From NCBI GenBank assembly GCA_900314465.1, contig OMVK01000006.1:87-64086 (forward strand): a stretch of DNA of 64,000 nt. Reading direction: 5' to 3'. Every line of letters starts with the position of its first letter. Within the stretch, counting starts at the first letter, position 1. This DNA is from an uncultured bacterium (GTDB lineage Bacteria; Bacillota_I; Bacilli_A; RF39; UBA660). This document shows, in pieces, positions 1 through 64,000 of the stretch. A model generated the notes under the pieces. That model did no database searches. It worked only from the letters and a program-made list of their open reading frames with translations, and was not told the DNA's origin. The translations under genes were made by a program, and so were the position numbers.

Positions 1-1107
1 TAAAAATGAATATCTAAAAGGAAAATCGTTAGGAAAATGAAATAAATTAAATATACTATCTATTGGTCCAGTAAAAAATGTTATTATGAAAAACAATAAT
101 AAACCTAAATAACATATTTTATTTCTAAGAGATATCTTATTATTAAATATATATATTATTAATAAGACAACTGATAATATACCACAAGTTATTGGTGGTG
201 ATAATAATGGTTCTGAAAATAATCTTGACTCTATGCTACCTGTTAAATGATGTATTAAGAATGATTTAATTGTAATCGGATATTGAAGTGTTAAAAATAA
301 ATATCTTGAACTAGATGTTTCTAAAGAATCACTTATATTTAATAAAATATTAAATACAAATGAACATATTAATAAAGAAAAAATAGATGAACATAAATAA
401 ATAAGAAACTTTCTTGATATATCATTAAGATCTTTTTTTAAAGACTCTTTATGCATTTTATTTTTATATATCGAATAAAATATAAAATATACTATAGTAA
501 AAAGACATATCATATAAGCAATATAATAATTAGAAAATATCATGATAGATAAACTTATCGTATATAATTTCCATTTATTATTATTAATAATACTCTCTAA
601 ACCAAGTATTATTAATGGTAATAATACCATTGAATCAGTCCACATAATATTAAAATAATAATCACAATAATAACCAGAAAAAGCATATAAAACAGATAAA
701 CACACATATAAAATATTATTATTTTTGAATTTAGTAGATAAATAATAACACATAGTTAATGATGACAGTATAGGCCTTAAACCAATTAATATAGATACAA
801 GCAAATATATATTATTCTTATTAGCAAATATAAATATTATATTTAATGGACTAGATAAGTAATTAATAAAATCTCTATATATAGGAAAACCTAATCCACT
901 ATTAAATGTATATATTAATGATTTATGTGAATATATACGATTAATAATATTTACTATCATAGAAAAATATTGATTTTTAAAATCATTAAATAAAAGTGTA
1001 TTATTACCAAAAGGTACTATACCATTAATCATATAAATGATAGATATAATAACAAAAGATACACATACACTTACTAAACATAATTTCTTTTTACTACTAA
1101 TATTCAT
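1..1107 (-). CDS. YfhO-family polytopic membrane protein (N-terminal part; gene continues beyond window start)
   Basis: ORF not in track because it has no stop in the window. Minus-strand ATG at 1107 preceded by AGGTG RBS. Hand translation MNISSKKKLCLVSVCVSFVIISIIYMINGIVPFGNNTLLFNDFKNQYF... is multi-pass hydrophobic and resembles the YfhO N-terminus (PFGN-[DS]-[ST]-LL...D...QY). Confidence 0.5.
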   Translation of the reverse strand, partial: MNISSKKKLCLVSVCVSFVIISIIYMINGIVPFGNNTLLFNDFKNQYFSMIVNIINRIYSHKSLIYTFNSGLGFPIYRDFINYLSSPLNIIFIFANKNNIYLLVSILIGLRPILSSLTMCYYLSTKFKNNNILYVCLSVLYAFSGYYCDYYFNIMWTDSMVLLPLIILGLESIINNNKWKLYTISLSIMIFSNYYIAYMICLFTIVYFIFYSIYKNKMHKESLKKDLNDISRKFLIYLCSSIFSLLICSFVFNILLNISDSLETSSSRYLFLTLQYPITIKSFLIHHLTGSIESRLFSEPLLSPPITCGILSVVLLIIYIFNNKISLRNKICYLGLLLFFIITFFTGPIDSIFNLFHFPNDFPFRYSFL

Positions 1108-1158
1108 ATACACACCTAATATAATATTAACATATAAAAAAACTAATTGTTAAATTAA

Positions 1159-1989
1159 TTAATTTTTATCAATTAGTTTAGCCATTACAAGTAAATTATA
1201 TCGATAATATTTTTCATAATATAAAGGATTATTAGAACATGTTTGTAAGATAATAATACTATCACTAGATGTTACATTAACATTAGTATTATAATTAGAA
1301 TTACTCTTATATTTATCTAAATATTCTTGATATTCACTATCAGAATAATAACTTAGATTTCTAAAATATTCTAATCCTTCATCTTCTTTATTATTAGCAA
1401 GTGAAACATATACAGAAAATATTTCATATGTATAATTATGTCCTCCATAACTAATATAAATATATTTATGATTATTATAAAAGTCATAATTATTTTCATA
1501 ATTTTGAAGATAATTAAATGCTCCACTACCATTTAAGAAACTATGTCCATATATAATAGTTTTTTTATTGTCTAAGCCTGCTCTATAATCGATAAATGGT
1601 ACTCCAATATTATCTTTTTTACCATTAAGTGAATGTGATAAATAGTAATAACTTCCATCATCTCTTACTAAATTAGTAGAAAAATTAGAATTACTTATAG
1701 ATAAAGTACCTACTGTTATATTACTTTTAGTTGTTGTAGTTACACTAGTAGTTTTTTTAGTAGTTTTACTTGTTGTAGTTTTAGTAGTACTTATACTTGT
1801 TGTAGTAGTCTCAGTTGTTTCTATTTCACTAGTTGTACTTGTTGTAGTTGTATCTATTTCATCTGCTAAAGCTACATAATTACTATTATTTAATTTAACA
1901 CTACTATAACCTATAGATAATACTATTCCACATAATAATATCCCACTTAATATATTTACAATAATATTTTTCATATCAACCAACCCCAC
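1159..1989 (-). CDS. class B sortase-like transpeptidase (N-terminal TM anchor, Thr/Ser-rich linker)
   Basis: SrtB-like motif spacing: DGSYYYLSHS, GVPFIDYR, NKKTIIYGH (catalytic His), YEIFSV, IIILQTCS (TLxTC Cys motif). N-terminal hydrophobic anchor. TTTT/S repeats. Confidence 0.6.
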   Translation of the reverse strand: MGLVDMKNIIVNILSGILLCGIVLSIGYSSVKLNNSNYVALADEIDTTTTSTTSEIETTETTTTSISTTKTTTSKTTKKTTSVTTTTKSNITVGTLSISNSNFSTNLVRDDGSYYYLSHSLNGKKDNIGVPFIDYRAGLDNKKTIIYGHSFLNGSGAFNYLQNYENNYDFYNNHKYIYISYGGHNYTYEIFSVYVSLANNKEDEGLEYFRNLSYYSDSEYQEYLDKYKSNSNYNTNVNVTSSDSIIILQTCSNNPLYYEKYYRYNLLVMAKLIDKN

Positions 1990-2030
1990 GTTGATAATTT
2001 ATTATACTCAAAAAATATTAACTTGCAAAT

Positions 2031-2060
2031 TTACAAAAAAACTAGATATAAATATCTAGT
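2031..2060 (-). terminator. rho-independent terminator downstream of lemA
   Basis: Perfect 10-bp palindrome aactagatat-aa-atatctagtt, followed on the minus strand by TTTTTTTG. Confidence 0.5.
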
Positions 2061-2063
2061 TAA

Positions 2064-2582
2064 TTAAGCTGTTCTAAAATATTGCCATCTACCAATACCA
2101 AACATTTTAGCTACCATATTAGTTGGTGCTCTAGAAATAAGATTATTCATTTTTAATACATTATCATCATACTTACCTCTAGCTGTTTCAATTCTTGTAT
2201 TAGCGTCATTAAATGCTTTATCCCACTCTGGTGCTGAAAAACCAACTTGTGATGTTATCTTATTTATCTGAAATAACATATAATTAAGTGAATAATACGA
2301 ATTAGATACATCAGTAATCGATACTTTTGTATTAAAACTATCAATTAAATTCATAACCCCATTATAACTATTAGTATCTATATATGTCTTAATATATGGA
2401 AGATATTGTTTAGCTAAATTAAATTTAAAATTAACTTCATTATATAATTCTTTATAGTTATCTGTTAATTCATTCTTTTGTAATATTAATTTATTATAAG
2501 AATTAACTATAAATATAACTATTGAATCAACAAATAATACTATAAATACAATAAGAAGTAATATCATTAAATTAGTACTCAT
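2064..2582 (-). CDS. lemA: LemA family membrane protein
   Basis: N-terminal TM. C-terminal ...NMVAKMFGIGRWQYF matches the LemA C-terminal signature (f.anlvAkmfGf....yF). Confidence 0.65.
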   Translation of the reverse strand: MSTNLMILLLIVFIVLFVDSIVIFIVNSYNKLILQKNELTDNYKELYNEVNFKFNLAKQYLPYIKTYIDTNSYNGVMNLIDSFNTKVSITDVSNSYYSLNYMLFQINKITSQVGFSAPEWDKAFNDANTRIETARGKYDDNVLKMNNLISRAPTNMVAKMFGIGRWQYFRTA

Positions 2583-2638
2583 ATTCTAACACCTATTATA
2601 ATAATAAAATATAATTAAAAAAAAGAAAATAGATATTT

Positions 2639-2848
2639 CTATTTTTTAACTGGATCATAACCACCAATGTTAAATGGATTACATCTTAATATTCTTTTTA
2701 TCGCAAGTATACTACCCTTAAATACCCCATAATACTCAATAGCTTCAATTGCGTATTCTGAACAACTCGGAACAAATTTACAATTATTATGCGTACTAAT
2801 AGGCATTCTTTGATATAACCTAATTAATTTAATTATTAGTTTCTTCAT
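2639..2848 (-). CDS. yidD: membrane protein insertion efficiency factor YidD
   Basis: 69 aa. [13 protein letters not shown]...[19 protein letters not shown]...[16 protein letters not shown]...GYDPV is the canonical YidD sequence. Confidence 0.9.
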
Positions 2849-3641
2849 TAAATATCTTACTTTCTATTTCTTTACCATTTTTATCATATAAACATACCCT
2901 AATATTTAATAATAAATCATGAATGCTTCTTTCATCATCTCTTAATATCATAACAATAATAAATGCAAGTTCATAAAAATATTGAATATAAGAATTAATC
3001 TTATATATATTAATGTAAGTATTAATATCTTTTATATTAACAATAAATATATTTACTAATAAGAATATTGTTTCTGATATTAATATAGCTTTAATAAGAT
3101 ATTTCCATAAAGGTATATCTTTTTTAGGATTACTATTATATACAGTCTTTAATCTAAATAACAACTTACCTACAGTTTTGCCATGTAAGATAAATTCAAG
3201 TATTCCAAAATATAATATATATACAATAATATCTATAATATACATATTTCTATTATAAGTATTAATCTGATATACAAACTTATTATATGTATCATTATAT
3301 TCATTATTTATATTAGTAAGTATTTCTTTATTTTTATCTTCACTTACTTCTTCATCTATATTAATATCTTTAAAACATTCACTAAAATAAGAATAATTAG
3401 TAAATAAAGTTTTATATTCATCACTATCTATCTTATTATCTTCAAAAAAAGAATTATAATTTTCTGTTAACTCACTATATTGTCTTGTTAAATTACTTTG
3501 ATATTCCATAACTTGATTAGCATCATTTTTACTAGGATTAATATAACTAATAAAAGATAAACCTAAGATAATAAAATAACATAATAACATATCTAACATA
3601 AATGCAAGTATTCTATAAATAAGTTTCTTCATGATAATCAC
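2829..3641 (-). CDS. RDD-family membrane protein with a large internal low-complexity insert
   Basis: N-terminal [11 protein letters not shown]... plus later [15 protein letters not shown] resemble RDD-domain motifs. Several TM helices. Confidence 0.45.
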
Positions 3642-3747
3642 CTATAAATTTTATTATACTATAAAATAATATTAAAAAACTATTATTTTATTAACCTAAT
3701 TGCTTTTTATATTAAATAATAGTAATATTTTTTTAGGAGTTGATTTA

Positions 3748-4071
3748 ATGAGTACAAATACAATTATATCAGGTATTATTATTGCTATTGTATTAGTTAT
3801 AATATTACTAGTAGTACTTAAATTAAATAAAAAAGATTTTAATTTAGAAGTTAATAAGTTAGTTCAATATTTAGGAGGAAAAGATAATATTTTAGATACC
3901 GAAGTTAATATGTCTAGATTTAAAGTTACATTAAAAGATGTATCTAAAGTAGATAAAGAAGGTATACAAAAACTTGGTGCTAAGGGTATTGTTGAAGTAG
4001 ATAATCAATTAAAAATTATCTTTGGTGATAATTCTAAAGCATTAAAAAGATATATTGATGATATGAAATAA
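3748..4071 (+). CDS. membrane-anchored PTS EIIB(Glc)-like domain protein lacking the phospho-Cys
   Basis: AGGAG RBS 8 nt upstream of ATG at 3748. Single N-terminal TM. LVQYLGGKDNILDTEVNMSRFKVTLKDVSKVDKEGIQKLGAKGIVEVDNQLKIIFGDNSKAL aligns residue-by-residue with the PtsG EIIB domain (GGKENI..LDACITRLRV..DVSKVD..GLKKLGA.GVV..G..VQ.IFG..S..L) but has NMSRF in place of CITRL. Confidence 0.6.
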   Translation: MSTNTIISGIIIAIVLVIILLVVLKLNKKDFNLEVNKLVQYLGGKDNILDTEVNMSRFKVTLKDVSKVDKEGIQKLGAKGIVEVDNQLKIIFGDNSKALKRYIDDMK

Positions 4072-4099
4072 ACTCGTTAAAAAAACGAGTTTATTTTTA
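4070..4099. terminator. bidirectional rho-independent terminator between convergent genes
   Basis: aaactcgtt-aaaaaaa-aacgagttt hairpin flanked by T/A runs on both strands. Confidence 0.6.
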
Positions 4100-4101
4100 T
4101 C

Positions 4102-4314
4102 TTAGATATCTTTAATATTAGTTACTTTATAATCTAAATTAGTAATCTTATCAGTTATTTCATCATTACTAATATTATTACCCTCAACTATAGCTTTACC
4201 TTTCTTTAAATCAACTTTTACTTTTTTAATACCATCAATACTTTTTAAAGCATTAGTAACACTAATAACACAATGATTACACATCATTCCTTCGATATCA
4301 ATTTCTTTTTTCAT
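4102..4314 (-). CDS. copZ: copper chaperone CopZ (HMA domain)
   Basis: 70 aa. GMMCNHCVISVTNAL is the MxCxxC heavy-metal-associated motif. Confidence 0.9.
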   Translation of the reverse strand: MKKEIDIEGMMCNHCVISVTNALKSIDGIKKVKVDLKKGKAIVEGNNISNDEITDKITNLDYKVTNIKDI

Positions 4315-4324
4315 TTTATCACTC

Positions 4325-6499
4325 CTATTTAATTTTATTTAATCTTAATGCATTTAATATAACTGTAATTGATGATAACATCATAGAAATAGATGCTATC
4401 ATTGGATTAATAGTTATATAATTTCTAAATAAACCAGTAGCTATTAATATCATAATAATATTATAAAAAAATGCCCAAAATAAATTTTCTTTTATTATTT
4501 TTTCAGTCTTTTTACCAATCTTAAATAAATCTATTATCTTTGATAAATTATCATTAATAAGTATGACATCTGATGCATTAGATGCTATATCAGTACCACT
4601 TCCAAGAGTAACACTTACATCACTTCGAGCAAGACTTGGGGCATCATTTATCCCATCTCCAACCATCATGACTTTGTGATTATCACTTTGAAGACTACTT
4701 ATTTTTTCTTCTTTATCTTTTGGTAATACTTCAGATATTATATTATCTATATTTAACTTCTTACCAACACTTTCAGCAAGTATCTTACTATCACCAGATA
4801 ACATATAGACACTTTTATCCATCTTTTTAAGTTCACTAATTGTCTTTTTAGCATCACTTCTAATAACATCACTTACGCCTACTAAACCAATAACTTTATA
4901 ATCTTCCACTAAATATAATATCGTATTATTATCTTTTTCTAATTTAATTTCATCATCTAAATGATCATTTTTAATATTATATTTATTTAATAATTTATTA
5001 TTACCTACTAAATAAGTTTTCTTATTAATAATACCTTTTAATCCCATACCATTAATAGTTTCACTATTAGTAACATTATATTTATCATAATCACTAAATG
5101 CACTAGCTATCGGATGAGTAGATATGCTTTCAAGTGATGATATTAATTTTAATAACTCATTATCTTTATTTTTAGAATAATTATATACTTTAGCTACTTT
5201 TAATTTACCATATGTAAGTGTACCAGTTTTATCAAATATAATATTATCTATATTATTAACATTTTCAAAAACACTACAACTTTTAACAAGTATTCCTCTT
5301 TTAGCTGATGCACCAAGTGATACAATTACAGCAAGTGGTGTTGCAAGACCAAGTGAACAAGGACATGCAACAACTAATACATTAACAAATGCTTCAAGTG
5401 CATAATTTTTATCAACAAATAAGTAAATAACTAAAGTAACTATTGCAACAAGCATTACCAAAGGAACAAATATACTGCTTATTTTATCTGCAATACGTTC
5501 TGATTTAGTCTTAGAATTACTTGCATTAATTACTAAATGAACTATCTCAGATATCGTAGATTTAGGTCCTATTCTCGTAGCTTTATATTCAATATACGAA
5601 TCCATATTAAGTGAACCAGCAATTACTTCATCATTAATACTTTTTTTATAGTATTTAGATTCACCAGTAATAAATGCTTCATCAAAGTGAGCACTACCTT
5701 TAGTAATAATACCATCAGTTGCTACCTTCATACCTGGTTTACAAATTAAGATATCTCCTTCATTTACTTCATCAATAGTAACTTTTTTTTCTGAATCTTT
5801 AGTTTTTAATAAAGCATAATTAGGTGTAATAGTTACTAAATCTTTTATTGCATCTTTAGTATGTTCTCTTGAAGAAACTTCAATAGTTCTACCTAATTTA
5901 ACAAAATAAATAACAGTCATACAAGATTCAAAATATAAACTATTAACATAATCATAATTACCATTAAATATATATATCATATGCATAAAAGAATATATAA
6001 ATGAAGCAAATACACCAATAGTAACTAAACTATCCATATTAGGATCTTTATGTATTAAATCTATTAGACCTCTTTTAATAATACCTATTCCATAAATAAT
6101 ATATACAAGTGCAAATATACACATAAATAATGAATAAATAACTGGATAATTCATATTAATATATGGAATACTAGGTAACATAAACATATTACTCATAGAT
6201 ATATACATAATTATAACTAATAAGATACCAAATATAATTAAAGATTTAATATTATTATTTTTTTTATTTAAGTCTTTTTTGGGATCAAATATACCAGCAT
6301 ATGTATATCCTGAGTCATTAATAAATTTACCTATTTTATCTACATTTAATTTTTTATCATCATACGTTACTTCAGCTTGATTTAATATTAAATTAACTTT
6401 AGCATCTATAATACCATCTTGTTTATTTAAATATTTTTCAACATGATTTGAACAAGCAGAACAAGACATACCATCTACATTTAAAATAATCTTCTTCAT
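4325..6499 (-). CDS. copA: copper-translocating P1B-type ATPase
   Basis: N-terminal HMA (GMSCSACSNHVEKYL), CPC transmembrane metal site, DKTGTLT phosphorylation motif, MVGDGINDAP hinge. Confidence 0.95.
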   Translation of the reverse strand: MKKIILNVDGMSCSACSNHVEKYLNKQDGIIDAKVNLILNQAEVTYDDKKLNVDKIGKFINDSGYTYAGIFDPKKDLNKKNNNIKSLIIFGILLVIIMYISMSNMFMLPSIPYINMNYPVIYSLFMCIFALVYIIYGIGIIKRGLIDLIHKDPNMDSLVTIGVFASFIYSFMHMIYIFNGNYDYVNSLYFESCMTVIYFVKLGRTIEVSSREHTKDAIKDLVTITPNYALLKTKDSEKKVTIDEVNEGDILICKPGMKVATDGIITKGSAHFDEAFITGESKYYKKSINDEVIAGSLNMDSYIEYKATRIGPKSTISEIVHLVINASNSKTKSERIADKISSIFVPLVMLVAIVTLVIYLFVDKNYALEAFVNVLVVACPCSLGLATPLAVIVSLGASAKRGILVKSCSVFENVNNIDNIIFDKTGTLTYGKLKVAKVYNYSKNKDNELLKLISSLESISTHPIASAFSDYDKYNVTNSETINGMGLKGIINKKTYLVGNNKLLNKYNIKNDHLDDEIKLEKDNNTILYLVEDYKVIGLVGVSDVIRSDAKKTISELKKMDKSVYMLSGDSKILAESVGKKLNIDNIISEVLPKDKEEKISSLQSDNHKVMMVGDGINDAPSLARSDVSVTLGSGTDIASNASDVILINDNLSKIIDLFKIGKKTEKIIKENLFWAFFYNIIMILIATGLFRNYITINPMIASISMMLSSITVILNALRLNKIK

Positions 6500-6505
6500 A
6501 TATAC

Positions 6506-6787
6506 CTACTTAATCTTATCTATTAAGTCCATTACTTCATCAATAACATCTGTATTTCCCTCTTTAATATCATCAGTAACACAGGTTTCTAAATGAACTT
6601 TTAGTACTTCACTTTCAAGACTTTTAATAGAATTAACAATAGATGATAATTGAACCAATACATCATAACAATATCTATCATCACTAATCATTTTACTAAC
6701 ACCATTTATTTGTCCAGATATTATATTTAATCTTTTAATTAATTTCTTTTTATCTTCATCACTTCTAGGCACATTTTTATGTTTCAT
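6506..6787 (-). CDS. csoR: CsoR-family copper-sensing transcriptional repressor
   Basis: 93 aa. RLNIISGQINGVSKMISDDRYCYDVLVQLSSI...H..C is the CsoR/RcnR fold with conserved Cys/His. First gene of the csoR-copA-copZ operon. Confidence 0.85.
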   Translation of the reverse strand: MKHKNVPRSDEDKKKLIKRLNIISGQINGVSKMISDDRYCYDVLVQLSSIVNSIKSLESEVLKVHLETCVTDDIKEGNTDVIDEVMDLIDKIK

Positions 6788-6789
6788 AC

Positions 6790-6836
6790 TAACACCTCAG
6801 TATATAAGATACAATATACCCCTATACCCTGTCAAT
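6790..6836 (-). promoter_or_regulatory. candidate cop promoter with GC-rich candidate CsoR operator
   Basis: Minus strand reads aatattgacaGGGTATAGGGGGTATATtgtatcttatatactgaggtgttagtATG. TTGACA -35 box. The only G/C-dense element in the neighbourhood is the direct repeat TATACCC(C) x2, positioned like a CsoR operator. Confidence 0.35.
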
Positions 6837-6838
6837 AT

Positions 6839-7849
6839 TTAATTATTAAATCTTTTAATTGATTTTATATATAAATAATTATCCATATCATAATTTTTAT
6901 TCTTATTAATATAATTATATGCTCTTTTACTAATACTACTTATTCTCTTATTATTAACTAATGGATCTATATATCTAATCTTACTTTTAATATTAACATA
7001 ATATATATCATTATTAGGTTTAATCTTTCTACTATATAATCTTTTACTATTAGACCATATCTTAAATATATTACTTAATCTAGAATTATTAATAATATTA
7101 ATAATATCACTTTCTTTTAATTTATATAAATCATCTATAGTAACTATATTATCTTTATTTAAACAATAAACTATATCTGCAAGTAATTGCATACTATATC
7201 TTGTTTTATTATCTCTATATAAAATAGATAGTTTAGAAGTAATATTAACAAATTTAATAGCAATATCTTTATTATTAAAACCTAATTCTTCTACTCCATC
7301 TATTATTTTAATACTAATATCATTATATATTTTTTTAACATCATTAATACTTATTTTATTATAAACAAATAAACCATTAGATAAAGAATATTCAAGTCTA
7401 TCTGAACTAAGTTTTGGTGTATCATTATCTGCTATTGGATATATATGATAATTATATACATCATCTATACTAATATTATCCTTTTTTAATAAAGACATTA
7501 TTTCTTTAGAATTTTCTATTATTTTTCTTGTATATTCTTCCGTAGATTCTTGTTTTAAATAATCTTTATTTAAATAATCTATCGTATGTTTAAATACAGG
7601 TGTTGATATATCATGAAATAAACCTGATAATGTTTGTTTTTTATCATGAGTAAAATTCCATATTATTAAAGCAACACCAATCGAATGATCAAGTGAAGAA
7701 TAATAATTAATATTAAATAATTTAGAATAATATTGTCCACAAGAAACGCTTATATATTTAAGTCTTTGCATTTCTTTTGTATTAATATATTCATCTAACC
7801 ATTTAGGATAATCACTACATAATATATTATAATATTCTTTAATATTCAT
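6839..7849 (-). CDS. HD-domain phosphohydrolase family protein
   Basis: LDHSIGVALII......GLFHDISTP gives the H...HD metal-binding signature. Confidence 0.55.
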   Translation of the reverse strand: MNIKEYYNILCSDYPKWLDEYINTKEMQRLKYISVSCGQYYSKLFNINYYSSLDHSIGVALIIWNFTHDKKQTLSGLFHDISTPVFKHTIDYLNKDYLKQESTEEYTRKIIENSKEIMSLLKKDNISIDDVYNYHIYPIADNDTPKLSSDRLEYSLSNGLFVYNKISINDVKKIYNDISIKIIDGVEELGFNNKDIAIKFVNITSKLSILYRDNKTRYSMQLLADIVYCLNKDNIVTIDDLYKLKESDIINIINNSRLSNIFKIWSNSKRLYSRKIKPNNDIYYVNIKSKIRYIDPLVNNKRISSISKRAYNYINKNKNYDMDNYLYIKSIKRFNN

Positions 7850-7878
7850 ACTTTATCACCTAAATATATTATATAAAA

Positions 7879-7900
7879 AATAGTGTCATAAGACACTATT
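7879..7900 (-). terminator. tyrS terminator overlapping the stop codon
   Basis: aatagtgtc-ataa-gacactatt perfect hairpin, followed on the minus strand by TTTTTTATAT. Confidence 0.5.
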
Positions 7901-9104
7901 TAATAATAAGCTTAATAAAATTCTTTTTACCTTTTTGTACTAAGATACCATCTTTATTATAAGATTCATCTATCATAAGTGTTGGATCATTTATCTTATT
8001 TGTATTAATACTTATCGCATTTTGTAATACCATTCTTTTAGCTTCTGATTTAGATGGGAATAATTTAGTTTCCATTAATAAATCTAAGATATTAATAGGT
8101 AATTTAATAGATACTTCAAGTTTATCTACTGAATCAGTGTTACCTGAAAATATTCCTTCAGCTTTTTCTTTAGCATTATTTGCATCTTCTTCCCCATGAA
8201 TATCTTTAACTACTTCATATGCAAGTGTTTTTTGAGCAATACGTGATTCTGGATGAGCTTTTTGTTCTTTCATAATCTTATCTATTTCTTCTTTAGTTAA
8301 GAATGTAAATACTTTTAAATATTCTTCAACTTTATCATCAGATGAATTAAATAAATATTGATATAAATCATATGGACTTGTTTTTTCTTTATCAAGCCAT
8401 AGTGCATTACCCTCACTCTTACCAAATTTTTTACCAGTTGCATCTAAGATTAATGGCATAGTAAAACCATATGCATCTTTACCTAATTTCTTATTAATTA
8501 ATTCAATACCAGTGGTAATATTACCCCATTGATCAGATCCTGCTGCTTGCATAATACAATTCTTATGAGTATATAAATAATAAAAATCATAACCCTGAAG
8601 TAATGTATAACTAAATTCAGCATATGTAATACCAGTTTCAAGTCTTCTTCTAATAATATCTTTATTTAACATATAACCAAGATTAATATATTTACCTACA
8701 TCTCTAAAGAAATCAAGTACTGTCATATCTTTAGTCCAGTCATAGTTGTTAACTATTTCAACATCATTATTAAATAATTTCTTTATTTGTTTTTCTAATC
8801 CTTGTAAGTTTTTTTCAACTGTTTCTTTTGAGATAAGAGCACGTTCAGCACTTGGTCTAGGATCTCCGATTAAACCAGTTGCACCACCAATTAAAACAAT
8901 CGGATGATGTCCATATGATGCAAGTCTCTTAGCTGTCATAAAAGAACTATAATGACCTAAATGTAGTGAATCAGCTGATGGATCAGTTCCAATATAAAAA
9001 GTCATACCACCTTTATTTAACTTATCTTTAAAATCTTCATTATTAGTCATATCCTTGATAAGACCACGATACATTAAATCTTCATAACATGTCATTTTTT
9101 TCAT
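7896..9104 (-). CDS. tyrS: tyrosine--tRNA ligase
   Basis: HIGH motif (SLHLGHY), KMSKS variant (KFGKSEG), C-terminal S4-like domain, class I aaRS layout, 402 aa. Confidence 0.95.
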   Translation of the reverse strand: MKKMTCYEDLMYRGLIKDMTNNEDFKDKLNKGGMTFYIGTDPSADSLHLGHYSSFMTAKRLASYGHHPIVLIGGATGLIGDPRPSAERALISKETVEKNLQGLEKQIKKLFNNDVEIVNNYDWTKDMTVLDFFRDVGKYINLGYMLNKDIIRRRLETGITYAEFSYTLLQGYDFYYLYTHKNCIMQAAGSDQWGNITTGIELINKKLGKDAYGFTMPLILDATGKKFGKSEGNALWLDKEKTSPYDLYQYLFNSSDDKVEEYLKVFTFLTKEEIDKIMKEQKAHPESRIAQKTLAYEVVKDIHGEEDANNAKEKAEGIFSGNTDSVDKLEVSIKLPINILDLLMETKLFPSKSEAKRMVLQNAISINTNKINDPTLMIDESYNKDGILVQKGKKNFIKLIIK

Positions 9105-9105
9105 A

Positions 9106-9232
9106 ATAATCCTTCTTTCTAAAATAAAAAAAGAATGATACCAAGGAGTCTATTAAGACGGTACCATCCTTTATTTAACTTTCTTACTTATAACGTTAGT
9201 TACCCGTGTTAACTCCGAGTTTGTAGGGCTCT
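9106..9232 (-). ncRNA. T-box riboswitch leader for tyrS
   Basis: Minus-strand RNA contains AAAGGAUGGUACCGUC (T-box consensus AGGGUGGNACCGCG), immediately followed by terminator helix GGAUGGUACC...GGUAUCAUUC plus a U-run. A UAC-A tyrosine specifier candidate (cccUACAaa) sits upstream in the stem I region. Confidence 0.75.
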
Positions 9233-9233
9233 T

Positions 9234-9263
9234 CAACATTAACTTACAATTTAAAGTATATCT
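9234..9263 (-). promoter_or_regulatory. candidate sigma-A promoter for tyrS leader
   Basis: Minus strand TTGACA, then 18 nt, then TATACT, just upstream of the T-box leader. Confidence 0.4.
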
Positions 9264-9279
9264 TTAAATTATTTTATTG

Positions 9280-10563
9280 TCAATTCTTATTTTTTAGCTG
9301 AGCATCACTATTACCAATAACAGTAACATAATCAGCAAAATCAGATATATTAATACTTTCAAGTTTAGTTAAATTATTATTATCTTGATATTCTGCATTA
9401 TCACATACATCATCAGCAACTTTTAATCCAGGATCTCTATTATAAGTATTATCTAAATCATTTATTTCAATATAGAATACCATATCATCATTAGCTTTTC
9501 TAATAGCAATTAACTTATTATAAATACTAGTAGTTATTTCTATTAATAAATAATTATTATCATATAAACTAACTTCAGATATATTATTAACTGTAATACC
9601 ATTACTAGTAAATGATTTAACTATAGATTCTCTAGCACTTGCTATTGAATCATAATCACCCTGTAGTGCTTTAATATATGCTTTAAATGAATCATTAGTA
9701 CCATATACAATAATACCATCATTATATTTATCAAAAGTATAAGTAGTTGGTACTTTAAATTTATAAACACCAGCAATTGTTTCATTGTTAGCACCATCTG
9801 TTACATGTACTATCTTAGCTGTAGTAGTTTTATTTATTTTTATACTGCTTGTCGTATTAGTTGATAATACCAAACGACCTAATAATATACCTAATACTAA
9901 TGATATGACTACTAAGATAATTACAACATTTCTTGGTATAACTTTACTCTTTAAAATATTTAATTTAGGATTATTTTTTACTTTACTTTCATCTTTAACT
10001 GTACCAACTGTTTCTTTTGGAGCATCTTTCATAACAGGAACACCATTATTATCATATACAGTATTATTATTTGTTACAGGACCCTTTGATTCAGGTATTG
10101 CTATTTCAACTTTATCTTTTTCTCGCTCTTTTATTTCTGCTTGTTCAGTTTCTTCTTTTTTTAATTCTTCAGGACTATAAATAGAAGCATTATTAGAAGC
10201 AGCAGATATATCTTGAGAAACACTATTGCTTATTTCATCACTAGTATTATTATCAACTTTTAAAGTTGGTATACTCATGTTAGCAGATGCATTAACTACC
10301 TCAGCTGGTCCATCATCGATATCTTCCATTATACCTTCTGTATCACTATAAGAAGAATTATCTTTCATACTAGGTAGGTCTACTACATCATTATTAGGAA
10401 TATTATTATTTTGTTCAGGTAAATCCATTATTTCAATATTCTGATTATTACTAGTAATATTATTTGTATTACTATTGGCTCCAAAAGGAATATTTAAAGA
10501 TCCACATTTTGGGCATATATTATTACCAGGAATTAAATCAGCACCACATTTAGCACACTTCAT
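9280..10563 (-). CDS. zinc-ribbon (CxxC-x9-CxxC) membrane protein with disordered linker and extracytoplasmic domain
   Basis: MKCAKCGADLIPGNNICPKCG N-terminus. Central TM VVIILVVISLVLGILLGRLVL. Function unknown. Confidence 0.5.
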   Translation of the reverse strand: MKCAKCGADLIPGNNICPKCGSLNIPFGANSNTNNITSNNQNIEIMDLPEQNNNIPNNDVVDLPSMKDNSSYSDTEGIMEDIDDGPAEVVNASANMSIPTLKVDNNTSDEISNSVSQDISAASNNASIYSPEELKKEETEQAEIKEREKDKVEIAIPESKGPVTNNNTVYDNNGVPVMKDAPKETVGTVKDESKVKNNPKLNILKSKVIPRNVVIILVVISLVLGILLGRLVLSTNTTSSIKINKTTTAKIVHVTDGANNETIAGVYKFKVPTTYTFDKYNDGIIVYGTNDSFKAYIKALQGDYDSIASARESIVKSFTSNGITVNNISEVSLYDNNYLLIEITTSIYNKLIAIRKANDDMVFYIEINDLDNTYNRDPGLKVADDVCDNAEYQDNNNLTKLESINISDFADYVTVIGNSDAQLKNKN

Positions 10564-10630
10564 ATAGCCCTACCTTTCTTTATCTTATACTATAAATAAT
10601 TATACTTTAATAATAATTATTATTCAATAA

Positions 10631-10658
10631 GATAAAAAGAAAAAGCACATTGTGCTTT
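10631..10658 (-). terminator. rho-independent terminator after ytxH-like gene
   Basis: aaagcaca-t-tgtgcttt hairpin plus TTCTTTTTATC on the minus strand. Confidence 0.5.
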
Positions 10659-10659
10659 T

Positions 10660-11055
10660 CTATTCGCTTATTTTATCAGCAAGTTCATTTAATAACTTAG
10701 AAATACCTTTTTTAATTTTTATTGTTTCCTCTGCAATAACTGGTTCAGATTTAATTCTAGCTTTTTCAATTAAATCATCTGCTCTTTTACTTAATTCATT
10801 TAATTTCTTTCTAGTAATCTTACCAAATTTTTCATAATCCATATCTTTAAATTCATCTTTGATATGATTATATTCATCATAAATATTATTTTTTACTTCT
10901 TCTAAATCAATATCTTTTAGTGAATCTACTGCTGAATTACAAGCATCTTTTAAATTCTTCCTATTTTCTTCACCAGATTTAGGTGCAAATAGAACACCAA
11001 GACCAAGTCCTAAACCTAAACCTAACATAAATTTTCCAAATCCATTCTTTGCCAT
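10660..11055 (-). CDS. YtxH-domain protein
   Basis: N-terminal GFGKFMLGLGLGLGLGVLFAPKSGEENRK matches the YtxH glycine-zipper/LFAPKSG motif. Coiled-coil remainder. Confidence 0.7.
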   Translation of the reverse strand: MAKNGFGKFMLGLGLGLGLGVLFAPKSGEENRKNLKDACNSAVDSLKDIDLEEVKNNIYDEYNHIKDEFKDMDYEKFGKITRKKLNELSKRADDLIEKARIKSEPVIAEETIKIKKGISKLLNELADKISE

Positions 11056-11066
11056 ATTACTTCTCC

Positions 11067-11348
11067 TTATTCTTTATCATCATCTATTTTGTTTTTAATA
11101 AATTTTTTAATTAATTTTTCAATAGTTGAAAATATTAATACTGTAGTTGAATCAATTTTATTTGATACATTATCTATTGCATTAAATACTCCATTTAAAC
11201 TATTAACTTTCTTATCTACATTATCAACAATAGAATTAGCTTTATTAACAATAATTATACATTTAACAATAAGTATTATAAGTACAATTAATAAAACTAT
11301 TATAAGTAAGTTAATAATTACAGGTAAAGCACCAGCAAATCCTCCCAT
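11067..11348 (-). CDS. DUF948-like membrane-anchored protein (YtxG-like)
   Basis: Single N-terminal TM followed by a coiled-coil. Genomic pairing with a YtxH-like gene as in Bacillus ytxGHJ. Confidence 0.5.
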   Translation of the reverse strand: MGGFAGALPVIINLLIIVLLIVLIILIVKCIIIVNKANSIVDNVDKKVNSLNGVFNAIDNVSNKIDSTTVLIFSTIEKLIKKFIKNKIDDDKE

Positions 11349-11362
11349 ATATAAACTCCTTT

Positions 11363-12550
11363 CTATTTATCATCATCTTTATACATTGAATCAATTAAAT
11401 TAAATAAATCAGTTTCAATAGTATCATCAAGATCTTCATTTTCTTTAGTATCTTTAGGTGGTTCTGGAGTCATATCAACTGAATCACTATCATCACTACC
11501 ATTAATTAAATCATCAATAGATACACTAGGCTTCATATCTTCAATCTTTTTATCTTCATCTTTATCCACGTAAGTAGTTGTCTTATAATCATCTTGATTA
11601 TCATCAAAATTATTTTTACTTAAATGTCTTTCAATATCATTATAATTATCTTTTTTAGTATTATCTTCTTTAATATTATTTTTTGTATTATATATTTCTG
11701 TAATCTTAGTAGTATTTTCTATTTCTCTTTTAACTACCTTTTTTTCGTTATTATCATCTTTTAATACATCCATAAGTGTTTCTTTATTATCTATCTTTTT
11801 AAAATAATTAGTAGATGGTAATGGTTGATCATTATAAGATACTGGACCATATTGTCTTTCAGATGCACTAGTATTATTAGAATTAGAATATATTATTTGT
11901 TTTCTTGTTTCTTCAAGTTCCTTAGGGTCATAGTTTTTATCTAGTATTCCAAATACTGGACTTATAACTGGAGGAACTTTATATTTTTTTCTAGAATCAC
12001 TAGTAGGATTAGTATTTATTTTTAATCTTGATGATTCTTTTTCTTTTAATCTTTCGTCATGAGCTTGATAAACAGAATTATTCTTTCTACTATTATATTG
12101 ATTTTGTAAATCTTCTTTAGCCTTTCTTAATGCTTCTTCTTGAGCTTTTAATCTTGCTGCTCTTAGTTCTAATTCTTTTCTTTCAGCATCGACACTAGAT
12201 TTACTATTATCTACATCATCACTTATCGTATCAGACTTAACTGGTGTATTAATTTTAACTGTTTCTTTATTTTCAACTTTTTTATTTTCGTATTTAGAAG
12301 ATCTTGATGGAATATCACTTTCCATATCAACTGGAAATTTTAAAGTAGAAACCGTTTCATATTTATCTTCTTTTGGTACTTCTACCTTTTGTATTGTATC
12401 ATCACTAGACTCATTATAATCAATAATACCACCTTGATTATTTTTAAAAACTTTTTTTGGTTTTCTCTCGGGTAACTCTTCTTGTGGTTCATCAGTTTTA
12501 ACCACTTCTTCATCAAATAAAATTTCTTTTATTTTATCAAATACTCCCAT
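11363..12550 (-). CDS. hypothetical Lys/Glu/Asp-rich intrinsically disordered protein
   Basis: 395-aa ORF with coiled-coil segment (ELELRAARLKAQEEALRKAKEDLQ) and no recognisable catalytic motif. Confidence 0.4.
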   Translation of the reverse strand: MGVFDKIKEILFDEEVVKTDEPQEELPERKPKKVFKNNQGGIIDYNESSDDTIQKVEVPKEDKYETVSTLKFPVDMESDIPSRSSKYENKKVENKETVKINTPVKSDTISDDVDNSKSSVDAERKELELRAARLKAQEEALRKAKEDLQNQYNSRKNNSVYQAHDERLKEKESSRLKINTNPTSDSRKKYKVPPVISPVFGILDKNYDPKELEETRKQIIYSNSNNTSASERQYGPVSYNDQPLPSTNYFKKIDNKETLMDVLKDDNNEKKVVKREIENTTKITEIYNTKNNIKEDNTKKDNYNDIERHLSKNNFDDNQDDYKTTTYVDKDEDKKIEDMKPSVSIDDLINGSDDSDSVDMTPEPPKDTKENEDLDDTIETDLFNLIDSMYKDDDK

Positions 12551-12564
12551 ATTCTAGCTTCCTC

Positions 12565-13221
12565 CTATTTATTTATAACATCTGGGTCATACTCAGCTTC
12601 TGAATCTTCACCAGTATATGTATCATCAACCTCTAGATAATCACTATTACTATCATTAATATTAAATACTTGAACTTCTTCTTCACTACCACTTATCTGA
12701 TTATCTTCAACTAGTTTACTTATTACATCTCTATTATACTGGATAGATGATAAGATAACTAGACTATTACTAATTGCTTCATTAATATCTTCATATTTTA
12801 CTTTAACTTCAATCTTAGAATAATTATAAACAACTTGTAATACATAATCACCATTAGCCATCTTCGATACATTAAGTATACCTTTATCATTAAGTAATTT
12901 ACTTATATATATAGAATTATCTACCTGGTAATTTTCTTCGATATTATTATAATAACTAACTAAATCTACATATAAATAATAATCATAATATTTACTTTTA
13001 ATAATTTCATTACAATCATCTTTAATACTAGATTCCATTTCCCTAGGTAAATAATACTTATAACCACGATTAACTTGATTAAATAATTTATATTTACTAT
13101 TTAATGTAACATTAATAATTTCATCAACAGATGAATTATTAACATTAACACAACCAGTTACTAATAATAAAAGCACAAGTACAACTATTATTTTTTTAAA
13201 CCTATTATGCACAATAAACAC
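12565..13221 (-). CDS. putative lipoprotein
   Basis: Signal peptide ending in lipobox LLVTGC. Acidic C-terminus. Confidence 0.5.
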   Translation of the reverse strand: MFIVHNRFKKIIVVLVLLLLVTGCVNVNNSSVDEIINVTLNSKYKLFNQVNRGYKYYLPREMESSIKDDCNEIIKSKYYDYYLYVDLVSYYNNIEENYQVDNSIYISKLLNDKGILNVSKMANGDYVLQVVYNYSKIEVKVKYEDINEAISNSLVILSSIQYNRDVISKLVEDNQISGSEEEVQVFNINDSNSDYLEVDDTYTGEDSEAEYDPDVINK

Positions 13222-13295
13222 CTACTTAATCAAAAATAATTATATCAAAATAAGTAAGTATTTAAAATATCAAACTCATACTCCCCGTATTTTTA

Positions 13296-13339
13296 TTATA
13301 TCATATAAAAAAAGAATTAATTACTAATAATTAACTCTT
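13296..13339 (-). terminator. terminator after trmB
   Basis: Imperfect hairpin agagttaatta-ttagt-aattaattct on the minus strand, followed by TTTTTTTATAT. Confidence 0.4.
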
Positions 13340-13972
13340 TTATATATTTTTATGAGCATTTAGATAATTAATTTTAATACCATTACTACTAAACTTATGT
13401 TCATATTCTGTTTCAATATTATCTATATCTTCCAAATGTAAGTCTAAAGATACTCTATCTAAGATATAACCATCTTTAGATAAAGAACTAAGAGAATAAG
13501 CAAATAAGTTAATATTATCTGTTTTCATAATAATATGTGGATTACTTTTAAATATTAAATCATATTTATCTAAAAATAATTTACTAGTTAATCTTCTTTT
13601 CTCATGTCTCTTTTTAGGCCATGGATCAGAAAAATTCAAATAAATAGTATCTATTTCATGATCAAAAATATTATCTATATTATTAGCATCATATAAAATT
13701 AATTTAAGATTAGGTATATTAGTGTTTTCTAGTTTTTCAACTGCTCTTAACATAACAGAATCATATTTCTCTAAACCAATAAAATTAATATCAGGATATT
13801 TTAAAGCCATATTAATAATAAAATCTCCCTTACCCATACCTATTTCTAAATTAATCTTATTGCTATTATTAAATAACTCATTATATTTGCCCTTATAATC
13901 TTCAGGATTACTTATAAAATACTTAGATTTACATACTTTACTATAAGCATCTTTTATCTTTCTTAAACGCAT
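13340..13972 (-). CDS. trmB: tRNA (guanine46-N7)-methyltransferase
   Basis: EIGMGKGDF (SAM-binding), NFSDPWPKKRHEKRRL TrmB signature. GGGGGA RBS 4 nt before ATG at 13972. The track start at 13990 is an upstream alternative start. Confidence 0.9.
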   Translation of the reverse strand: MRLRKIKDAYSKVCKSKYFISNPEDYKGKYNELFNNSNKINLEIGMGKGDFIINMALKYPDINFIGLEKYDSVMLRAVEKLENTNIPNLKLILYDANNIDNIFDHEIDTIYLNFSDPWPKKRHEKRRLTSKLFLDKYDLIFKSNPHIIMKTDNINLFAYSLSSLSKDGYILDRVSLDLHLEDIDNIETEYEHKFSSNGIKINYLNAHKNI

Positions 13973-13973
13973 A

Positions 13974-15620
13974 TTATCCCCCAATATCAACTTTATTAAA
14001 AGTTACTTTCTTAATTATTTTACGCATATAAGCTCTACCAAATAATTCATTAAATAAATTTAACTTATATGAAATATATAAATATATAGGTGCTCCTACT
14101 AATACATTTAATATAATAGTTATAATAGCACCACTATAAGTATATAAATTAAAATTAATAAAATGATTAAAAATAAATAATACTATAGCCATACTAATCC
14201 CAGCTACTAAAGATTTTAAGAACCATGACTTAGCTTTATTATACTTAATATTATATGATTTATATAAGCCATATAAACCTAAAGCAATACTTAAAGTATA
14301 ACCTATTAATGAACTTATAATACTACCCATAAAACCTTCATAGCCAAGATTATGAACTAAATACATTAATGGTACATCAAGTAATGCATTAGTAACAAAA
14401 CCTATTATTGATACTGAATATACATATTTATAACTATTTAAACTTTGTAATATAATAGATATAACCATATATATATTACTAAATAAAGCACTAAATACCG
14501 ACAATTTAAGTATCATACTTCCATATGAATTGGTATTATAAAATATAGTCCATACACTAGTAGATAAAATACTTATGCCTATAGCTAATGGTAAACTAAT
14601 AAAAAATACAATAGACATAGACCTATTAATTTTATCAGATACATCATTCATATTCTTAGCGGTATAAGAAGATACTATTGTTGGTATTAAACCCACTATC
14701 ATACCCATAGAAATTGAATTAATAACCATATTAATCTTAGGTGCCCAAGTAGATATAGCAGATGCAATAAATTCAACATCTTCCGTTGAATAACCCAACT
14801 TTTGAATAGTCCTTAATACTAATATTTGGTCAGTAAAAGTATAAATATCAGCACATATAGATATAATAATAAAAGGTATCGCATAACCAATTATCTTTTT
14901 AATAATATCTTTATTAGATATTAATTTTTCTTCTTCTTTTTCTTTAGGAAAATTATCTAAATGATTCTTAGTATATATATGTCTAAGATATAAATAAGCA
15001 AACAAAGCACCAAAGAATGCACCAGAAACCGCAATACCTACAGCATATGAAAGTTTACCATGCATAACATCTAATACAACATAAGAACCTACTAAAATAA
15101 CAGCTATTCTAACAATTTGTTCAAGTAATTGAGATATACTAGCAGGTTTAATATATTTAAGTCCCTGTAAATAACCTTTAGTAACAGATAAAAAAGGAAC
15201 AACTAAAATAGCAGGAGCAACACATCTAATAACCAAGGCCACATCTTCATAAGTATTACCACCAGTTAAATCACCAATAATAAATCTACCTATTTCATCA
15301 GCAAATATAAATAGAATTAAAAATATTATTATTGCTAAAAAGAATAATATTTTCTCAGTTAATTTAAAAGCTCTACCCTTAGTATTATCATAACCTAAAG
15401 TATCATATTCACTTATTATTTTACTCATAGCATTAGGTAAACCGGCACTACTCATCTCTAAAAATAATAAATATATATTATAAGCATAACTATATAAAGC
15501 TCCACCAGTAGAACCAACTATATTATAAAAAGGTATAACATATAGCATACCCAATAATTTAACAATAATAATTGATAAAGTAGCAATAAAAGTTCCTTCG
15601 ACAAAACTGTTTTTCTTCAT
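13974..15620 (-). CDS. MOP-superfamily oligosaccharide flippase (polysaccharide biosynthesis protein, YtgP/SpoVB-like)
   Basis: About 14 TM helices. Wzx/MurJ-like size and hydropathy. Adjacent to trmB as ytgP is in Bacilli. Start assumed at MKKNSF. Confidence 0.65.
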   Translation of the reverse strand: MKKNSFVEGTFIATLSIIIVKLLGMLYVIPFYNIVGSTGGALYSYAYNIYLLFLEMSSAGLPNAMSKIISEYDTLGYDNTKGRAFKLTEKILFFLAIIIFLILFIFADEIGRFIIGDLTGGNTYEDVALVIRCVAPAILVVPFLSVTKGYLQGLKYIKPASISQLLEQIVRIAVILVGSYVVLDVMHGKLSYAVGIAVSGAFFGALFAYLYLRHIYTKNHLDNFPKEKEEEKLISNKDIIKKIIGYAIPFIIISICADIYTFTDQILVLRTIQKLGYSTEDVEFIASAISTWAPKINMVINSISMGMIVGLIPTIVSSYTAKNMNDVSDKINRSMSIVFFISLPLAIGISILSTSVWTIFYNTNSYGSMILKLSVFSALFSNIYMVISIILQSLNSYKYVYSVSIIGFVTNALLDVPLMYLVHNLGYEGFMGSIISSLIGYTLSIALGLYGLYKSYNIKYNKAKSWFLKSLVAGISMAIVLFIFNHFINFNLYTYSGAIITIILNVLVGAPIYLYISYKLNLFNELFGRAYMRKIIKKVTFNKVDIGG

Positions 15621-15681
15621 TAAATCACATCCAAATATTATTATAAACAAAAACTAGTCTTTCGACTAGTATATATAAAGA

Positions 15682-16023
15682 CTACTTACAATTCCATGGC
15701 GTCAAGATACAATTTTGACACGTTGTAAAATCAGAATTTTGATCTGCATCATTATAAGAATTTACCAAACTAAATATCCATAAAATTATACTTGGTAAGA
15801 AGAATATAACTAAACCAGCAACAATTCTTATTCCAAGTTGTTTAGCAGATTTTCCAATAGCTTTTTCATCATTAGCTACAATAGCCTTACCCATATCAAA
15901 TACACCAAAAATAATAATTAATATAGGCATAAATATTTTAACAATGGTAATTATCCAACCAGCAAATTGTAAAATACTTTTAAATTCATTGCAAAATCCA
16001 GAAACAGTAAAACTAACATCCAT
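15682..16023 (-). CDS. small two-helix membrane protein with Cys-rich C-terminal tail (VirB2/TrbC-like topology)
   Basis: 113 aa. Two hydrophobic helices separated by a charged loop (ANDEKAIGKSAKQLG). C-terminal TTCQNCILTPWNCK. Confidence 0.35.
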   Translation of the reverse strand: MDVSFTVSGFCNEFKSILQFAGWIITIVKIFMPILIIIFGVFDMGKAIVANDEKAIGKSAKQLGIRIVAGLVIFFLPSIILWIFSLVNSYNDADQNSDFTTCQNCILTPWNCK

Positions 16024-16091
16024 AAAACTTTTCTCCTTAACTAATTAAAATTATATGTTTTTTTCTTATTATTGTCAACTATTTTAAGTTG

Positions 16092-17069
16092 TCATTGTTT
16101 ATTGAAACCAAATTTAGCTAAAAAAGCATCAATTTCTGGTATATCAGTATTTCTATCGTTTACTGGTGGAATATTTGAAAATATTTTAGCTTTTGTTTCA
16201 TATTCAAAATCAGGTACTTCTTGTTCATTAACAAGGCTCTTATTCAAAACAACAATATCATTTTTATGATCTAAGAAGGCATTTTTATTTCTTCTTAATA
16301 ACTTAGTTAACATTAAATAAGATGGTTCAACCAAATAAACAATATAATCACAATATTTATCAGCATCACCAAATTCATTTAAATCAATAACTATACAATT
16401 AGCCTTATCATATACTCTTAACTTATTTTGAAGTTCTGTTGTACTCATGATAGAAAAATAATGTTCATCATCATGAAAGAATATTAAATCTTGTTTAAAC
16501 ATCTCAAATCCAACGGCAAAATAACCATTATTATTAAGTTGTCTTACCATCATATTAGTTAAACTTGTAGCACCAGCATGATTAGTCAAATTAGAAAGAC
16601 CGATAATAACTCTTCCACCAACTCTTGGTGTAGCAGTTTGTTCTACTTTCTTTTCTTCAAGAATAGCTTCTTCTTTTTTTTCTTCTTCATCACTCAACAA
16701 TAAGTATTTTACATCATCATATGTATTTGGATGATTAACTAAATAAACAAGTCCTTCATAAGTATTAGTAAAATTATAAAGTCCAAGTTTTACAAGTTGT
16801 GACCTATATAATTTACTATTAACAGTAGGATTATCATTTAGTAATAATATTATTCTACTTGGTTCAATAGCTTTTGTTAAATTACTAATTGTTTCAATAT
16901 TTTCATAATCTTTAATAGATGTAATATCAATAATAATATTTTTAAAATATAAATTAACAAACTTACTTAAAAGTTCTTTTAAATCATATTCACCATCTAC
17001 TCTCTTAATTATATCTATTTGAAGTCTATCAATAATACTTTTATTTTGATTAGCAGTAACAATATTCAT
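16092..17069 (-). CDS. degenerate ParA/MinD-fold protein with N-terminal extra domain (TadZ/CpaE-like candidate)
   Basis: RVIIGLSNLTNHAGATSLTNMMVRQL occupies the deviant Walker A position (KGGVGKT replaced by NHAGATS). Followed by CIVIDLNEFG and DYIVYLVEPS blocks typical of ParA-fold proteins. Confidence 0.4.
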   Translation of the reverse strand: MNIVTANQNKSIIDRLQIDIIKRVDGEYDLKELLSKFVNLYFKNIIIDITSIKDYENIETISNLTKAIEPSRIILLLNDNPTVNSKLYRSQLVKLGLYNFTNTYEGLVYLVNHPNTYDDVKYLLLSDEEEKKEEAILEEKKVEQTATPRVGGRVIIGLSNLTNHAGATSLTNMMVRQLNNNGYFAVGFEMFKQDLIFFHDDEHYFSIMSTTELQNKLRVYDKANCIVIDLNEFGDADKYCDYIVYLVEPSYLMLTKLLRRNKNAFLDHKNDIVVLNKSLVNEQEVPDFEYETKAKIFSNIPPVNDRNTDIPEIDAFLAKFGFNKQ

Positions 17070-17085
17070 AACTTATTCACCCCGA

Positions 17086-17610
17086 TTAAAAATAACTATC
17101 GCTTGGATAATACATTGTAATTGTCTCGCCAGTTACATTAAAATTAGATGTAAGTCCAAGATTTATATTACCTATTTGTAAAGAAAAAAATACAACAACT
17201 TTATAATATGCAGATGACATTGAATTACTTTGTGATGAAAAGTAAGCAGTTACCTTTTGTACACAATAATTATATTTATCATGTTCATTAGGGCTAACCT
17301 TTACATTAGTGCCACTAACTCCAGCATATGGTACTTGTACATTTCCAGAATTACTAACACCTTCAATATTTTTACCAACAAATAAACTACAATTACCCTT
17401 AGAATTATAATTTATTTCACCCATATATGAATTGATGTCATCAACAGCACTATCATTAAAGCCGTTATATTTTTCTATACGTTCAACGATTCCATCTTTT
17501 ATTCTAAACGCTTTAGAATAATTAATAGAAAAAGCTAGGAAACCAGAGAATAATACAATAAAAGTCATAACAATAATTGTAAGCCATGCAGCTCCTATCG
17601 ATTCTCTCAT
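17086..17610 (-). CDS. pilin/pseudopilin-like protein (TadE-like candidate), paralog A
   Basis: N-terminal MRESIGAAWLTIIVMTFIVLFSGFLAFSINYSKAF hydrophobic helix. Shares the R-x-x-I-x-G-x-W...SINY motif with ORF 18007..18501. Confidence 0.35.
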   Translation of the reverse strand: MRESIGAAWLTIIVMTFIVLFSGFLAFSINYSKAFRIKDGIVERIEKYNGFNDSAVDDINSYMGEINYNSKGNCSLFVGKNIEGVSNSGNVQVPYAGVSGTNVKVSPNEHDKYNYCVQKVTAYFSSQSNSMSSAYYKVVVFFSLQIGNINLGLTSNFNVTGETITMYYPSDSYF

Positions 17611-17641
17611 AGTATTATCTCCACTATTATATTATTATATA

Positions 17642-17929
17642 TTAACTACCCTGTTGATTTTGATTGCATTGAATTGGTGATGGGGTTGAGCATTCTGAAC
17701 CAACATCTGATTCTGATCCAGTATTTTTTTGGCTTGGACAATAATAACAAGTAACCATACCATTTTGATTAGTACTAGGGTCACAACCAAAAGCTTGTGA
17801 GCAATAAGTTGATCTCATAATAGTAGCACGAATATTAGGCCAAATTAATGTACTAAATACTACACTAATAGCAGCAATTGCAACAACGGCAACTGCAGTC
17901 ATACTTAATTCACCTGTTGCGTCTTTCAT
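17642..17929 (-). CDS. small pilin-like protein (Flp-like candidate) with Cys-rich C-terminus
   Basis: MKDATGELSMTAVAVVAIAAISVVFSTLIW. The G-E...hydrophobic stretch resembles an Flp/class III signal region. 8 Cys in the 50-aa C-terminal tail. Confidence 0.35.
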   Translation of the reverse strand: MKDATGELSMTAVAVVAIAAISVVFSTLIWPNIRATIMRSTYCSQAFGCDPSTNQNGMVTCYYCPSQKNTGSESDVGSECSTPSPIQCNQNQQGS

Positions 17930-18006
17930 AAATAATCATCTCTCCTTTATCTTATAAAACAATTATATAACTTATAATAACAAATAATCAATATTTTTTT
18001 AAAATA

Positions 18007-18501
18007 TTAGTGTAATGTTACAAAAAAATCATTAGTAACCGGATATAATATTGGATTTGTTTCATCAGATACTCTAAATGTAAATATTTCTCCAAATACA
18101 GGTATAGTAAAGCCAAAGAAATTAGTTATCTTATAATAATAAACAGTATTACCACCTTTAGTAGCATCAGTTCTTACTATGCAATACTTATATCTACCAG
18201 CACCATTTTTTATATCAGGAGTATCTCTATCTTTACTACCAATATAATCGTATGTATGACCATTTATAGTTTCATTACTACAAGTACCTGTAGATTGATA
18301 ACTATAAGAATCAAATATATCATATATTTTTTCTTTTGTATCTTGATTATACCCACTACTAGTTTCAACAGTAGTAGTTATTTTTTGGTTTATTTGATAA
18401 GCATGAGCATAATTAATTGATACAGCTACATAACCAACTAATATAACCGTAAAAATTAAGACCATAGTGTAAACCCAACTACCAGCAATTGCATTTCTCA
18501 T
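18007..18501 (-). CDS. pilin/pseudopilin-like protein (TadE/TadF-like candidate), paralog B
   Basis: MRNAIAGSWVYTMVLIFTVILVGYVAVSINYAHAY N-terminus paralogous to 17086..17610. Confidence 0.35.
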   Translation of the reverse strand: MRNAIAGSWVYTMVLIFTVILVGYVAVSINYAHAYQINQKITTTVETSSGYNQDTKEKIYDIFDSYSYQSTGTCSNETINGHTYDYIGSKDRDTPDIKNGAGRYKYCIVRTDATKGGNTVYYYKITNFFGFTIPVFGEIFTFRVSDETNPILYPVTNDFFVTLH

Positions 18502-18584
18502 ATAATCACCCTACTTTATTACTAATTATACTATTAGAATTAATCTTAAACAATAAAATAAAAGAGTATTTACATACTCCATTA

Positions 18585-19841
18585 TTATTCATATTTATAT
18601 AAATTTCTACTTCTAGTTAAATTTTTTCTAACAAAATATATAATAACAACAAGAACTACTATAACAATAAGTATTATCAAAATTATAATCCATAATCCTG
18701 AAGATTTCTTAATATGTATATTATATGTACATAAAGTGCCATCAGCTGCTTTTATATTAACAGTTACTACACTATTATTTTGAATATTATCATAACCTTT
18801 AACTTCAAATTCTGCATGTAATACATCAGATGGGATTACTTCTAAATTTAATGAATTAGTATTACGACTAACTTTTAAATTGTATTCATAATTATTTTTA
18901 TCAAAATTATCACTAAAACTATCATAATTATCTATTGTAATATTGGCTGCAGTACAATCACTTGAATCCCCATCACTACGATGTATTTTTATTGTTCTAG
19001 TTTTACTTGTACCATCTTCTGCGGTAACAGTTACATTAATTTCAGCATCTTCACCAGTAATGCCTGTATTACCAGTAACATCACAAGTTGCATTACTATC
19101 TTCTGGTTCACAAACAATATCAACATCAGTTATATCTGAAGATATTTCTAGTTGATAAGATTTATTAGAAAAATCAGGAAGTTCCGTATTTTCAAATAAT
19201 AGTTTTTTTATCTTAGTATTACTTGATTTACTTTCAGTGGACTCAGTAGACTCAGTTTGTACAACAGCTCTTTTAGTTTCACCTTGAGTTGTTGCTTCAG
19301 TTCTTTCAATAATTACTCTGGTTGTACCATTTGTTCTTTTTTTCGTAACTATAGTATTTTTAGTTGCATTAGTAACTTGCTTAGTTACTGTAGAATTACC
19401 TCCACCACTACTTTGAGAAGTTGGATTAACAACAGATGCTTGAGTTGTCGCTTTGGTATTTGCACTTGTTACATAAGTAGAACCATCAGATTTTTTATTA
19501 CAATCAACAGTAGTTACTCTTGTACAAAAGTGTTGATTTGCAATATTACATGAACCACTATAAACAGAACATCCATCAGAAGATATTACTTTATATGGGT
19601 CACTATTACCATTATAACAAGCAATACTTCCGATATCTGGGAATAGATTAACAACACTCCAAGTACCACTTTGGCAATGTGCTCTAAAACACTGAGTAAA
19701 CTCTCCAGATCTTGTAAGTGACCCAGTTAAAGCTTTCTTACAATCTGAATAACTGATCTCATTTTGACCAGTAGCACCATAAATAATATTTGGAACCAAT
19801 ACTAAACATAAAATAATTAAAAAAGATAACTTCTTCCTCAT
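18585..19841 (-). CDS. surface protein: signal peptide, Cys-rich domain, Thr-rich linker, cadherin-like beta-sandwich domains, C-terminal TM anchor
   Basis: Signal MRKKLSFLIILCLVLVPNIIYGA. 12 Cys in the first 110 mature residues. EINVTVTAEDGTSKTRTIKIHRS and VNIKAADGTLCTYNIHIKK match the cadherin-like/CHU_C-type motif ...VTA.DG...Y.I.I.R. C-terminal WIIILIILIVIVVLVVIIYFVRK anchor. Confidence 0.5.
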   Translation of the reverse strand: MRKKLSFLIILCLVLVPNIIYGATGQNEISYSDCKKALTGSLTRSGEFTQCFRAHCQSGTWSVVNLFPDIGSIACYNGNSDPYKVISSDGCSVYSGSCNIANQHFCTRVTTVDCNKKSDGSTYVTSANTKATTQASVVNPTSQSSGGGNSTVTKQVTNATKNTIVTKKRTNGTTRVIIERTEATTQGETKRAVVQTESTESTESKSSNTKIKKLLFENTELPDFSNKSYQLEISSDITDVDIVCEPEDSNATCDVTGNTGITGEDAEINVTVTAEDGTSKTRTIKIHRSDGDSSDCTAANITIDNYDSFSDNFDKNNYEYNLKVSRNTNSLNLEVIPSDVLHAEFEVKGYDNIQNNSVVTVNIKAADGTLCTYNIHIKKSSGLWIIILIILIVIVVLVVIIYFVRKNLTRSRNLYKYE

Positions 19842-19911
19842 AAGTTTCACCACAATCATAATATACATTTTAATTATAATAATAATAAACTAATATTTCA
19901 AGAAGTCTTAA

Positions 19912-20820
19912 TTATACTCTTCTATTTTTACTAATAATTTCTACATCATTAGTTAATTGTTTTATTCTTTCAATAATTCTTCTAGCTTTTACAGAATCAA
20001 TATTATTATTAGTTTCTCTTAAATGTATTTCTAGTTCATTAATATCTAAATTAGATGTAAAAAATGTTGATAATTTATTATCCATACGATATTGTAAAAT
20101 TGTACCTAATACTTCATCTCTACTCCATGATGTAATACTTTCAGCACCTATATCATCTATTAATAATAAATCACTATTCTTAATACTATCCATTAATTCT
20201 TCATAATTAGATTGAAAAGAAGACTTTAATAATCTAAGCATTTCCGGATAATATATAATCAAAGCTTTATTACCATCTTGTGCTAGAGCATTAAAAAGTG
20301 CTGCGATAATATAAGTTTTACCAGCACCAAAAGAACCATGTACATATAAACCTTTTATATTTTTATTAGTTTGATAATCTTTATAAAATTTATTAACAGC
20401 CTTAATTAATTTTTCTCTTTTTTTATCAGTTATATCAATATTTTTCATCGAAGCATTTTGTATTTCTAATGGTTCTAAGTATATCTTAGTTTTCTTTTTT
20501 TCTTGTTCCATACTTTTAAGCAATTTCTTACAAGCAATATTTTCAAAATATAACATATTACCATATTTAACTGGATAAATATAATAGCCTTTAGAACTAT
20601 TCTTACATGTACTTAAACTCTTACAATTCTTACAATTATGTAATTCTGATACACTTCTTAATAATTTAGATGTATAAGTTAATGAGTCTTCTTTTTTTAA
20701 TTTTAATTTATTAACTAATTCTACAAATTCAATATTTTCACAAGCTTTATCATAAGAAGCACTTAATTCTCTTTTTAATTCTTCTTTATCTATACTACTA
20801 TATTCACTTATTCTCTTCAT
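19912..20820 (-). CDS. dnaI: primosomal helicase loader DnaI
   Basis: Walker A GSFGAGKTYI, Walker B LLLIDDIG. N-terminal zinc-binding-like Cys cluster (CKNCKSLSTCKNS). AAA+ DnaC/DnaI architecture. Confidence 0.85.
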   Translation of the reverse strand: MKRISEYSSIDKEELKRELSASYDKACENIEFVELVNKLKLKKEDSLTYTSKLLRSVSELHNCKNCKSLSTCKNSSKGYYIYPVKYGNMLYFENIACKKLLKSMEQEKKKTKIYLEPLEIQNASMKNIDITDKKREKLIKAVNKFYKDYQTNKNIKGLYVHGSFGAGKTYIIAALFNALAQDGNKALIIYYPEMLRLLKSSFQSNYEELMDSIKNSDLLLIDDIGAESITSWSRDEVLGTILQYRMDNKLSTFFTSNLDINELEIHLRETNNNIDSVKARRIIERIKQLTNDVEIISKNRRV

Positions 20821-22112
20821 TTATATATACTCATCTCCTTTTCAAGTTCTAATAATTCTTCATCGCTCATTTTTTCTTCTTTATTGTCTTCATTCATCCA
20901 TGATGGAACTGGAGATACACTCTTTTTACTTGTTGTACTTATTTTACTTGTATCCTTTTTAATGCGATATTTAGCTGCTTCATTCATGGCGTCATTAACT
21001 GTCTTAATACCTTTTCTATTCCAAACAGATGCAATTGATTCTAAATAAGTTCTATTTAACTTACCATCTTTAACTCTAATCGAATAATCAACTAAAACAT
21101 TAATAACACCTGGAGGTAAATTATAATCTATCGCAAGACTTTCAAGTATTTTAAGTTCTCTTGAACTAGGTTTAACTCCTTTATTCTTAAACTTTAAGAA
21201 ATCATATGGTTTTGTATTTTCAAACACTTTAATCATCTTAGATCTAGGTGATGAATCACCACTAGGGCTCTTTAAATAATCAGGTTGCGATCTATATACA
21301 ATAGTTGGAAGTGAACCATTATTATTAAATTCATAATTTTTTCTTACTACTTCCCTTAATTTTTCTTTATCAATAATACCAACATTATCAATAACTAACC
21401 TAATAAATTCAGACATACTAACAGAATCTACATTATAAATAAATGCAAGCTCATTAATAAGTTCTTTAGTTTTCTTAGTAAAAGTATGTGAATTAACTAA
21501 ATCTTTAGGTAAAGAATTAATAATTAAATCAAAATCTATAATATTATTTAAATTAATATTTAATTCTTTCTTTCTTCTAATTAAATCATTTTCATAAGTA
21601 GTATTATTAATAGATTTAAAAGTATCATTCATTGTTGATGTTATCTCTTCATAATCAGTCTTTTTAATATTAATCTTTTTATAATAACTTCTTAAATTAT
21701 TATATTCTATTTCCCCAATATTATTTAATAATAAGACACTTAATACTGGATGATTAAAGAATTCATAAGCACTTAAGGGACTATATAATTCATATAAATA
21801 TTCATTAATATTATCATTTCTTTTTATATATGTTTTAATAAGTCCAAGTGATTCTAAAGACTTTCTTGCAAGTAATATATCTTTTAAAGATGATTTTAAG
21901 ATAGTCATTAAATGATGATGTGTATAATCACTTGATATTAAATCATGTTTATCTAAATCACTCCATAAAGTTAAATATAAACTAACAGATATAGGTCCAA
22001 TAATAGGTTCATATAAATTAATTAAGATATTTTTATCTATCTCAGTTAATATAGTTTGATTAACAACAATATAAGTATCAGCAGGTAATAAAATATCTTT
22101 CATATAGACCAT
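20817..22112 (-). CDS. dnaB: replication initiation and membrane attachment protein (Bacillus-type DnaB, DnaD-like domains)
   Basis: Overlaps dnaI by 4 nt in the typical dnaB-dnaI operon. N-terminus DILLPADTYIVVNQTILTEIDKNILINLYEPIIGPISVSLYLTLW resembles B. subtilis DnaB. DDBH2-type C-terminal region. Confidence 0.65.
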   Translation of the reverse strand: MVYMKDILLPADTYIVVNQTILTEIDKNILINLYEPIIGPISVSLYLTLWSDLDKHDLISSDYTHHHLMTILKSSLKDILLARKSLESLGLIKTYIKRNDNINEYLYELYSPLSAYEFFNHPVLSVLLLNNIGEIEYNNLRSYYKKINIKKTDYEEITSTMNDTFKSINNTTYENDLIRRKKELNINLNNIIDFDLIINSLPKDLVNSHTFTKKTKELINELAFIYNVDSVSMSEFIRLVIDNVGIIDKEKLREVVRKNYEFNNNGSLPTIVYRSQPDYLKSPSGDSSPRSKMIKVFENTKPYDFLKFKNKGVKPSSRELKILESLAIDYNLPPGVINVLVDYSIRVKDGKLNRTYLESIASVWNRKGIKTVNDAMNEAAKYRIKKDTSKISTTSKKSVSPVPSWMNEDNKEEKMSDEELLELEKEMSIYK

Positions 22113-22341
22113 CTCTTAAGTTATTATTTTAAAATAAATAATATATATTAACAAGAAAAATAACATATAAATTAATATATGCTATTTTTTCTTTTTATTA
22201 TTTTTATCTTTCTTATTAGTATTAGTTTTATCTTTTTTATCTTCATCTTTAGGTAATGTAAAACTAAAACCTGAATCACTTAATTCTTTATTAAGTTCTC
22301 CAAATACATTAACATCTTCTCTTTTAAAATTAACTCCCATA

Positions 22342-23979
22342 TTATACCTCTTGAATAACAGCTATTATCATAGGTTTAGTACCAGTTTCTTGATAAAAAT
22401 ATTTAGACAATTCTTCACGTATATCATTTTTAATATTATTATAATCAACATGTGTAGGTGTTGTATTTTTTTCGATTACATCTAAACTTATTCTTTTAAC
22501 TTCATTAATCATTTCTTGTGAATCTTTTACATAAATAAAACCTCTAGTTATTACTTCAGGACCTACAAGTATTTTTTTAGTTGCACGATCTACTGTTGCT
22601 GATATTAAAAGAATACCATTTTCTGCAAGCATTTCTCTATCTTTAATAACTAGTTCCCCAATATCTTCAGAAGATTTACCATCTATTAAAGTATCTTCTA
22701 CTTTGATATGATTAAATGTATCTTCTTTAACTCCATCAGTAAATTCGACAACATCACCATTTTCTTTTAAGATGATATTATCTTTATCCATACCTAAAGC
22801 ATAGGCAAGATTAGCATTATTAACCATATATCTATATTCACCCTTAACAGGCATATAATATTTAGGTTTAATTAAATTTAACATAATCATTAAATCTTCC
22901 TGTGATGCATGTAGTAAAATAGTTTTATCTTTTGGTATTTCTTCACTATTAGCACCAGCTTCTGCTATTCTATCTTCAAGTTTTACTAATGTTTTTTCAC
23001 AAGCATCATATGTAGGCTCAGCAAATATAAATACATCACTTTCTTTTAAATTAATATATTTATCATTATGATTAATAATACGATTAACAGCAGCATAAGG
23101 TCTTTCACGATCATCACATATAAGTAATATACTATTCTTTTCTTCTATATTAGAAAGATCACCTAGTATACCTGGATTAATATGTAAATATTTATCTTTT
23201 AATCCCATATTTACTATATTTTGTAATTTTTTACCCATAATAACTATATGTCTATGCATATTATTAGCTGCATCAAATAACTCTTGTATAGCATATAAAT
23301 GAACAGGTAAAACAGATATAATTAATCTACCTTCATTATGATTCATACAATCTTTAAACCAATCAGTTAATCTATGATGTGGACTTGTATACCCTCTTCT
23401 CTCAGAAAAACTTGATTCACTCAATAAAAGCAATACACCCTGTTTACCAACATAAGCAATCTTCCCTAAATCCATACCATAACTACCAGTCATTGTAGGA
23501 TCTATTAAAAAATCACCAGTATAACAAATTGCACCATCTTTAGTATTAATAACATACATAACACTATCTGGTACTGAATGTGATACATTAATTGGAAATA
23601 TACTAATATTATTACCAAAATTAATCTTTTTATTAGCCTTTATTTCAATAATATTTTTTTCTCTAAAACCTTCTAGTAATAAATAATTCTTAGTATATCT
23701 AGTACAATATATCTTAATATCAGGTATATCATTAACTAAATCAAAGACACCACCCATATTTTCTAAATGGGCATGTGTTAAAAATACACCAACTATTCTA
23801 TCTTTATTTTCTTTTAAATAACTATAATTAGGTAATATATAATCTATACCATATTCTTGTTCAGTAGCATATTTAAGACCACAATCTAAAATAAAGATCT
23901 TATCATCTACCTCAACGACATAAGTGTTCTTACCAGATTCATTAAGACCACCTAAGCCAAAAACTTTAATTTTACTCAT
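22342..23979 (-). CDS. rnj: ribonuclease J family protein with degenerate metal-binding motif II (RNase J2-like)
   Basis: Metallo-beta-lactamase plus beta-CASP plus C-terminal domain architecture, 545 aa. Motif II reads THAHLEN instead of HGHEDH. Confidence 0.8.
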   Translation of the reverse strand: MSKIKVFGLGGLNESGKNTYVVEVDDKIFILDCGLKYATEQEYGIDYILPNYSYLKENKDRIVGVFLTHAHLENMGGVFDLVNDIPDIKIYCTRYTKNYLLLEGFREKNIIEIKANKKINFGNNISIFPINVSHSVPDSVMYVINTKDGAICYTGDFLIDPTMTGSYGMDLGKIAYVGKQGVLLLLSESSFSERRGYTSPHHRLTDWFKDCMNHNEGRLIISVLPVHLYAIQELFDAANNMHRHIVIMGKKLQNIVNMGLKDKYLHINPGILGDLSNIEEKNSILLICDDRERPYAAVNRIINHNDKYINLKESDVFIFAEPTYDACEKTLVKLEDRIAEAGANSEEIPKDKTILLHASQEDLMIMLNLIKPKYYMPVKGEYRYMVNNANLAYALGMDKDNIILKENGDVVEFTDGVKEDTFNHIKVEDTLIDGKSSEDIGELVIKDREMLAENGILLISATVDRATKKILVGPEVITRGFIYVKDSQEMINEVKRISLDVIEKNTTPTHVDYNNIKNDIREELSKYFYQETGTKPMIIAVIQEV

Positions 23980-24056
23980 AAATACTTCCTTTCAAAAAGA
24001 AATAAAGGCATTTAAACGATAACATTATAGCACATTAATAATTAATCTATCAATTA

Positions 24057-24539
24057 TTATCTTATTCTATCTCTAACTTTTTTAATATATCTAGTACTAT
24101 TATCTTTAATAAAACCAGCATTTAAGGCAACTTTTCTACTATAAATATTATCATTTCTTATTTGTAAATATAAATCATTTTTATAATTATCTTGATAATA
24201 ATCACTAAATTCTTTTAATAATAAACTAGCATAACCTCTATTACGATATTCAGGTGCTATCATATAACTAATTTCCATAAATACTTTATCACCATAAGAT
24301 ACAAGTTTTTGTATTAATATAACACCTATTCTAATATTATTTTTATATACAATATATACTTTATTATCATTAATACCAAATTCATTAGAATTATCAGTTA
24401 TTCTATTAAAATAATTATCTAAACCTTCACTAGTAATATATTTCATAATAAATGAATCATTATCTAAATAATTTAAAAACAACTTATCAGTACTAAAGCC
24501 CATATATTCTTTTAATATAAAATCATCTAATTCAATCAT
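24057..24539 (-). CDS. GNAT family N-acetyltransferase
   Basis: Motif A YRNRGYASLLLKEF. GNAT fold size. Confidence 0.7.
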   Translation of the reverse strand: MIELDDFILKEYMGFSTDKLFLNYLDNDSFIMKYITSEGLDNYFNRITDNSNEFGINDNKVYIVYKNNIRIGVILIQKLVSYGDKVFMEISYMIAPEYRNRGYASLLLKEFSDYYQDNYKNDLYLQIRNDNIYSRKVALNAGFIKDNSTRYIKKVRDRIR

Positions 24540-24589
24540 ATATCATCTTATTTATTATAACATATGTTATAATATTAATGGTGATATAA

Positions 24590-24958
24590 ATGGATGATTG
24601 TATTTTTTGTAAGATAATTAAAGGTGAAGTTAAATCTTATACTATATATGAAGATGATATTGTAAAAGTATTCTTAGATGCTAATCCTGATGATAATGGA
24701 CATATGTTAATAATAACTAAGAAACATATAAAAGACTTTACTGAACTAGATAGTAAGACTGCTGCCCATATTCATGAAGTAGCTTTAAAAATGAAAGATT
24801 TAATATATGATAAATTAAAACCTCAAGGTTTAAGAATGGTAAATAATTATGGGATATACCAATATGTAAAACATTACCATTTACACATAATACCATGCTA
24901 TGATCCTAAAGAGAACTTAGTACCTGTTGAAGATACATATAACAAATTAATGCACTAG
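24590..24958 (+). CDS. HIT family (histidine triad) nucleotide hydrolase
   Basis: CIFCKII N-terminus. Histidine triad HYHLHIIP. Confidence 0.85.
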   Translation: MDDCIFCKIIKGEVKSYTIYEDDIVKVFLDANPDDNGHMLIITKKHIKDFTELDSKTAAHIHEVALKMKDLIYDKLKPQGLRMVNNYGIYQYVKHYHLHIIPCYDPKENLVPVEDTYNKLMH

Positions 24959-24985
24959 TAATTAAGCTAGTGCATTTTATATATT
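24948..24985. terminator. bidirectional terminator between HIT (+) and vanY-like (-)
   Basis: tgcactag-taattaag-ctagtgca hairpin flanked by T-rich runs. Confidence 0.5.
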
Positions 24986-25979
24986 ATTTTTCTAAATAAT
25001 ATGCATAATATTCATCATAAGTTAAACCTAAATCATGTACTTTTTCTGCAAGTTCTTTACCTACATATCTAAAATGCCATGATTCATAATTATAACCAGT
25101 TATCTTTTCTTTACCTTTAGGATATCTTAATATAAATCCATATTTATATGAATTATCTATTAACCATTTATAAGTATTAGAATTTTCAAAATCATTTTGT
25201 GAAGAACATTCTTTTGAATATATATCAAGTGCAAGACCAGTTTGATGTTCAGAATAACCAGGATGAGCTGCTATCGAATCAGCGTATGTTGTTCCCCTTA
25301 AATTATAATAATAATTATATTCTTTTTCTTGATCAGCATAAGAACGATATCCAGATAATATTAGTAAATAAATACCATCAGAATAAGCAGCATTCCACAT
25401 TTCTATAAATGCATTATAGACATCACTTCTAATCTGATATATATCATTTTCTCCACCATATCTATATTTCCACTCGATATTAACTAAATCATCAGGTGTA
25501 TAATCACCTAAATAATAATGTTTATTGACAAGCAATGCATAATTATCATCTATATTAGTCTTATAATCACCTGTATATTGGGTTTCATCTTGATGAACAT
25601 TAACAATTGCAACTATATTACTATAATCATATCCATCTACACCAACATAATTAAAAAAATCTTCATCTTTAGTTACTACTTGATCTAAATATTTATCTAG
25701 GTTCTTAAACATAAAATATTTTTCATTAACAAAAGAAGGTATAAATTCATTATATCCTCTATCAATAATATTTTTTTGTTCATCTTCACTTAATTTAGAT
25801 GTAAGAATATTAACATCACTTTCACTATAACCAAGTTCTAATAGATAATAAGTATTTGAATGTTTATATAAATAATCTTGATAATATTTATTGCCAAAAT
25901 AAGCCCCTATTGTAAAAAGTATAATAAATAATATAAATAATTTAACAGGCTTTTTAAGCTTATAAACTTTCTTTTCCAT
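24984..25979 (-). CDS. D-alanyl-D-alanine carboxypeptidase, peptidase M15B (VanY family)
   Basis: SGYRSYADQ, SEHQTGLALD, ESWHFRYVG are Zn-binding H/D/H motifs of VanY/M15. N-terminal TM anchor. Confidence 0.8.
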   Translation of the reverse strand: MEKKVYKLKKPVKLFILFIILFTIGAYFGNKYYQDYLYKHSNTYYLLELGYSESDVNILTSKLSEDEQKNIIDRGYNEFIPSFVNEKYFMFKNLDKYLDQVVTKDEDFFNYVGVDGYDYSNIVAIVNVHQDETQYTGDYKTNIDDNYALLVNKHYYLGDYTPDDLVNIEWKYRYGGENDIYQIRSDVYNAFIEMWNAAYSDGIYLLILSGYRSYADQEKEYNYYYNLRGTTYADSIAAHPGYSEHQTGLALDIYSKECSSQNDFENSNTYKWLIDNSYKYGFILRYPKGKEKITGYNYESWHFRYVGKELAEKVHDLGLTYDEYYAYYLEK

Positions 25980-26049
25980 TATCTAATACCTCGTAATAAT
26001 TATATCTAAATAAATAAAAAAGGACTTAATTATAAGTCCTATTTTACTA

Positions 26050-26322
26050 TTAGTTAACAGAATCTTTTAATTTTGAACCAGCTTTGAATGATACAACATT
26101 CTTAGCAGCAATTTTCATAGGTTCTTTTGTTAAAGGATTAATACCTTCTCTAGCAGCTCTTCTCTTAGATGAGAAAGTACCAAAGCCAACTATAGCAACT
26201 TTTTTATCTTTCTTTAAACCAGTTTCGATACCTTTAATAACAGCATCAACAACTCTACCAGCTTCTGCTTTAGAAACATTAGCTTCTTCAGCAACAAATT
26301 CTACTAATTCAGTTTTTGACAT
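26050..26322 (-). CDS. hup: DNA-binding protein HU
   Basis: MSKTELVEFVAEEANVSKAEAGRVVDAV...GFGTFSSKRRAAREGINPLTKEPMKI.AK.V.FKAG.LKD is a canonical HU. Confidence 0.9.
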   Translation of the reverse strand: MSKTELVEFVAEEANVSKAEAGRVVDAVIKGIETGLKKDKKVAIVGFGTFSSKRRAAREGINPLTKEPMKIAAKNVVSFKAGSKLKDSVN

Positions 26323-26460
26323 AATATTACCTCCCATAGTAATTATATTAGTAGGTATGTTTTAGTAGATACATACCCTACAAATAAAATTTAGCAAATA
26401 TTTATTATAAATGCAATAAAAATAAGCATTAATTAACGATTTTTCGTGTATTTTATCAAA

Positions 26461-27144
26461 TTAATTGCCTGTATTTGTAGTATCAGTACTACTAGTATCA
26501 CACATATTTTTATCTACTGTATTTCTTTCTTCAATTAATTTTGGTTTTTCACATGTTATATCATCAATTGAATTATTAAAAATACATGTTATATTATATA
26601 GACCATATGGGCAAGGAATAGTAATTAATGCAGTATCTCTTGAATTATTTTCAATATAATATTCACCTGTTGTTAGATTAGATAAAGTAAATGATTGTCC
26701 ACTAGTAACTTGTTTTTTAATAACACTATTATCACTTGCATTTCTAAGATATAAAATGAATGTTTGTTTTTGTTCTTGAGTTACTATATTACCAGATATT
26801 TTAGTTGTAGGTATATATGTACCATCACTTCTTATACTACCATCATTATTAATAGTATGTGTAGCTCTTTGAGCAACAGTTGTTTGATCTTTATATACAA
26901 GTGTTGTTGCTTTAGTAGTAGAAGTATTAATAAGTCTAATATCCATTGTTGTAGTAGTACTCTTTTTATCAAAAGCACCATTTTTTTCAAGAAAACGCAT
27001 AATCAAAAATACACATAAAGCTACTATTAATATCATTAATAATGATATACCTAATTGTCTTAAATCTCTAAATTTCTTTTCTCTATCAAAATCTTTTTTA
27101 TTTTTTTCTAGACGTTTATCTAAATTACTTTTTTCATTTTTCAT
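26461..27144 (-). CDS. type II membrane protein, Thr-rich extracellular region, function unknown
   Basis: Charged N-terminus, TM (ISLLMILIVALCVFLIM), C-terminal Cys pairs. Confidence 0.35.
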   Translation of the reverse strand: MKNEKSNLDKRLEKNKKDFDREKKFRDLRQLGISLLMILIVALCVFLIMRFLEKNGAFDKKSTTTTMDIRLINTSTTKATTLVYKDQTTVAQRATHTINNDGSIRSDGTYIPTTKISGNIVTQEQKQTFILYLRNASDNSVIKKQVTSGQSFTLSNLTTGEYYIENNSRDTALITIPCPYGLYNITCIFNNSIDDITCEKPKLIEERNTVDKNMCDTSSTDTTNTGN

Positions 27145-27157
27145 AATATCACCATTT

Positions 27158-28177
27158 TCAATTTATTAATTTTAAATATTTTATTGACCCATCAGGAAGT
27201 GAGAATTTAATTAATGAATATCCACTACCGCTAACACTTACATGTATTGTAAAATCATATGACTTATATGATTTACCATTACCTACATATTCTACACTTG
27301 CTGAAACACCACCATTATTTTGTATATCATTTGCAACATTGACACCTGTATATTCATCATGATTATTATCTTCAAATGTTATATTAAGAGATAAATCTTT
27401 GGATTCACTTATATGATATTCATCATATTCTTTATATGTATCATCTTCTAATATTTTTGTAGTTATTTTATTATTTACTACAATTATATTAGTACTTGTA
27501 CTTGCACCATTTGAACCAGTCGCAACCAATTGATATGTACCAATTTGTTTTCTAGCAGTAACTTTCCCTTTCTTATCAACACCAAGATATTTCTTATCAC
27601 TTACAGAATAAGTAACATCACTTGTATTTGAACCATATGGATAAGAATATAATATAGGTGTTTCATTTTTTGATAAATCTAAATAATAATATTCTTTTTC
27701 ATATGCATAATATACTGAAGCATTTGCATCTATATTAATTTGAAGTGATTCACTCTTATCTTGAAAAGAAGCAGTTAATGTAACAGTACCTGATTGATTG
27801 CCTGTATTAACTATTTCTGTACTACCAGATTGCGATACCTGTGCTAATGACGTGTTATCAATCGAAAAACTAATAGATTGAATATTAACTTTATTTAAAT
27901 TCATGATATCTTTTATATCAATAGTACCATTAGTAACAGCTGTAATTGAACTATTAATAAAGCTAAATGAGCAATCATTACATAAACTTATCGTAGTTGT
28001 CGATGCTTTATTATTTTTACCTTGAATAACGATATTATTATTATTATTTGAACTAGTATCAAATGTTAAAAAGCCTCTTAGGAAGAAAAAGAATAATACA
28101 AATGTAATAACCGAAGTAAATGCAAGTGTCATACCAAGTTTTACAGTACCATCACTATTTTTAAAAACACCTTTCAT
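27158..28177 (-). CDS. membrane-anchored surface protein with bacterial Ig-like (Big_2-like) domain
   Basis: N-terminal TM. YSVSDKKYLGVDKKGKVTARKQIGTYQLVATGSNGASTSTNIIVV is a Big_2-like motif. Confidence 0.45.
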   Translation of the reverse strand: MKGVFKNSDGTVKLGMTLAFTSVITFVLFFFFLRGFLTFDTSSNNNNNIVIQGKNNKASTTTISLCNDCSFSFINSSITAVTNGTIDIKDIMNLNKVNIQSISFSIDNTSLAQVSQSGSTEIVNTGNQSGTVTLTASFQDKSESLQINIDANASVYYAYEKEYYYLDLSKNETPILYSYPYGSNTSDVTYSVSDKKYLGVDKKGKVTARKQIGTYQLVATGSNGASTSTNIIVVNNKITTKILEDDTYKEYDEYHISESKDLSLNITFEDNNHDEYTGVNVANDIQNNGGVSASVEYVGNGKSYKSYDFTIHVSVSGSGYSLIKFSLPDGSIKYLKLIN

Positions 28178-28181
28178 TTAA

Positions 28182-28688
28182 TCACATCCTATTATCTATC
28201 ATATATCTAATAAAAGTATAACACGAATCTGATAATTCTTTTTTTTTAAATTCATTTAATTTTCTAGTTACAAATTCTTGACATCTAAGAGGTTCCATAT
28301 TAACAATATCACCACTTATATGTATTACTTGATAACCAACGATAATCCAATCAATATATTCATTAGTATGTAAATCATATTTAGTTTCTTTGCAAACACC
28401 AAGATATGAACCTATCTCGTATTTAGCAGCACTACCTGTTTCTTCTCTTAGTTCTCTTAATATAGCATTTTTTAAATTATGATCACTTTTATTTAAAGAA
28501 CCACCTACTGCTTCAATCATACCCACACAATCTCTTGCTTTACTGCCTCTTAATTGTAAAGTATATCTATTATCACTCTCTTTAATAAAAGCTACTACAC
28601 ATACTTTAACTTTATGAATATCATCATATTTAATTAATTTATCAGTTAATTCTTTTATATTTCTTACTTCATCATTAAATAATAACAT
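28182..28688 (-). CDS. NUDIX hydrolase
   Basis: Nudix box GGSLNKSDHNLKNAILRELREETG (GX5EX7REUXEEXGU). Confidence 0.75.
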   Translation of the reverse strand: MLLFNDEVRNIKELTDKLIKYDDIHKVKVCVVAFIKESDNRYTLQLRGSKARDCVGMIEAVGGSLNKSDHNLKNAILRELREETGSAAKYEIGSYLGVCKETKYDLHTNEYIDWIIVGYQVIHISGDIVNMEPLRCQEFVTRKLNEFKKKELSDSCYTFIRYMIDNRM

Positions 28689-28694
28689 ATCAAA

Positions 28695-29678
28695 TCAATC
28701 TTTCTTAATACTTACTTTATATACATAAGCAAATCTACTTATAATAACCATAAATACTGTTTCTCTATCCTTTACTATTTCAATATAGTCAATTGGTACA
28801 TGTAATGTATCAGATGCACTAATTAACCCATTAAAGTCATCAACAAATATAACTTCTTTATTAGATAAATCAGGAATAAAAGATAATTTAATTAATCTAT
28901 CTTTATATAATCTTAATATCTTATTTAAATCTCTTCTATATATATTTTCTTTAGGTTCAATAGATACAAGTAATGATATAGATACTAAATCAAATAATAA
29001 AGCAGCACCTAAGAATTCAAGTATTATAACAACATAAATATTATCATTATATGTATCAGTAGCATATTCAAAATCTTTAACTATTTCTGATTTATTAACA
29101 TCAATAGAATTAGTACCATCTAAATTAATAGTTATTTGTAAATTTTTACTATTAGATACATATTTACTAATTTCACTATTATATACTTGATAATTAATAT
29201 AAATAGTATATATAGCTTTAGTAGTCTTACCCATATAATTATTATAACTATTTAATAAATCTTTCATATTAATATTAAGTAAATAATCTACATTAATTAA
29301 TTTAGAATCATTTATATCATATTTATATTCATTAGATTCATATATATTACTATCTATACCTTCAAATTTACCTATAACATAATAACTATAAGTGCCTGTA
29401 ACACTCTTATCAAAAGCACTAGAATAATTAAAAAATACATTAATATCATTTATATTATTTAAATCATATACATCTTTAGTAGACTCTGAATTATAAAAAG
29501 AACCATCTTTATTATTAATAACATAACTAGTACTATAATCATTAGTTATAAGTAATCTATTAGTATATAATTTTTCATCTCTTATATTATTAAAATAATA
29601 AATATAATAATAACATACTATTGAAAGTATAAATAATATAATAGCAAAAGTACTATATATTATTTTTCTCTTTTTCAT
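28695..29678 (-). CDS. membrane protein, function unknown (N-terminal TM, large extracytoplasmic domain, second TM pair)
   Basis: Hydropathy only. No motif recognised. Confidence 0.35.
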   Translation of the reverse strand: MKKRKIIYSTFAIILFILSIVCYYYIYYFNNIRDEKLYTNRLLITNDYSTSYVINNKDGSFYNSESTKDVYDLNNINDINVFFNYSSAFDKSVTGTYSYYVIGKFEGIDSNIYESNEYKYDINDSKLINVDYLLNINMKDLLNSYNNYMGKTTKAIYTIYINYQVYNSEISKYVSNSKNLQITINLDGTNSIDVNKSEIVKDFEYATDTYNDNIYVVIILEFLGAALLFDLVSISLLVSIEPKENIYRRDLNKILRLYKDRLIKLSFIPDLSNKEVIFVDDFNGLISASDTLHVPIDYIEIVKDRETVFMVIISRFAYVYKVSIKKD

Positions 29679-29701
29679 GACTAACCAACCCTTTTATATA
29701 A

Positions 29702-30205
29702 TTAACTAAAATTAAATATTAAATTATAATTTATATATGTATTATCATCTATAACACTTAATAAATTATTATCTATATTATTTTTAATATTAAAATATAT
29801 TGTATAAGTTACTTCACTATTAGAATTAATTGTTTTACTAGGAGTATCAATATTAACATCTAAATAATCACTAGCATAATATATGTTATTATCATTATTA
29901 TAAACTATTATTTTATTTAAAGAATCACTTATAATATCATTTAAATTAATAGATATATTACTATTATTCTTAATGGTAATAATAGCTTTAGAAGATTTAT
30001 TAACTGGTACTTTAAATGAATAATTATTTTTATTATTATATAAAATACTTAAGTTACTAGTATCTATATTAGTAGTTTCTATATCATAATTAGTTTCTAT
30101 AGTACTAGGTAAACTAAAACTTCTCTGTACTGTTACGATACCTGATGTCATTAATACTAAACCAATAATAGTTAGTATAGACATATATATTTTTCTTTTA
30201 TGCAT
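29702..30205 (-). CDS. secreted/anchored Asn-rich protein, function unknown
   Basis: Signal-like N-terminus MHKRKIYMSILTIIGLVLMTSGIVTV. Low complexity. Confidence 0.3.
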   Translation of the reverse strand: MHKRKIYMSILTIIGLVLMTSGIVTVQRSFSLPSTIETNYDIETTNIDTSNLSILYNNKNNYSFKVPVNKSSKAIITIKNNSNISINLNDIISDSLNKIIVYNNDNNIYYASDYLDVNIDTPSKTINSNSEVTYTIYFNIKNNIDNNLLSVIDDNTYINYNLIFNFS

Positions 30206-30261
30206 ATAATCACACCCTATTATTATCAATTATATAAAATATATAATTTTTAGTAAATATT

Positions 30262-30304
30262 ATTATAAAATAAAAAAGTTTTATTTCTTATCGAAATAAA
30301 ACTT
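30262..30304 (-). terminator. rho-independent terminator after the 978-aa gene
   Basis: Perfect 12-bp stem aagttttatttc-ttatc-gaaataaaactt, followed on the minus strand by TTTTTTATTTT. Confidence 0.6.
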
Positions 30305-30311
30305 TTATTTA

Positions 30312-33248
30312 TTATCTTGATCTACCTTGTTCTTCATTATTAGACTTATCATTTAAATAATTACTCATCATTTCAGTAACTTCATCACCATATTTATTTG
30401 AATATGCATACTGATTCATTGTTGATGCAACACGTGTTGCTAATACAGTAGCACTAGCAGCTGATATGATTGTAGTTAACATATCACTTGGTAAACTTGA
30501 TAAAGCAGTTACTTGTTCAGCAGTAAGTCCAGCTAACTCAGTTCCATATTGAACAGCTTGTAATTCAGCTTGATTAGCATTTAAGATAGCATCTGGATGA
30601 CTAACAATATATTCCATAGCTTCTTGTGTTGCATGTAAATCAAATTGTGGATGACTTTGAGCATAAACTTTTAATACATCAAGACCTTCTTGAACAGTTT
30701 CATTAAGAGCTTTTTGTGATTCTTGACTAATAGTAGTTAATTGTTTTAAGGCATCTTGTGCGTTAATTGAACCAGTTGCATAATCAGATGCTGTTTGATT
30801 AATTTGATTATTAACACTATCAAAATTATTATTAAAATATTGATGATTTGCTGGATCCATTGTATGGTAACTATCATTAAATGTCCAGTTGTTACTATCA
30901 AGTGCAGTTCTTTCTTTAACATCAGCTACAGTAAGTGTATCTTGATAAGATTTAGCTTTTTGCCCTTCAGCAAAGACATCTGCTTTACCTTGAAGGTCTT
31001 TACCAATATCATTAGCACGATCAACAGTTTGATTATTTGCAGCATTTATTCTAGCAGCTTCTGCTTGTTGCTGTTGTAGTAGTTGTTTATCAGCTAAATT
31101 AACACGTACAGCATTTACAGCACTAATTGCAGATGAAACTATAGCAATTGTTGTAAATAAATCAGTAAAGAATGGATCATCTCTATAATCTAATTGTTTT
31201 ACTAGAGGTGAATAATATTTTTTACCAGAACTTCTTCTTCCAAAGAAACTATTACTTATTTCTGTATTTTCAGAATATATTTTTTCTTTTTCTACAAAGT
31301 TCTTAACGATACCTTCAGCATCACCATTAGCTCTTGCAGTTTCAAAGCCATTATCAGCTTTAGCTAGTCTTGCTTGTAATTCATTGTCAAAATCATAAGA
31401 CTTTGCAAATCTTCTACCTTGATAATTCATTTTAGTAGAAGTCGCTTTAAAGTCTTCATGCAATCCATGAATACCACTAGAAGCAAGATTATTAGCTTTA
31501 ATTCTTGTATCGTTAATTTCTAATACAATAGATGAAGCATTTTGATATAATTGTGTTCTCTTATTTTGAAGAATATTTTTCTTGTTAGAATCTTTTTCTT
31601 TAGCAATTTGTGAATCTAGTACATCTATTTCTTTTAATAAAACAAATAATTTTTTGTAATCACTAGTAATTACTTCATTATGTTTATCTAACTTATTAGT
31701 TAAATATTCAGATATTTTTGCTTCTATTAAACTATTTATTGAATTATTACTATCAGTTATTAATAAACTACCTTTATATTCATTAGCTAATACTTCTAAT
31801 TCTTCATCAGATAATTCATCTAATCTTCCTTTAATTGTATCAATAACATCTTTCATCTTTTTAGATTTACTACCTAAAGTATGTCTAATTATTGGATAAA
31901 TTAATCTTTGAACTCCCTTCTTAAAAAATCCAACTACATTATAAATCCAATTATCTTCTTTTAATTCTTCTTTAAATTTTTTAGAAACTTTAAGATTTCC
32001 ATAAGTATATTTCTTTCCTGTATTTTTCTTTATATCTAGTCCATCAGTAAGTTTAGCAATAATTCCTTCTACTGAAGGTTTAACCTTAATATTTTTATCT
32101 TCTTTTTTAGGTTCAGGTAATTCTGGAGTTACGTCATCTATTGTCTTTCCAGGTAATCTTGGTATTTCATCACCAATTGTCTTTCCAGGTAATCTTGGTA
32201 TTTCATCTTTATTCTCATTTTTCTCTAAATCAAGTGTTATATATCTTATCTTAACAGTATATCTAGAATAAGGATTTTCATTTTGTCCATCATAGATCTT
32301 TCTTACATTATCTTCAGAAATTTCATAATAATCTTCACCATTTTGTTTTATAATTGTACTTTCATCTCTAGAAATTTTAAATCTATCAAAAACATCTTGC
32401 TTTGCAAAATATTTTTTTGAATTAATATCTTGTAAGAAAACATATTCAGGAATATCGCCTTGATTGTCAACATCATTTTTCTTATTTTCTTCAGGACCCT
32501 TGTTTTCTTCATGAATATGTTCTTGTTCTTTCTTTTTATCATCAGCAGATAAAGCAATTGGAGTAAAAGGTTGTCCATCAATAATTGCTGCTCTTTCAAA
32601 ATCCTCAGTCCCTGGTATATAGCCTTCTGCTACATAATCATCATATGCTTCAGGATTCATATGATATTCTTCTGCAGTTGGTACATGTTCAGTATTTTCT
32701 TTAGCTTCTTTACGTCTATTCTCTTCTTGAACTAATGCATCATATTCTTTTTCTAAATCACTATTTTCTTCAAGACCGTTTTCTTGATGTGCTAGAAAAT
32801 TATATAAATCATTAATTTGTGATTCTAATTCTTCATCACTCAATTTTGAAGAATCAAATGGCAATTCACTATCTTTTTTTTCTTTTTCCTGTTCACTAAC
32901 ATGTGTTTCTTCATGTTTAACCATTTGTTTTAATTCATCTAATGTAACAGGTTCTTTTTGATTTAAACGATCAACACTATAATCCCTATCAACAATAGCA
33001 CCCTTAGTTGAATCAGCACTAAAAGTAAATAAATCACTATTAATTAAATCATCAAATCTTAAATAATCAACATGATTCTCACCAACATTTTTTTGATCAA
33101 TTAAATCTTCACAATATTTAATTTCACTTTCAACTCTTTTAGCATCATCAGGTGTTTTAACTTCATTTATTCTTATTAAATATAAATTATATAAAACATC
33201 TATTTCTGCCATAATTGAATCTTTAATATTATCATTCATATTTTTCAC
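30312..33248 (-). CDS. large (978 aa) multidomain protein, function unknown; acidic coiled-coil N-terminal half, tandem 12-aa repeat, compositionally distinct Q/A/T-rich C-terminal region
   Basis: Tandem DEIPRLPGKTIG/DEIPRLPGKTID repeat from an exact 36-nt duplication near 32140-32215. C-terminal 330 aa are enriched in Ala/Gln/Thr, and the DNA there is visibly less AT-rich. Confidence 0.45.
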   Translation of the reverse strand: MKNMNDNIKDSIMAEIDVLYNLYLIRINEVKTPDDAKRVESEIKYCEDLIDQKNVGENHVDYLRFDDLINSDLFTFSADSTKGAIVDRDYSVDRLNQKEPVTLDELKQMVKHEETHVSEQEKEKKDSELPFDSSKLSDEELESQINDLYNFLAHQENGLEENSDLEKEYDALVQEENRRKEAKENTEHVPTAEEYHMNPEAYDDYVAEGYIPGTEDFERAAIIDGQPFTPIALSADDKKKEQEHIHEENKGPEENKKNDVDNQGDIPEYVFLQDINSKKYFAKQDVFDRFKISRDESTIIKQNGEDYYEISEDNVRKIYDGQNENPYSRYTVKIRYITLDLEKNENKDEIPRLPGKTIGDEIPRLPGKTIDDVTPELPEPKKEDKNIKVKPSVEGIIAKLTDGLDIKKNTGKKYTYGNLKVSKKFKEELKEDNWIYNVVGFFKKGVQRLIYPIIRHTLGSKSKKMKDVIDTIKGRLDELSDEELEVLANEYKGSLLITDSNNSINSLIEAKISEYLTNKLDKHNEVITSDYKKLFVLLKEIDVLDSQIAKEKDSNKKNILQNKRTQLYQNASSIVLEINDTRIKANNLASSGIHGLHEDFKATSTKMNYQGRRFAKSYDFDNELQARLAKADNGFETARANGDAEGIVKNFVEKEKIYSENTEISNSFFGRRSSGKKYYSPLVKQLDYRDDPFFTDLFTTIAIVSSAISAVNAVRVNLADKQLLQQQQAEAARINAANNQTVDRANDIGKDLQGKADVFAEGQKAKSYQDTLTVADVKERTALDSNNWTFNDSYHTMDPANHQYFNNNFDSVNNQINQTASDYATGSINAQDALKQLTTISQESQKALNETVQEGLDVLKVYAQSHPQFDLHATQEAMEYIVSHPDAILNANQAELQAVQYGTELAGLTAEQVTALSSLPSDMLTTIISAASATVLATRVASTMNQYAYSNKYGDEVTEMMSNYLNDKSNNEEQGRSR

Positions 33249-33255
33249 CCATCTA

Positions 33256-33552
33256 TTAAGCTTCCTGTTTACTATCTTTATAAATTTGTTTTAATACATC
33301 ATTTACCATATCAAGTTCTTTTTGATCAGTAATATTTTCTAAAACATTATCATCACTAGCCGGATTATAACTAGATACATATATATTCTTTCTTCCATCT
33401 TCACTAACTGAATCATCAGTATAACCAATATAAGATTTCATAGTATCTTCAGAATCAAAAGTAAATAAAATTCTATATTCTTTACTCTTTCCATCTACAT
33501 CCAAAACTAGTTTTTCATTATCAATATCAATATCCATTACGCTATCCTCCAT
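33256..33552 (-). CDS. DUF1292 (YrzB-like) family protein
   Basis: MDIDIDNEKLVLDVDGKSKEYRILFTFDSEDTMKSYIGY pattern matches DUF1292. Confidence 0.55.
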   Translation of the reverse strand: MEDSVMDIDIDNEKLVLDVDGKSKEYRILFTFDSEDTMKSYIGYTDDSVSEDGRKNIYVSSYNPASDDNVLENITDQKELDMVNDVLKQIYKDSKQEA

Positions 33553-33600
33553 ATCGTAAATAATTTTACCATATGTAATATGCTAAATCAATAAAACATA

Positions 33601-34143
33601 CTATTTAGTTTTATTACGACATGCATTATATTCATTATTTCTATGCATAAATATTGTTAGATAATCATTTAATTCTTCTCTAGACATTTTTCTCTTAGGA
33701 TTAATTTTACCATCAGAATCGACATCTATATAGCCATTATCATAAGCCCATACTAGTGAACTTAAATCCATCATATTAATATCATCATAATCTTTAAATG
33801 ACTTAATTATCATATTTTCTTCTTCACCAGTTAAATATGATGTATCATATCCAAGATAATCAGAATAACTTTTTAAAATATCAGCATATTTTATTTTAGT
33901 TAAATATGTATCTTGGCTATTTATTGGTAAATTAATATCTTGTGCAAATTCAACTGAACCATTAATTGATTTATCATCCATAGTATCATATGATGCTATC
34001 TTAGTTAATAATTCACTTTCATATGCTTTTGAATCACTTGCTTTAGCATTAACTGGATTTAAAAGTAAACCAATTAAACCACTAGTTGCTAAAACCAACA
34101 TTGTCTTTTTAACATTTTTTTTAACATCTTTAACTTTATTCAT
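33601..34143 (-). CDS. secreted protein, function unknown
   Basis: Signal peptide MNKVKDVKKNVKKTMLVLATSGLIGLLLNPVNAKA. Overlaps the miaA start by 4 nt. Confidence 0.4.
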   Translation of the reverse strand: MNKVKDVKKNVKKTMLVLATSGLIGLLLNPVNAKASDSKAYESELLTKIASYDTMDDKSINGSVEFAQDINLPINSQDTYLTKIKYADILKSYSDYLGYDTSYLTGEEENMIIKSFKDYDDINMMDLSSLVWAYDNGYIDVDSDGKINPKRKMSREELNDYLTIFMHRNNEYNACRNKTK

Positions 34144-35006
34144 TTCAAATCCCCCTTGTTTTCAACATATTTTAATACATCATTAACTGTATTGTCAAAA
34201 TTATTAAAATCAACATTAAACCATTTAATATTCATTTGATTATTAAACCATGTATATTGTCTTTTAGCATAATGTCTACTTCTCTTTTTTATTAAATCTA
34301 TAGCTTCATCTAAAGATATTTTATTATCAAAATAATCATAAAATTCTTTATAACCAATACCTGTCATCAAAGCTTTAGATCTAATACCTTTATCATAATA
34401 ATATTTAACTTCATCTATTAACCCATCATTAATCATTTTATCTACTCTTGCATTAATACGTTCATATAAAGTATTTCTATCAGTAGTAAGACCTATAAAT
34501 ATTGCATTATATAAAAGTTTATTACCATTATTACTAGTATTTTTTTGATTTAATCTTCTTATTAATCTCTTACGATTATGTATATCTATTTTAGTATTAG
34601 GATCTATACTTAATACTTTATTATATAATTCTTCATTAGATAAATTATCGTAAGTATTTAATGTTATATCTTCATCACTAAATTCATAACCATATAAACC
34701 AGCTTTAATATATAAACCAGTACCACCTACGATAATAATATTTCTATCTTTATATTCTTCTAATTTATTTCTTAAGTCTTTTTGATAATCATAAACAGTA
34801 TACATTCGACTAGGATCAACTATATCAAAAAGTTCATGAATTACGCCTTCTTTTTCTTCTTCACTTACTTTAGCAGTACCTATATTTAATCCTTTATATA
34901 CTTGCATTGAATCAGCATTTAAAATAACTGCATTATACTTATGAGCAAGTGAAACACTTAACTTAGTTTTACCAACACCAGTAGGTCCAACAATTACTAA
35001 AATCAT
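34140..35006 (-). CDS. miaA: tRNA dimethylallyltransferase
   Basis: P-loop IVGPTGVGKTKLS, ADSMQVYKGLNIGTAK, and the rest of the MiaA fold. Confidence 0.9.
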   Translation of the reverse strand: MILVIVGPTGVGKTKLSVSLAHKYNAVILNADSMQVYKGLNIGTAKVSEEEKEGVIHELFDIVDPSRMYTVYDYQKDLRNKLEEYKDRNIIIVGGTGLYIKAGLYGYEFSDEDITLNTYDNLSNEELYNKVLSIDPNTKIDIHNRKRLIRRLNQKNTSNNGNKLLYNAIFIGLTTDRNTLYERINARVDKMINDGLIDEVKYYYDKGIRSKALMTGIGYKEFYDYFDNKISLDEAIDLIKKRSRHYAKRQYTWFNNQMNIKWFNVDFNNFDNTVNDVLKYVENKGDLK

Positions 35007-35045
35007 ATTAATCTTCTTTCTAAACAAGATTAATATAACATAAAA

Positions 35046-35843
35046 TCATAATATTTTAATAATATTATTATCAAATAAGATATTCTTATTACTAGAATAT
35101 ATTTTATTTTTATAATATATTTTAGAATTATTTAATATTAGATTATTAAAATACCCTTTAACAAAAGAATTACTTTCAATAATTATATTATCTAACTTAA
35201 TATTTTTATTACGTGATTTAAATAAATATTCATCATTAGATATTATCTTATATATATTATTATCTCCTGATTTAATATTAATATTATTTTTAATATCTAT
35301 TATCTTATTTACATATATATCTTTATGTAAAACTATAATATCATTATTATTATAATTATTAATAGCAGTTTCTAAATCAGCATAATAATAATTAGATAAC
35401 GAATTTTCATTGCCATTAATAACTTCTACATAAGAATTAGTAAGTATCCATTTATTATCTTTATATATAATCGAATAATAATTATTATTAATTTTTAAAG
35501 ATAAAGAATTACTTAAAGAATTAATAATAATCTTATTATCATTTAAACTAATATTAGTTTTAATACCATAATTATTAGTAACACTAAAAGTTCTTATATC
35601 ACTATTATATATATTATTTAATATACTATCATCTAAATTACTATATATATTACTATTGATACTATTAGTTATAGTTAAATAAGTACTATTATTATCAAAA
35701 CTAATATTATATATTGTATGCTTATATTCATCTCTAGGTATATTGATATTATTATTTATATTTTTAAAAGTATCACTTATATTATTAGCATAAATATTTA
35801 TAGGTATTAATAATACAATTAATAATAACAAATACTTACGCAT
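35046..35843 (-). CDS. secreted Asn/Ile-rich low-complexity protein
   Basis: Signal peptide MRKYLLLLIVLLIPINIYA. About 25% Asn. Similar in style to 37252..37749 and 29702..30205. Confidence 0.35.
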   Translation of the reverse strand: MRKYLLLLIVLLIPINIYANNISDTFKNINNNINIPRDEYKHTIYNISFDNNSTYLTITNSINSNIYSNLDDSILNNIYNSDIRTFSVTNNYGIKTNISLNDNKIIINSLSNSLSLKINNNYYSIIYKDNKWILTNSYVEVINGNENSLSNYYYADLETAINNYNNNDIIVLHKDIYVNKIIDIKNNINIKSGDNNIYKIISNDEYLFKSRNKNIKLDNIIIESNSFVKGYFNNLILNNSKIYYKNKIYSSNKNILFDNNIIKIL

Positions 35844-35974
35844 AATAATCACTCCCTATTTTTTACATAGCATAAATAATATTATTATTAAACTTTAATT
35901 TACATAATAATTAATAATTTGACGTAATTAATAAGAATATGTATAATAAGTAGCATTAATTGGGGGAAAATATA

Positions 35975-36613
35975 ATGGAAAATAAATATGATTATGATAA
36001 GTTGCCTGATAATGATAAAGATGCTATTAAAGTTTTGTCTGCTTATACAAATAGAGAAAGTTATATTAAGAATTTAAAAGATTTTATTTTATGGGTTTTA
36101 CTTGGTTATTCCTTTGGAATTGATGCATCTCTTGTACTCAATAATATTAAAGAACATTCAGGAAATAATTTATTTTACACATCAGCATTTACAAGTGCTA
36201 CTTTAATACTTGCAGGTCTAATCAAATATGCAAAAGATAAAAAAGAAATAAAAGAACTAAGAGAATTATTCTTTAGTATGAAGACAAATGATATATCTTA
36301 TGCTGATTTTAAAAAATATTTAATTAGTTATAATAATTCAAATGATGATAAAAGAGAAAATGATAAACTTGCAGTTACTAAAGCAAGAAAATATAAAAGA
36401 TATCAAAAGAAAGATATGAAATTACAAGAAGCATATAATAAAATTAATGATAAAATAGATGAAACTGATAATCCAAGAGATAAACATGAATTAGTTAATG
36501 AACGTGCAAGAATAGATGATTTAAAACAGGATAATTTAATTGGTAAATATGAATTATTAAATGATCATGAATCAGCTGAAAGAATAAGAAAGACAAGAAA
36601 TAAGTGTATTTAA
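35975..36613 (+). CDS. membrane protein (2 TM) with basic coiled-coil C-terminus, function unknown
   Basis: GGGGGA RBS 5 nt before ATG at 35975. TM helices FILWVLLGYSFGIDASLVL and TSAFTSATLILAGLI. Confidence 0.4.
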   Translation: MENKYDYDKLPDNDKDAIKVLSAYTNRESYIKNLKDFILWVLLGYSFGIDASLVLNNIKEHSGNNLFYTSAFTSATLILAGLIKYAKDKKEIKELRELFFSMKTNDISYADFKKYLISYNNSNDDKRENDKLAVTKARKYKRYQKKDMKLQEAYNKINDKIDETDNPRDKHELVNERARIDDLKQDNLIGKYELLNDHESAERIRKTRNKCI

Positions 36614-36685
36614 CTACACTTATTTTATTTATTTTACATAAATTAAAAACTTTGTTATAATACATATGCATTAAGGGGTGATTAT

Positions 36686-37243
36686 ATGGAACAAAAACTT
36701 CCTAATATTAAAATATTAGATGAAAAAGATAAAAGACTTCACATAAAATCAAAACCTGCTACTTTTCCATTAAGTGATGATATGAAAAAACTTATAAATG
36801 ATTCCCTAGTTTATCTAGAAATGAGTCAAGATGAGAAAATAGCAAAAAAATATAATTTACGTGCTGGTATGGGTTTATCTATGTGTCAGCTTGGAATAAA
36901 TACAAGAATATTTGTTGTATCTGAAGACCATGGAGATGGTACATTTGGAAGATATGTTGTTATTAACCCAGAAATAGTAAGTCACTCTGAAGAACTTATT
37001 TATGTTGGTGAAGGCGAAGGTTGTCTATCAGTCAACAGACCTGTAGAAGGAATCGTACCAAGATATGCAAGAGTTACCTTTAAAGCTTATGATATTGATG
37101 GTAAAGAATATACAATACGTGTCCGTGAAGATATGGCAGTAGCTTTTCAACATGAATTAGATCATTTAAATGGTATTTTATTTGTTGATAAAATAGACCC
37201 TAAAAACCCATATAAAAATAAAGATATGATGAGAGAAATCTAA
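36686..37243 (+). CDS. def: peptide deformylase
   Basis: Motifs GMGLSMCQLG, EGCLSV, QHELDHLNG are the three PDF signature motifs. AGGGG RBS. Confidence 0.9.
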   Translation: MEQKLPNIKILDEKDKRLHIKSKPATFPLSDDMKKLINDSLVYLEMSQDEKIAKKYNLRAGMGLSMCQLGINTRIFVVSEDHGDGTFGRYVVINPEIVSHSEELIYVGEGEGCLSVNRPVEGIVPRYARVTFKAYDIDGKEYTIRVREDMAVAFQHELDHLNGILFVDKIDPKNPYKNKDMMREI

Positions 37244-37251
37244 TCATATCT

Positions 37252-37749
37252 TTATTTTTCATTAATAACATAATCTAAATTAATATAATTATTACTATTA
37301 TTATCTATTAATTCACTATTAGGCCATATTTTAATATTAATAACTTTAGTATCATTAGTTTTAATAGTATCTTCATAAATAATATTATTAGCACTATCAT
37401 AAAACTTATTAGTATTAATACCATCTATAGAATAATATAATTTATCAAAACTAAGTGAATTAGGATCTGTTCTATTAATACTAATCGTATATGTAATATC
37501 ATAACTATTATTATTAGTTATTGTTATATTACTACCATTTATATTTAAACCATCATTTTTATTCATAGGACTAATATTACTATTATCTATATCATATTTA
37601 ATACTAAGTTTACTATTATTGATAATATTAGTATTTCTATTCTTAAATGCATAAGAATAACCTATAAAAGCTATAGCTATAAATAATAATGTAATAAAAA
37701 AGATAGTTAATCTTTTATTTATATAATTATTTATTTCCATATATATCAC
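37252..37749 (-). CDS. secreted Asn-rich protein, function unknown
   Basis: N-terminal TM/signal LTIFFITLLFIAIAFIGYSYA. Low complexity. Confidence 0.35.
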   Translation of the reverse strand: MIYMEINNYINKRLTIFFITLLFIAIAFIGYSYAFKNRNTNIINNSKLSIKYDIDNSNISPMNKNDGLNINGSNITITNNNSYDITYTISINRTDPNSLSFDKLYYSIDGINTNKFYDSANNIIYEDTIKTNDTKVINIKIWPNSELIDNNSNNYINLDYVINEK

Positions 37750-37820
37750 TAATATTATTATATAGAATATAAAATATATAAACTAATAAAAAAGACTTAG
37801 TTTACAAATTATTAACTAAG

Positions 37821-39020
37821 TCATCTCTTTTTATTACTTATTTGCATTGGTTCGAAATCATAATCATCATTAGTAACACTGTGTATTTGATCAGCAAGAT
37901 TTAATGTTTCATTATAAACACTTTCATTAAACTTACCTACTTCTACCGTTTGTGAATATAATTCTTCATATTCATTTATTCTTGATAATAATGATTTAAA
38001 TGGATTATCTTGTTCGTTTTTAAAAGTTTCTGATGCTTTACTTATTATATTTTTTTCATCTTCGATATATTGATGATACATTTTCATTTCATCAATACTA
38101 TTTAAATCATCAGGACTAATCGTATAATCAAAATCTTTTAATTCATCAGCTTCAACACCATAAAGTTTAATTTGATCACCAGGTTTAATAGATGATGGAT
38201 CTTCAATTCCACTTTCCATTAATGTAGCAGCAATATATTCATCTCTATCTTCTTTACTATCATCTTGAGTATACTTAGATACTACACCACTTATAGTATC
38301 TCCTTCTTTGACAGTATATGGAACAGTATATAACTTATCTTCTTCAGTGTCTTTATCATTAATATTTTGTAATGATTCTATTTCTCCATGATAATGATAA
38401 CCCTTACTAGAATATATACCAATAATCTTTTTAGTTAATATATCTAAATGATTATTAACATATTCACTATCTTCGATAGAAGATAAATTATTACTAATAT
38501 TATTAATAATAGATAAACTATCATCTAATACCTTTTTAGTATCATAATCACATGATTTTATAATATCTTTATAATTATCATTAATAAAATTTATTCTTGT
38601 ATTAATATCATCTTTAACTTTATAACCAAGACTTTCAAGTTTAGAATATGGAACATCATATAAATATATTAAAGCACCACGATTAAGTGCATTTTCACTT
38701 AAGTTATTTTTCTCAAGTATTTTCTTTGATTCATCCCATTCATTACCTTCACCACAATTAGTATATTTTAATGCTATTTCTCCCATAGAATTTTCATCAA
38801 TACGATATGGTACATCATTAAATACTCCATCTTTTATCATTGAATCTATATCGATATCATCAGTTTTATTATCAGTTTCAACAATAGTTTCAGGTGCATC
38901 AATAGTTTTATTCTTTTTACTTAAGGAAAAAGCACTTATTAAAGCAACTCCCGAAAATATAACAATTGTTCCGATTAACTTACCATTATTATATATTTTT
39001 TTCTTATTATTTTTTCCCAT
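37821..39020 (-). CDS. membrane-anchored LysM-like domain protein
   Basis: N-terminal TM. YTVKEGDTISGVVSKYT...IKPGDQIKLY is a LysM-like peptidoglycan-binding motif. Confidence 0.45.
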   Translation of the reverse strand: MGKNNKKKIYNNGKLIGTIVIFSGVALISAFSLSKKNKTIDAPETIVETDNKTDDIDIDSMIKDGVFNDVPYRIDENSMGEIALKYTNCGEGNEWDESKKILEKNNLSENALNRGALIYLYDVPYSKLESLGYKVKDDINTRINFINDNYKDIIKSCDYDTKKVLDDSLSIINNISNNLSSIEDSEYVNNHLDILTKKIIGIYSSKGYHYHGEIESLQNINDKDTEEDKLYTVPYTVKEGDTISGVVSKYTQDDSKEDRDEYIAATLMESGIEDPSSIKPGDQIKLYGVEADELKDFDYTISPDDLNSIDEMKMYHQYIEDEKNIISKASETFKNEQDNPFKSLLSRINEYEELYSQTVEVGKFNESVYNETLNLADQIHSVTNDDYDFEPMQISNKKR

Positions 39021-39031
39021 ACTAACACCAT

Positions 39032-40297
39032 TTAAATTATAACACTACCATATACATTAATTCCATCTACTTTTTCTATCTTTACTAATACAAATGTATT
39101 TACTTCACATTCTTTATCTAGATTAACTTTAATATAATTAGAAGATAAACCAAAATTACCCTTTTCTACTAACACTTCTAAAGTTTTACCAATAAACTTC
39201 TTATAATAAGCACTTTCAAGTTCATCAGATAACTCAAGCATTCTTTTAGTTCTTGATTTTTTTATCTTAGGATCTACTTGTTTCATCAAAGAAGCTTTAG
39301 TACCATTTCTTAAACTATAAGGGAATGTATGTATCTTAGAAAAACCAATTTCTTTAGCTGTTTTAAGTGAATCTTCAAAATCTTCATCAGTTTCTTCAGG
39401 AAAACCTACGATTAAATCAGTAGTTATATTAATATTTGGTCTTACACTTCTTAATTTATTAATCATATTTTTATATTCATCTAAGTTATATTTTCTATTC
39501 ATTAATTTTAATACGTGATTAGAACCTGCTTGAATAGGTACATGCATATGATCACATATCTTAGGATTGTTTTTAAGTTCATTTAAGAATTTATCATCAA
39601 GTTCAGTTATTTCAATAGATGATATTCTTATTCTTTTTAAATTAGGATTCTTACTAGCTTCATGTATTAAATCAGTCAAATCATAATCTTCTCCATCACC
39701 ATAAGAACCTGTATGAATACCAGTTAATACTATTTCTTTATAACCATTATTAGCAAGTTCATTTATTTCATCTAATGCTATTTTAATATCTTTAGATCTA
39801 ATATTACCTCTTACAAAAGGAATAATACAATAAGAACAGAAATTATTACAACCATCTTGTATCTTAACAAACCCTCTAGTCCTATCTTCAAAATGAGTAA
39901 TCTTCATATCATCAAAAGAAGCATTTTTTATATCATCAAATTCTACTATTCTATTCTTAGATTTCATATAATTATCTACAAGTTCTACGATTTTAAGTTT
40001 ATTTCTCGTACCTACTAAAATATCTATATCTAAATCTATTAATTTATCTTTAAAATGTTCAGCACTACAACCACATACAACAATAACTGCATTATTATTA
40101 ACTTTTCTTGCATGTCTTATCATCTTTCTTGACTTAGAATCAGCTTCATTAGTAACAGTACATGTATTAATAACTATAACATCACTATCTTCAATATTCT
40201 CACTAATTAAATAATTATGTTTTTCAAACTCTTCTTTTAAAGCTTCAGATTCATATGCATTAACTTTACAACCAAGTGTAATAAAAGCTACTTTCAT
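39032..40297 (-). CDS. mtaB: radical-SAM methylthiotransferase, MtaB/YqeV-like (tRNA t6A37 methylthiolation)
   Basis: UPF0004 N-domain (MKVAFITLGCKVNAYESE). Radical-SAM CxxxCxxC reads CNNFCSYC. No MiaB-type extended C-terminus. AAGGGGA RBS before ATG at 40297. Confidence 0.75.
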   Translation of the reverse strand: MKVAFITLGCKVNAYESEALKEEFEKHNYLISENIEDSDVIVINTCTVTNEADSKSRKMIRHARKVNNNAVIVVCGCSAEHFKDKLIDLDIDILVGTRNKLKIVELVDNYMKSKNRIVEFDDIKNASFDDMKITHFEDRTRGFVKIQDGCNNFCSYCIIPFVRGNIRSKDIKIALDEINELANNGYKEIVLTGIHTGSYGDGEDYDLTDLIHEASKNPNLKRIRISSIEITELDDKFLNELKNNPKICDHMHVPIQAGSNHVLKLMNRKYNLDEYKNMINKLRSVRPNINITTDLIVGFPEETDEDFEDSLKTAKEIGFSKIHTFPYSLRNGTKASLMKQVDPKIKKSRTKRMLELSDELESAYYKKFIGKTLEVLVEKGNFGLSSNYIKVNLDKECEVNTFVLVKIEKVDGINVYGSVII

Positions 40298-40364
40298 AAA
40301 TATATCCCCTTTCAAAAACATATGTATTATAACAAATATTATTAAAAACAAAAAGAAGTGATAA

Positions 40365-40745
40365 TCACTTCTTTAAACTATTACATCCATTAGTAATATA
40401 ATTATATAAAATATATATAAAATTAAGTATATATATACACATAAATAATGGTATATAATAAGTCATAAGAAAATATATGGCTTCAGAACTAGTAATTAAA
40501 TATATTATATATAATATACCACCTACTCCTACAAATGGGCATGCCATATATAAAAGAGATGAGAATTTTTTATATCTTGAATAATATATTTTTTCAATAT
40601 TCTTTATTGCCATTAAAGTAATTACTACATTAAAGAAAAAACCTAAATATATAATAAATTCATTTTCTATAGTTAATGGAAGAATATAAAGTACTATTTG
40701 ACTAGCAATTATTATAAATAAATTTGTAATTAAACTTAAATACAT
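40365..40745 (-). CDS. small polytopic membrane protein, function unknown
   Basis: 4 predicted TM helices, 126 aa. Confidence 0.3.
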   Translation of the reverse strand: MYLSLITNLFIIIASQIVLYILPLTIENEFIIYLGFFFNVVITLMAIKNIEKIYYSRYKKFSSLLYMACPFVGVGGILYIIYLITSSEAIYFLMTYYIPLFMCIYILNFIYILYNYITNGCNSLKK

Positions 40746-40747
40746 AT

Positions 40748-41200
40748 TTACCTCACTAAATTACTTTGTAATTGTTTTAATGCTTTTAAGAAATCTTCTT
40801 CAGATTCATAATTATTAAGACTTGCTTTTATTTCATTTGATTCAACTTTAGCTTCCCTTGCTTGTACTTCTGGTTCATTTTCTAAATCTATTTTCTTTAC
40901 ATCAACATTAGTATCATTTTTATATTCAGAATCATAATTAAATTCTTCATTCTTTCTTTTAATTAATTCATCATAACTAATAACAGCATTATCTTCTTGT
41001 TCTTGTTCATAACTTGTAAGCCTTACAATCGCAGGCTTATAATCTCTTTCAATATTTTGTGTAATTGCCTCTAAATCAACATGATTTTTCTTTTCTGTAG
41101 CCATTTTCTTCTCCTTTTTACCTAAATAGATATCTATATAAACGAATATAACAAGTAGTACTAGTATGCATAAAATAGACAACAAATCATATATATTCAT
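40748..41200 (-). CDS. N-terminally anchored acidic protein, function unknown
   Basis: TM (LLSILCILVLLVIFVYIDIYLG), then a charged coiled-coil. Confidence 0.3.
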   Translation of the reverse strand: MNIYDLLSILCILVLLVIFVYIDIYLGKKEKKMATEKKNHVDLEAITQNIERDYKPAIVRLTSYEQEQEDNAVISYDELIKRKNEEFNYDSEYKNDTNVDVKKIDLENEPEVQAREAKVESNEIKASLNNYESEEDFLKALKQLQSNLVR

Positions 41201-41237
41201 ACCATCACTTACTTTCCATCGCTTTATTATAACATAA

Positions 41238-42116
41238 TTAATGTATAAGTAATGATATAAAACTCATTACATTATTCAAAGAATGCACAGAAGCATTCAA
41301 AATTAAATTATTATTCTTAACATAAACATATGCAAGAACCATACCTGCACTTATATAACTAATCGAACCAATTAATTCAGATAACTTAAATTCCTGTATT
41401 AGTGTATTAAGTACATATATATTACTTAATATTAAATAAGAAATAAGACAGGTGATTAATATTGCACACCCAACATAATATACTTTTAACTTTTTACTTA
41501 TATTCATATTAACAATATAGTCTATCATTATACCCATAATAAGTATACTTATCAAAGTTAATATATGTTGGGATATATGTGCAATACCAAAGATTAATCC
41601 ACTTATAGAAATAAATACCCCATTATTCTTAATTGACTCTCTAATAGATACTCTAAATACCATTTCTTCAATCAATGGTGCTATCACACAAGCATCTATA
41701 AATATAAGTCGTGGTGCACTTTTAAACATCTCTTCAATAGAAATTTGATTATCTATAGCTTGATATTCAATACCAAACATATTATAAATAAATACTACTA
41801 AATAACTAACAAAGAAATTAACTATTGAAAATAATATATAATATAGTAATATACTTTCTAATAACTTAAATATATTATTAATACTTACTTGATAATCTTT
41901 AAATATCTTTTTTCTAAATATAATACAAAATACTATAAAACTAATTAAATCAAGTAATAACTCTATTACTACAACATCATATGTATCACTAGAATTAATA
42001 CTTAAATTAGTTATCTTATTTATTAATTTATAAGATATACTAGGAAGTATTAAATATATTAAAAGTATTAATATAGTCTTAATTGGTTTAATAAAATTAT
42101 TAATTGTTTTACTCAT
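41238..42116 (-). CDS. CPBP family intramembrane metalloprotease (CAAX protease / Abi)
   Basis: Motif 1 EEMVFRVSIRE. Motif 2 FGIAH. 7-8 TM helices. Start set at MSKTINN (4-nt overlap with the upstream stop). Confidence 0.6.
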   Translation of the reverse strand: MSKTINNFIKPIKTILILLIYLILPSISYKLINKITNLSINSSDTYDVVVIELLLDLISFIVFCIIFRKKIFKDYQVSINNIFKLLESILLYYILFSIVNFFVSYLVVFIYNMFGIEYQAIDNQISIEEMFKSAPRLIFIDACVIAPLIEEMVFRVSIRESIKNNGVFISISGLIFGIAHISQHILTLISILIMGIMIDYIVNMNISKKLKVYYVGCAILITCLISYLILSNIYVLNTLIQEFKLSELIGSISYISAGMVLAYVYVKNNNLILNASVHSLNNVMSFISLLIH

Positions 42117-42790
42117 AATACTCCTACTAAATAAATACCACAACATATATATAAAGCATATGCAATATATACTATCCATATATTATATGTAGCTTTATAC
42201 ATATATGTAAGTAATATTATTATAATAGATGGTATTAAAGACATAAAGAATGCATTTTCAAAAGAAGTATTTAAAGAAAGTCCATATAAGAACCCATAAA
42301 TAATTCCTGAAAATAAAGATGCACTATTTATATTCTTAATAATATTTGAAAAACCAATTGGAAATATTACTACCAATAGGAATGGTTTTAATATGACATC
42401 TATAATTAAATTAAGTGCTGAAGTTAATATAAATGTTGTATTAAAATAATTAATAAAAGTATTACTAACAGGATGTCCTAGATATTCTAAGACTCTGTGA
42501 CATAATAGATTTACAAATACAAGTAATACAAAAGCTCCGAGAGAAAACACGACATTAACAAGTTTACTCTTACCCATTTTATGATTAGAACTATTAATAG
42601 TTCCATGATATAAGAGATAAGATATAAAGCATATTAAAGCATATTTTACTGTATTCATAATAATATATGCATTACCACCAAAATTAAGACCTATTTTCCC
42701 TAAAACAAAGAAAAAATAATTATCTATAAAATAGTAGCATAGTATGGCAATTATTAGTTTAATAACACCCTGTAAGCTTTCTTTATTCAT
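42113..42790 (-). CDS. polytopic membrane protein, possibly a degenerate CPBP-like paralog
   Basis: 6-7 TM helices. Lacks the EExxxR motif. Confidence 0.3.
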   Translation of the reverse strand: MNKESLQGVIKLIIAILCYYFIDNYFFFVLGKIGLNFGGNAYIIMNTVKYALICFISYLLYHGTINSSNHKMGKSKLVNVVFSLGAFVLLVFVNLLCHRVLEYLGHPVSNTFINYFNTTFILTSALNLIIDVILKPFLLVVIFPIGFSNIIKNINSASLFSGIIYGFLYGLSLNTSFENAFFMSLIPSIIIILLTYMYKATYNIWIVYIAYALYICCGIYLVGVL

Positions 42791-42875
42791 ACCATCACCT
42801 ATATTAACATTATATTATTAGACATTTTTGTAGACAATCAATTAACGTAAATAAAAAATTTAATTTACATTCTTT

Positions 42876-42916
42876 TACAAACATAAAAATACAACTTAAA
42901 TTAAATAAGTTGTATT
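42876..42916 (-). terminator. thrS terminator
   Basis: aatacaactt-aaattaaat-aagttgtatt hairpin, followed on the minus strand by TTTTTATGTTTG. Confidence 0.5.
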
Positions 42917-42924
42917 AATTTATA

Positions 42925-44700
42925 TTAGAAATCTAATTTATCATCTTTAGATTCTATCTTCTTATTAGCATATTTAATAAAGTCTTTTAAAGACATTTCT
43001 TTTTGTTCTTCAACACCATACGCTCTTACATTAACAGATTTAGAATCTCTTTCTTTATCACCAATAACTAAAGTAATAGGTATCTTTTTAACTTGTACTT
43101 CACGCATTCTATAAGATAATTTTTCATCTGAATCATATAATTTATATCTTATCTTATTCTTATGTAATTCATCACATACTTTTTTAGCATAATCTAAATG
43201 ATAATTATTGTTTACTGGTAATACTGCTACTTCAACTGGTGCAAGCCATAATGGTAAATGTCCCATAGTCTCTTCTAGGTAGAATGCTATAAATCTATCA
43301 AGTGAACCTAAAATAGCTCTATGAATTACTACTGGAGTTTTCTTTTCTCCATTTTCATCTATATAACTTAGATTAAATCTCTTAGGTAATAAGAAATCTA
43401 GTTGAATAGTTGATAAAGCAACTGGATTACCTACTGCTGGATGTATTAAAATATCAAGTTTAGGTCCATAAAATGCAGCTTCATCTTTTGCTTCAAAATA
43501 ATCTACATTAATATCTTTCATGACATTTCTTAAGGCATTTTCAGCATTATCCCACATTTCATCATCATCAAAATACTTATTAGTCTTAGAATATTTATCT
43601 CTTAAAGATAATCTAAATTCACAATTTTTAACATCTATATGCATATCTTTATATACTTCAAGTATTAAATCAAGAACACCTTTAAATTCTTGTTCTACTT
43701 GATCAGGTCTACAGAAAATATGTGAATCATTTTGTGTAAATGATCGAGTTCTTTCAATACCTTTAACTGCACCTGCTGCTTCATATCTAAAATCATTAGC
43801 AATCTCAGCAATTCTTACAGGCATATCACGATATGAATGTAATTTAGACCCAAACATAACCATATGATGTGGGCAGTTCATTGGTCTTAAAACATAAGTT
43901 TCCCCATCAAGTTCCATTGCAGGGAACATATCGTCTTTATAATGATCCCAATGTCCTGATGTAACATATAATTCTTTTGAACCAATATCTGGAGTATGAA
44001 CATGAACATAACCATGATCAAGTTCTTTTTCAGTTATATAATTTTGTAGTGTTCTCCATAAAGTATAACCATTAGGTAAATACATTGGAAGTCCTCTACC
44101 TACTAAATCAGATAACATATATATTTCTAGGTCTTTACCAATCTTACGATGATCTCTTTCTTTTGCTTCTTCAAGTTCTTTTAAATAAGCATCAAGTTCT
44201 TCTTTAGTTGGAAAACAAACACCATAGATACGTTGTAGCATCTTATTATTTGAATCTCCTTTCCAATAAGCACCAGAAAACTTAATTAACTTAAAGTACT
44301 TACATTCTTTAACAGAATCAACATGAGGACCACGACATAGGTCTGTATAATCACCTTGAGTATAAGTACTTATTACTTCATCTTTAGGCATATTATTAAT
44401 TAAATCTATCTTATAAGGGTCATCTTTAAATTCTTTTAAAGCTTCTTCTCTGCTTACTTCATGTCTAACTATCTTTTTACCATCTTTTGCTATTTTCTTC
44501 ATTTCTTTTTCAATAGCTTCGATATCACTATCAGTAATAACTTTATCTCCTAAGTCCATATCATAATAAAAACCACTTTCAATAACTGGACCAACCCAAA
44601 ATTTAGCATTTGGATATAAATGTTTTACTGCTTGTGCCATCATATGTGCACATGAATGATTTAACTTATGTAAATATTCATCTTCTAAAAAATTTACCAT
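42925..44700 (-). CDS. thrS: threonine--tRNA ligase (short form lacking N-terminal TGS domain, N2 editing domain retained)
   Basis: Begins directly in the N2 domain (HSCAHMMAQAVKHLYP..GPVIESGFYYD). CRGPHV, class II motifs and anticodon-binding domain present. 591 aa. Confidence 0.95.
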   Translation of the reverse strand: MVNFLEDEYLHKLNHSCAHMMAQAVKHLYPNAKFWVGPVIESGFYYDMDLGDKVITDSDIEAIEKEMKKIAKDGKKIVRHEVSREEALKEFKDDPYKIDLINNMPKDEVISTYTQGDYTDLCRGPHVDSVKECKYFKLIKFSGAYWKGDSNNKMLQRIYGVCFPTKEELDAYLKELEEAKERDHRKIGKDLEIYMLSDLVGRGLPMYLPNGYTLWRTLQNYITEKELDHGYVHVHTPDIGSKELYVTSGHWDHYKDDMFPAMELDGETYVLRPMNCPHHMVMFGSKLHSYRDMPVRIAEIANDFRYEAAGAVKGIERTRSFTQNDSHIFCRPDQVEQEFKGVLDLILEVYKDMHIDVKNCEFRLSLRDKYSKTNKYFDDDEMWDNAENALRNVMKDINVDYFEAKDEAAFYGPKLDILIHPAVGNPVALSTIQLDFLLPKRFNLSYIDENGEKKTPVVIHRAILGSLDRFIAFYLEETMGHLPLWLAPVEVAVLPVNNNYHLDYAKKVCDELHKNKIRYKLYDSDEKLSYRMREVQVKKIPITLVIGDKERDSKSVNVRAYGVEEQKEMSLKDFIKYANKKIESKDDKLDF

Positions 44701-44702
44701 AT

Positions 44703-45146
44703 TTATCTCTTCTTTCTATTTCTACTTTTATTAGCTCTTTTATTTCTTCTTATTTGTTCTGCATCAGGAAGATTGATATTAACCATGTTATCAAATATAT
44801 CATCATCTTTAAGTAATTCACTAGATATTTTATCACCACTAATTATAGATGGTCTTCTATAAGCAATTACTTGCATACCTCTACCCTTAAATCCTTTACT
44901 TTGAACTAATATTACTTCTCCACGATTAATCTGTTCTTGGGTTATTTCTTTAAACCCAACTCTTAATTCTTTTAAGATGTCAATAAACTCATCAGCATCA
45001 TAATGGTTCATATTTTTTATTTTTTCTCTTAATTCTTCATATCCATCAACTGATTTAAATAAATCAGTATCGATATATGGATATACATAATTAACTAGAA
45101 AAAATTCCATTGAGACTGTTCTACCTGTTAATTTTTTATTTTTCAT
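44703..45146 (-). CDS. hypothetical protein co-transcribed with thrS under T-box control (possible small beta-barrel RNA-binding fold)
   Basis: GGGGGA RBS 6 nt before ATG. Stop TAA, then 2 nt, then thrS ATG. Contains GEVILVQSKGFKGRGMQVIAYRRPSIISGD. Basic C-terminal tail RRNKRANKSRNRKKR. Confidence 0.45.
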   Translation of the reverse strand: MKNKKLTGRTVSMEFFLVNYVYPYIDTDLFKSVDGYEELREKIKNMNHYDADEFIDILKELRVGFKEITQEQINRGEVILVQSKGFKGRGMQVIAYRRPSIISGDKISSELLKDDDIFDNMVNINLPDAEQIRRNKRANKSRNRKKR

Positions 45147-45149
45147 AAA

Positions 45150-45395
45150 TCCCCCATAAACAAATAAAAAGGATGATACCTAAGGAGTCTATTACTAGAC
45201 GGTACCATCCTTTTATTTTACTTAATTTAATAACGGCTCTTCACCGGAGTTTATTAACTCTCTTGGAAAGTAGTAACAAGTAAGTTCTTATATTAACATT
45301 TCAGCACATAGTTAACTCTCTAAATAAGAATATTTAAATGTCTTGTCTTTCTTCACTGATTTACATAGATTATAATTCTTTTATTTTATAAATGC
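45150..45395 (-). ncRNA. T-box riboswitch leader for the (147-aa ORF)-thrS operon
   Basis: Minus-strand RNA contains AAAAGGAUGGUACCGUC T-box sequence plus terminator GGAUGGUACC...GGUAUCAUCC-UUUUUAUUU. AGAGAG (GA/K-turn) upstream. Confidence 0.7.
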
Positions 45396-45400
45396 AAATA

Positions 45401-47572
45401 CTAATTATTTATTTTTGGTTTATCTACATATATATTTTTACTAATACTATTAGTATTACCATCATTATCAGTTAATATACATGTTATTTGATTATTACCT
45501 AATTCAAGTTCAGAAGTATTATTAATAATCTTATAATTACTAATACATTTAATATTCTTTATATTACCTAAATTAACATAACTAGGTACATAATACATAT
45601 CTCCAATAGTTATATTATCTGGTATATTATCTAAATTGAATTCTTTATTTTCTTTATTCTTTTTACTAGTAGTACTTAAGTATTCTTTATCATTTGATAA
45701 TATATTAATTTTCTTAGAAGACGTACTTGTATTTCCATCAAGTGCTGTGATAACACATGTTATATTATGTTCTCCCTCACTTAGTTCATTAGTATTATAA
45801 ACTTTTGTATTATCATCTAAATTACAAGATACAAAACCTGTATCATGATTTCCATAGCTATAATAACTAGGTATTGAATAATTACTACCAACACTTACCT
45901 CATCAGGTATATTATCTAAACTAATAGATACACTAGTATTATCTTTAGAACCAATAGTAGAATAATTCATACTTATATAAACAGAATCTATATCAGTTAT
46001 ACTCTTAGTAACAATCTTATTATTTTCATATACTTTTTGATGCTTAATAGACATAGCATCTATTTTAGTATTTCCATATACACTTAATGTACCATCATAA
46101 GTTTTCCATTCACCATCATTAATACGATATAATTTTTCATCTGCAATCGTATCATAAACAATATTAATATTAGTCTTATCAGATACATTTACACTATAAT
46201 TATCTGGTCTAATATCAACATAAAGTGAATTATCTGGTGTAATAATATATTCATTATTATTAAGTACATATTTAATTATTATATTATTAACATCACTATT
46301 TTTAATATATAAAGAATTAGTATAATACTCCCAATCATCACTCATTCTTGAATATGTATTATCTTTAATACGATACATATATTGAGTAGCATTACTTGGA
46401 TAATTTAAATTAATATATGAATAATTATCTTCTACTTTATCATCAGTTTTACTAGGTATAACATTAATATTCTTATTTACTTCAATAGTATATCCATTAT
46501 TACCTACTAAATCACAAGTTATTTTATGTTCACCTAATGGTAATTCTTTAGTATTTTCAATACTAATATTACTATCATAATAACAAATAGTAGTACCATT
46601 AGTATTACTAAATTTAGTAACTGTAGGTACATTTATATCATCTTGATAAGTTATTATACTAGGTATACTTTGTAAAGATATACTTGGTATAGTATCATCA
46701 TTTATAACACTTGTAGATGATGATGTAGTAGTTCTTATACCTGTAGTTACTTTAAAAGAGGCAATAATACTATTATCTAAAGTATCACTTACTTTAACTT
46801 TAATATTATATGTTTTATTATTTTCTAGATTACTAAATATATAAGATTTATTACTTTCAATATATTCAGAATCGTCAATAGAATAATAATATTTACTAAT
46901 ACCACTTAAAGCATCACTGGCACTAACATTAACTTCGATACTCTTACTTGTAGTAATAGTATTAATAGAGCTTATTACAGGTGCTTCTGAATCTATTTGT
47001 ACTTTTAATCTATTTGATAAATATGATTCATCATTATTTTCAGATACACCTTTAAACCAAACAAACCAAGAACCAGATAAACTTATTTTCACACTCTTAG
47101 TATATGTATCATGCCATTCACATTCATCACTATTTCTATTATTACTAATACAATATTTATAATAAGATACATTAGCATTATTAAATTCAGCATCATCAGA
47201 AACATATATGACTTTAGATAAACTATAGCCACTAGATGACTCTTCAATAGTTGGATACCCACCAAAAAATGGTGCAGATACTTTACTGTTAATATAATAT
47301 ATAAAAGCAAAGATAATTATAAGAAGAATAAATAAAGGATATAATTTAATTCTACTAGGATATATTTTTAATACTTCACCATCTTTGATAATATGACCTA
47401 TCTTAGGTTCAGTTCTAGCAACACAATTCTTATCAATAAATAAAGTTATTACTTTTTTATCTTCGATATGATATTTAATCTTGTGTTCATCAAGTTCATC
47501 ACCAGCAATATCAAGCTCTAGATTTCTAATATCTGGTACAATTTTTCCCTTTATTTCTTTTTCTTTCTTCAT
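45401..47572 (-). CDS. bitopic surface protein: ~75-aa cytoplasmic N-domain, TM, then multiple Ig-like/Big-type beta-sandwich repeats
   Basis: TM LYPLFILLIIIFAFIYYINS. Repeated ~90-aa segments with shared ...Y...ELSEGEHNITCVIT.LDGNT / ELPLGEHKITCDLVGNNG / ELELGNNQITCILTDNDGNT motifs (3 copies). Confidence 0.5.
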   Translation of the reverse strand: MKKEKEIKGKIVPDIRNLELDIAGDELDEHKIKYHIEDKKVITLFIDKNCVARTEPKIGHIIKDGEVLKIYPSRIKLYPLFILLIIIFAFIYYINSKVSAPFFGGYPTIEESSSGYSLSKVIYVSDDAEFNNANVSYYKYCISNNRNSDECEWHDTYTKSVKISLSGSWFVWFKGVSENNDESYLSNRLKVQIDSEAPVISSINTITTSKSIEVNVSASDALSGISKYYYSIDDSEYIESNKSYIFSNLENNKTYNIKVKVSDTLDNSIIASFKVTTGIRTTTSSSTSVINDDTIPSISLQSIPSIITYQDDINVPTVTKFSNTNGTTICYYDSNISIENTKELPLGEHKITCDLVGNNGYTIEVNKNINVIPSKTDDKVEDNYSYINLNYPSNATQYMYRIKDNTYSRMSDDWEYYTNSLYIKNSDVNNIIIKYVLNNNEYIITPDNSLYVDIRPDNYSVNVSDKTNINIVYDTIADEKLYRINDGEWKTYDGTLSVYGNTKIDAMSIKHQKVYENNKIVTKSITDIDSVYISMNYSTIGSKDNTSVSISLDNIPDEVSVGSNYSIPSYYSYGNHDTGFVSCNLDDNTKVYNTNELSEGEHNITCVITALDGNTSTSSKKINILSNDKEYLSTTSKKNKENKEFNLDNIPDNITIGDMYYVPSYVNLGNIKNIKCISNYKIINNTSELELGNNQITCILTDNDGNTNSISKNIYVDKPKINN

Positions 47573-47648
47573 AATATATCTCCAAAATAATTATCTATAT
47601 AATATTATTTTTATTAATTATAGTCAAATTAAAGACTAGCAATTTATG

Positions 47649-49034
47649 CTAGCCTATTAATGTTGTTATATCATGCCATGTAACAAGTAATATTAATATC
47701 ATTAGTAATATAAAACCTACTGTATGGAAAGCATTTTCTACTTTTTCATTAACTCTATGTCCTGTTATTAATTCAATTAAAACAAATAATACATGTCCAC
47801 CATCAAATGCAGGGAATGGTAAGATATTAATAACAGCAAGATTAATAGATAAATATGCAGTTAAATAAACAATATTAGCAAAACCAAATGCCGATGCTTG
47901 ATCTACTATCTTATACATACCAACAGGTCCAGATAATGAATCAAGTCCAAGTTTACCAGTTACAAGTCCATATAAACATGCATACATAGTACGAATTAAA
48001 CAAATAAATGTACTTCCAGCATAACTTAAAGCATCCTTTAATCCATGTTTAACTTCACTGCTTGCGGATATACCAATTAAATCACTAACTATATATTCAC
48101 CTTCAGGTATATTATTATCACTTACTATTTTTTCTTCAGTATTTTCATCTGTTATTTTATAATAATTATCATTATAAATAAGATATTTACTAGGAGTTAT
48201 TGTAGTAGTAAATTCAGAACCATCTTGTCTTTTAATCTTATAATCATATGAGCCTTTCTTTTGATTAATTGTTAAAGAAACAGCCATATCATTCCAAGTA
48301 TATGTACGGTATCCTTCGATGCTTACTACACTATCACCTTCACGAACACCAGCTTCATACGCAGGTGAATCAGGAATAACACCAGTAATATAAGTAGATG
48401 TATCTCTTGAACCAGCACATAGTGAAATAAAGAACAAAAGAATTATCGCAAGTATAAGATTCATACATACACCTGCAACCAGTATTAATAATCTTTGATA
48501 TTTAGGTTTATTACATAATTGCATATCTTTTGGTATAGTATCATCATCTTCATAAGATTCACCAGCAAGTTGATTATACCCACCAATTGGAAGTGCTCTT
48601 AGACTATATAATGTTGGATCTCCTTTTCTTCTAAAACTTAAGACAAGTGGACCCATACCAATCGCAAACTCATAAACATAAACATTAAACTTCTTAGCCA
48701 TAATAAAATGACCAAATTCATGAACAAATATTAATACACTAAGCATCAATAAAAGTACAACTATATTCCAAATAATACTATGAGGGAAAAATACTAATAC
48801 TACTATAATAAATATAATAATTAATATAAGCTCTATAAAACTACCAATAGTTGCTTTTTCATCAGAATGATCATCACTCTTTTTGACTTCTTTTTCTTCT
48901 ATATTAATATCTATTTTACTATTTTTATTTTCTTTTTTTATTTCTTTCTTTTTTTCTTTAACATTCTTCTTTTTCTTATTAGGTATTTTTTCTTCAAAAG
49001 ATACTTCTTTTACTTTTTCATCTTTCTTCATCAA
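47649..49034 (-). CDS. rseP: RIP metalloprotease RseP (site-2 protease) with an unusual Lys-rich ~90-aa N-terminal extension
   Basis: HEFGHF (HExxH), PDZ domain, LSINLAVINILPFPAFDGGH (LDG motif). Confidence 0.85.
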   Translation of the reverse strand: MMKKDEKVKEVSFEEKIPNKKKKNVKEKKKEIKKENKNSKIDINIEEKEVKKSDDHSDEKATIGSFIELILIIIFIIVVLVFFPHSIIWNIVVLLLMLSVLIFVHEFGHFIMAKKFNVYVYEFAIGMGPLVLSFRRKGDPTLYSLRALPIGGYNQLAGESYEDDDTIPKDMQLCNKPKYQRLLILVAGVCMNLILAIILLFFISLCAGSRDTSTYITGVIPDSPAYEAGVREGDSVVSIEGYRTYTWNDMAVSLTINQKKGSYDYKIKRQDGSEFTTTITPSKYLIYNDNYYKITDENTEEKIVSDNNIPEGEYIVSDLIGISASSEVKHGLKDALSYAGSTFICLIRTMYACLYGLVTGKLGLDSLSGPVGMYKIVDQASAFGFANIVYLTAYLSINLAVINILPFPAFDGGHVLFVLIELITGHRVNEKVENAFHTVGFILLMILILLVTWHDITTLIG

Positions 49035-49043
49035 TAAACCTCC

Positions 49044-49829
49044 TTATAATAATCTAACCAAGATAACCGCAACAAGTATAACAAATGTAAGACTATCTAC
49101 TCTATCAAGAATGCCACCATGTCCAGGTATTATATTAGAATAATCTTTAATATTATTTTCTCTTTTAATTAGACTAAAGAATAAATCTCCCATTTCACCA
49201 GCTATACTTAATACAATAGATACAATTATTAATAGAAATATATTACTACTACCAATAATATTAAAATAATATATTGTTCCTATTATCGTAGCTACTACTA
49301 TACCTATTACAGATCCTTCAATTGTTTTCTTAGGACTTATCTTACTTAATTTATGTTTACCTAATAATTTACCACCAAGAAAAGCAAAAACATCTGTACA
49401 TATAGATATTAATAATAAATATATATAAAACATTTTATTATATTTAAATACCATAATATTCATATTAGAACAAAGACCTATAAATAATGTTATAAAAGAT
49501 AAATACATAGCTTCTTTTGCTCCATAATTTTTTTTATATAAGAATATACTAGGTAATAAAGTTAATACTAAACATAAAGCAAGTACATAATAATCTAAAC
49601 TAAGAGATATAGATGAATAAGAATTAGATATACATATAATTACTTCACATATATAAGATATTATTTGCATAATCATAGGTATTTTTATATCTTTATTACA
49701 ATTTATTAATTCTCTTAATGCAAGTATACCAAGTACTATTACTGAAAAAGTAAATAAATTATTTCCAATAACTAATACTGGTATTATTAAGATTAAGATT
49801 AAAATTGAACCAAGTAAACGATTTTTCAT
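49044..49829 (-). CDS. cdsA: phosphatidate cytidylyltransferase
   Basis: C-terminal signature SPKKTIEGSVIG....IKDYSNIIPGHGGILDRVDS. Confidence 0.85.
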   Translation of the reverse strand: MKNRLLGSILILILIIPVLVIGNNLFTFSVIVLGILALRELINCNKDIKIPMIMQIISYICEVIICISNSYSSISLSLDYYVLALCLVLTLLPSIFLYKKNYGAKEAMYLSFITLFIGLCSNMNIMVFKYNKMFYIYLLLISICTDVFAFLGGKLLGKHKLSKISPKKTIEGSVIGIVVATIIGTIYYFNIIGSSNIFLLIIVSIVLSIAGEMGDLFFSLIKRENNIKDYSNIIPGHGGILDRVDSLTFVILVAVILVRLL

Positions 49830-49841
49830 ATATATTACTCC

Positions 49842-51035
49842 TTAATATCTTGAATAGAACCAAACACCCATTGATGGAAGTCCAACAAGTTTTCTTGGAT
49901 CTATATAATGAGAAACAAATGAAGACCAAGCAACATAATCTCTTCCATACCAACCAGTTGCAAGTCCTAAATGTAAGTGTGCACCTGTTGAACAAGTATC
50001 CCATCCACCATTTGATTTCAAAGTAAATCCAGCACCACCTACAGCACCAATGACAGTATGATTAGTAACTTTCTGTCCTATACTAACATTAACTTGTGAT
50101 AAATGATAGTAAAAACTTGTATATTTAATACCATTAATAGTATGGTAAATAAATACCATATTACCACCACAATTAGATTTATAAATTATTTTACCTACTA
50201 CACCATTAGCAATTGAATAGACATTAGTACCCATTGAATTACCACCAATATCATCACCTGAATGGTATTCAACTTTACCACTAATTGGACTTACACGATA
50301 ACTAAAATACGATGTAATAACACCTCTAGTTAATGGTCTTATAAATCTTGTATCACCCATTACACTCGCACATGAATCTAGTGAATCAGAATCTTTACAA
50401 CCAAGACTAACATAATAATTAATTAAATTTTGTGTAGAACTTATCTGATCACTTATAGATGCAGCTTCTTCATCAAGTGAATCAATTTCATCACCTAAAG
50501 AATCAATAGATTCAGATAAACTATTAATATCACTTTCAAGTTGTACTTGTCTATTAGCAATATAAGATTTTAATTCATCATTTTTTTGTATTTTATTTTT
50601 ATAATCATTAATCTTACCATTAATATATTCCATTATTTCATCAGATACAGCATATCTATATACTAAATCTTCATAAGATGTTGAATCAAAAATATATTCA
50701 AGATATAAATTATCACCAGAAGATAACTGATAAGCTTGCATTAATTTTTCAAGTTCTTCTTTACTATCTTCAATTTCTTTAGTAAGTTCAGCTGATTCAT
50801 TTGTTGCATCAATAACTTTTTGTTGGTTATTAGTTATTTCATTTTGTTTATTAACTATACTTTGTTTATCAGAATTAATTTCTGATTGAGCATTTTGCTG
50901 TTTATTTTGATTAGATGAATATTGAGCCTTATAATTTGCAAGCTCAGTCTTTAACTCTCCTAAAGTTTTAGCATCTATAGTTAATGGTAATAATAGTATG
51001 CAAAATAATATTATATATTTACTTATATTATTCAT
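49842..51035 (-). CDS. M23 family metallopeptidase with N-terminal coiled-coil (EnvC/FtsEX-associated hydrolase-like)
   Basis: Signal peptide. About 230-aa coiled-coil. C-terminal M23 domain (HSGDDIGG...HLHLG). GGAGG RBS. ATG overlaps the ftsX stop (TAATG). Confidence 0.75.
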   Translation of the reverse strand: MNNISKYIILFCILLLPLTIDAKTLGELKTELANYKAQYSSNQNKQQNAQSEINSDKQSIVNKQNEITNNQQKVIDATNESAELTKEIEDSKEELEKLMQAYQLSSGDNLYLEYIFDSTSYEDLVYRYAVSDEIMEYINGKINDYKNKIQKNDELKSYIANRQVQLESDINSLSESIDSLGDEIDSLDEEAASISDQISSTQNLINYYVSLGCKDSDSLDSCASVMGDTRFIRPLTRGVITSYFSYRVSPISGKVEYHSGDDIGGNSMGTNVYSIANGVVGKIIYKSNCGGNMVFIYHTINGIKYTSFYYHLSQVNVSIGQKVTNHTVIGAVGGAGFTLKSNGGWDTCSTGAHLHLGLATGWYGRDYVAWSSFVSHYIDPRKLVGLPSMGVWFYSRY

Positions 51036-51931
51036 TAGATCTTTAAATACCTCCTTACAGCATTCAAGGATCCAAACACACCAACTATTGCACCAACACA
51101 TAATAAAACTAAGCTAGTTGTATAAACGACTTCATTTGGATTTACTAAAACAACAAGGGAACTAAATAAAGTACCACCTACATAATCATAAAAGAATTGA
51201 TAACCAAATATAGTTATTAATATAGGTATAATTGAACCAATAACACCGAGAATTAAACCCTCAATAACAAATGGAAGTTTAATAACTGTATTAGAAGTAC
51301 CAACAAGTCTCATAATACTTACTTCCTGTCTTCTTGAATATATAGTTAATTTAATAGTATTACCAATTAAAAAGAAAGTTACAAATATTAAAGCTACTAC
51401 TACAGCATAAGATACTGTTCTGATAACATCAAACATAGATACTAACTTACTAACTAAAGATTCACCATATTTAACTTCAGAAACATGTTCAAACCCTTTA
51501 ATAGTATTAGCAGTTTCATCAATTTTTTTAACATCATTTACTTTAACAACATAAGTACTCTTTAAAGGATTTTCATCTAAAGTATCTAAAACATTTTTCA
51601 TACTTTCATCTTGAGATATTTCATTTTTAATATCATCTTTTGAATTAAATTCAACATTATTAGTATTAACATTATCAATAGACTTAATTTGTTCACCTAA
51701 TGTTTCTATATCACTATCACTTGCATCTTTATCAATAAAAACAATAATAGTTAATACATCTTCGATATGTTGAGTTATAGCTTTTACATTAAAAGTAAAA
51801 AGGACTGCTATACCTACAATTAAAAGAGTAATTGCAGCACATGAAATAGAAGCAATACTTAAAGAAAAATTTCGAAATACACTATGAAATGCATCTTTAA
51901 TACTTCTACCAATAATTCTAATTATCCTCAT
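51035..51931 (-). CDS. ftsX: cell division permease-like protein FtsX
   Basis: N-terminal TM, extracellular loop domain, three C-terminal TM helices. Directly downstream of ftsE with overlap. Confidence 0.85.
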   Translation of the reverse strand: MRIIRIIGRSIKDAFHSVFRNFSLSIASISCAAITLLIVGIAVLFTFNVKAITQHIEDVLTIIVFIDKDASDSDIETLGEQIKSIDNVNTNNVEFNSKDDIKNEISQDESMKNVLDTLDENPLKSTYVVKVNDVKKIDETANTIKGFEHVSEVKYGESLVSKLVSMFDVIRTVSYAVVVALIFVTFFLIGNTIKLTIYSRRQEVSIMRLVGTSNTVIKLPFVIEGLILGVIGSIIPILITIFGYQFFYDYVGGTLFSSLVVLVNPNEVVYTTSLVLLCVGAIVGVFGSLNAVRRYLKI

Positions 51932-52619
51932 CTTCGATGTATTCTCCTTTCTCTTTATCTGATACTAATACGCCATCACGCATATATATGACTCTTCTCT
52001 TCATACGATTAACTATTTCTTTATCATGTGTAGCCATAATTATCGTAGAACCTAATTCTTTATTAATATTTTCAAGTACATCCATTATTTCTCTACTCAT
52101 CTTAGGATCTAAATCACCAGTTGGTTCATCACAAATAATAAGTTTAGGCTTATTAACTATCGCTCTAGCTATACATACTCTTTGTTGTTGACCACCAGAT
52201 AATTCATCTGGATAACTTCTAAGCTTATCTTTTAATCCAACCCATTCAACTGCAGCAAGTACTCTTTTTCTTATTTCTTTTGCTTCCATACCATATGATT
52301 CAAGAGGATATGCAATATTTTCATAAACAGTTAATTTAGGTAATAATCTAAAATCTTGAAATACTACACCAACTTTTCTTCTTAATTTATAAACATTACC
52401 ATTTCTAAGTTTAGATACATTAACTCCACCAACCATAACCGTACCTTTAGTTACTTTTTCTTCACGATAAAGGACTTTAGTTAAAGTCGATTTACCTGAA
52501 CCAGAACTACCAATTATAAAAACGAATTCACCACGATTAATACTTAAATTAACATCAGCAAGTGCAGTTACACCATTTTTATATACTTTATAAACATGCT
52601 TTAATTCAATAAATGCCAT
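51918..52619 (-). CDS. ftsE: cell division ATP-binding protein FtsE
   Basis: Walker A GSSGSGKST, ABC signature LSGGQQQRV, Walker B LIICDEPTGDLD. Confidence 0.9.
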   Translation of the reverse strand: MAFIELKHVYKVYKNGVTALADVNLSINRGEFVFIIGSSGSGKSTLTKVLYREEKVTKGTVMVGGVNVSKLRNGNVYKLRRKVGVVFQDFRLLPKLTVYENIAYPLESYGMEAKEIRKRVLAAVEWVGLKDKLRSYPDELSGGQQQRVCIARAIVNKPKLIICDEPTGDLDPKMSREIMDVLENINKELGSTIIMATHDKEIVNRMKRRVIYMRDGVLVSDKEKGEYIEDEDN

Positions 52620-52701
52620 TTTCTAACCACCTTACCATTTTTCATTATAACATAATAAAATAATTATTCATATTTAATTATAATGTAAAAAGTAAATGAC
52701 A

Positions 52702-53778
52702 TTAAGAATTATCACTATTATTACTTATCTTTTTAACATCAGCATTACTAATAATCATAAATCTTTTAGTTATTTTATCGGTAGTAGTATGAATATCTTT
52801 AACTTCACTAGATACTGTATCAATAGATTTAGATAATTTATCCCATCTATCTTTATATCTAGCAAATTCAATACCTAATTTATTTAATTCTTCATGTATT
52901 ATCTTACTATATTTATCTCTTTCAATATTTTTAAGTATCATAGCCATTGTGCTTAAAGTAGCCATTAAAGTAGTTGGTGAACATATCCAAACATGTTTAG
53001 AATAAGCATATCTTATTAAATCTTCATGATAAGCATTTAATTCTGCAAATATAGCTTCAGCAGGTACAAACATAATAGCTTGATTAGATGTTTCAGGTGG
53101 TAATATATATTTATCATGTATATCATCAATATGTTTTTTAACATCTATTTCAAATAACTTTTCATATTTAATTCTAATATTCTTATCAATAGATCTATCA
53201 GTCATTCTTTGATAATTTTCTAATGGAAATTTAGAATCAATACTAATATTCTTAATAGGTTCAGCACCATAAATAAAAGCATCTACTTGATAACCATTAG
53301 ATAATTTATGTTGAATATCATAAACATCTCTTTTTTCACCAAAAATTGATGTTAATATATAATTTAAATTAACTTCACCAAAAGTACCTCTAGTCTTTTT
53401 ATCAGTTAAGACACTTTGTAAATTAACAATATCTTTAGATAAACTATCAATATTCTTTTGTGCATCATCTATCTTAGTTAATCTTTCAAGAACACTATTA
53501 AAAGTCTTATTAGTACTTGCAAAAGATTTATCTAATCTATCATTAATAACACCATTTATTTCATATAACTTACTTTCCATCGAATCATTTAATTTATTAA
53601 AATCATCCATCAAACTCTTACTGAAATCATATTTAAAGTCACCTAAATCTTTAGTAATCTCTTTTTGATAATCACCTAAATATTTAATAATTTCACTATT
53701 ATCATTCTTCTTAAATAAATTAATAATTAATAAAATAATAGTAATAATAAGTAATACAATAATAATATAATCTAACAT
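52702..53778 (-). CDS. rmuC: DNA recombination protein RmuC
   Basis: N-terminal TM, coiled-coil, and C-terminal RmuC nuclease-like domain (GTFGEVNLNYILTSIFGEKRDVYDIQHKLSNGYQVDAFI...PLE). Confidence 0.75.
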   Translation of the reverse strand: MLDYIIIVLLIITIILLIINLFKKNDNSEIIKYLGDYQKEITKDLGDFKYDFSKSLMDDFNKLNDSMESKLYEINGVINDRLDKSFASTNKTFNSVLERLTKIDDAQKNIDSLSKDIVNLQSVLTDKKTRGTFGEVNLNYILTSIFGEKRDVYDIQHKLSNGYQVDAFIYGAEPIKNISIDSKFPLENYQRMTDRSIDKNIRIKYEKLFEIDVKKHIDDIHDKYILPPETSNQAIMFVPAEAIFAELNAYHEDLIRYAYSKHVWICSPTTLMATLSTMAMILKNIERDKYSKIIHEELNKLGIEFARYKDRWDKLSKSIDTVSSEVKDIHTTTDKITKRFMIISNADVKKISNNSDNS

Positions 53779-53830
53779 AAGTTACACCTATCTTTCTTAA
53801 ATAATTATACATAATATAAATAAATTAATA

Positions 53831-53857
53831 AACAAAAAAAGCAAACATTTATTTGCT
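53831..53857 (-). terminator. terminator ending the conjugation gene cluster, directly upstream of rmuC
   Basis: agcaaa-cattta-tttgct hairpin, followed on the minus strand by TTTTTTTGTT, immediately after the coupling-protein stop codon. Confidence 0.5.
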
Positions 53858-53858
53858 T

Positions 53859-56654
53859 TTAATTTTCACTAAAGAAATCATCATAATATTCATCATCATT
53901 ATCTTTCTTTGGTTTAATTACTTTAGCATCACTGTCTGCTTTAATAATATTACTAGGACTAACAACTGGTTTATTAACATTAGTACTATTAGCTTTAATT
54001 AAACTTTCAAAGTTATTAGTATTTTGATTACTTAGACTATTAGTATTATTACTTGGAGTATCATCAAGTACATCTAAGTCATCATCATCTTCATCTTTAC
54101 TAGTTTCTTCTTTAATTGGTTTATTATCATTTTTAAATAAATCAGCAAAATTATTAGATTTATTCTCTTCAACAGTTTTAGTACCATCTTTACCTTTAAC
54201 ATAATCTTGATAATATGTCTTAGTAGGATCTTCAATACCAGAAAGTCTACTAGTATCAACATTATTATTAGTTAAATCTACATCACTAAGTTTATTTAAA
54301 TTATCAGGTGTAACATGTATAGTAGGTTTCTTAGATTCATGGTGTTCATATAAATCTATATTATTATCAAAATTATTTGTAATTATTGGTTTATTATTAG
54401 TAGTTTTCTTTTCTTTTTTATCATCATCGAAACTTATCTTATTACCTGAAATACTATTAAAATCAATTAAATCTCCAGCATCAATATCATCATCTGGATT
54501 TTTATCATCTTCATTTGATTTATTATCTTTACTTGAAAAATTAACTTCTTTACTATCTTCTTTAGGAGTATTAAATGGATTTAAAGGAATATTTTTATTA
54601 CCTATTCCATCAGTTTGTTCCTTTTTATCTTTCTTTTCTTCTTCTTCAAGTCTAGCAATTTCTTTATCAATATTTTTAATGACAGCATCTAAATTAAATG
54701 ATGGTTTAGGTTTAGTAGGTTTATCTTTAATACCATTATAAAAATCATCAAAAGATGGAATATTTTTATTAAATGGATTACTAGAACTACTATTTAAATT
54801 ATTCATACCACCAGATAAAATATCTGCAAAACTTGGTTTGTTTGATTCTACAAATGGTGATTGACTAAAACCACCTGTACCAGAGCCAAATCTACCACTA
54901 CCAAATGGTGAATCATTCTTTCTAGAACGAGCACGAACATCAACAAATTTACGAATATCAAATAATTTAATATCTCTTGATTCTCTTGTTGGAAGTTCAC
55001 ATGGTGCTGTCCATTCTTTATCACCCCAGTCAACATTATAACTAGGTCTTAATTTAGTTCTAAATGGGAACATACGATTTCTAATAATAATTACTTCATT
55101 AGGTTGTAACTTTTGTAAATCAGATACAGTAATTAATGGAACAGAAGCAGTCTTATCATCTTTTTTACTCTTAACCTCACCACATAGTTTACTTATTTCT
55201 TCAAGTGCTGAAAGTTCTGTAGTAAGTAAGTACATTAAGTTAGCACAGTTTGATCTAATTGTTTGTGATTCTTCTTTACCATAAACTTCATCAAGCTGAG
55301 CATAGTTCTGTATGATAAATGTAAATCTAATTGCACGTGAACGAGCAGCAGTAACCATTGTTGTAATATCTTTAATCGCAGGCATATTAGCAAACTCATC
55401 AAGTAAGTAATTAGTTCTAACTGGAAGTTTACTACCTGGACTATTCTGAGCAACATCAATTAATGTTTCATAAGATTGTTTAATAAATATAGATGCAAGA
55501 GCATGATAAGTTGTCTTTTCATCCTGTACGATAATAAATACTGCAGTTTTTTGTTTACCAATGGATTCCATATCAAAATCAGAAAATGAAAGCATTTCTG
55601 CTAAATTCTTACGTGCAGCAAATATACGTATTTTTTGTCTAAATGTTGAAAGTATTGAACCCTTCGTATCAGATGGTGCTGTAATAGTATTATTTGCAAA
55701 TACATAAGCTGGTGAACTCTCACCCTTCATCTTAAAATATTCTTTAATATATGTACTATTACCACCGAATTTATCTTCACCAACAGTAGTCATATAGTTA
55801 ACTGATGAAATATTACACTCTTCCTCAGTAGCATCATCCATTAAACCTAATATATTACCAGCAAGATAATCGGCTGCTGAATCTTGCCAGAATGGATCGG
55901 CTTGACTATTTTTATCTTTCATAATATTAGATGCAACATCATCTACTAGTTCTTGTGCTTTATCAGTATTTCCAGCTTTATATAATCTGTATGGAATTGT
56001 TAAAGGATTCCATGAATTACCCTGTTGTGGATTACGGAAATTTAAAACAATAATATTATAACCTTTATGTTTTAAGAAAGTACCATGATTACGATATATT
56101 TCACCCTTAGGATCGGTAAATATCATAGATTCTCCTGCTTTTGCAAGAGAATAAGTCATTGGATCAATTACAGCTGTTGTTTTACCAGAACCAGTAACAC
56201 CGACAACTAATGTGTGGTTTTCACTATTATCTACCCACATATTTTTACCATCATTAATAAATACGACACCACCAGCTGTAGCATCTTCATCTTGGACGCC
56301 AACCTTAACAATTTTAAATGCCTTCTTCATTTCTTTTTCTTCAAGCCATCTTGAATATCCATCTGATGCATGTTCACCAATTTTTAATCCAGGTCCACCA
56401 GAAACACGTTCAAAAATAGTTGATGATACACTAGCAAAAATAAATATTAATACGCCAAAAAATACAAGTAATGTTGCTGGTAAATACTTAAAAGAGAATC
56501 CTTCAATCGGATTTAAGCCATACAACTCACCATCGTTAATTACCGAAAACAAATTAAGAACAGCAATTGAACAAAAATATAATAAAACAATACAAAATAA
56601 AACAAATAAGGTAAAGTCTTTAGAAGTAACCTTAATCTTCAATTTAAGCTTCAT
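53859..56654 (-). CDS. type IV secretion coupling protein (VirD4/TraG family T4CP) with long disordered C-terminal tail
   Basis: Two N-terminal TM helices. Walker A VGVTGSGKTT with downstream TDPKGE hallmark of TraG/VirD4. Walker B-like FIIVQDE...LLDEFAN. Last ~330 aa are N/D/K/S/G-rich and end DDEYYDDFFSEN. Confidence 0.85.
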   Translation of the reverse strand: MKLKLKIKVTSKDFTLFVLFCIVLLYFCSIAVLNLFSVINDGELYGLNPIEGFSFKYLPATLLVFFGVLIFIFASVSSTIFERVSGGPGLKIGEHASDGYSRWLEEKEMKKAFKIVKVGVQDEDATAGGVVFINDGKNMWVDNSENHTLVVGVTGSGKTTAVIDPMTYSLAKAGESMIFTDPKGEIYRNHGTFLKHKGYNIIVLNFRNPQQGNSWNPLTIPYRLYKAGNTDKAQELVDDVASNIMKDKNSQADPFWQDSAADYLAGNILGLMDDATEEECNISSVNYMTTVGEDKFGGNSTYIKEYFKMKGESSPAYVFANNTITAPSDTKGSILSTFRQKIRIFAARKNLAEMLSFSDFDMESIGKQKTAVFIIVQDEKTTYHALASIFIKQSYETLIDVAQNSPGSKLPVRTNYLLDEFANMPAIKDITTMVTAARSRAIRFTFIIQNYAQLDEVYGKEESQTIRSNCANLMYLLTTELSALEEISKLCGEVKSKKDDKTASVPLITVSDLQKLQPNEVIIIRNRMFPFRTKLRPSYNVDWGDKEWTAPCELPTRESRDIKLFDIRKFVDVRARSRKNDSPFGSGRFGSGTGGFSQSPFVESNKPSFADILSGGMNNLNSSSSNPFNKNIPSFDDFYNGIKDKPTKPKPSFNLDAVIKNIDKEIARLEEEEKKDKKEQTDGIGNKNIPLNPFNTPKEDSKEVNFSSKDNKSNEDDKNPDDDIDAGDLIDFNSISGNKISFDDDKKEKKTTNNKPIITNNFDNNIDLYEHHESKKPTIHVTPDNLNKLSDVDLTNNNVDTSRLSGIEDPTKTYYQDYVKGKDGTKTVEENKSNNFADLFKNDNKPIKEETSKDEDDDDLDVLDDTPSNNTNSLSNQNTNNFESLIKANSTNVNKPVVSPSNIIKADSDAKVIKPKKDNDDEYYDDFFSEN

Positions 56655-56704
56655 TTGTCTTCCCCTTTTCTAAAAAACATTATAATATAAATATAATATT
56701 TTTA

Positions 56705-57442
56705 CTATACAAACTTATTACCATTTTTAATCTTTATCCAAATAAAAACAATTAAAGAAATAACAATAATAAGTATTATAATTAATATTAAATAAAATTT
56801 ATTAAAACTACTATCATCACCAAGTAGACCACTACCACTATTTTTATTCTTATCACTAATAATTGTCGTTGTTGTAGTTGTGCTTGTTGTAGTTTCTATT
56901 ATTAAATTACCATTTTCATCTATTATTGCTCTTTGCTCTTCACTTGTATTTTCTTCACTTACTTTACTAGTAGTACTTGTAGTTACTGTCGTACTATTTG
57001 TACTTGAGTTATTATTACTTGAGCTATTACTACCTGAAATACTTGAACCATTACGTTCTTTAATAAAATCACTAGCAGAAATTGTTATTCTCAAACTACG
57101 ATTATTATTATATTCATCACCAAATATACCACTAACTTTTAATTTACCAAACTTATCAGGATTACCATCAGTAAAAGTACATATTCCATAATAAAACTTA
57201 AGGTCACCTTTAGAAACTTCAGGAATAGATGCTCCAAAACTATTTTCTTTTCTTAATGTATAACTAACAAGACTATTACTACCATCATAAAAATATATAT
57301 CTATTCTATCTATATTAAATCCAGAAGCACTCTGTAATATATTAGTTGAAACATTAACAGAATTATAATTATCAGCTTTAGCTGAAAAAGGTAGTGCGAC
57401 AAAAAATAGCATAATAAATAATATAATTTTGTATTTATTCTT
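56705..57442 (-). CDS. conjugation-cluster surface protein (signal peptide, Ser/Thr/Asn-rich stalk, C-terminal TM anchor)
   Basis: Signal MKNKYKIILFIMLFFVALPFSAKA. SSNNNSSTNSTTVTTSTTS low complexity. C-terminal FYLILIIILIIVISLIVFIWIKIK. Confidence 0.4.
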   Translation of the reverse strand, partial: KNKYKIILFIMLFFVALPFSAKADNYNSVNVSTNILQSASGFNIDRIDIYFYDGSNSLVSYTLRKENSFGASIPEVSKGDLKFYYGICTFTDGNPDKFGKLKVSGIFGDEYNNNRSLRITISASDFIKERNGSSISGSNSSSNNNSSTNSTTVTTSTTSKVSEENTSEEQRAIIDENGNLIIETTTSTTTTTTIISDKNKNSGSGLLGDDSSFNKFYLILIIILIIVISLIVFIWIKIKNGNKFV

Positions 57443-57665
57443 CATTCCCAGCATTATCCTCATTTCCAACATTAGCACCAACTGTCCAATCAATTTCATT
57501 TCCATAGTCATCTGTTCCAAGAGTTTCAGTTGAAAAATTTTTTAATGAAGAACTGATTTCATTATTTTTTCTTTTATTATTTCCATAAGCTAATGCAATA
57601 ATTAAATAAATAGAAAAAATAATAACAATTATAATTAGAAATTTAATAATTCCTTTATTCATTTT
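57435..57665 (-). CDS. small single-TM protein in conjugation cluster
   Basis: MNKGIIKFLIIIVIIFSIYLIIALAYGNNKRK..., 76 aa. Overlaps neighbours by a few nt (operon packing). Confidence 0.3.
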   Translation of the reverse strand, partial: KMNKGIIKFLIIIVIIFSIYLIIALAYGNNKRKNNEISSSLKNFSTETLGTDDYGNEIDWTVGANVGNEDNAGNEE

Positions 57666-57681
57666 TATCACTCCCGTAATT

Positions 57682-59592
57682 TTAATTAGAAAACTCCCAA
57701 TAAGCATTGGCTTGTGTAGATAAATAAGAAACAGTATATTTCTTGCCAGATTTATCAGCATGTTTTGAATTTGGATCATTTAATACAACATATCCATCAT
57801 CTGTTACACCAGTTAGTACAATAAAGTGACCATGACTTGTAAATTCACCAGCATGACAAGACATAATAACAGGATGTCCAGCTTTTAATGCACTTATAAT
57901 TGACTCTGATGATATTTGTTTACATTTTAATCCATAATAACCTGCAACTGCAGACATTATTGACCAACTTTGACCAGCGCCGCCAACATAAAAATTATTA
58001 TAATTACCAGTCTTATTTTCAATCATTTTAACTACATCTGAAGGATAAACCCATTTTGAACTATCAGTACCACCCTTTAAATAAGAAATAACCATTGCAA
58101 GTGAAGTTACTGAACATCCAGAAGAGCTTATAGTACCTCCACCAAATGCAACATTAGACCATGGTTGATTACCACTTTGAGAATAATAGACAACTGGATT
58201 ATTTCCACCATTATTTGGAATTTTATAATTAGATGCAACAATACCTAAATCTTGAACAGTAGAAGAAGTAACATTATTAAATTCATCACTAAAATTTATA
58301 TTGGCAGTAGCATAACTATCATTTAATCTATAATACTTAGTATAAATAGATGTTGCACTTTCAACAGCACCGTCGTTATTAGTAACATGAACCCATTTAT
58401 CACTACCATTATAAATACCAAAAAAATCCGTACTAGTACTACAACTATCTATAACGCCAAAGTCACCCATTTTTAAATCTTGTTCAGTTACTTCAGTAAA
58501 TAACGATGTATCACTGAATTTATCGCATCCAACAACTCCTGGATCATTTCCGGAAACACTCCATAAAAGATATCTAAGATATCCACTATATCCAATAGTT
58601 TTATTTTTTGATGGAGAAGAACTAGTAGGTTCTTTGCCACTTTCAAAAACAACTTTATTGGCAACTAATAAATAAGCACTTCCATAAACTTTAGAAGAAG
58701 TACTATCATCTGAAGTAACCATTTTTTCTATTTCATTATTATAATAACTATCATCATTATATAAATAATCATAATCACCAGAAGAAATGATACCATCAGC
58801 ATCTTCACCACTATTAGTTAAATCATTGTAGAGTTGAATTACAGGTGCAAGTATTACAACAAATAATATCAAACCTATAAGTATTCCTCCAACAATTGGA
58901 AGTGCCGCAATAATAATTTTCCTAGCAATAGGATTTTTGAGAATATTAGAAATTTTAGCCTTTCCACTATCTGCTCCTGATTGTGTTTCTGTCTCATTTT
59001 TTTCTTCTTGTTTGTCTTTACCAAATAAATTTGAAGGACTTAAATTATTCTTTATTGAATTACCAATATTACTTAAAGAACTTTTAAGGCCTGTATTATT
59101 GAGATCATTATTCTCAGGCAATTCTCTTTCATCTGGCAATCCCTGACCATTACTTAATTCACCTGTTTCATCGTTAGAATTTGCTTTTGCATTTATTCTA
59201 GCAACATTTTTATTTCTAAAATTATCAGGTACTATCTTTTCACCATTCTTTTTAATATTTTTAGCTTCTTTTAAAGCACTTGCACCAGCACCAACTAAGC
59301 CACCTTTAGCATACCCAACAGCAATATTTTTAGCCGATTTTCCTAAATTTTTAGCGGCATCTACTCTTTGATTAATATCACTAGGCATATTACCAAATGC
59401 ATCTTTTTCATTTATTTTTGTAGGATCAACTGGACCATTTATTTTATTTTTACCAATATCATTAATATTACTATCTTTTTTTTGATCAATATCTTTAATC
59501 GAAGGCTTATTATTACTAGTTAATTTATTAATATCATTATTAATATTATTTTGATTACTAGTATTATTAGTATCTACATTATTACTATTCAT
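57682..59592 (-). CDS. bitopic protein with extracytoplasmic papain-like cysteine peptidase domain (C39-like / NlpC-P60 superfamily)
   Basis: About 230-aa cytoplasmic N/K-rich region, TM (IIIAALPIVGGILIGLILFVVILAPVI). C-terminal domain with SSGCSVTSLAMVISYL (Cys nucleophile context) and SHGHFIVLTGVTDDGYVVLNDP (His) as in the Peptidase_C39_2 family. Confidence 0.5.
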   Translation of the reverse strand: MNSNNVDTNNTSNQNNINNDINKLTSNNKPSIKDIDQKKDSNINDIGKNKINGPVDPTKINEKDAFGNMPSDINQRVDAAKNLGKSAKNIAVGYAKGGLVGAGASALKEAKNIKKNGEKIVPDNFRNKNVARINAKANSNDETGELSNGQGLPDERELPENNDLNNTGLKSSLSNIGNSIKNNLSPSNLFGKDKQEEKNETETQSGADSGKAKISNILKNPIARKIIIAALPIVGGILIGLILFVVILAPVIQLYNDLTNSGEDADGIISSGDYDYLYNDDSYYNNEIEKMVTSDDSTSSKVYGSAYLLVANKVVFESGKEPTSSSPSKNKTIGYSGYLRYLLWSVSGNDPGVVGCDKFSDTSLFTEVTEQDLKMGDFGVIDSCSTSTDFFGIYNGSDKWVHVTNNDGAVESATSIYTKYYRLNDSYATANINFSDEFNNVTSSTVQDLGIVASNYKIPNNGGNNPVVYYSQSGNQPWSNVAFGGGTISSSGCSVTSLAMVISYLKGGTDSSKWVYPSDVVKMIENKTGNYNNFYVGGAGQSWSIMSAVAGYYGLKCKQISSESIISALKAGHPVIMSCHAGEFTSHGHFIVLTGVTDDGYVVLNDPNSKHADKSGKKYTVSYLSTQANAYWEFSN

Positions 59593-59615
59593 ATTAAACC
59601 TTCTTTCTAATATAT

Positions 59616-64000: not shown

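What the first reader, a model, noticed from the sequence alone, without database searches (positions are those of the whole stretch)
3748..4071. Membrane-tethered standalone EIIB(Glc)-like domain with the phosphorylatable cysteine replaced (CITRL to NMSRF)
The 70-residue C-terminal domain aligns convincingly with the glucose-family PTS EIIB domain, including the GGKxNI, DVSKVD, KLGA-G and IFG blocks. The active-site Cys that receives phosphate from EIIA is replaced by Met, and there is no EIIC partner. Only a single TM anchors it. It is divergently transcribed from the RDD gene and ends in a clean terminator. This could be a decoy or regulatory EIIB-like protein that competes for EIIA(Glc) or Mlc-like regulators, or a remnant of a lost PTS permease.
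Basis: partly seen in the sequence, partly recalled or inferred. Interest (0 to 1): 0.55.

Follow-up and report, generated by a model that had tools for sequence, protein, structure and literature searches.

The report
Membrane-anchored cysteine-less EIIB-like protein
This small gene encodes a membrane-tethered copy of a sugar-transport phosphocarrier domain that has lost its catalytic cysteine; it is not a decaying remnant but a conserved protein shared by hundreds of gut Bacilli/Mollicutes-like species and by Mycoplasma genitalium (MG_129), and its real job is still unknown.

Summary
Window 3748..4071 (+) encodes a 107-aa protein with one N-terminal transmembrane helix and a C-terminal domain. 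The domain passes the Pfam PTS_EIIB threshold and models onto E. coli IIB(Glc) at about 1 Å rmsd.

It is not a remnant. Close relatives were found at 542 places in species-representative genomes (gut Bacilli/Mollicutes/Erysipelotrichales MAGs). dN/dS against the nearest orthologues is about 0.06-0.14. None of 85 orthologues has Cys at that column.

More distant members occur in Eggerthia, Sharpea and a TGA=Trp Mollicute. M. genitalium MG_129 (M. pneumoniae MPN_268), the long-known "orphan PTS EIIB", has the same architecture and also lacks the Cys.

No PTS gene was found in the window or in about 0.98 Mb of window plus related DNA.

The best reading is a catalytically dead, cytoplasm-facing EIIB-fold module held at the membrane, acting through protein contacts rather than phosphotransfer. 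The only published partner candidate is FtsY, proposed for MG_129/MPN_268 from an AlphaFold3 screen and one crosslink. That link is weak and untested here.

Verdict: a new member of a known but functionally uncharacterised kind, of moderate interest.

The parts
3735..3739 (+). Shine-Dalgarno-like AGGAG, 8 nt upstream of the ATG
   Evidence: Read directly from the sequence.
3748..4071 (+). Coding sequence of the 107-aa membrane-anchored Cys-less EIIB-like protein (stop TAA at 4069-4071)
   Evidence: ORF list and sequence. Homologues of 101-126 aa start at the same Met.
3763..3819 (+). Single N-terminal transmembrane helix (about residues 6-24), predicted N-out/C-in
   Evidence: Hydrophobic stretch; modelled as a helix over residues 3-25. 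Among 79 unique orthologues the N flank carries 0.13 K/R and the 10-aa C flank 2.9 K/R. Conservation is periodic, peaking at 100 degrees (permutation p=0.009), with a conserved face at positions 9, 12, 16 and 19.
3844..4068 (+). EIIB(Glc)-fold domain (residues 33-107)
   Evidence: Pfam PF00367 at 35.5 bits, above the cut-off of 27. NCBIfam glucose-family EIIB regions match at E down to 1.7e-13. PDB phmmer E about 7e-12. Foldseek rmsd about 1.0 Å to 3bp3_A, 1o2f_B and 3bp8_C.
3907..3927 (+). Degenerate active-site loop N54-M-S-R-F-K-V60, equivalent to E. coli C421-I-T-R-L-R-V
   Evidence: Alignments. In 85 orthologues the first column is N76/E3/S3/H2/T1, while S56 and R57 are invariant.
4065..4097 (.). 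Hairpin with an A-run before and a U-run after it, in the 30-nt gap before the convergent copZ gene; likely a bidirectional intrinsic terminator
   Evidence: RNA fold dG -14.3 kcal/mol, z -5.75, matched by 0 of 200 shuffles. Not listed by the consensus scanner.
2829..3641 (-). Divergently transcribed RDD-family membrane protein gene. This is context, not shown to be a functional partner.
   Evidence: Pfam PF06271. The RDD/YidD pair lies upstream in 21 of the 84 related loci with a called gene.

Best explanation
The gene encodes a pseudo-EIIB: a glucose-family PTS EIIB fold that can no longer accept phosphate on cysteine. One N-terminal transmembrane helix holds the domain on the cytoplasmic face of the membrane.

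It belongs to a vertically inherited family that spans gut RF39/RFN20-like Bacilli, Erysipelotrichaceae and Mycoplasmatales. The family includes M. genitalium MG_129 and M. pneumoniae MPN_268.

Its likely origin is the 3' end of a ptsG-type gene (last EIIC helix plus EIIB). It was then kept for a function that does not involve phosphotransfer.

I infer that it works as a membrane-localised protein-protein interaction module. The soluble domain would bind a cytoplasmic partner. The conserved face of the helix would contact a membrane partner or a second copy of itself. The only candidate partner with any data is the SRP receptor FtsY, which would place the protein in co-translational membrane targeting.

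Shown here: fold, loss of the Cys, purifying selection, family membership and lack of linkage to PTS genes. Inferred: topology, origin and the adaptor role. Speculative: the FtsY partner, to which I give about 0.2-0.25 on its own.
For: - Fold and homology.
- Cys replaced in every family member examined.
- Purifying selection, with dN/dS 0.06-0.14 against the nearest orthologues and many invariant domain residues.
- Breadth: 542 confirmed relatives in species-representative genomes. Also Eggerthia and Sharpea and a TGA=Trp Mollicute.
- Relationship to MG_129: hhalign 97.6%, E=3e-12 over 103 columns including the TM helix. BLASTP E=8e-11. The domain-only family HMM beats the canonical EIIB HMM for MG_129, P0268 and P0310.
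- Synteny: TrpRS, NAD kinase and the EIIB-like gene lie close together and in that order in L087, L088 and M. genitalium; an ArsC/Spx-family gene lies between TrpRS and NAD kinase in L087 and M. genitalium. In L087 a pseudouridine synthase gene and a divergent FtsW/RodA gene also separate NAD kinase from the EIIB-like gene.
- Topology and conserved helix face.
- No PTS genes in 65 window ORFs or in 0.98 Mb of window plus related loci.
- Origin: the canonical fragment P0257 (last TM, KTPGRED linker, EIIB) aligns with family members across TM helix plus domain.
- FtsY: AlphaFold3 ipTM 0.70-0.71 for the MPN_268/MG_129-FtsY pairs, plus one in-cell crosslink (PMC13047044).
Against: - No partner was identified here, and gene context gives no operon partner. 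The gene is mostly monocistronic, and its neighbours vary (RDD/YidD, a CotZ-like protein, TyrRS, a histidine kinase).
- The FtsY link rests on a structure-prediction screen and a single crosslink spanning 33.4 Å in the model. It concerns distant homologues at 32% identity.
- The S-R pair of the old active-site loop is invariant in the gut clade but lost in MG_129 (T-Q). The two ends of the family may therefore not share one function.
- The whole genome could not be checked for PTS genes.
Confidence: 0.72

Rival explanations
1. PTS-linked regulator or decoy. The membrane-bound, permanently 'unphosphorylated' EIIB surface binds EIIA(Glc), HPr or an Mlc/ROK-type repressor, and so tunes sugar signalling.
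For: - The loop that contacts EIIA(Glc) and Mlc in E. coli IIB(Glc) (established knowledge from PDB 1O2F and 3BP8) is largely kept apart from the Cys. M55 replaces Ile422, S56 replaces Thr423, R57 is retained, and K59 replaces Arg426. S56 and R57 are invariant in the gut clade.
- From my own knowledge of the E. coli literature, membrane anchoring is what Mlc sequestration requires.
- Family members also occur in organisms with a PTS: M. genitalium has HPr (MG_041), and most Erysipelotrichales genomes encode PTS systems (PMC7301438).
Against: - No EI, HPr, EIIA or EIIC was found in the window or in 0.98 Mb of window plus related loci.
- Most uncultured environmental Tenericutes are reported to lack PTS (PMC7301438).
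- The Cys-column residue ranges from neutral (N, S, T, G) to phosphomimetic (D, E).
- MG_129 has lost the Arg.
- No ROK/Mlc-type regulator is linked. The ROK gene in L087 encodes only 291 aa, which is more like a kinase (inference).
Confidence: 0.13
2. Cell-envelope or division factor. The protein acts with membrane machinery such as FtsW/RodA, RDD/YidD or the Cys-rich CotZ-like neighbour.
For: - A divergent FtsW/RodA gene lies immediately upstream in the Eggerthia-like locus, and one lies within a few kb in many gut-clade loci.
- RDD with YidD is upstream in 21 of 84 loci and the CotZ-like gene in 37 of 84.
- The TM helix has a conserved face.
Against: - From my own knowledge, M. genitalium keeps MG_129 but has no cell wall and no FtsW.
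- The neighbours are divergent or convergent, not co-transcribed, and they differ between clades.
Confidence: 0.1
3. Non-functional remnant (pseudogene-like fragment) of a lost EIICB permease.
For: The architecture equals the last TM helix plus the EIIB domain of a ptsG-type protein, and the catalytic Cys is gone.
Against: - dN/dS is 0.06-0.14, and more than 25 domain positions are invariant across 85 orthologues.
- The ORF is intact at 542 places in species-representative genomes and in minimal Mycoplasma genomes.
- It has its own RBS and terminator.
Confidence: 0.02
4. Still an active phosphocarrier that uses a residue other than the canonical Cys.
For: S56 and R57 next to the lost Cys are invariant in the gut clade.
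Against: - The Cys-equivalent column is not conserved in the wider family.
- No donor or acceptor PTS proteins were found nearby.
- The S-R pair is absent from Mycoplasma-lineage members: MG_129 has T-Q at those positions and P0268 has S-S.
Confidence: 0.03

Closest known systems
EIIB domain of E. coli PtsG, IICB(Glc) (PDB 3BP3, 1O2F, 3BP8, 1IBA)
   Same: Same fold, at 0.9-1.0 Å rmsd over 72-73 residues and 40% identity. Same sequence blocks (LGGK-NI, xx[ST]R, DVSKVD, KLGA-G, IFG). Follows a transmembrane helix and faces the cytoplasm.
   Different: Cys421 is replaced by Asn and Arg426 by Lys. There is no EIIC domain (one helix only) and no KTPGRED linker. No PTS partners were found nearby.
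M. genitalium MG_129 / M. pneumoniae MPN_268, the 'orphan PTS EIIB' (UniProt name, from memory: 'Putative phosphotransferase enzyme IIB component')
   Same: About 110-aa protein with one N-terminal TM helix and a Cys-less EIIB-like domain. Full-length profile match at 97.6% probability. Intermediate family members share its TrpRS, NAD kinase, EIIB-like gene neighbourhood.
   Different: Only 32% identical in the domain. MG_129 has also lost the Ser-Arg of the loop (T-P-T-Q). In the window the neighbours are RDD/YidD and a cop operon, not NAD kinase. The host here uses TGA as a stop codon and has peptidoglycan-related genes.
Cys-containing EIIB(Glc) domains in other arrangements: soluble tandem repeats and EIICB(B)(A) permeases (e.g. 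P0138, P0214, P0224, P0257)
   Same: Homologous domain, and in permeases the same position after a TM helix.
   Different: These all keep the C-x-[ST]-R motif and are either multi-domain or attached to a full EIIC. The single-helix proteins of about 100-140 aa are uniformly Cys-less.

Membership tests
PTS EIIB type 1 (glucose family; Pfam PF00367) | Sequence match above the curated family threshold | tested here: met
   PF00367 at 35.5 bits against a cut-off of 27, E=6.6e-9. The NCBIfam domain model TIGR00826 scores 41.0, below its cut-off of 45.75.
PTS EIIB type 1 (glucose family; Pfam PF00367) | EIIB(Glc) fold: four-stranded antiparallel sheet with three helices | tested here: met
   AlphaFold2 model with domain pLDDT about 76-88 and elements H-E-E-H-E-E-H. 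Foldseek to 3bp3_A, 1o2f_B and 3bp8_C at rmsd about 1.0 Å, probability 1.00.
PTS EIIB type 1 (glucose family; Pfam PF00367) | Phosphorylatable Cys in the C-x-[ST]-R-[LIV]-[RK] loop | tested here: not met
   Asn54 aligns with Cys421. None of 85 orthologues has Cys there.
PTS EIIB type 1 (glucose family; Pfam PF00367) | Works with an EIIC (fused or in the same operon) and an EIIA/HPr/EI chain | tested here: inconclusive
   None in 65 window ORFs and none by tblastn in 0.98 Mb of window plus related loci.
MG_129/MPN_268-type membrane-anchored orphan EIIB-like proteins | About 100-125 aa, with a single N-terminal TM helix followed by one EIIB-like domain | tested here: met
   MG_129 sequence taken from the supplement of PMC13047044.
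MG_129/MPN_268-type membrane-anchored orphan EIIB-like proteins | No Cys at the active-site column | tested here: met
   Window N; MG_129 T; P0268 T; P0310 T; Eggerthia D; Sharpea N.
MG_129/MPN_268-type membrane-anchored orphan EIIB-like proteins | Significant sequence relationship to MG_129, closer than to canonical EIIB | tested here: met
   hhalign 97.6%, E=3e-12. BLASTP E=8e-11. MG_129 scores 44.3 bits on the family domain HMM against 37.1 on the canonical one; P0268 scores 71.6 against 53.9; P0310 scores 55.1 against 41.7. The margin for MG_129 itself is modest.
MG_129/MPN_268-type membrane-anchored orphan EIIB-like proteins | Conserved TrpRS, NAD kinase, EIIB-like gene neighbourhood (with an ArsC/Spx-family gene in between in some genomes) | tested here: not met
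   Present in M. genitalium and, with extra genes in between, in L087 and L088. Absent from the window and the gut clade, where the neighbours are RDD/YidD or a CotZ-like gene and TyrRS.
MG_129/MPN_268-type membrane-anchored orphan EIIB-like proteins | Interaction with FtsY (proposed, not established) | not testable with these tools
   Published AlphaFold3 ipTM of 0.70-0.71 and one crosslink, for the Mycoplasma proteins only. No multimer prediction was available here.

The most novel reading that the evidence does not exclude
The family is a conserved membrane tether or receptor for the SRP receptor FtsY, functionally analogous to eukaryotic SR-beta. It would have been built from a dead PTS domain and retained from Mycoplasma to hundreds of gut RF39/RFN20-like and Erysipelotrichaceae species, independently of any sugar PTS.
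Probability: 0.15. Interest if true: 0.8.

Novelty: new member of a known kind. Interest (0 to 1): 0.45.

Why it matters
MG_129 has been annotated as an unexplained 'orphan EIIB' since the first M. genitalium genome (from my own knowledge). This analysis places it in a large family that is Cys-less throughout, membrane-anchored and strongly conserved. The family also occurs in gut lineages where no PTS genes were found nearby. That argues for a function unrelated to sugar phosphorylation.

The result gives a clear pseudo-enzyme case. It also gives a large alignment with a conserved helix face and invariant surface residues, which can be used to design binding and depletion experiments. It warns against counting this gene as evidence of a PTS in metabolic reconstructions of uncultured Bacilli and Mollicutes.

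Tried and rejected
- A profile of very diverse members (A2) could not be used to scan genomes, because it has no conserved 7-10-residue stretch. A closer alignment (A3) was used instead, so the genome scan reports only the gut clade.
- Word-indexed searches with the distant members P0268 and P0271 returned almost nothing. They gave no further organism names.
- Cluster look-ups named only Eggerthia, Sharpea and Erysipelotrichaceae.
- Literature searches for MPN268/MG_129 found one relevant paper. Searches on gene numbers and on JCVI-syn3 gave nothing useful.
- The consensus scan gave promoter-like sites no more often than in shuffles (9 found against a mean of 9.1) and no terminator. The hairpin was confirmed by folding instead.
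- Rfam found no RNA family in the window, so there is no riboswitch or leader upstream.
- Operon-based inference was abandoned, because the gene is mostly monocistronic and its neighbours vary.
- The ROK gene near the Eggerthia-like copy was considered as an Mlc-like partner. I rejected it because it is short (291 aa) and not conserved in other loci.

Full report
**1. What is in the sequence**

Window 3748..4071 on the + strand is an ATG-initiated ORF of 107 codons, with AGGAG 8 nt upstream. The mechanical ORF list extends it to a TTG at 3700. Homologues of 101-126 aa start at the ATG, so the ATG is the real start.

It is one of the few + strand genes in a very AT-rich window (20-28% G+C) whose genes lie almost entirely on the - strand.

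Upstream, 106 nt away and divergent, is an RDD-family gene (2829..3641). Beyond that lie yidD and a LemA-like gene. Downstream and convergent is a copZ-copA-csoR cluster (4102..6787), followed by an HD-domain ORF (weak Pfam match) and the TyrRS gene.

The 30-nt gap before copZ holds a 14-bp hairpin flanked by an A-run and a U-run (4065-4097). Its dG is -14.3 kcal/mol with z = -5.75. The simple terminator scanner missed it.

**2. The domain is a genuine EIIB(Glc) fold**

- Pfam PTS_EIIB matches above threshold, at 35.5 against 27 bits.
- NCBIfam models of glucose-, NAG-, maltose- and sucrose-family IIBC proteins all match only in their EIIB region, with E down to 1.7e-13. No NCBIfam family specific to this protein exists, and TIGR00826 falls just below its cut-off.
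- phmmer against the PDB finds E. coli IIB(Glc) at E about 7e-12.
- An AlphaFold2 model (pLDDT 76-88 across most of the domain, falling to about 70 near the C-terminus) superposes on 3bp3_A, 1o2f_B and 3bp8_C at 0.9-1.0 Å over 72-73 residues.

**3. The catalytic Cys is gone**

The alignment places Asn54 opposite Cys421, Met55 opposite Ile422, Ser56 opposite Thr423, Arg57 opposite Arg424 and Lys59 opposite Arg426. Its text ('replaced by Met') is off by one residue.

**4. It is a large, conserved family, not a relic**

- The first protein search returned 7241 hits. The best 120 are all 101-126 aa and 73-99% identical, and where named they are called 'PTS transporter subunit EIIB [Bacilli bacterium]'.
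All 80 loci kept come from uncultured MAGs labelled Bacilli, Mollicutes, Tenericutes, Mycoplasmatota or Erysipelotrichales, plus a few labelled Muribaculaceae or Clostridium that I suspect are mislabelled bins. The sources named in the record titles include Hadza samples, rabbit ('Lapin'), goat, sheep and deer.
- Among 85 orthologues the Cys column is N76/E3/S3/H2/T1. S56, R57 and more than 25 other domain positions are invariant. dN/dS against the nearest orthologues is 0.06-0.14, with dS near saturation.
- In the exhaustive representative search, every single-domain protein of about 100-140 aa whose alignment covers that column lacks the Cys there. Its place is taken by N, E, M, S, D, K, G, I or T. 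Cys-containing hits are tandem soluble EIIB repeats or fragments of EIICB(A) permeases.

**5. Topology and the helix**

The N-terminal flank is about 4 residues long with almost no K/R (0.13 on average). The 10 residues after the helix carry 2.9 K/R on average. By the positive-inside rule the domain is cytoplasmic, as in PtsG (inference).

Conservation along the helix is periodic, peaking at 100 degrees (permutation p = 0.009). The conserved face is Y9, I12, L16 and I19. This suggests specific helix packing rather than a passive anchor. The window protein itself has Gly at position 9, where 76 of 79 unique orthologues have Tyr.

**6. Wider family and MG_129**

- More distant members are found in cultured Erysipelotrichaceae: Eggerthia catenaformis, Sharpea azabuensis and Sharpea porci. 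Another lies on a contig that reads TGA as Trp, which marks it as a Mycoplasmatales- or Entomoplasmatales-type Mollicute.
- In the Eggerthia-like locus the order is TrpRS, ArsC/Spx, CYTH, NAD kinase, RluD, FtsW (divergent), then the EIIB-like gene. In the TGA=Trp contig it is TrpRS, a hypothetical gene, NAD kinase, then the EIIB-like gene.
- The supplement of PMC13047044 gives the M. genitalium order MG_126 trpS, MG_127 Spx, MG_128 NAD kinase, MG_129. It also gives the MG_129 sequence: 117 aa, an N-terminal hydrophobic helix, then ...CGGKENFVNIKTTPTQLIVTFKD....
- MG_129 aligns with the family profile over 103 columns including the helix (hhalign 97.6%, E=3e-12). It is 32% identical to the window protein (BLASTP E=8e-11).
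- MG_129 has Thr at the Cys column. It scores better on a Cys-less-family domain HMM than on a canonical EIIB HMM, 44.3 against 37.1 bits. P0268 scores 71.6 against 53.9 and P0310 55.1 against 41.7.
- Erysipelotrichales, RF39 and RFN20 are reported as neighbouring clades of Mycoplasmatales (PMC7301438). The distribution therefore fits vertical inheritance from their common ancestor.
- I could not place the window in RF39 or RFN20 specifically. It uses TGA as a stop codon and carries peptidoglycan-related genes: a MurJ-like flippase, VanY, M23 peptidases and FtsEX.

**7. Relation to the PTS**

- No PTS family other than this domain was found in 65 window ORFs of at least 90 aa.
- tblastn with HPr, EIIA(Glc), EI and two EIIC-containing proteins found only the EIIB-like gene itself in 0.98 Mb (window plus 88 loci).
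- PMC7301438 reports that most uncultured environmental Tenericutes genomes lack PTS, whereas most Erysipelotrichales and pneumoniae-group genomes encode it.
- Taken together, the family appears to occur both with and without a PTS. This is an inference and is not proven for this genome.

**8. Origin**

A truncated canonical protein, P0257, consists of the last EIIC helix, the KTPGRED linker, EIIB with Cys, and EIIA. It aligns with family members across both helix and domain, for example 36% identity over 129 residues with the gene in L086. The simplest origin is therefore the 3' end of a ptsG-type gene (inference).

**9. Mechanism**

Shown: the protein cannot act as a Cys phosphocarrier, it is under selection, and it is not linked to PTS genes.

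Inferred: it is a membrane-localised interaction module.

The only partner with any data is FtsY. An AlphaFold3 all-by-all screen gave ipTM 0.70-0.71 for MPN_268-FtsY and MG_129-FtsY. One in-cell crosslink exists, although it spans 33.4 Å in the model. The authors suggest moonlighting in co-translational secretion.

I treat this as a lead worth about 0.2-0.25, not a finding. In the gut clade the S-R of the former active-site loop is invariant, while in MG_129 it is lost. The partner or ligand may therefore differ across the family.

Gene context gives no operon partner. The upstream divergent gene is the RDD gene (with yidD) in 21 of 84 loci and a Cys-rich CotZ-like gene in 37 of 84. TyrRS lies close by in 35 loci, downstream and convergent in 33 of them. 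A histidine kinase gene follows directly in 10 loci.

**10. Verdict**

It is a new member of a known but functionally uncharacterised kind, the MG_129/MPN_268-type orphan EIIB. Interest is moderate. The value lies in showing how broad and how conserved this pseudo-EIIB family is, and that it should not be counted as a PTS component.

Noticed in passing
window 4102-6787: A copZ-copA-csoR copper-resistance cluster lies between the EIIB-like gene and the TyrRS gene. Related genomes (for example L001-L007) have one or two small unrelated ORFs there instead, so the cluster looks like a lineage-specific insertion.
   Followed up: partly
window 53859-63971: Genes typical of a conjugative element: a VirD4/TraG-type coupling protein (53859-56654), a C39-like peptidase (57682-59592), a large M23 peptidase (60655-63192) and a TraG/VirB4-like P-loop ATPase (63210-63971). 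This is probably an integrated conjugative element running off the window end.
   Followed up: no
related loci L020-L086 (for example L083 5420-5869): The commonest divergent upstream neighbour of the EIIB-like gene (37 of 84 loci) is a Cys-rich protein of about 150 aa that matches Pfam Spore-coat_CotZ in L001. It has no homologue in the window. Its role in these reduced gut Bacilli is unexplained.
   Followed up: partly
proteins P0138, P0171, P0214, P0232, P0245 (representative search): Soluble proteins made of 2-4 tandem EIIB(Glc) domains, each with the catalytic Cys and with no EIIC or EIIA. This arrangement is unfamiliar to me and was not investigated.
   Followed up: no
window 3772-3774 (residue 9): The window protein (and its 99%-identical relative P0001) has Gly at helix position 9, where 76 of 79 unique orthologues have Tyr. 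Tyr9 is part of the conserved helix face.
   Followed up: no
window 30312-33248 and 45401-47572: Two long ORFs (977 and 722 aa) with no Pfam match at E <= 1e-4. Many other ORFs between 11 and 19 kb also have no Pfam match.
   Followed up: no
L088 5701-6081: This contig reads TGA as Trp (in-frame TGA at codon 4, where the database protein has W). A genetic-code-4 Mollicute therefore carries a family member directly after the NAD kinase gene, as in M. genitalium.
   Followed up: yes
proteins P0135 (282 aa) and P0124 (226 aa): Apparent fusions of the EIIB-like protein. P0135 has a multi-helix membrane N-terminus joined to the EIIB-like domain. P0124 has a C-terminal extension resembling a glycosyltransferase. 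They may be real fusions, frameshifts or assembly chimeras.
   Followed up: no
window 1-64000: Strong strand bias (almost all genes on the - strand), negative GC skew throughout, and 20-28% G+C. No Rfam family reaches its gathering score.
   Followed up: partly

Follow-up and report, generated by a model that had tools for sequence, protein, structure and literature searches.

The question raised by this locus is what a run of six genes, flanked by dnaB/dnaI-like genes on one side and murJ on the other, might build in an uncultured bacterium represented here by a window of 64 kb (the whole stretch of DNA that was analysed). The original prediction saw a candidate for an undescribed surface-appendage locus with a non-canonical arrangement. 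All six of its ORFs are present where it placed them, all on the minus strand:

18585-19868, minus strand: 427-aa ORF
18007-18501, minus strand: 164-aa ORF
17642-17929, minus strand: 95-aa ORF
17086-17610, minus strand: 174-aa ORF
16092-17069, minus strand: 325-aa ORF
15682-16023, minus strand: 113-aa ORF

The arrangement is indeed non-canonical; the locus is not self-contained. Our analysis suggests that, within a divergent pilus system of the Tad-like (type IVc-like) kind, the block probably supplies the filament side and a cytoplasmic organiser. The larger, lineage-wide cluster also holds cpaB, a CpaF-like ATPase gene and two membrane protein genes, and it is split in the lineage of the window. 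Such a Tad-type system would be kept by hundreds of uncultured species in a large lineage of small-genome gut Bacilli, usually fused to a conjugation-like secretion system. The HMM tests originally proposed for it (TadE, Flp_Fap and ParA/CpaE) all fail; the support we present is drawn from what surrounds the genes in relatives and from structure prediction.

The six-gene block is not a chance arrangement. Our synteny set comprised 83 loci from species-level genomes, and the proposed check on block conservation was positive, with the identical six-gene order found in 16 of 57 related species-level loci that have at least 6 kb of upstream flank. Every locus scored has a pilin-like gene (80/80) and 66 of 69 have an Flp-like one; in 68 of 76, a member of the 113-aa family adjoins the 325-aa gene. 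The block genes are under purifying selection: dN/dS is 0.05-0.08 for the 164-aa (0.079), 174-aa and 325-aa genes, the same as for neighbouring housekeeping genes, 0.19 for the 427-aa gene and 0.43 for the 95-aa gene, in which all change lies in the tail. The reported Cys richness is also genuine, given that the top three of the 62 window genes belong to the block (6.3% Cys in the 95-aa, 3.5% in the 113-aa and 3.0% in the 427-aa protein, versus a window average of 1.02%).

The three small proteins are pilin-like in layout, as predicted. The 95-aa protein, an Flp-like major-subunit candidate, has the leader MKDATG, a hydrophobic helix and a hypervariable tail with 6 Cys, not the 8 first counted. 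Compared to its closest relative, the first 48 residues differ only at positions 26 and 44, and the tail is variable with its Cys kept. The Cys count is even in 92/92 unique sequences of this family, compared to 38% in the cytoplasmic 325-aa family. The family reads MK[ED]ATG-EL[NS]MT, which puts a Glu at +1 and a Thr at +5 of the putative cleavage site, and lacks the G/XXXXEY processing motif. Its size and N-terminal helix, as well as the place of its gene after tadC in relatives, fit an Flp prepilin, and the gene is tandemly duplicated, with up to three copies in loci L025, L063 and L084. We propose that this protein would be the major subunit, with the conserved hydrophobic helix forming the fibre core and the fast-evolving tail exposed at the surface and knotted by disulfides.

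The 164-aa and 174-aa proteins are paralogs, as first suggested (28% identity, each matching the other's family), and the N-terminal motif that they have in common is kept family-wide. Both are minor-pilin candidates, the 164-aa protein as a TadE/TadF analogue, and they may prime or cap the fibre in the manner of TadE/TadF. The 174-aa protein has the leader MRESIG and conserved Cys at 74 and 116, and its predicted structure consists of a helix at 3-47, further helices at 53-66 and 74-84, and a five-stranded sheet. This pilin-like structure gave weak matches, among them the T2SS pseudopilins EpsI, XcpV and GspJ. A six-residue leader pattern, M-[KR]-[ED]-[AS]-x-G, is common to the N-terminal logos of the 95-aa and 164/174-aa families, suggesting that one peptidase serves both; the Com/type IVa class III leader (G followed by F/M-T-L-x-E) is absent from these logos.

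The 325-aa protein has the TadZ/CpaE architecture with a dead P-loop that had been proposed for it. In the predicted structure, a receiver-like N-domain (1-125) is joined by a helical linker to an atypical ParA/MinD-like domain (154-320) of the SIMIBI-class fold, the combination seen in TadZ/CpaE. The NHAGATS sequence sits at the exact P-loop position, between the strand at 154-160 and the helix at 167-180 of the model, and the P-loop as a whole (NLTNHAGATS) is lysine-free. Among 27 aligned family members, H164 and G166 are invariant and none has a Lys at the P-loop. The family lacks both lysines of the deviant Walker A motif of ParA/MinD ATPases, KGGxGK[ST]. A profile search of 1.84 billion proteins with this family found only 459 relatives and did not reach the ParA/MinD superfamily. 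TadZ has been described as having an atypical Walker A motif and a role as a localisation hub (PMC6668835). We hypothesize that the TadZ/CpaE-like pseudo-ATPase recruits or positions the machine.

The 427-aa protein has a signal peptide, a Cys-containing N-domain, a Thr/Ser/Asn-rich linker, two cadherin-like beta-sandwich domains and a TM anchor, and its C-terminal end consists of the TM helix followed by RKNLTRSRNLYKYE, with the cytoplasmic end YKYE conserved in the family. The cadherin-like assignment was borne out by PF12733, which matches two stretches (E = 5.9e-7; 30.3 bits versus a cut-off of 24.2) and is matched by 10/10 family members. The N-domain, reported to hold 12 Cys, has 8 conserved ones; of the 13 Cys in total, the signal peptide accounts for one and the cadherin-like part for four. 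Only the clade of the window has this family, and the position of its gene is constant, with dnaI on one side and the first pilin-like gene on the other. This product is probably a membrane-anchored, Cys-rich, cadherin-like surface protein, co-transcribed with the pilin-like genes and possibly an adhesin.

Several sequence features that could serve transcription lie in and around the block:

19873..19901, minus strand: promoter-like site TTGAAA-17-TATAAT (11/12), in the 43-bp gap from dnaI to the 427-aa gene
17962..17991, minus strand: promoter-like site scoring 10/12, immediately before the 95-aa gene
16050..16078, minus strand: perfect sigma-70-type promoter consensus TTGACA-17-TATAAT (12/12), in the gap that separates the 325-aa gene from the 113-aa gene
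15653..15670, minus strand: terminator-like hairpin between the 113-aa gene and murJ, the only one in the 13.8-22.3 kb region

These sites bracket the block. In total, the region has no more promoter-like sites than its shuffled versions, and thus only their position and score are suggestive.

The original prediction reported no secretion ATPase or platform protein in the window, which holds for the Tad type (ATPase, platform and also CpaB/RcpC genes are absent from the 64 kb), but the window does contain secretion ATPase genes of a different kind, VirB4-like and VirD4-type. In relatives, an ATPase gene lies upstream in 38 of the 57 loci with enough flank. The order in locus L004 is DUF5411, CpaB/RcpC, a T2SSE ATPase and two membrane proteins, followed by homologues of the block (44% identity for the 95-aa protein, 37% and 29% for the 174/164-aa proteins, 35% for the 325-aa protein and 30% for the 113-aa protein). 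Within the window's own clade, locus L023 reads cpaB-cpaB-ATPase-tadB-tadC directly upstream of E-flp-E-Z-M-murJ. Among PDB entries, the ATPase of the relatives is closest to CpaF (E = 2.9e-17), with archaeal GspE/FlaI and VirB11 ranking behind; its best NCBIfam match is VirB11, with all matches below cut-off, and close homologues are named CpaF family by NCBI and JGI. The CpaB/RcpC proteins reach PF16976 at E = 3e-6 (27.5 bits, just under the cut-off of 28.8) and TIGR03177 at E = 2.5e-10, also below cut-off. The membrane proteins of ~298 and ~262 aa match no T2SSF model of Pfam or NCBIfam (0/44), and hhalign detected no relation between the two; their position, size and polytopic nature fit TadB/TadC. 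A separate cpaB-cpaB-tadA-tadB-tadC operon (L086, in whose precomputed Pfam hits RcpC is unmarked) was present in two sequencing samples that both also contain a six-gene block of the window type (L001), and NCBI assigns the proteins of both to an Erysipelotrichales bacterium. We infer that the motor in this lineage, comprising the CpaF-like ATPase, the two platform-like membrane proteins and CpaB, is encoded at another place in the genome, in an operon of its own.

The 113-aa protein stands somewhat apart. Its VirB2-like appearance was supported, but a VirB4/VirB6/VirD4 secretion module is a more probable home for the gene than the pilin block in which it had been placed. The alignment shows two hydrophobic helices joined by a Lys/Arg-rich loop, with Cys11 before helix 1 and C102, C105 and C112 after helix 2. 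Among the small members of the family, 15 of 45 match the T4SS pilin model PF18895 (best E = 4e-4), as do 4 of 14 large ones (best E = 8e-5) and the L004 homologue (E = 0.0068), always weakly and below the gathering score. The protein of the window weakly matches NF045849, the Mbov_0395 pilin-like family (E = 0.11), and a profile search of the PDB returned nothing relevant. In relatives, the family places a two-helix hairpin beside VirB4/VirB6/VirB3, and TrbL_4 (VirB6-like), PrgI-like and VirB4-like genes follow within 10 kb in 29 of 52 loci. The module adjoins the gene in most relatives and lies 34-48 kb away in the window (38-48 kb counted from the 113-aa gene):

63210..64000, minus strand: VirB4-like ATPase, C-terminal part (Pfam P-loop_TraG, AAA_10), running off the right window end
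60655..63192, minus strand: 845-aa Peptidase_M23 protein, candidate cell-wall hydrolase of the T4SS-like module
59616..60637, minus strand: 175-aa and 164-aa proteins, after the M23 protein as in L013
57682..59592, minus strand: 636-aa protein with a Peptidase_C39_2 domain match
53859..56654, minus strand: 931-aa VirD4/TraG-type coupling protein (Pfam T4SS-DNA_transf, E = 2e-51)

The VirB4-like protein is the orthologue of a 594-aa gene product encoded downstream of the pilin block in relatives (phmmer E = 2.8e-124) and is no more than 34% identical to VirB4/TraE from conjugative plasmids of Gram-positive bacteria. Orthologues of the VirD4-type gene are found beside virB4-like in L031 and beside the M genes in L074. 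The 113-aa product would serve the secretion module as its VirB2-like pilin; its gene has a 12/12 promoter-like site of its own and a terminator-like hairpin.

We considered that the Tad-like and VirB4/VirB6/VirD4 genes could together encode one composite apparatus for contact-dependent transfer of DNA or protein, which we regard as possible although not likely. Here a type IV-like filament would make or retract cell contact, the VirB2-like protein and T4SS channel would carry out transfer, and the six genes would be part of a conjugation-like or epibiosis-like system instead of a separate adhesion pilus. In 23 species-level genomes, the genes for the ATPase, the TadZ-like protein and VirB4 all point the same way inside a stretch of 10.5-17 kb, despite divergence of the TadZ-like proteins to 44% identity. 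The 113-aa gene keeps its place beside the TadZ-like gene even in the window's clade, where the modules on both sides have moved, and the window keeps VirB4, the M23- and C39-type hydrolases and VirD4, with no relaxase noticed beside them. The T4SS and type IV pili of Patescibacteria offer a close parallel (bioRxiv 10.1101/2025.01.22.634366). However, adjacency is not function, neither virB4 nor murJ follows the block in 8/52 loci, and the three parts are separated in the window's clade, which is easier to understand if they work independently. The T4SS matches are also of the usual kind for conjugative elements of Gram-positive bacteria, and the module could thus have come from an element integrated long ago.

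An unlikely reading is that no filament is formed, and that these lineage-specific bitopic membrane proteins make up a short pseudopilus or envelope complex, for example one for DNA uptake or secretion across the wall like Com or T2SS pseudopili, or have an envelope role suggested by dnaI and murJ. The pilin HMMs find no match among the pilin-like proteins (for the Flp model, none in 45 sequences of the 95-aa family), the structural matches are weak and include pseudopilins, and a motif scan of 4160 ORFs from the window and L001-L085 found no GxGD[..]K-type membrane protein that could be an A24 prepilin peptidase. Some bacteria are known to use Tad pili for DNA uptake, according to work cited in one study (PMC11680825). 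The dnaI/murJ neighbourhood is, however, specific to one clade, with Tad and T4SS neighbours in most relatives, and the Flp-like gene is fast-evolving and tandemly duplicated with a Cys-scaffolded variable tail, which suits a subunit that is abundant and exposed better than a pseudopilus that is buried. That the block is a decaying remnant, orphaned and no longer functional since its motor genes moved or were lost, would account for their absence from the 64-kb window but is very improbable given the six intact ORFs in 16 species-level loci with the window-type upstream arrangement, the housekeeping-like dN/dS of 0.05-0.19, the strong promoter-like sites and the abundance of ATPase homologues (67-89% identity) in the same kind of samples. 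The LPXTG sorting signal of sortase-assembled Gram-positive pili is absent from all six proteins, and no sortase was called among the flanking genes of related loci.

The gene set of the relatives matches Tad/Flp (type IVc) systems, including monoderm ones (Bifidobacterium; Eubacterium rectale TadZ, 3fkq), and Caulobacter CpaF: a CpaB/RcpC-like protein, a CpaF-like ATPase, two polytopic membrane proteins, a subunit of Flp size, two proteins of TadE/TadF size that begin with a hydrophobic helix, and a protein combining receiver and ParA/MinD domains as TadZ/CpaE does. Unlike in those systems, the Flp_Fap, TadE (PF07811) and T2SSF models find no match, the leader is M-K-[ED]-A-T-G followed by E-L-[NS]-M-T and not G/XXXXEY, the subunit has a 45-60-residue tail with 2-8 Cys, the TadZ-like P-loop is lysine-free, the motif scan found no A24 peptidase nearby, and the locus is split in the window's lineage and usually fused to a T4SS-like module. 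Compared to the SIMIBI proteins ParA, MinD, FleN and BcsQ, the 325-aa family lacks both lysines and has an invariant His-Ala-Gly-Ala-Thr-Ser instead. A Tad-like cluster with unrecognisable pilins has been reported from TANB77, also an uncultured, reduced-genome gut Firmicute lineage, but of the class Clostridia and with different protein families (Nat Commun 2024, PMC11680825). Its CpaB, TadZ/CpaE, TadA and TadB/C were recognised mainly by structure, with the TadZ/CpaE genes preceding the ATPase gene, and are followed by several 140-240-aa one-TM proteins called pilins from context only; the passages searched mention neither a T4SS module nor a Flp-like subunit rich in Cys nor a common leader of the MKEATG type. 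Patescibacteria (CPR) are reported to carry a monoderm-type T4SS with VirB2-like PF18895 pilins, mostly without a relaxase, and to need type IV pili for host attachment (bioRxiv 10.1101/2025.01.22.634366). Shared with them are reduced genomes, a chromosomal monoderm (MPF-FATA) T4SS with VirB4, VirB6 and PrgI/VirB3-like proteins, and small two-helix PF18895-like pilins, often in several copies. The phylum is different, the PF18895 matches here are weak (best E = 4e-4 in small members), and the T4SS is physically fused to the Tad-like cluster, a fusion that the passages searched in the preprint do not mention. Finally, the module resembles Mycoplasma ICE genes (Mbov_0395, Mbov_0396 and the VirB4 Mbov_0397): the 113-aa family weakly matches the Mbov_0395 pilin-like model, and the VirB4 model of Mbov_0397 is matched, over its N-terminal part, by a 181-aa protein whose gene precedes virB4 in relatives (E = 5e-15), all far below curated cut-offs. 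No transposase, integrase or element end was noticed in passing. Unlike in those elements, the genes described here lie in conserved chromosomal synteny across hundreds of species.

The six-gene block at 15682-19868 is a fragment of a larger Tad-like cluster that adjoins a T4SS-like module. The original prediction, that the locus is pilus-related, non-canonical and encodes a TadZ-like protein, largely stood; its proposal of an autonomous new appendage system did not. In the best-supported reading, the block is the pilin/TadZ part of a divergent Tad-like system, to which it would contribute the major subunit (the 95-aa Flp-like family), two minor pilins (the E family, 164 and 174 aa) and a TadZ-like organizer (the Z family, 325 aa), with a lineage-specific cadherin-like surface protein (427 aa) presumably co-transcribed with the pilin/TadZ genes. 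The sixth gene, which belongs to the two-helix M family (113 aa), is more probably the VirB2-like pilin of the neighboring T4SS-type module. The window is ~25% G+C, with nearly all genes on the minus strand and a negative GC skew throughout. All six open reading frames were found exactly where they had been reported, and the block and its surroundings are as follows, with neighbors named from precomputed Pfam hits of orthologous loci:

15682-19868, minus strand: six-gene block, encoding in transcription order proteins of 427, 164, 95, 174, 325 and 113 aa
Upstream of the block: DnaB_2/DnaD-type gene and dnaI-like gene
Immediately 5' of the 427-aa gene: promoter-like site, 11/12 match
5' of the 95-aa gene: promoter-like site, 10/12 match
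Immediately 5' of the 113-aa gene: promoter-like site, perfect 12/12 match
Between the 113-aa gene and murJ: terminator-like hairpin, the sole one in 13.8-22.3 kb
Downstream of the block: murJ

The two best promoter-like matches within 13.8-22.3 kb both lie in intergenic gaps of the block; given that the total of such sites was not above that of shuffled sequence, their placement alone is suggestive.

Relatives of the Z protein place the block in its wider context. Its 271 close relatives carry no assigned names and all come from uncultured Bacilli or Erysipelotrichales MAGs. When one genome per species was scanned, relatives were located in 361 genomes, gut MAGs labeled Bacilli, Mollicutes, Tenericutes or Firmicutes, which we infer to be the RF39-type lineage; two Z-carrying genomes are on ~1.2-Mb contigs, one of them titled circular. 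We mapped the gene order across 83 loci. The commonest order begins with a Cys-rich anchored protein, a ~1000-aa secreted protein, DUF5411, cpaB and a T2SSE ATPase and continues through two membrane proteins (~298 and ~262 aa), one to three Flp-like genes, one or two E genes, Z and M. It then proceeds to larger M-domain proteins, TrbL_4 (VirB6-like), a ~105-aa PrgI-like protein, a ~181-aa protein matching the N-terminal region of a Mycoplasma ICE VirB4 model, and a 594-aa VirB4-like ATPase, ending with an M23 peptidase or VirD4. The ATPase was upstream of the block in 38 of the 57 loci with enough flank, and virB4 was downstream in 29/52. In 23 genomes, among which the Z protein has diverged to 44% identity, the ATPase, Z and virB4 genes are co-directional within 10.5 to 17 kb.

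Several features of these loci were observed alongside the gene order. VirB4 is seemingly split in locus L068 (15248-17577) and 28 other loci, where the ~181-aa protein, which aligns to positions 98-276 of the Mycoplasma ICE model, is followed by the separate 594-aa ATPase, with a one-base overlap in L068. Most relatives have secreted Cys-rich proteins ahead of the motor genes (as in L004, 1150-5341, and many further loci): 5' of DUF5411 are two C-terminally anchored proteins of ~215-240 aa and a larger one of ~950-1260 aa, all without a Pfam match, and this set holds the position of the cadherin-like protein in the window's clade. In the near-complete genome of L084 (DAJPHG010000001.1, 4606-25568 of 1,191,766), the entire Tad-like plus T4SS-like supercluster falls in the first 26 kb of the contig; should the contig begin at the replication origin, this would recall the T4SS reported near the origin in Patescibacteria. 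L056 and L060 have a second Tad locus, of the canonical type, that follows their divergent Flp-like/E/Z genes a few kb downstream (13786-18636 in L056), with an Flp bearing G/QALVEY, a TadE-like protein, a 482-aa TadA, tadB/tadC-sized genes and a MinD-like protein of 263 aa in which KGGVGKTT is intact; the canonical and divergent systems are therefore coexisting, distinct kinds.

The Tad-like cluster is split in the window's lineage. Within this clade (Z proteins 46-69% identical to that of the window), the genes typically run dnaB, dnaI, cadherin-like, E, Flp-like, E, Z, M and murJ; this window-type arrangement was present in 16 of the 57 loci with enough upstream flank. Intermediate states occur in the same clade, with cpaB-cpaB-ATPase-tadB-tadC directly 5' of E-Flp-E-Z-M-murJ in L023 and the VirB4 module directly after M in L013 and L026. 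The L023 ATPase has abundant homologues at 67-89% identity, one of which (L086) is encoded in a separate cpaB-cpaB-tadA-tadB-tadC operon amid housekeeping genes. This operon and a window-type block (L001) were found in the same two sequencing samples, and NCBI names a protein of each as from an Erysipelotrichales bacterium. No Tad-type motor genes were present within the 64-kb window. Among solved structures the ATPase is closest to the Tad motor CpaF, with archaeal GspE, FlaI and VirB11 ranking behind, and its homologues are named CpaF family by NCBI and JGI; NCBIfam puts it nearest VirB11, with every match below cut-off. The two platform-position membrane proteins of the relatives were not recognizable as T2SSF by Pfam or NCBIfam, and hhalign did not relate them to each other.

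The T4SS-like module is at the right end of the window and comprises the following:

53859-64000, minus strand: T4SS-like module
63210-64000, minus strand: VirB4-like gene, C-terminal part, truncated by the end of the window (E 2.8e-124 against the gene in relatives)
Within 53859-64000, minus strand: M23 peptidase, 845 aa
Within 53859-64000, minus strand: 175-aa and 164-aa proteins, arranged as in L013
Within 53859-64000, minus strand: Peptidase_C39_2 protein, 636 aa
Within 53859-64000, minus strand: 271-aa protein, no Pfam hit
53859-56654, minus strand: VirD4 coupling protein, 931 aa, followed by RmuC

A passing inspection of the module annotations in 53859-64000 revealed no relaxase. A PcsB-like peptidoglycan hydrolase (49842-51101; coiled-coil domain plus Peptidase_M23) is distinct from the M23 protein of the module, and a 978-aa open reading frame at 30312-33248 has no Pfam match at E <= 0.001. 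We considered that the Tad-like and T4SS-like parts could form one composite nanomachine, fixed in the chromosome across this large gut lineage, for contact-dependent exchange of DNA or protein with other cells, in which a Tad-like filament of previously unrecognized pilins (whose leader would be of a new type and whose hypervariable tails would be disulfide-knotted) is joined to a monoderm-type T4SS. The fusion is conserved across deep divergence and the M gene stays beside Z, as this reading would have it; however, the three parts are readily separated in the window's own clade, and we regard a single machine as a tentative and rather unlikely proposal.

The assignment of the block to a divergent Tad-like system draws in part on the signatures of its protein families. 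The first 11 residues of the Flp-like proteins are almost invariant, M-K-[ED]-A-T-G-E-L-[NS]-M-T, across 92 unique sequences, and a hydrophobic helix follows. Beyond residue 40 the tail is hypervariable in sequence and length, and the number of tail cysteines in this set was 0, 2, 4, 6 or 8 and never odd. The E family begins M-[RK]-E-[SA]-I-G, and comparison of the two starts therefore yields one pattern, M-[KR]-[ED]-[AS]-x-G, at positions 1-6 of otherwise unrelated neighbors. A shared leader of class III type would be expected to have this appearance, and we infer that cleavage would follow Gly6; the pattern differs from the Flp/TadE leader signature G/XXXXEY. A regex scan of 4160 open reading frames from the window and loci L001-L085 returned no A24 peptidase motif. 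Genes for a Metallophos phosphoesterase and for an Rce1-like CPBP intramembrane protease form a divergently oriented pair that adjoins the motor operon in one clade, that of the window, and the pilin/Z operon in a second clade; the pair was seen in L086 (6706-8224), in L023 (1087-2904) and upstream of the Flp-like genes in L050, L056, L058, L060 and L077, and a more distant Rce1-like gene (313 aa) is in the window at 41238-42179. The CPBP protease could serve as a lead, as a candidate leader or tail peptidase; it was dropped as the missing leader peptidase, and its adjacency in two clades may be inherited synteny.

The predicted Cys richness was confirmed, with the 95-aa (6.3%), 113-aa (3.5%) and 427-aa (3.0%) proteins ranking as the top three among 62 genes (window mean, 1.02%), and the exact counts were revised from 8 to 6 Cys in the 95-aa protein and from 12 to 8 conserved Cys in the N-domain of the 427-aa protein. 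Even Cys counts predominated in the E family (85%), the M family (76%) and the anchored Cys-rich proteins (92%) compared to the cytoplasmic Z family (38%), which supports extracellular disulfides. In the M family, the Cys preceding helix 1 is invariant and one following helix 2 is nearly so, and we speculate that the two ends of the protein might be disulfide-tied if both face outward. The cytoplasmic tail of the cadherin-like protein (18585-19868) ends in a YKYE conserved in >=80% of 19 orthologues, which suggests a cytoplasmic partner. At the P-loop position of the Z family (strand 154-160 to helix 167-180) is L-T-N-H-A-G-A-T-S, with His164 and Gly166 invariant and the lysine absent. TadZ itself has been described as an atypical, poorly hydrolyzing member that acts as a recruitment hub (PMC6668835); the 325-aa protein departs further from an ATPase and, judging from these residues, is probably not one at all.

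We calculated dN/dS between the window and its closest available relative, L089, in which neighboring genes are 90-96% identical. The values were 0.049 and 0.079 for the 174-aa and 164-aa E genes, 0.19 for both the cadherin-like and M genes, and 0.43 for the Flp-like gene, compared to 0.045-0.074 for the neighbors RNase J, dnaB and murJ. The Flp-like proteins are 66% identical; residues 1-48 differ at two positions (26 and 44), and all other changes are in the tail, with the Cys scaffold retained. The block is therefore functional, and a pseudogenized remnant was dropped as an explanation given these dN/dS values. On this pattern of substitution, the Flp-like subunit behaves like an exposed, diversifying surface protein. 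Tandem Flp-like genes, two or three with identical N-terminal halves and different Cys-scaffolded tails, were observed in L025 (8702-9463), L063 (263-1226) and L084 (8185-9026), in an arrangement reminiscent of pilin antigenic variation.

Five of the six block proteins were unrecognized by Pfam, NCBIfam and PHROGs, the cadherin-like domain of the 427-aa protein being the sole match. The TadE and Flp models by which the original prediction was to be checked matched none of 150 family members scanned singly (60 E, 45 Flp-like and 45 M). Just one signal recurred, in that 15 of the 45 M proteins weakly matched PF18895 (T4SS_pilin; best E, 4e-4), and a few M proteins weakly matched a pilin-like family of Mycoplasma ICEs. 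When PDB sequences were searched with profiles of the 325-aa, 174-aa and 113-aa families, the matches were chance ones alone (rhodopsin and designed repeats, for example), and the fold match of the predicted structures of the pilin-like proteins to pilins was weak. A comparison of the Flp-like, E, DUF5411, M, tadB and tadC families by hhalign gave nothing significant, the E to Flp-like alignment being limited to the N-terminal leader and helix (29% probability). The Z profile recovered just 459 relatives in all from 1.84 billion representative proteins, and thus the family is closed and ParA/MinD is not reached by sequence. The TadZ-like protein had no tblastn match in 72,556 plasmids, which argues against a plasmid origin; a phage origin was dropped following a PHROGs scan of the six proteins, and sortase and Com pili were dropped given that their motifs were absent.

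The carriers, never yet cultured, are common inhabitants of the human, mouse, rabbit and ruminant gut. Their genomes are very small (~1.2 Mb), yet 20-30 kb is spent on this machinery, with a core that evolves as slowly as replication genes do; this investment and slow evolution imply an important function. The named fiber subunit, minor pilins and organizer are concrete targets for studying how the carriers attach to, or exchange with, hosts and microbes. Current pilin and platform HMMs miss this whole branch of Tad-like systems, and surveys of type IV filaments therefore under-count them. We did not find the present system described in the literature on RF39 with pili or T4SS. One report describes a Tad-like cluster with unrecognizable pilins in TANB77, an uncultured gut clade (PMC11680825), and another describes, in Patescibacteria, a monoderm-type T4SS that is chromosomal, has PF18895 pilins and in most cases lacks a relaxase, as well as a dependence on type IV pili (bioRxiv 10.1101/2025.01.22.634366). 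Should the T4SS link prove functional, it would provide a bacterial case in which a conjugation-type channel and a type IV filament work as one unit, and a composite machine, if true, would hint at uncultured bacteria that are attached to, or exchanging with, partner cells. The VirB2-like pilins of its monoderm-type T4SS would be unusual for Gram-positives, and such a machine would parallel the Ups-pilus/Ced pair of Sulfolobus or the pilus-plus-T4SS dependence of epibiotic Patescibacteria.
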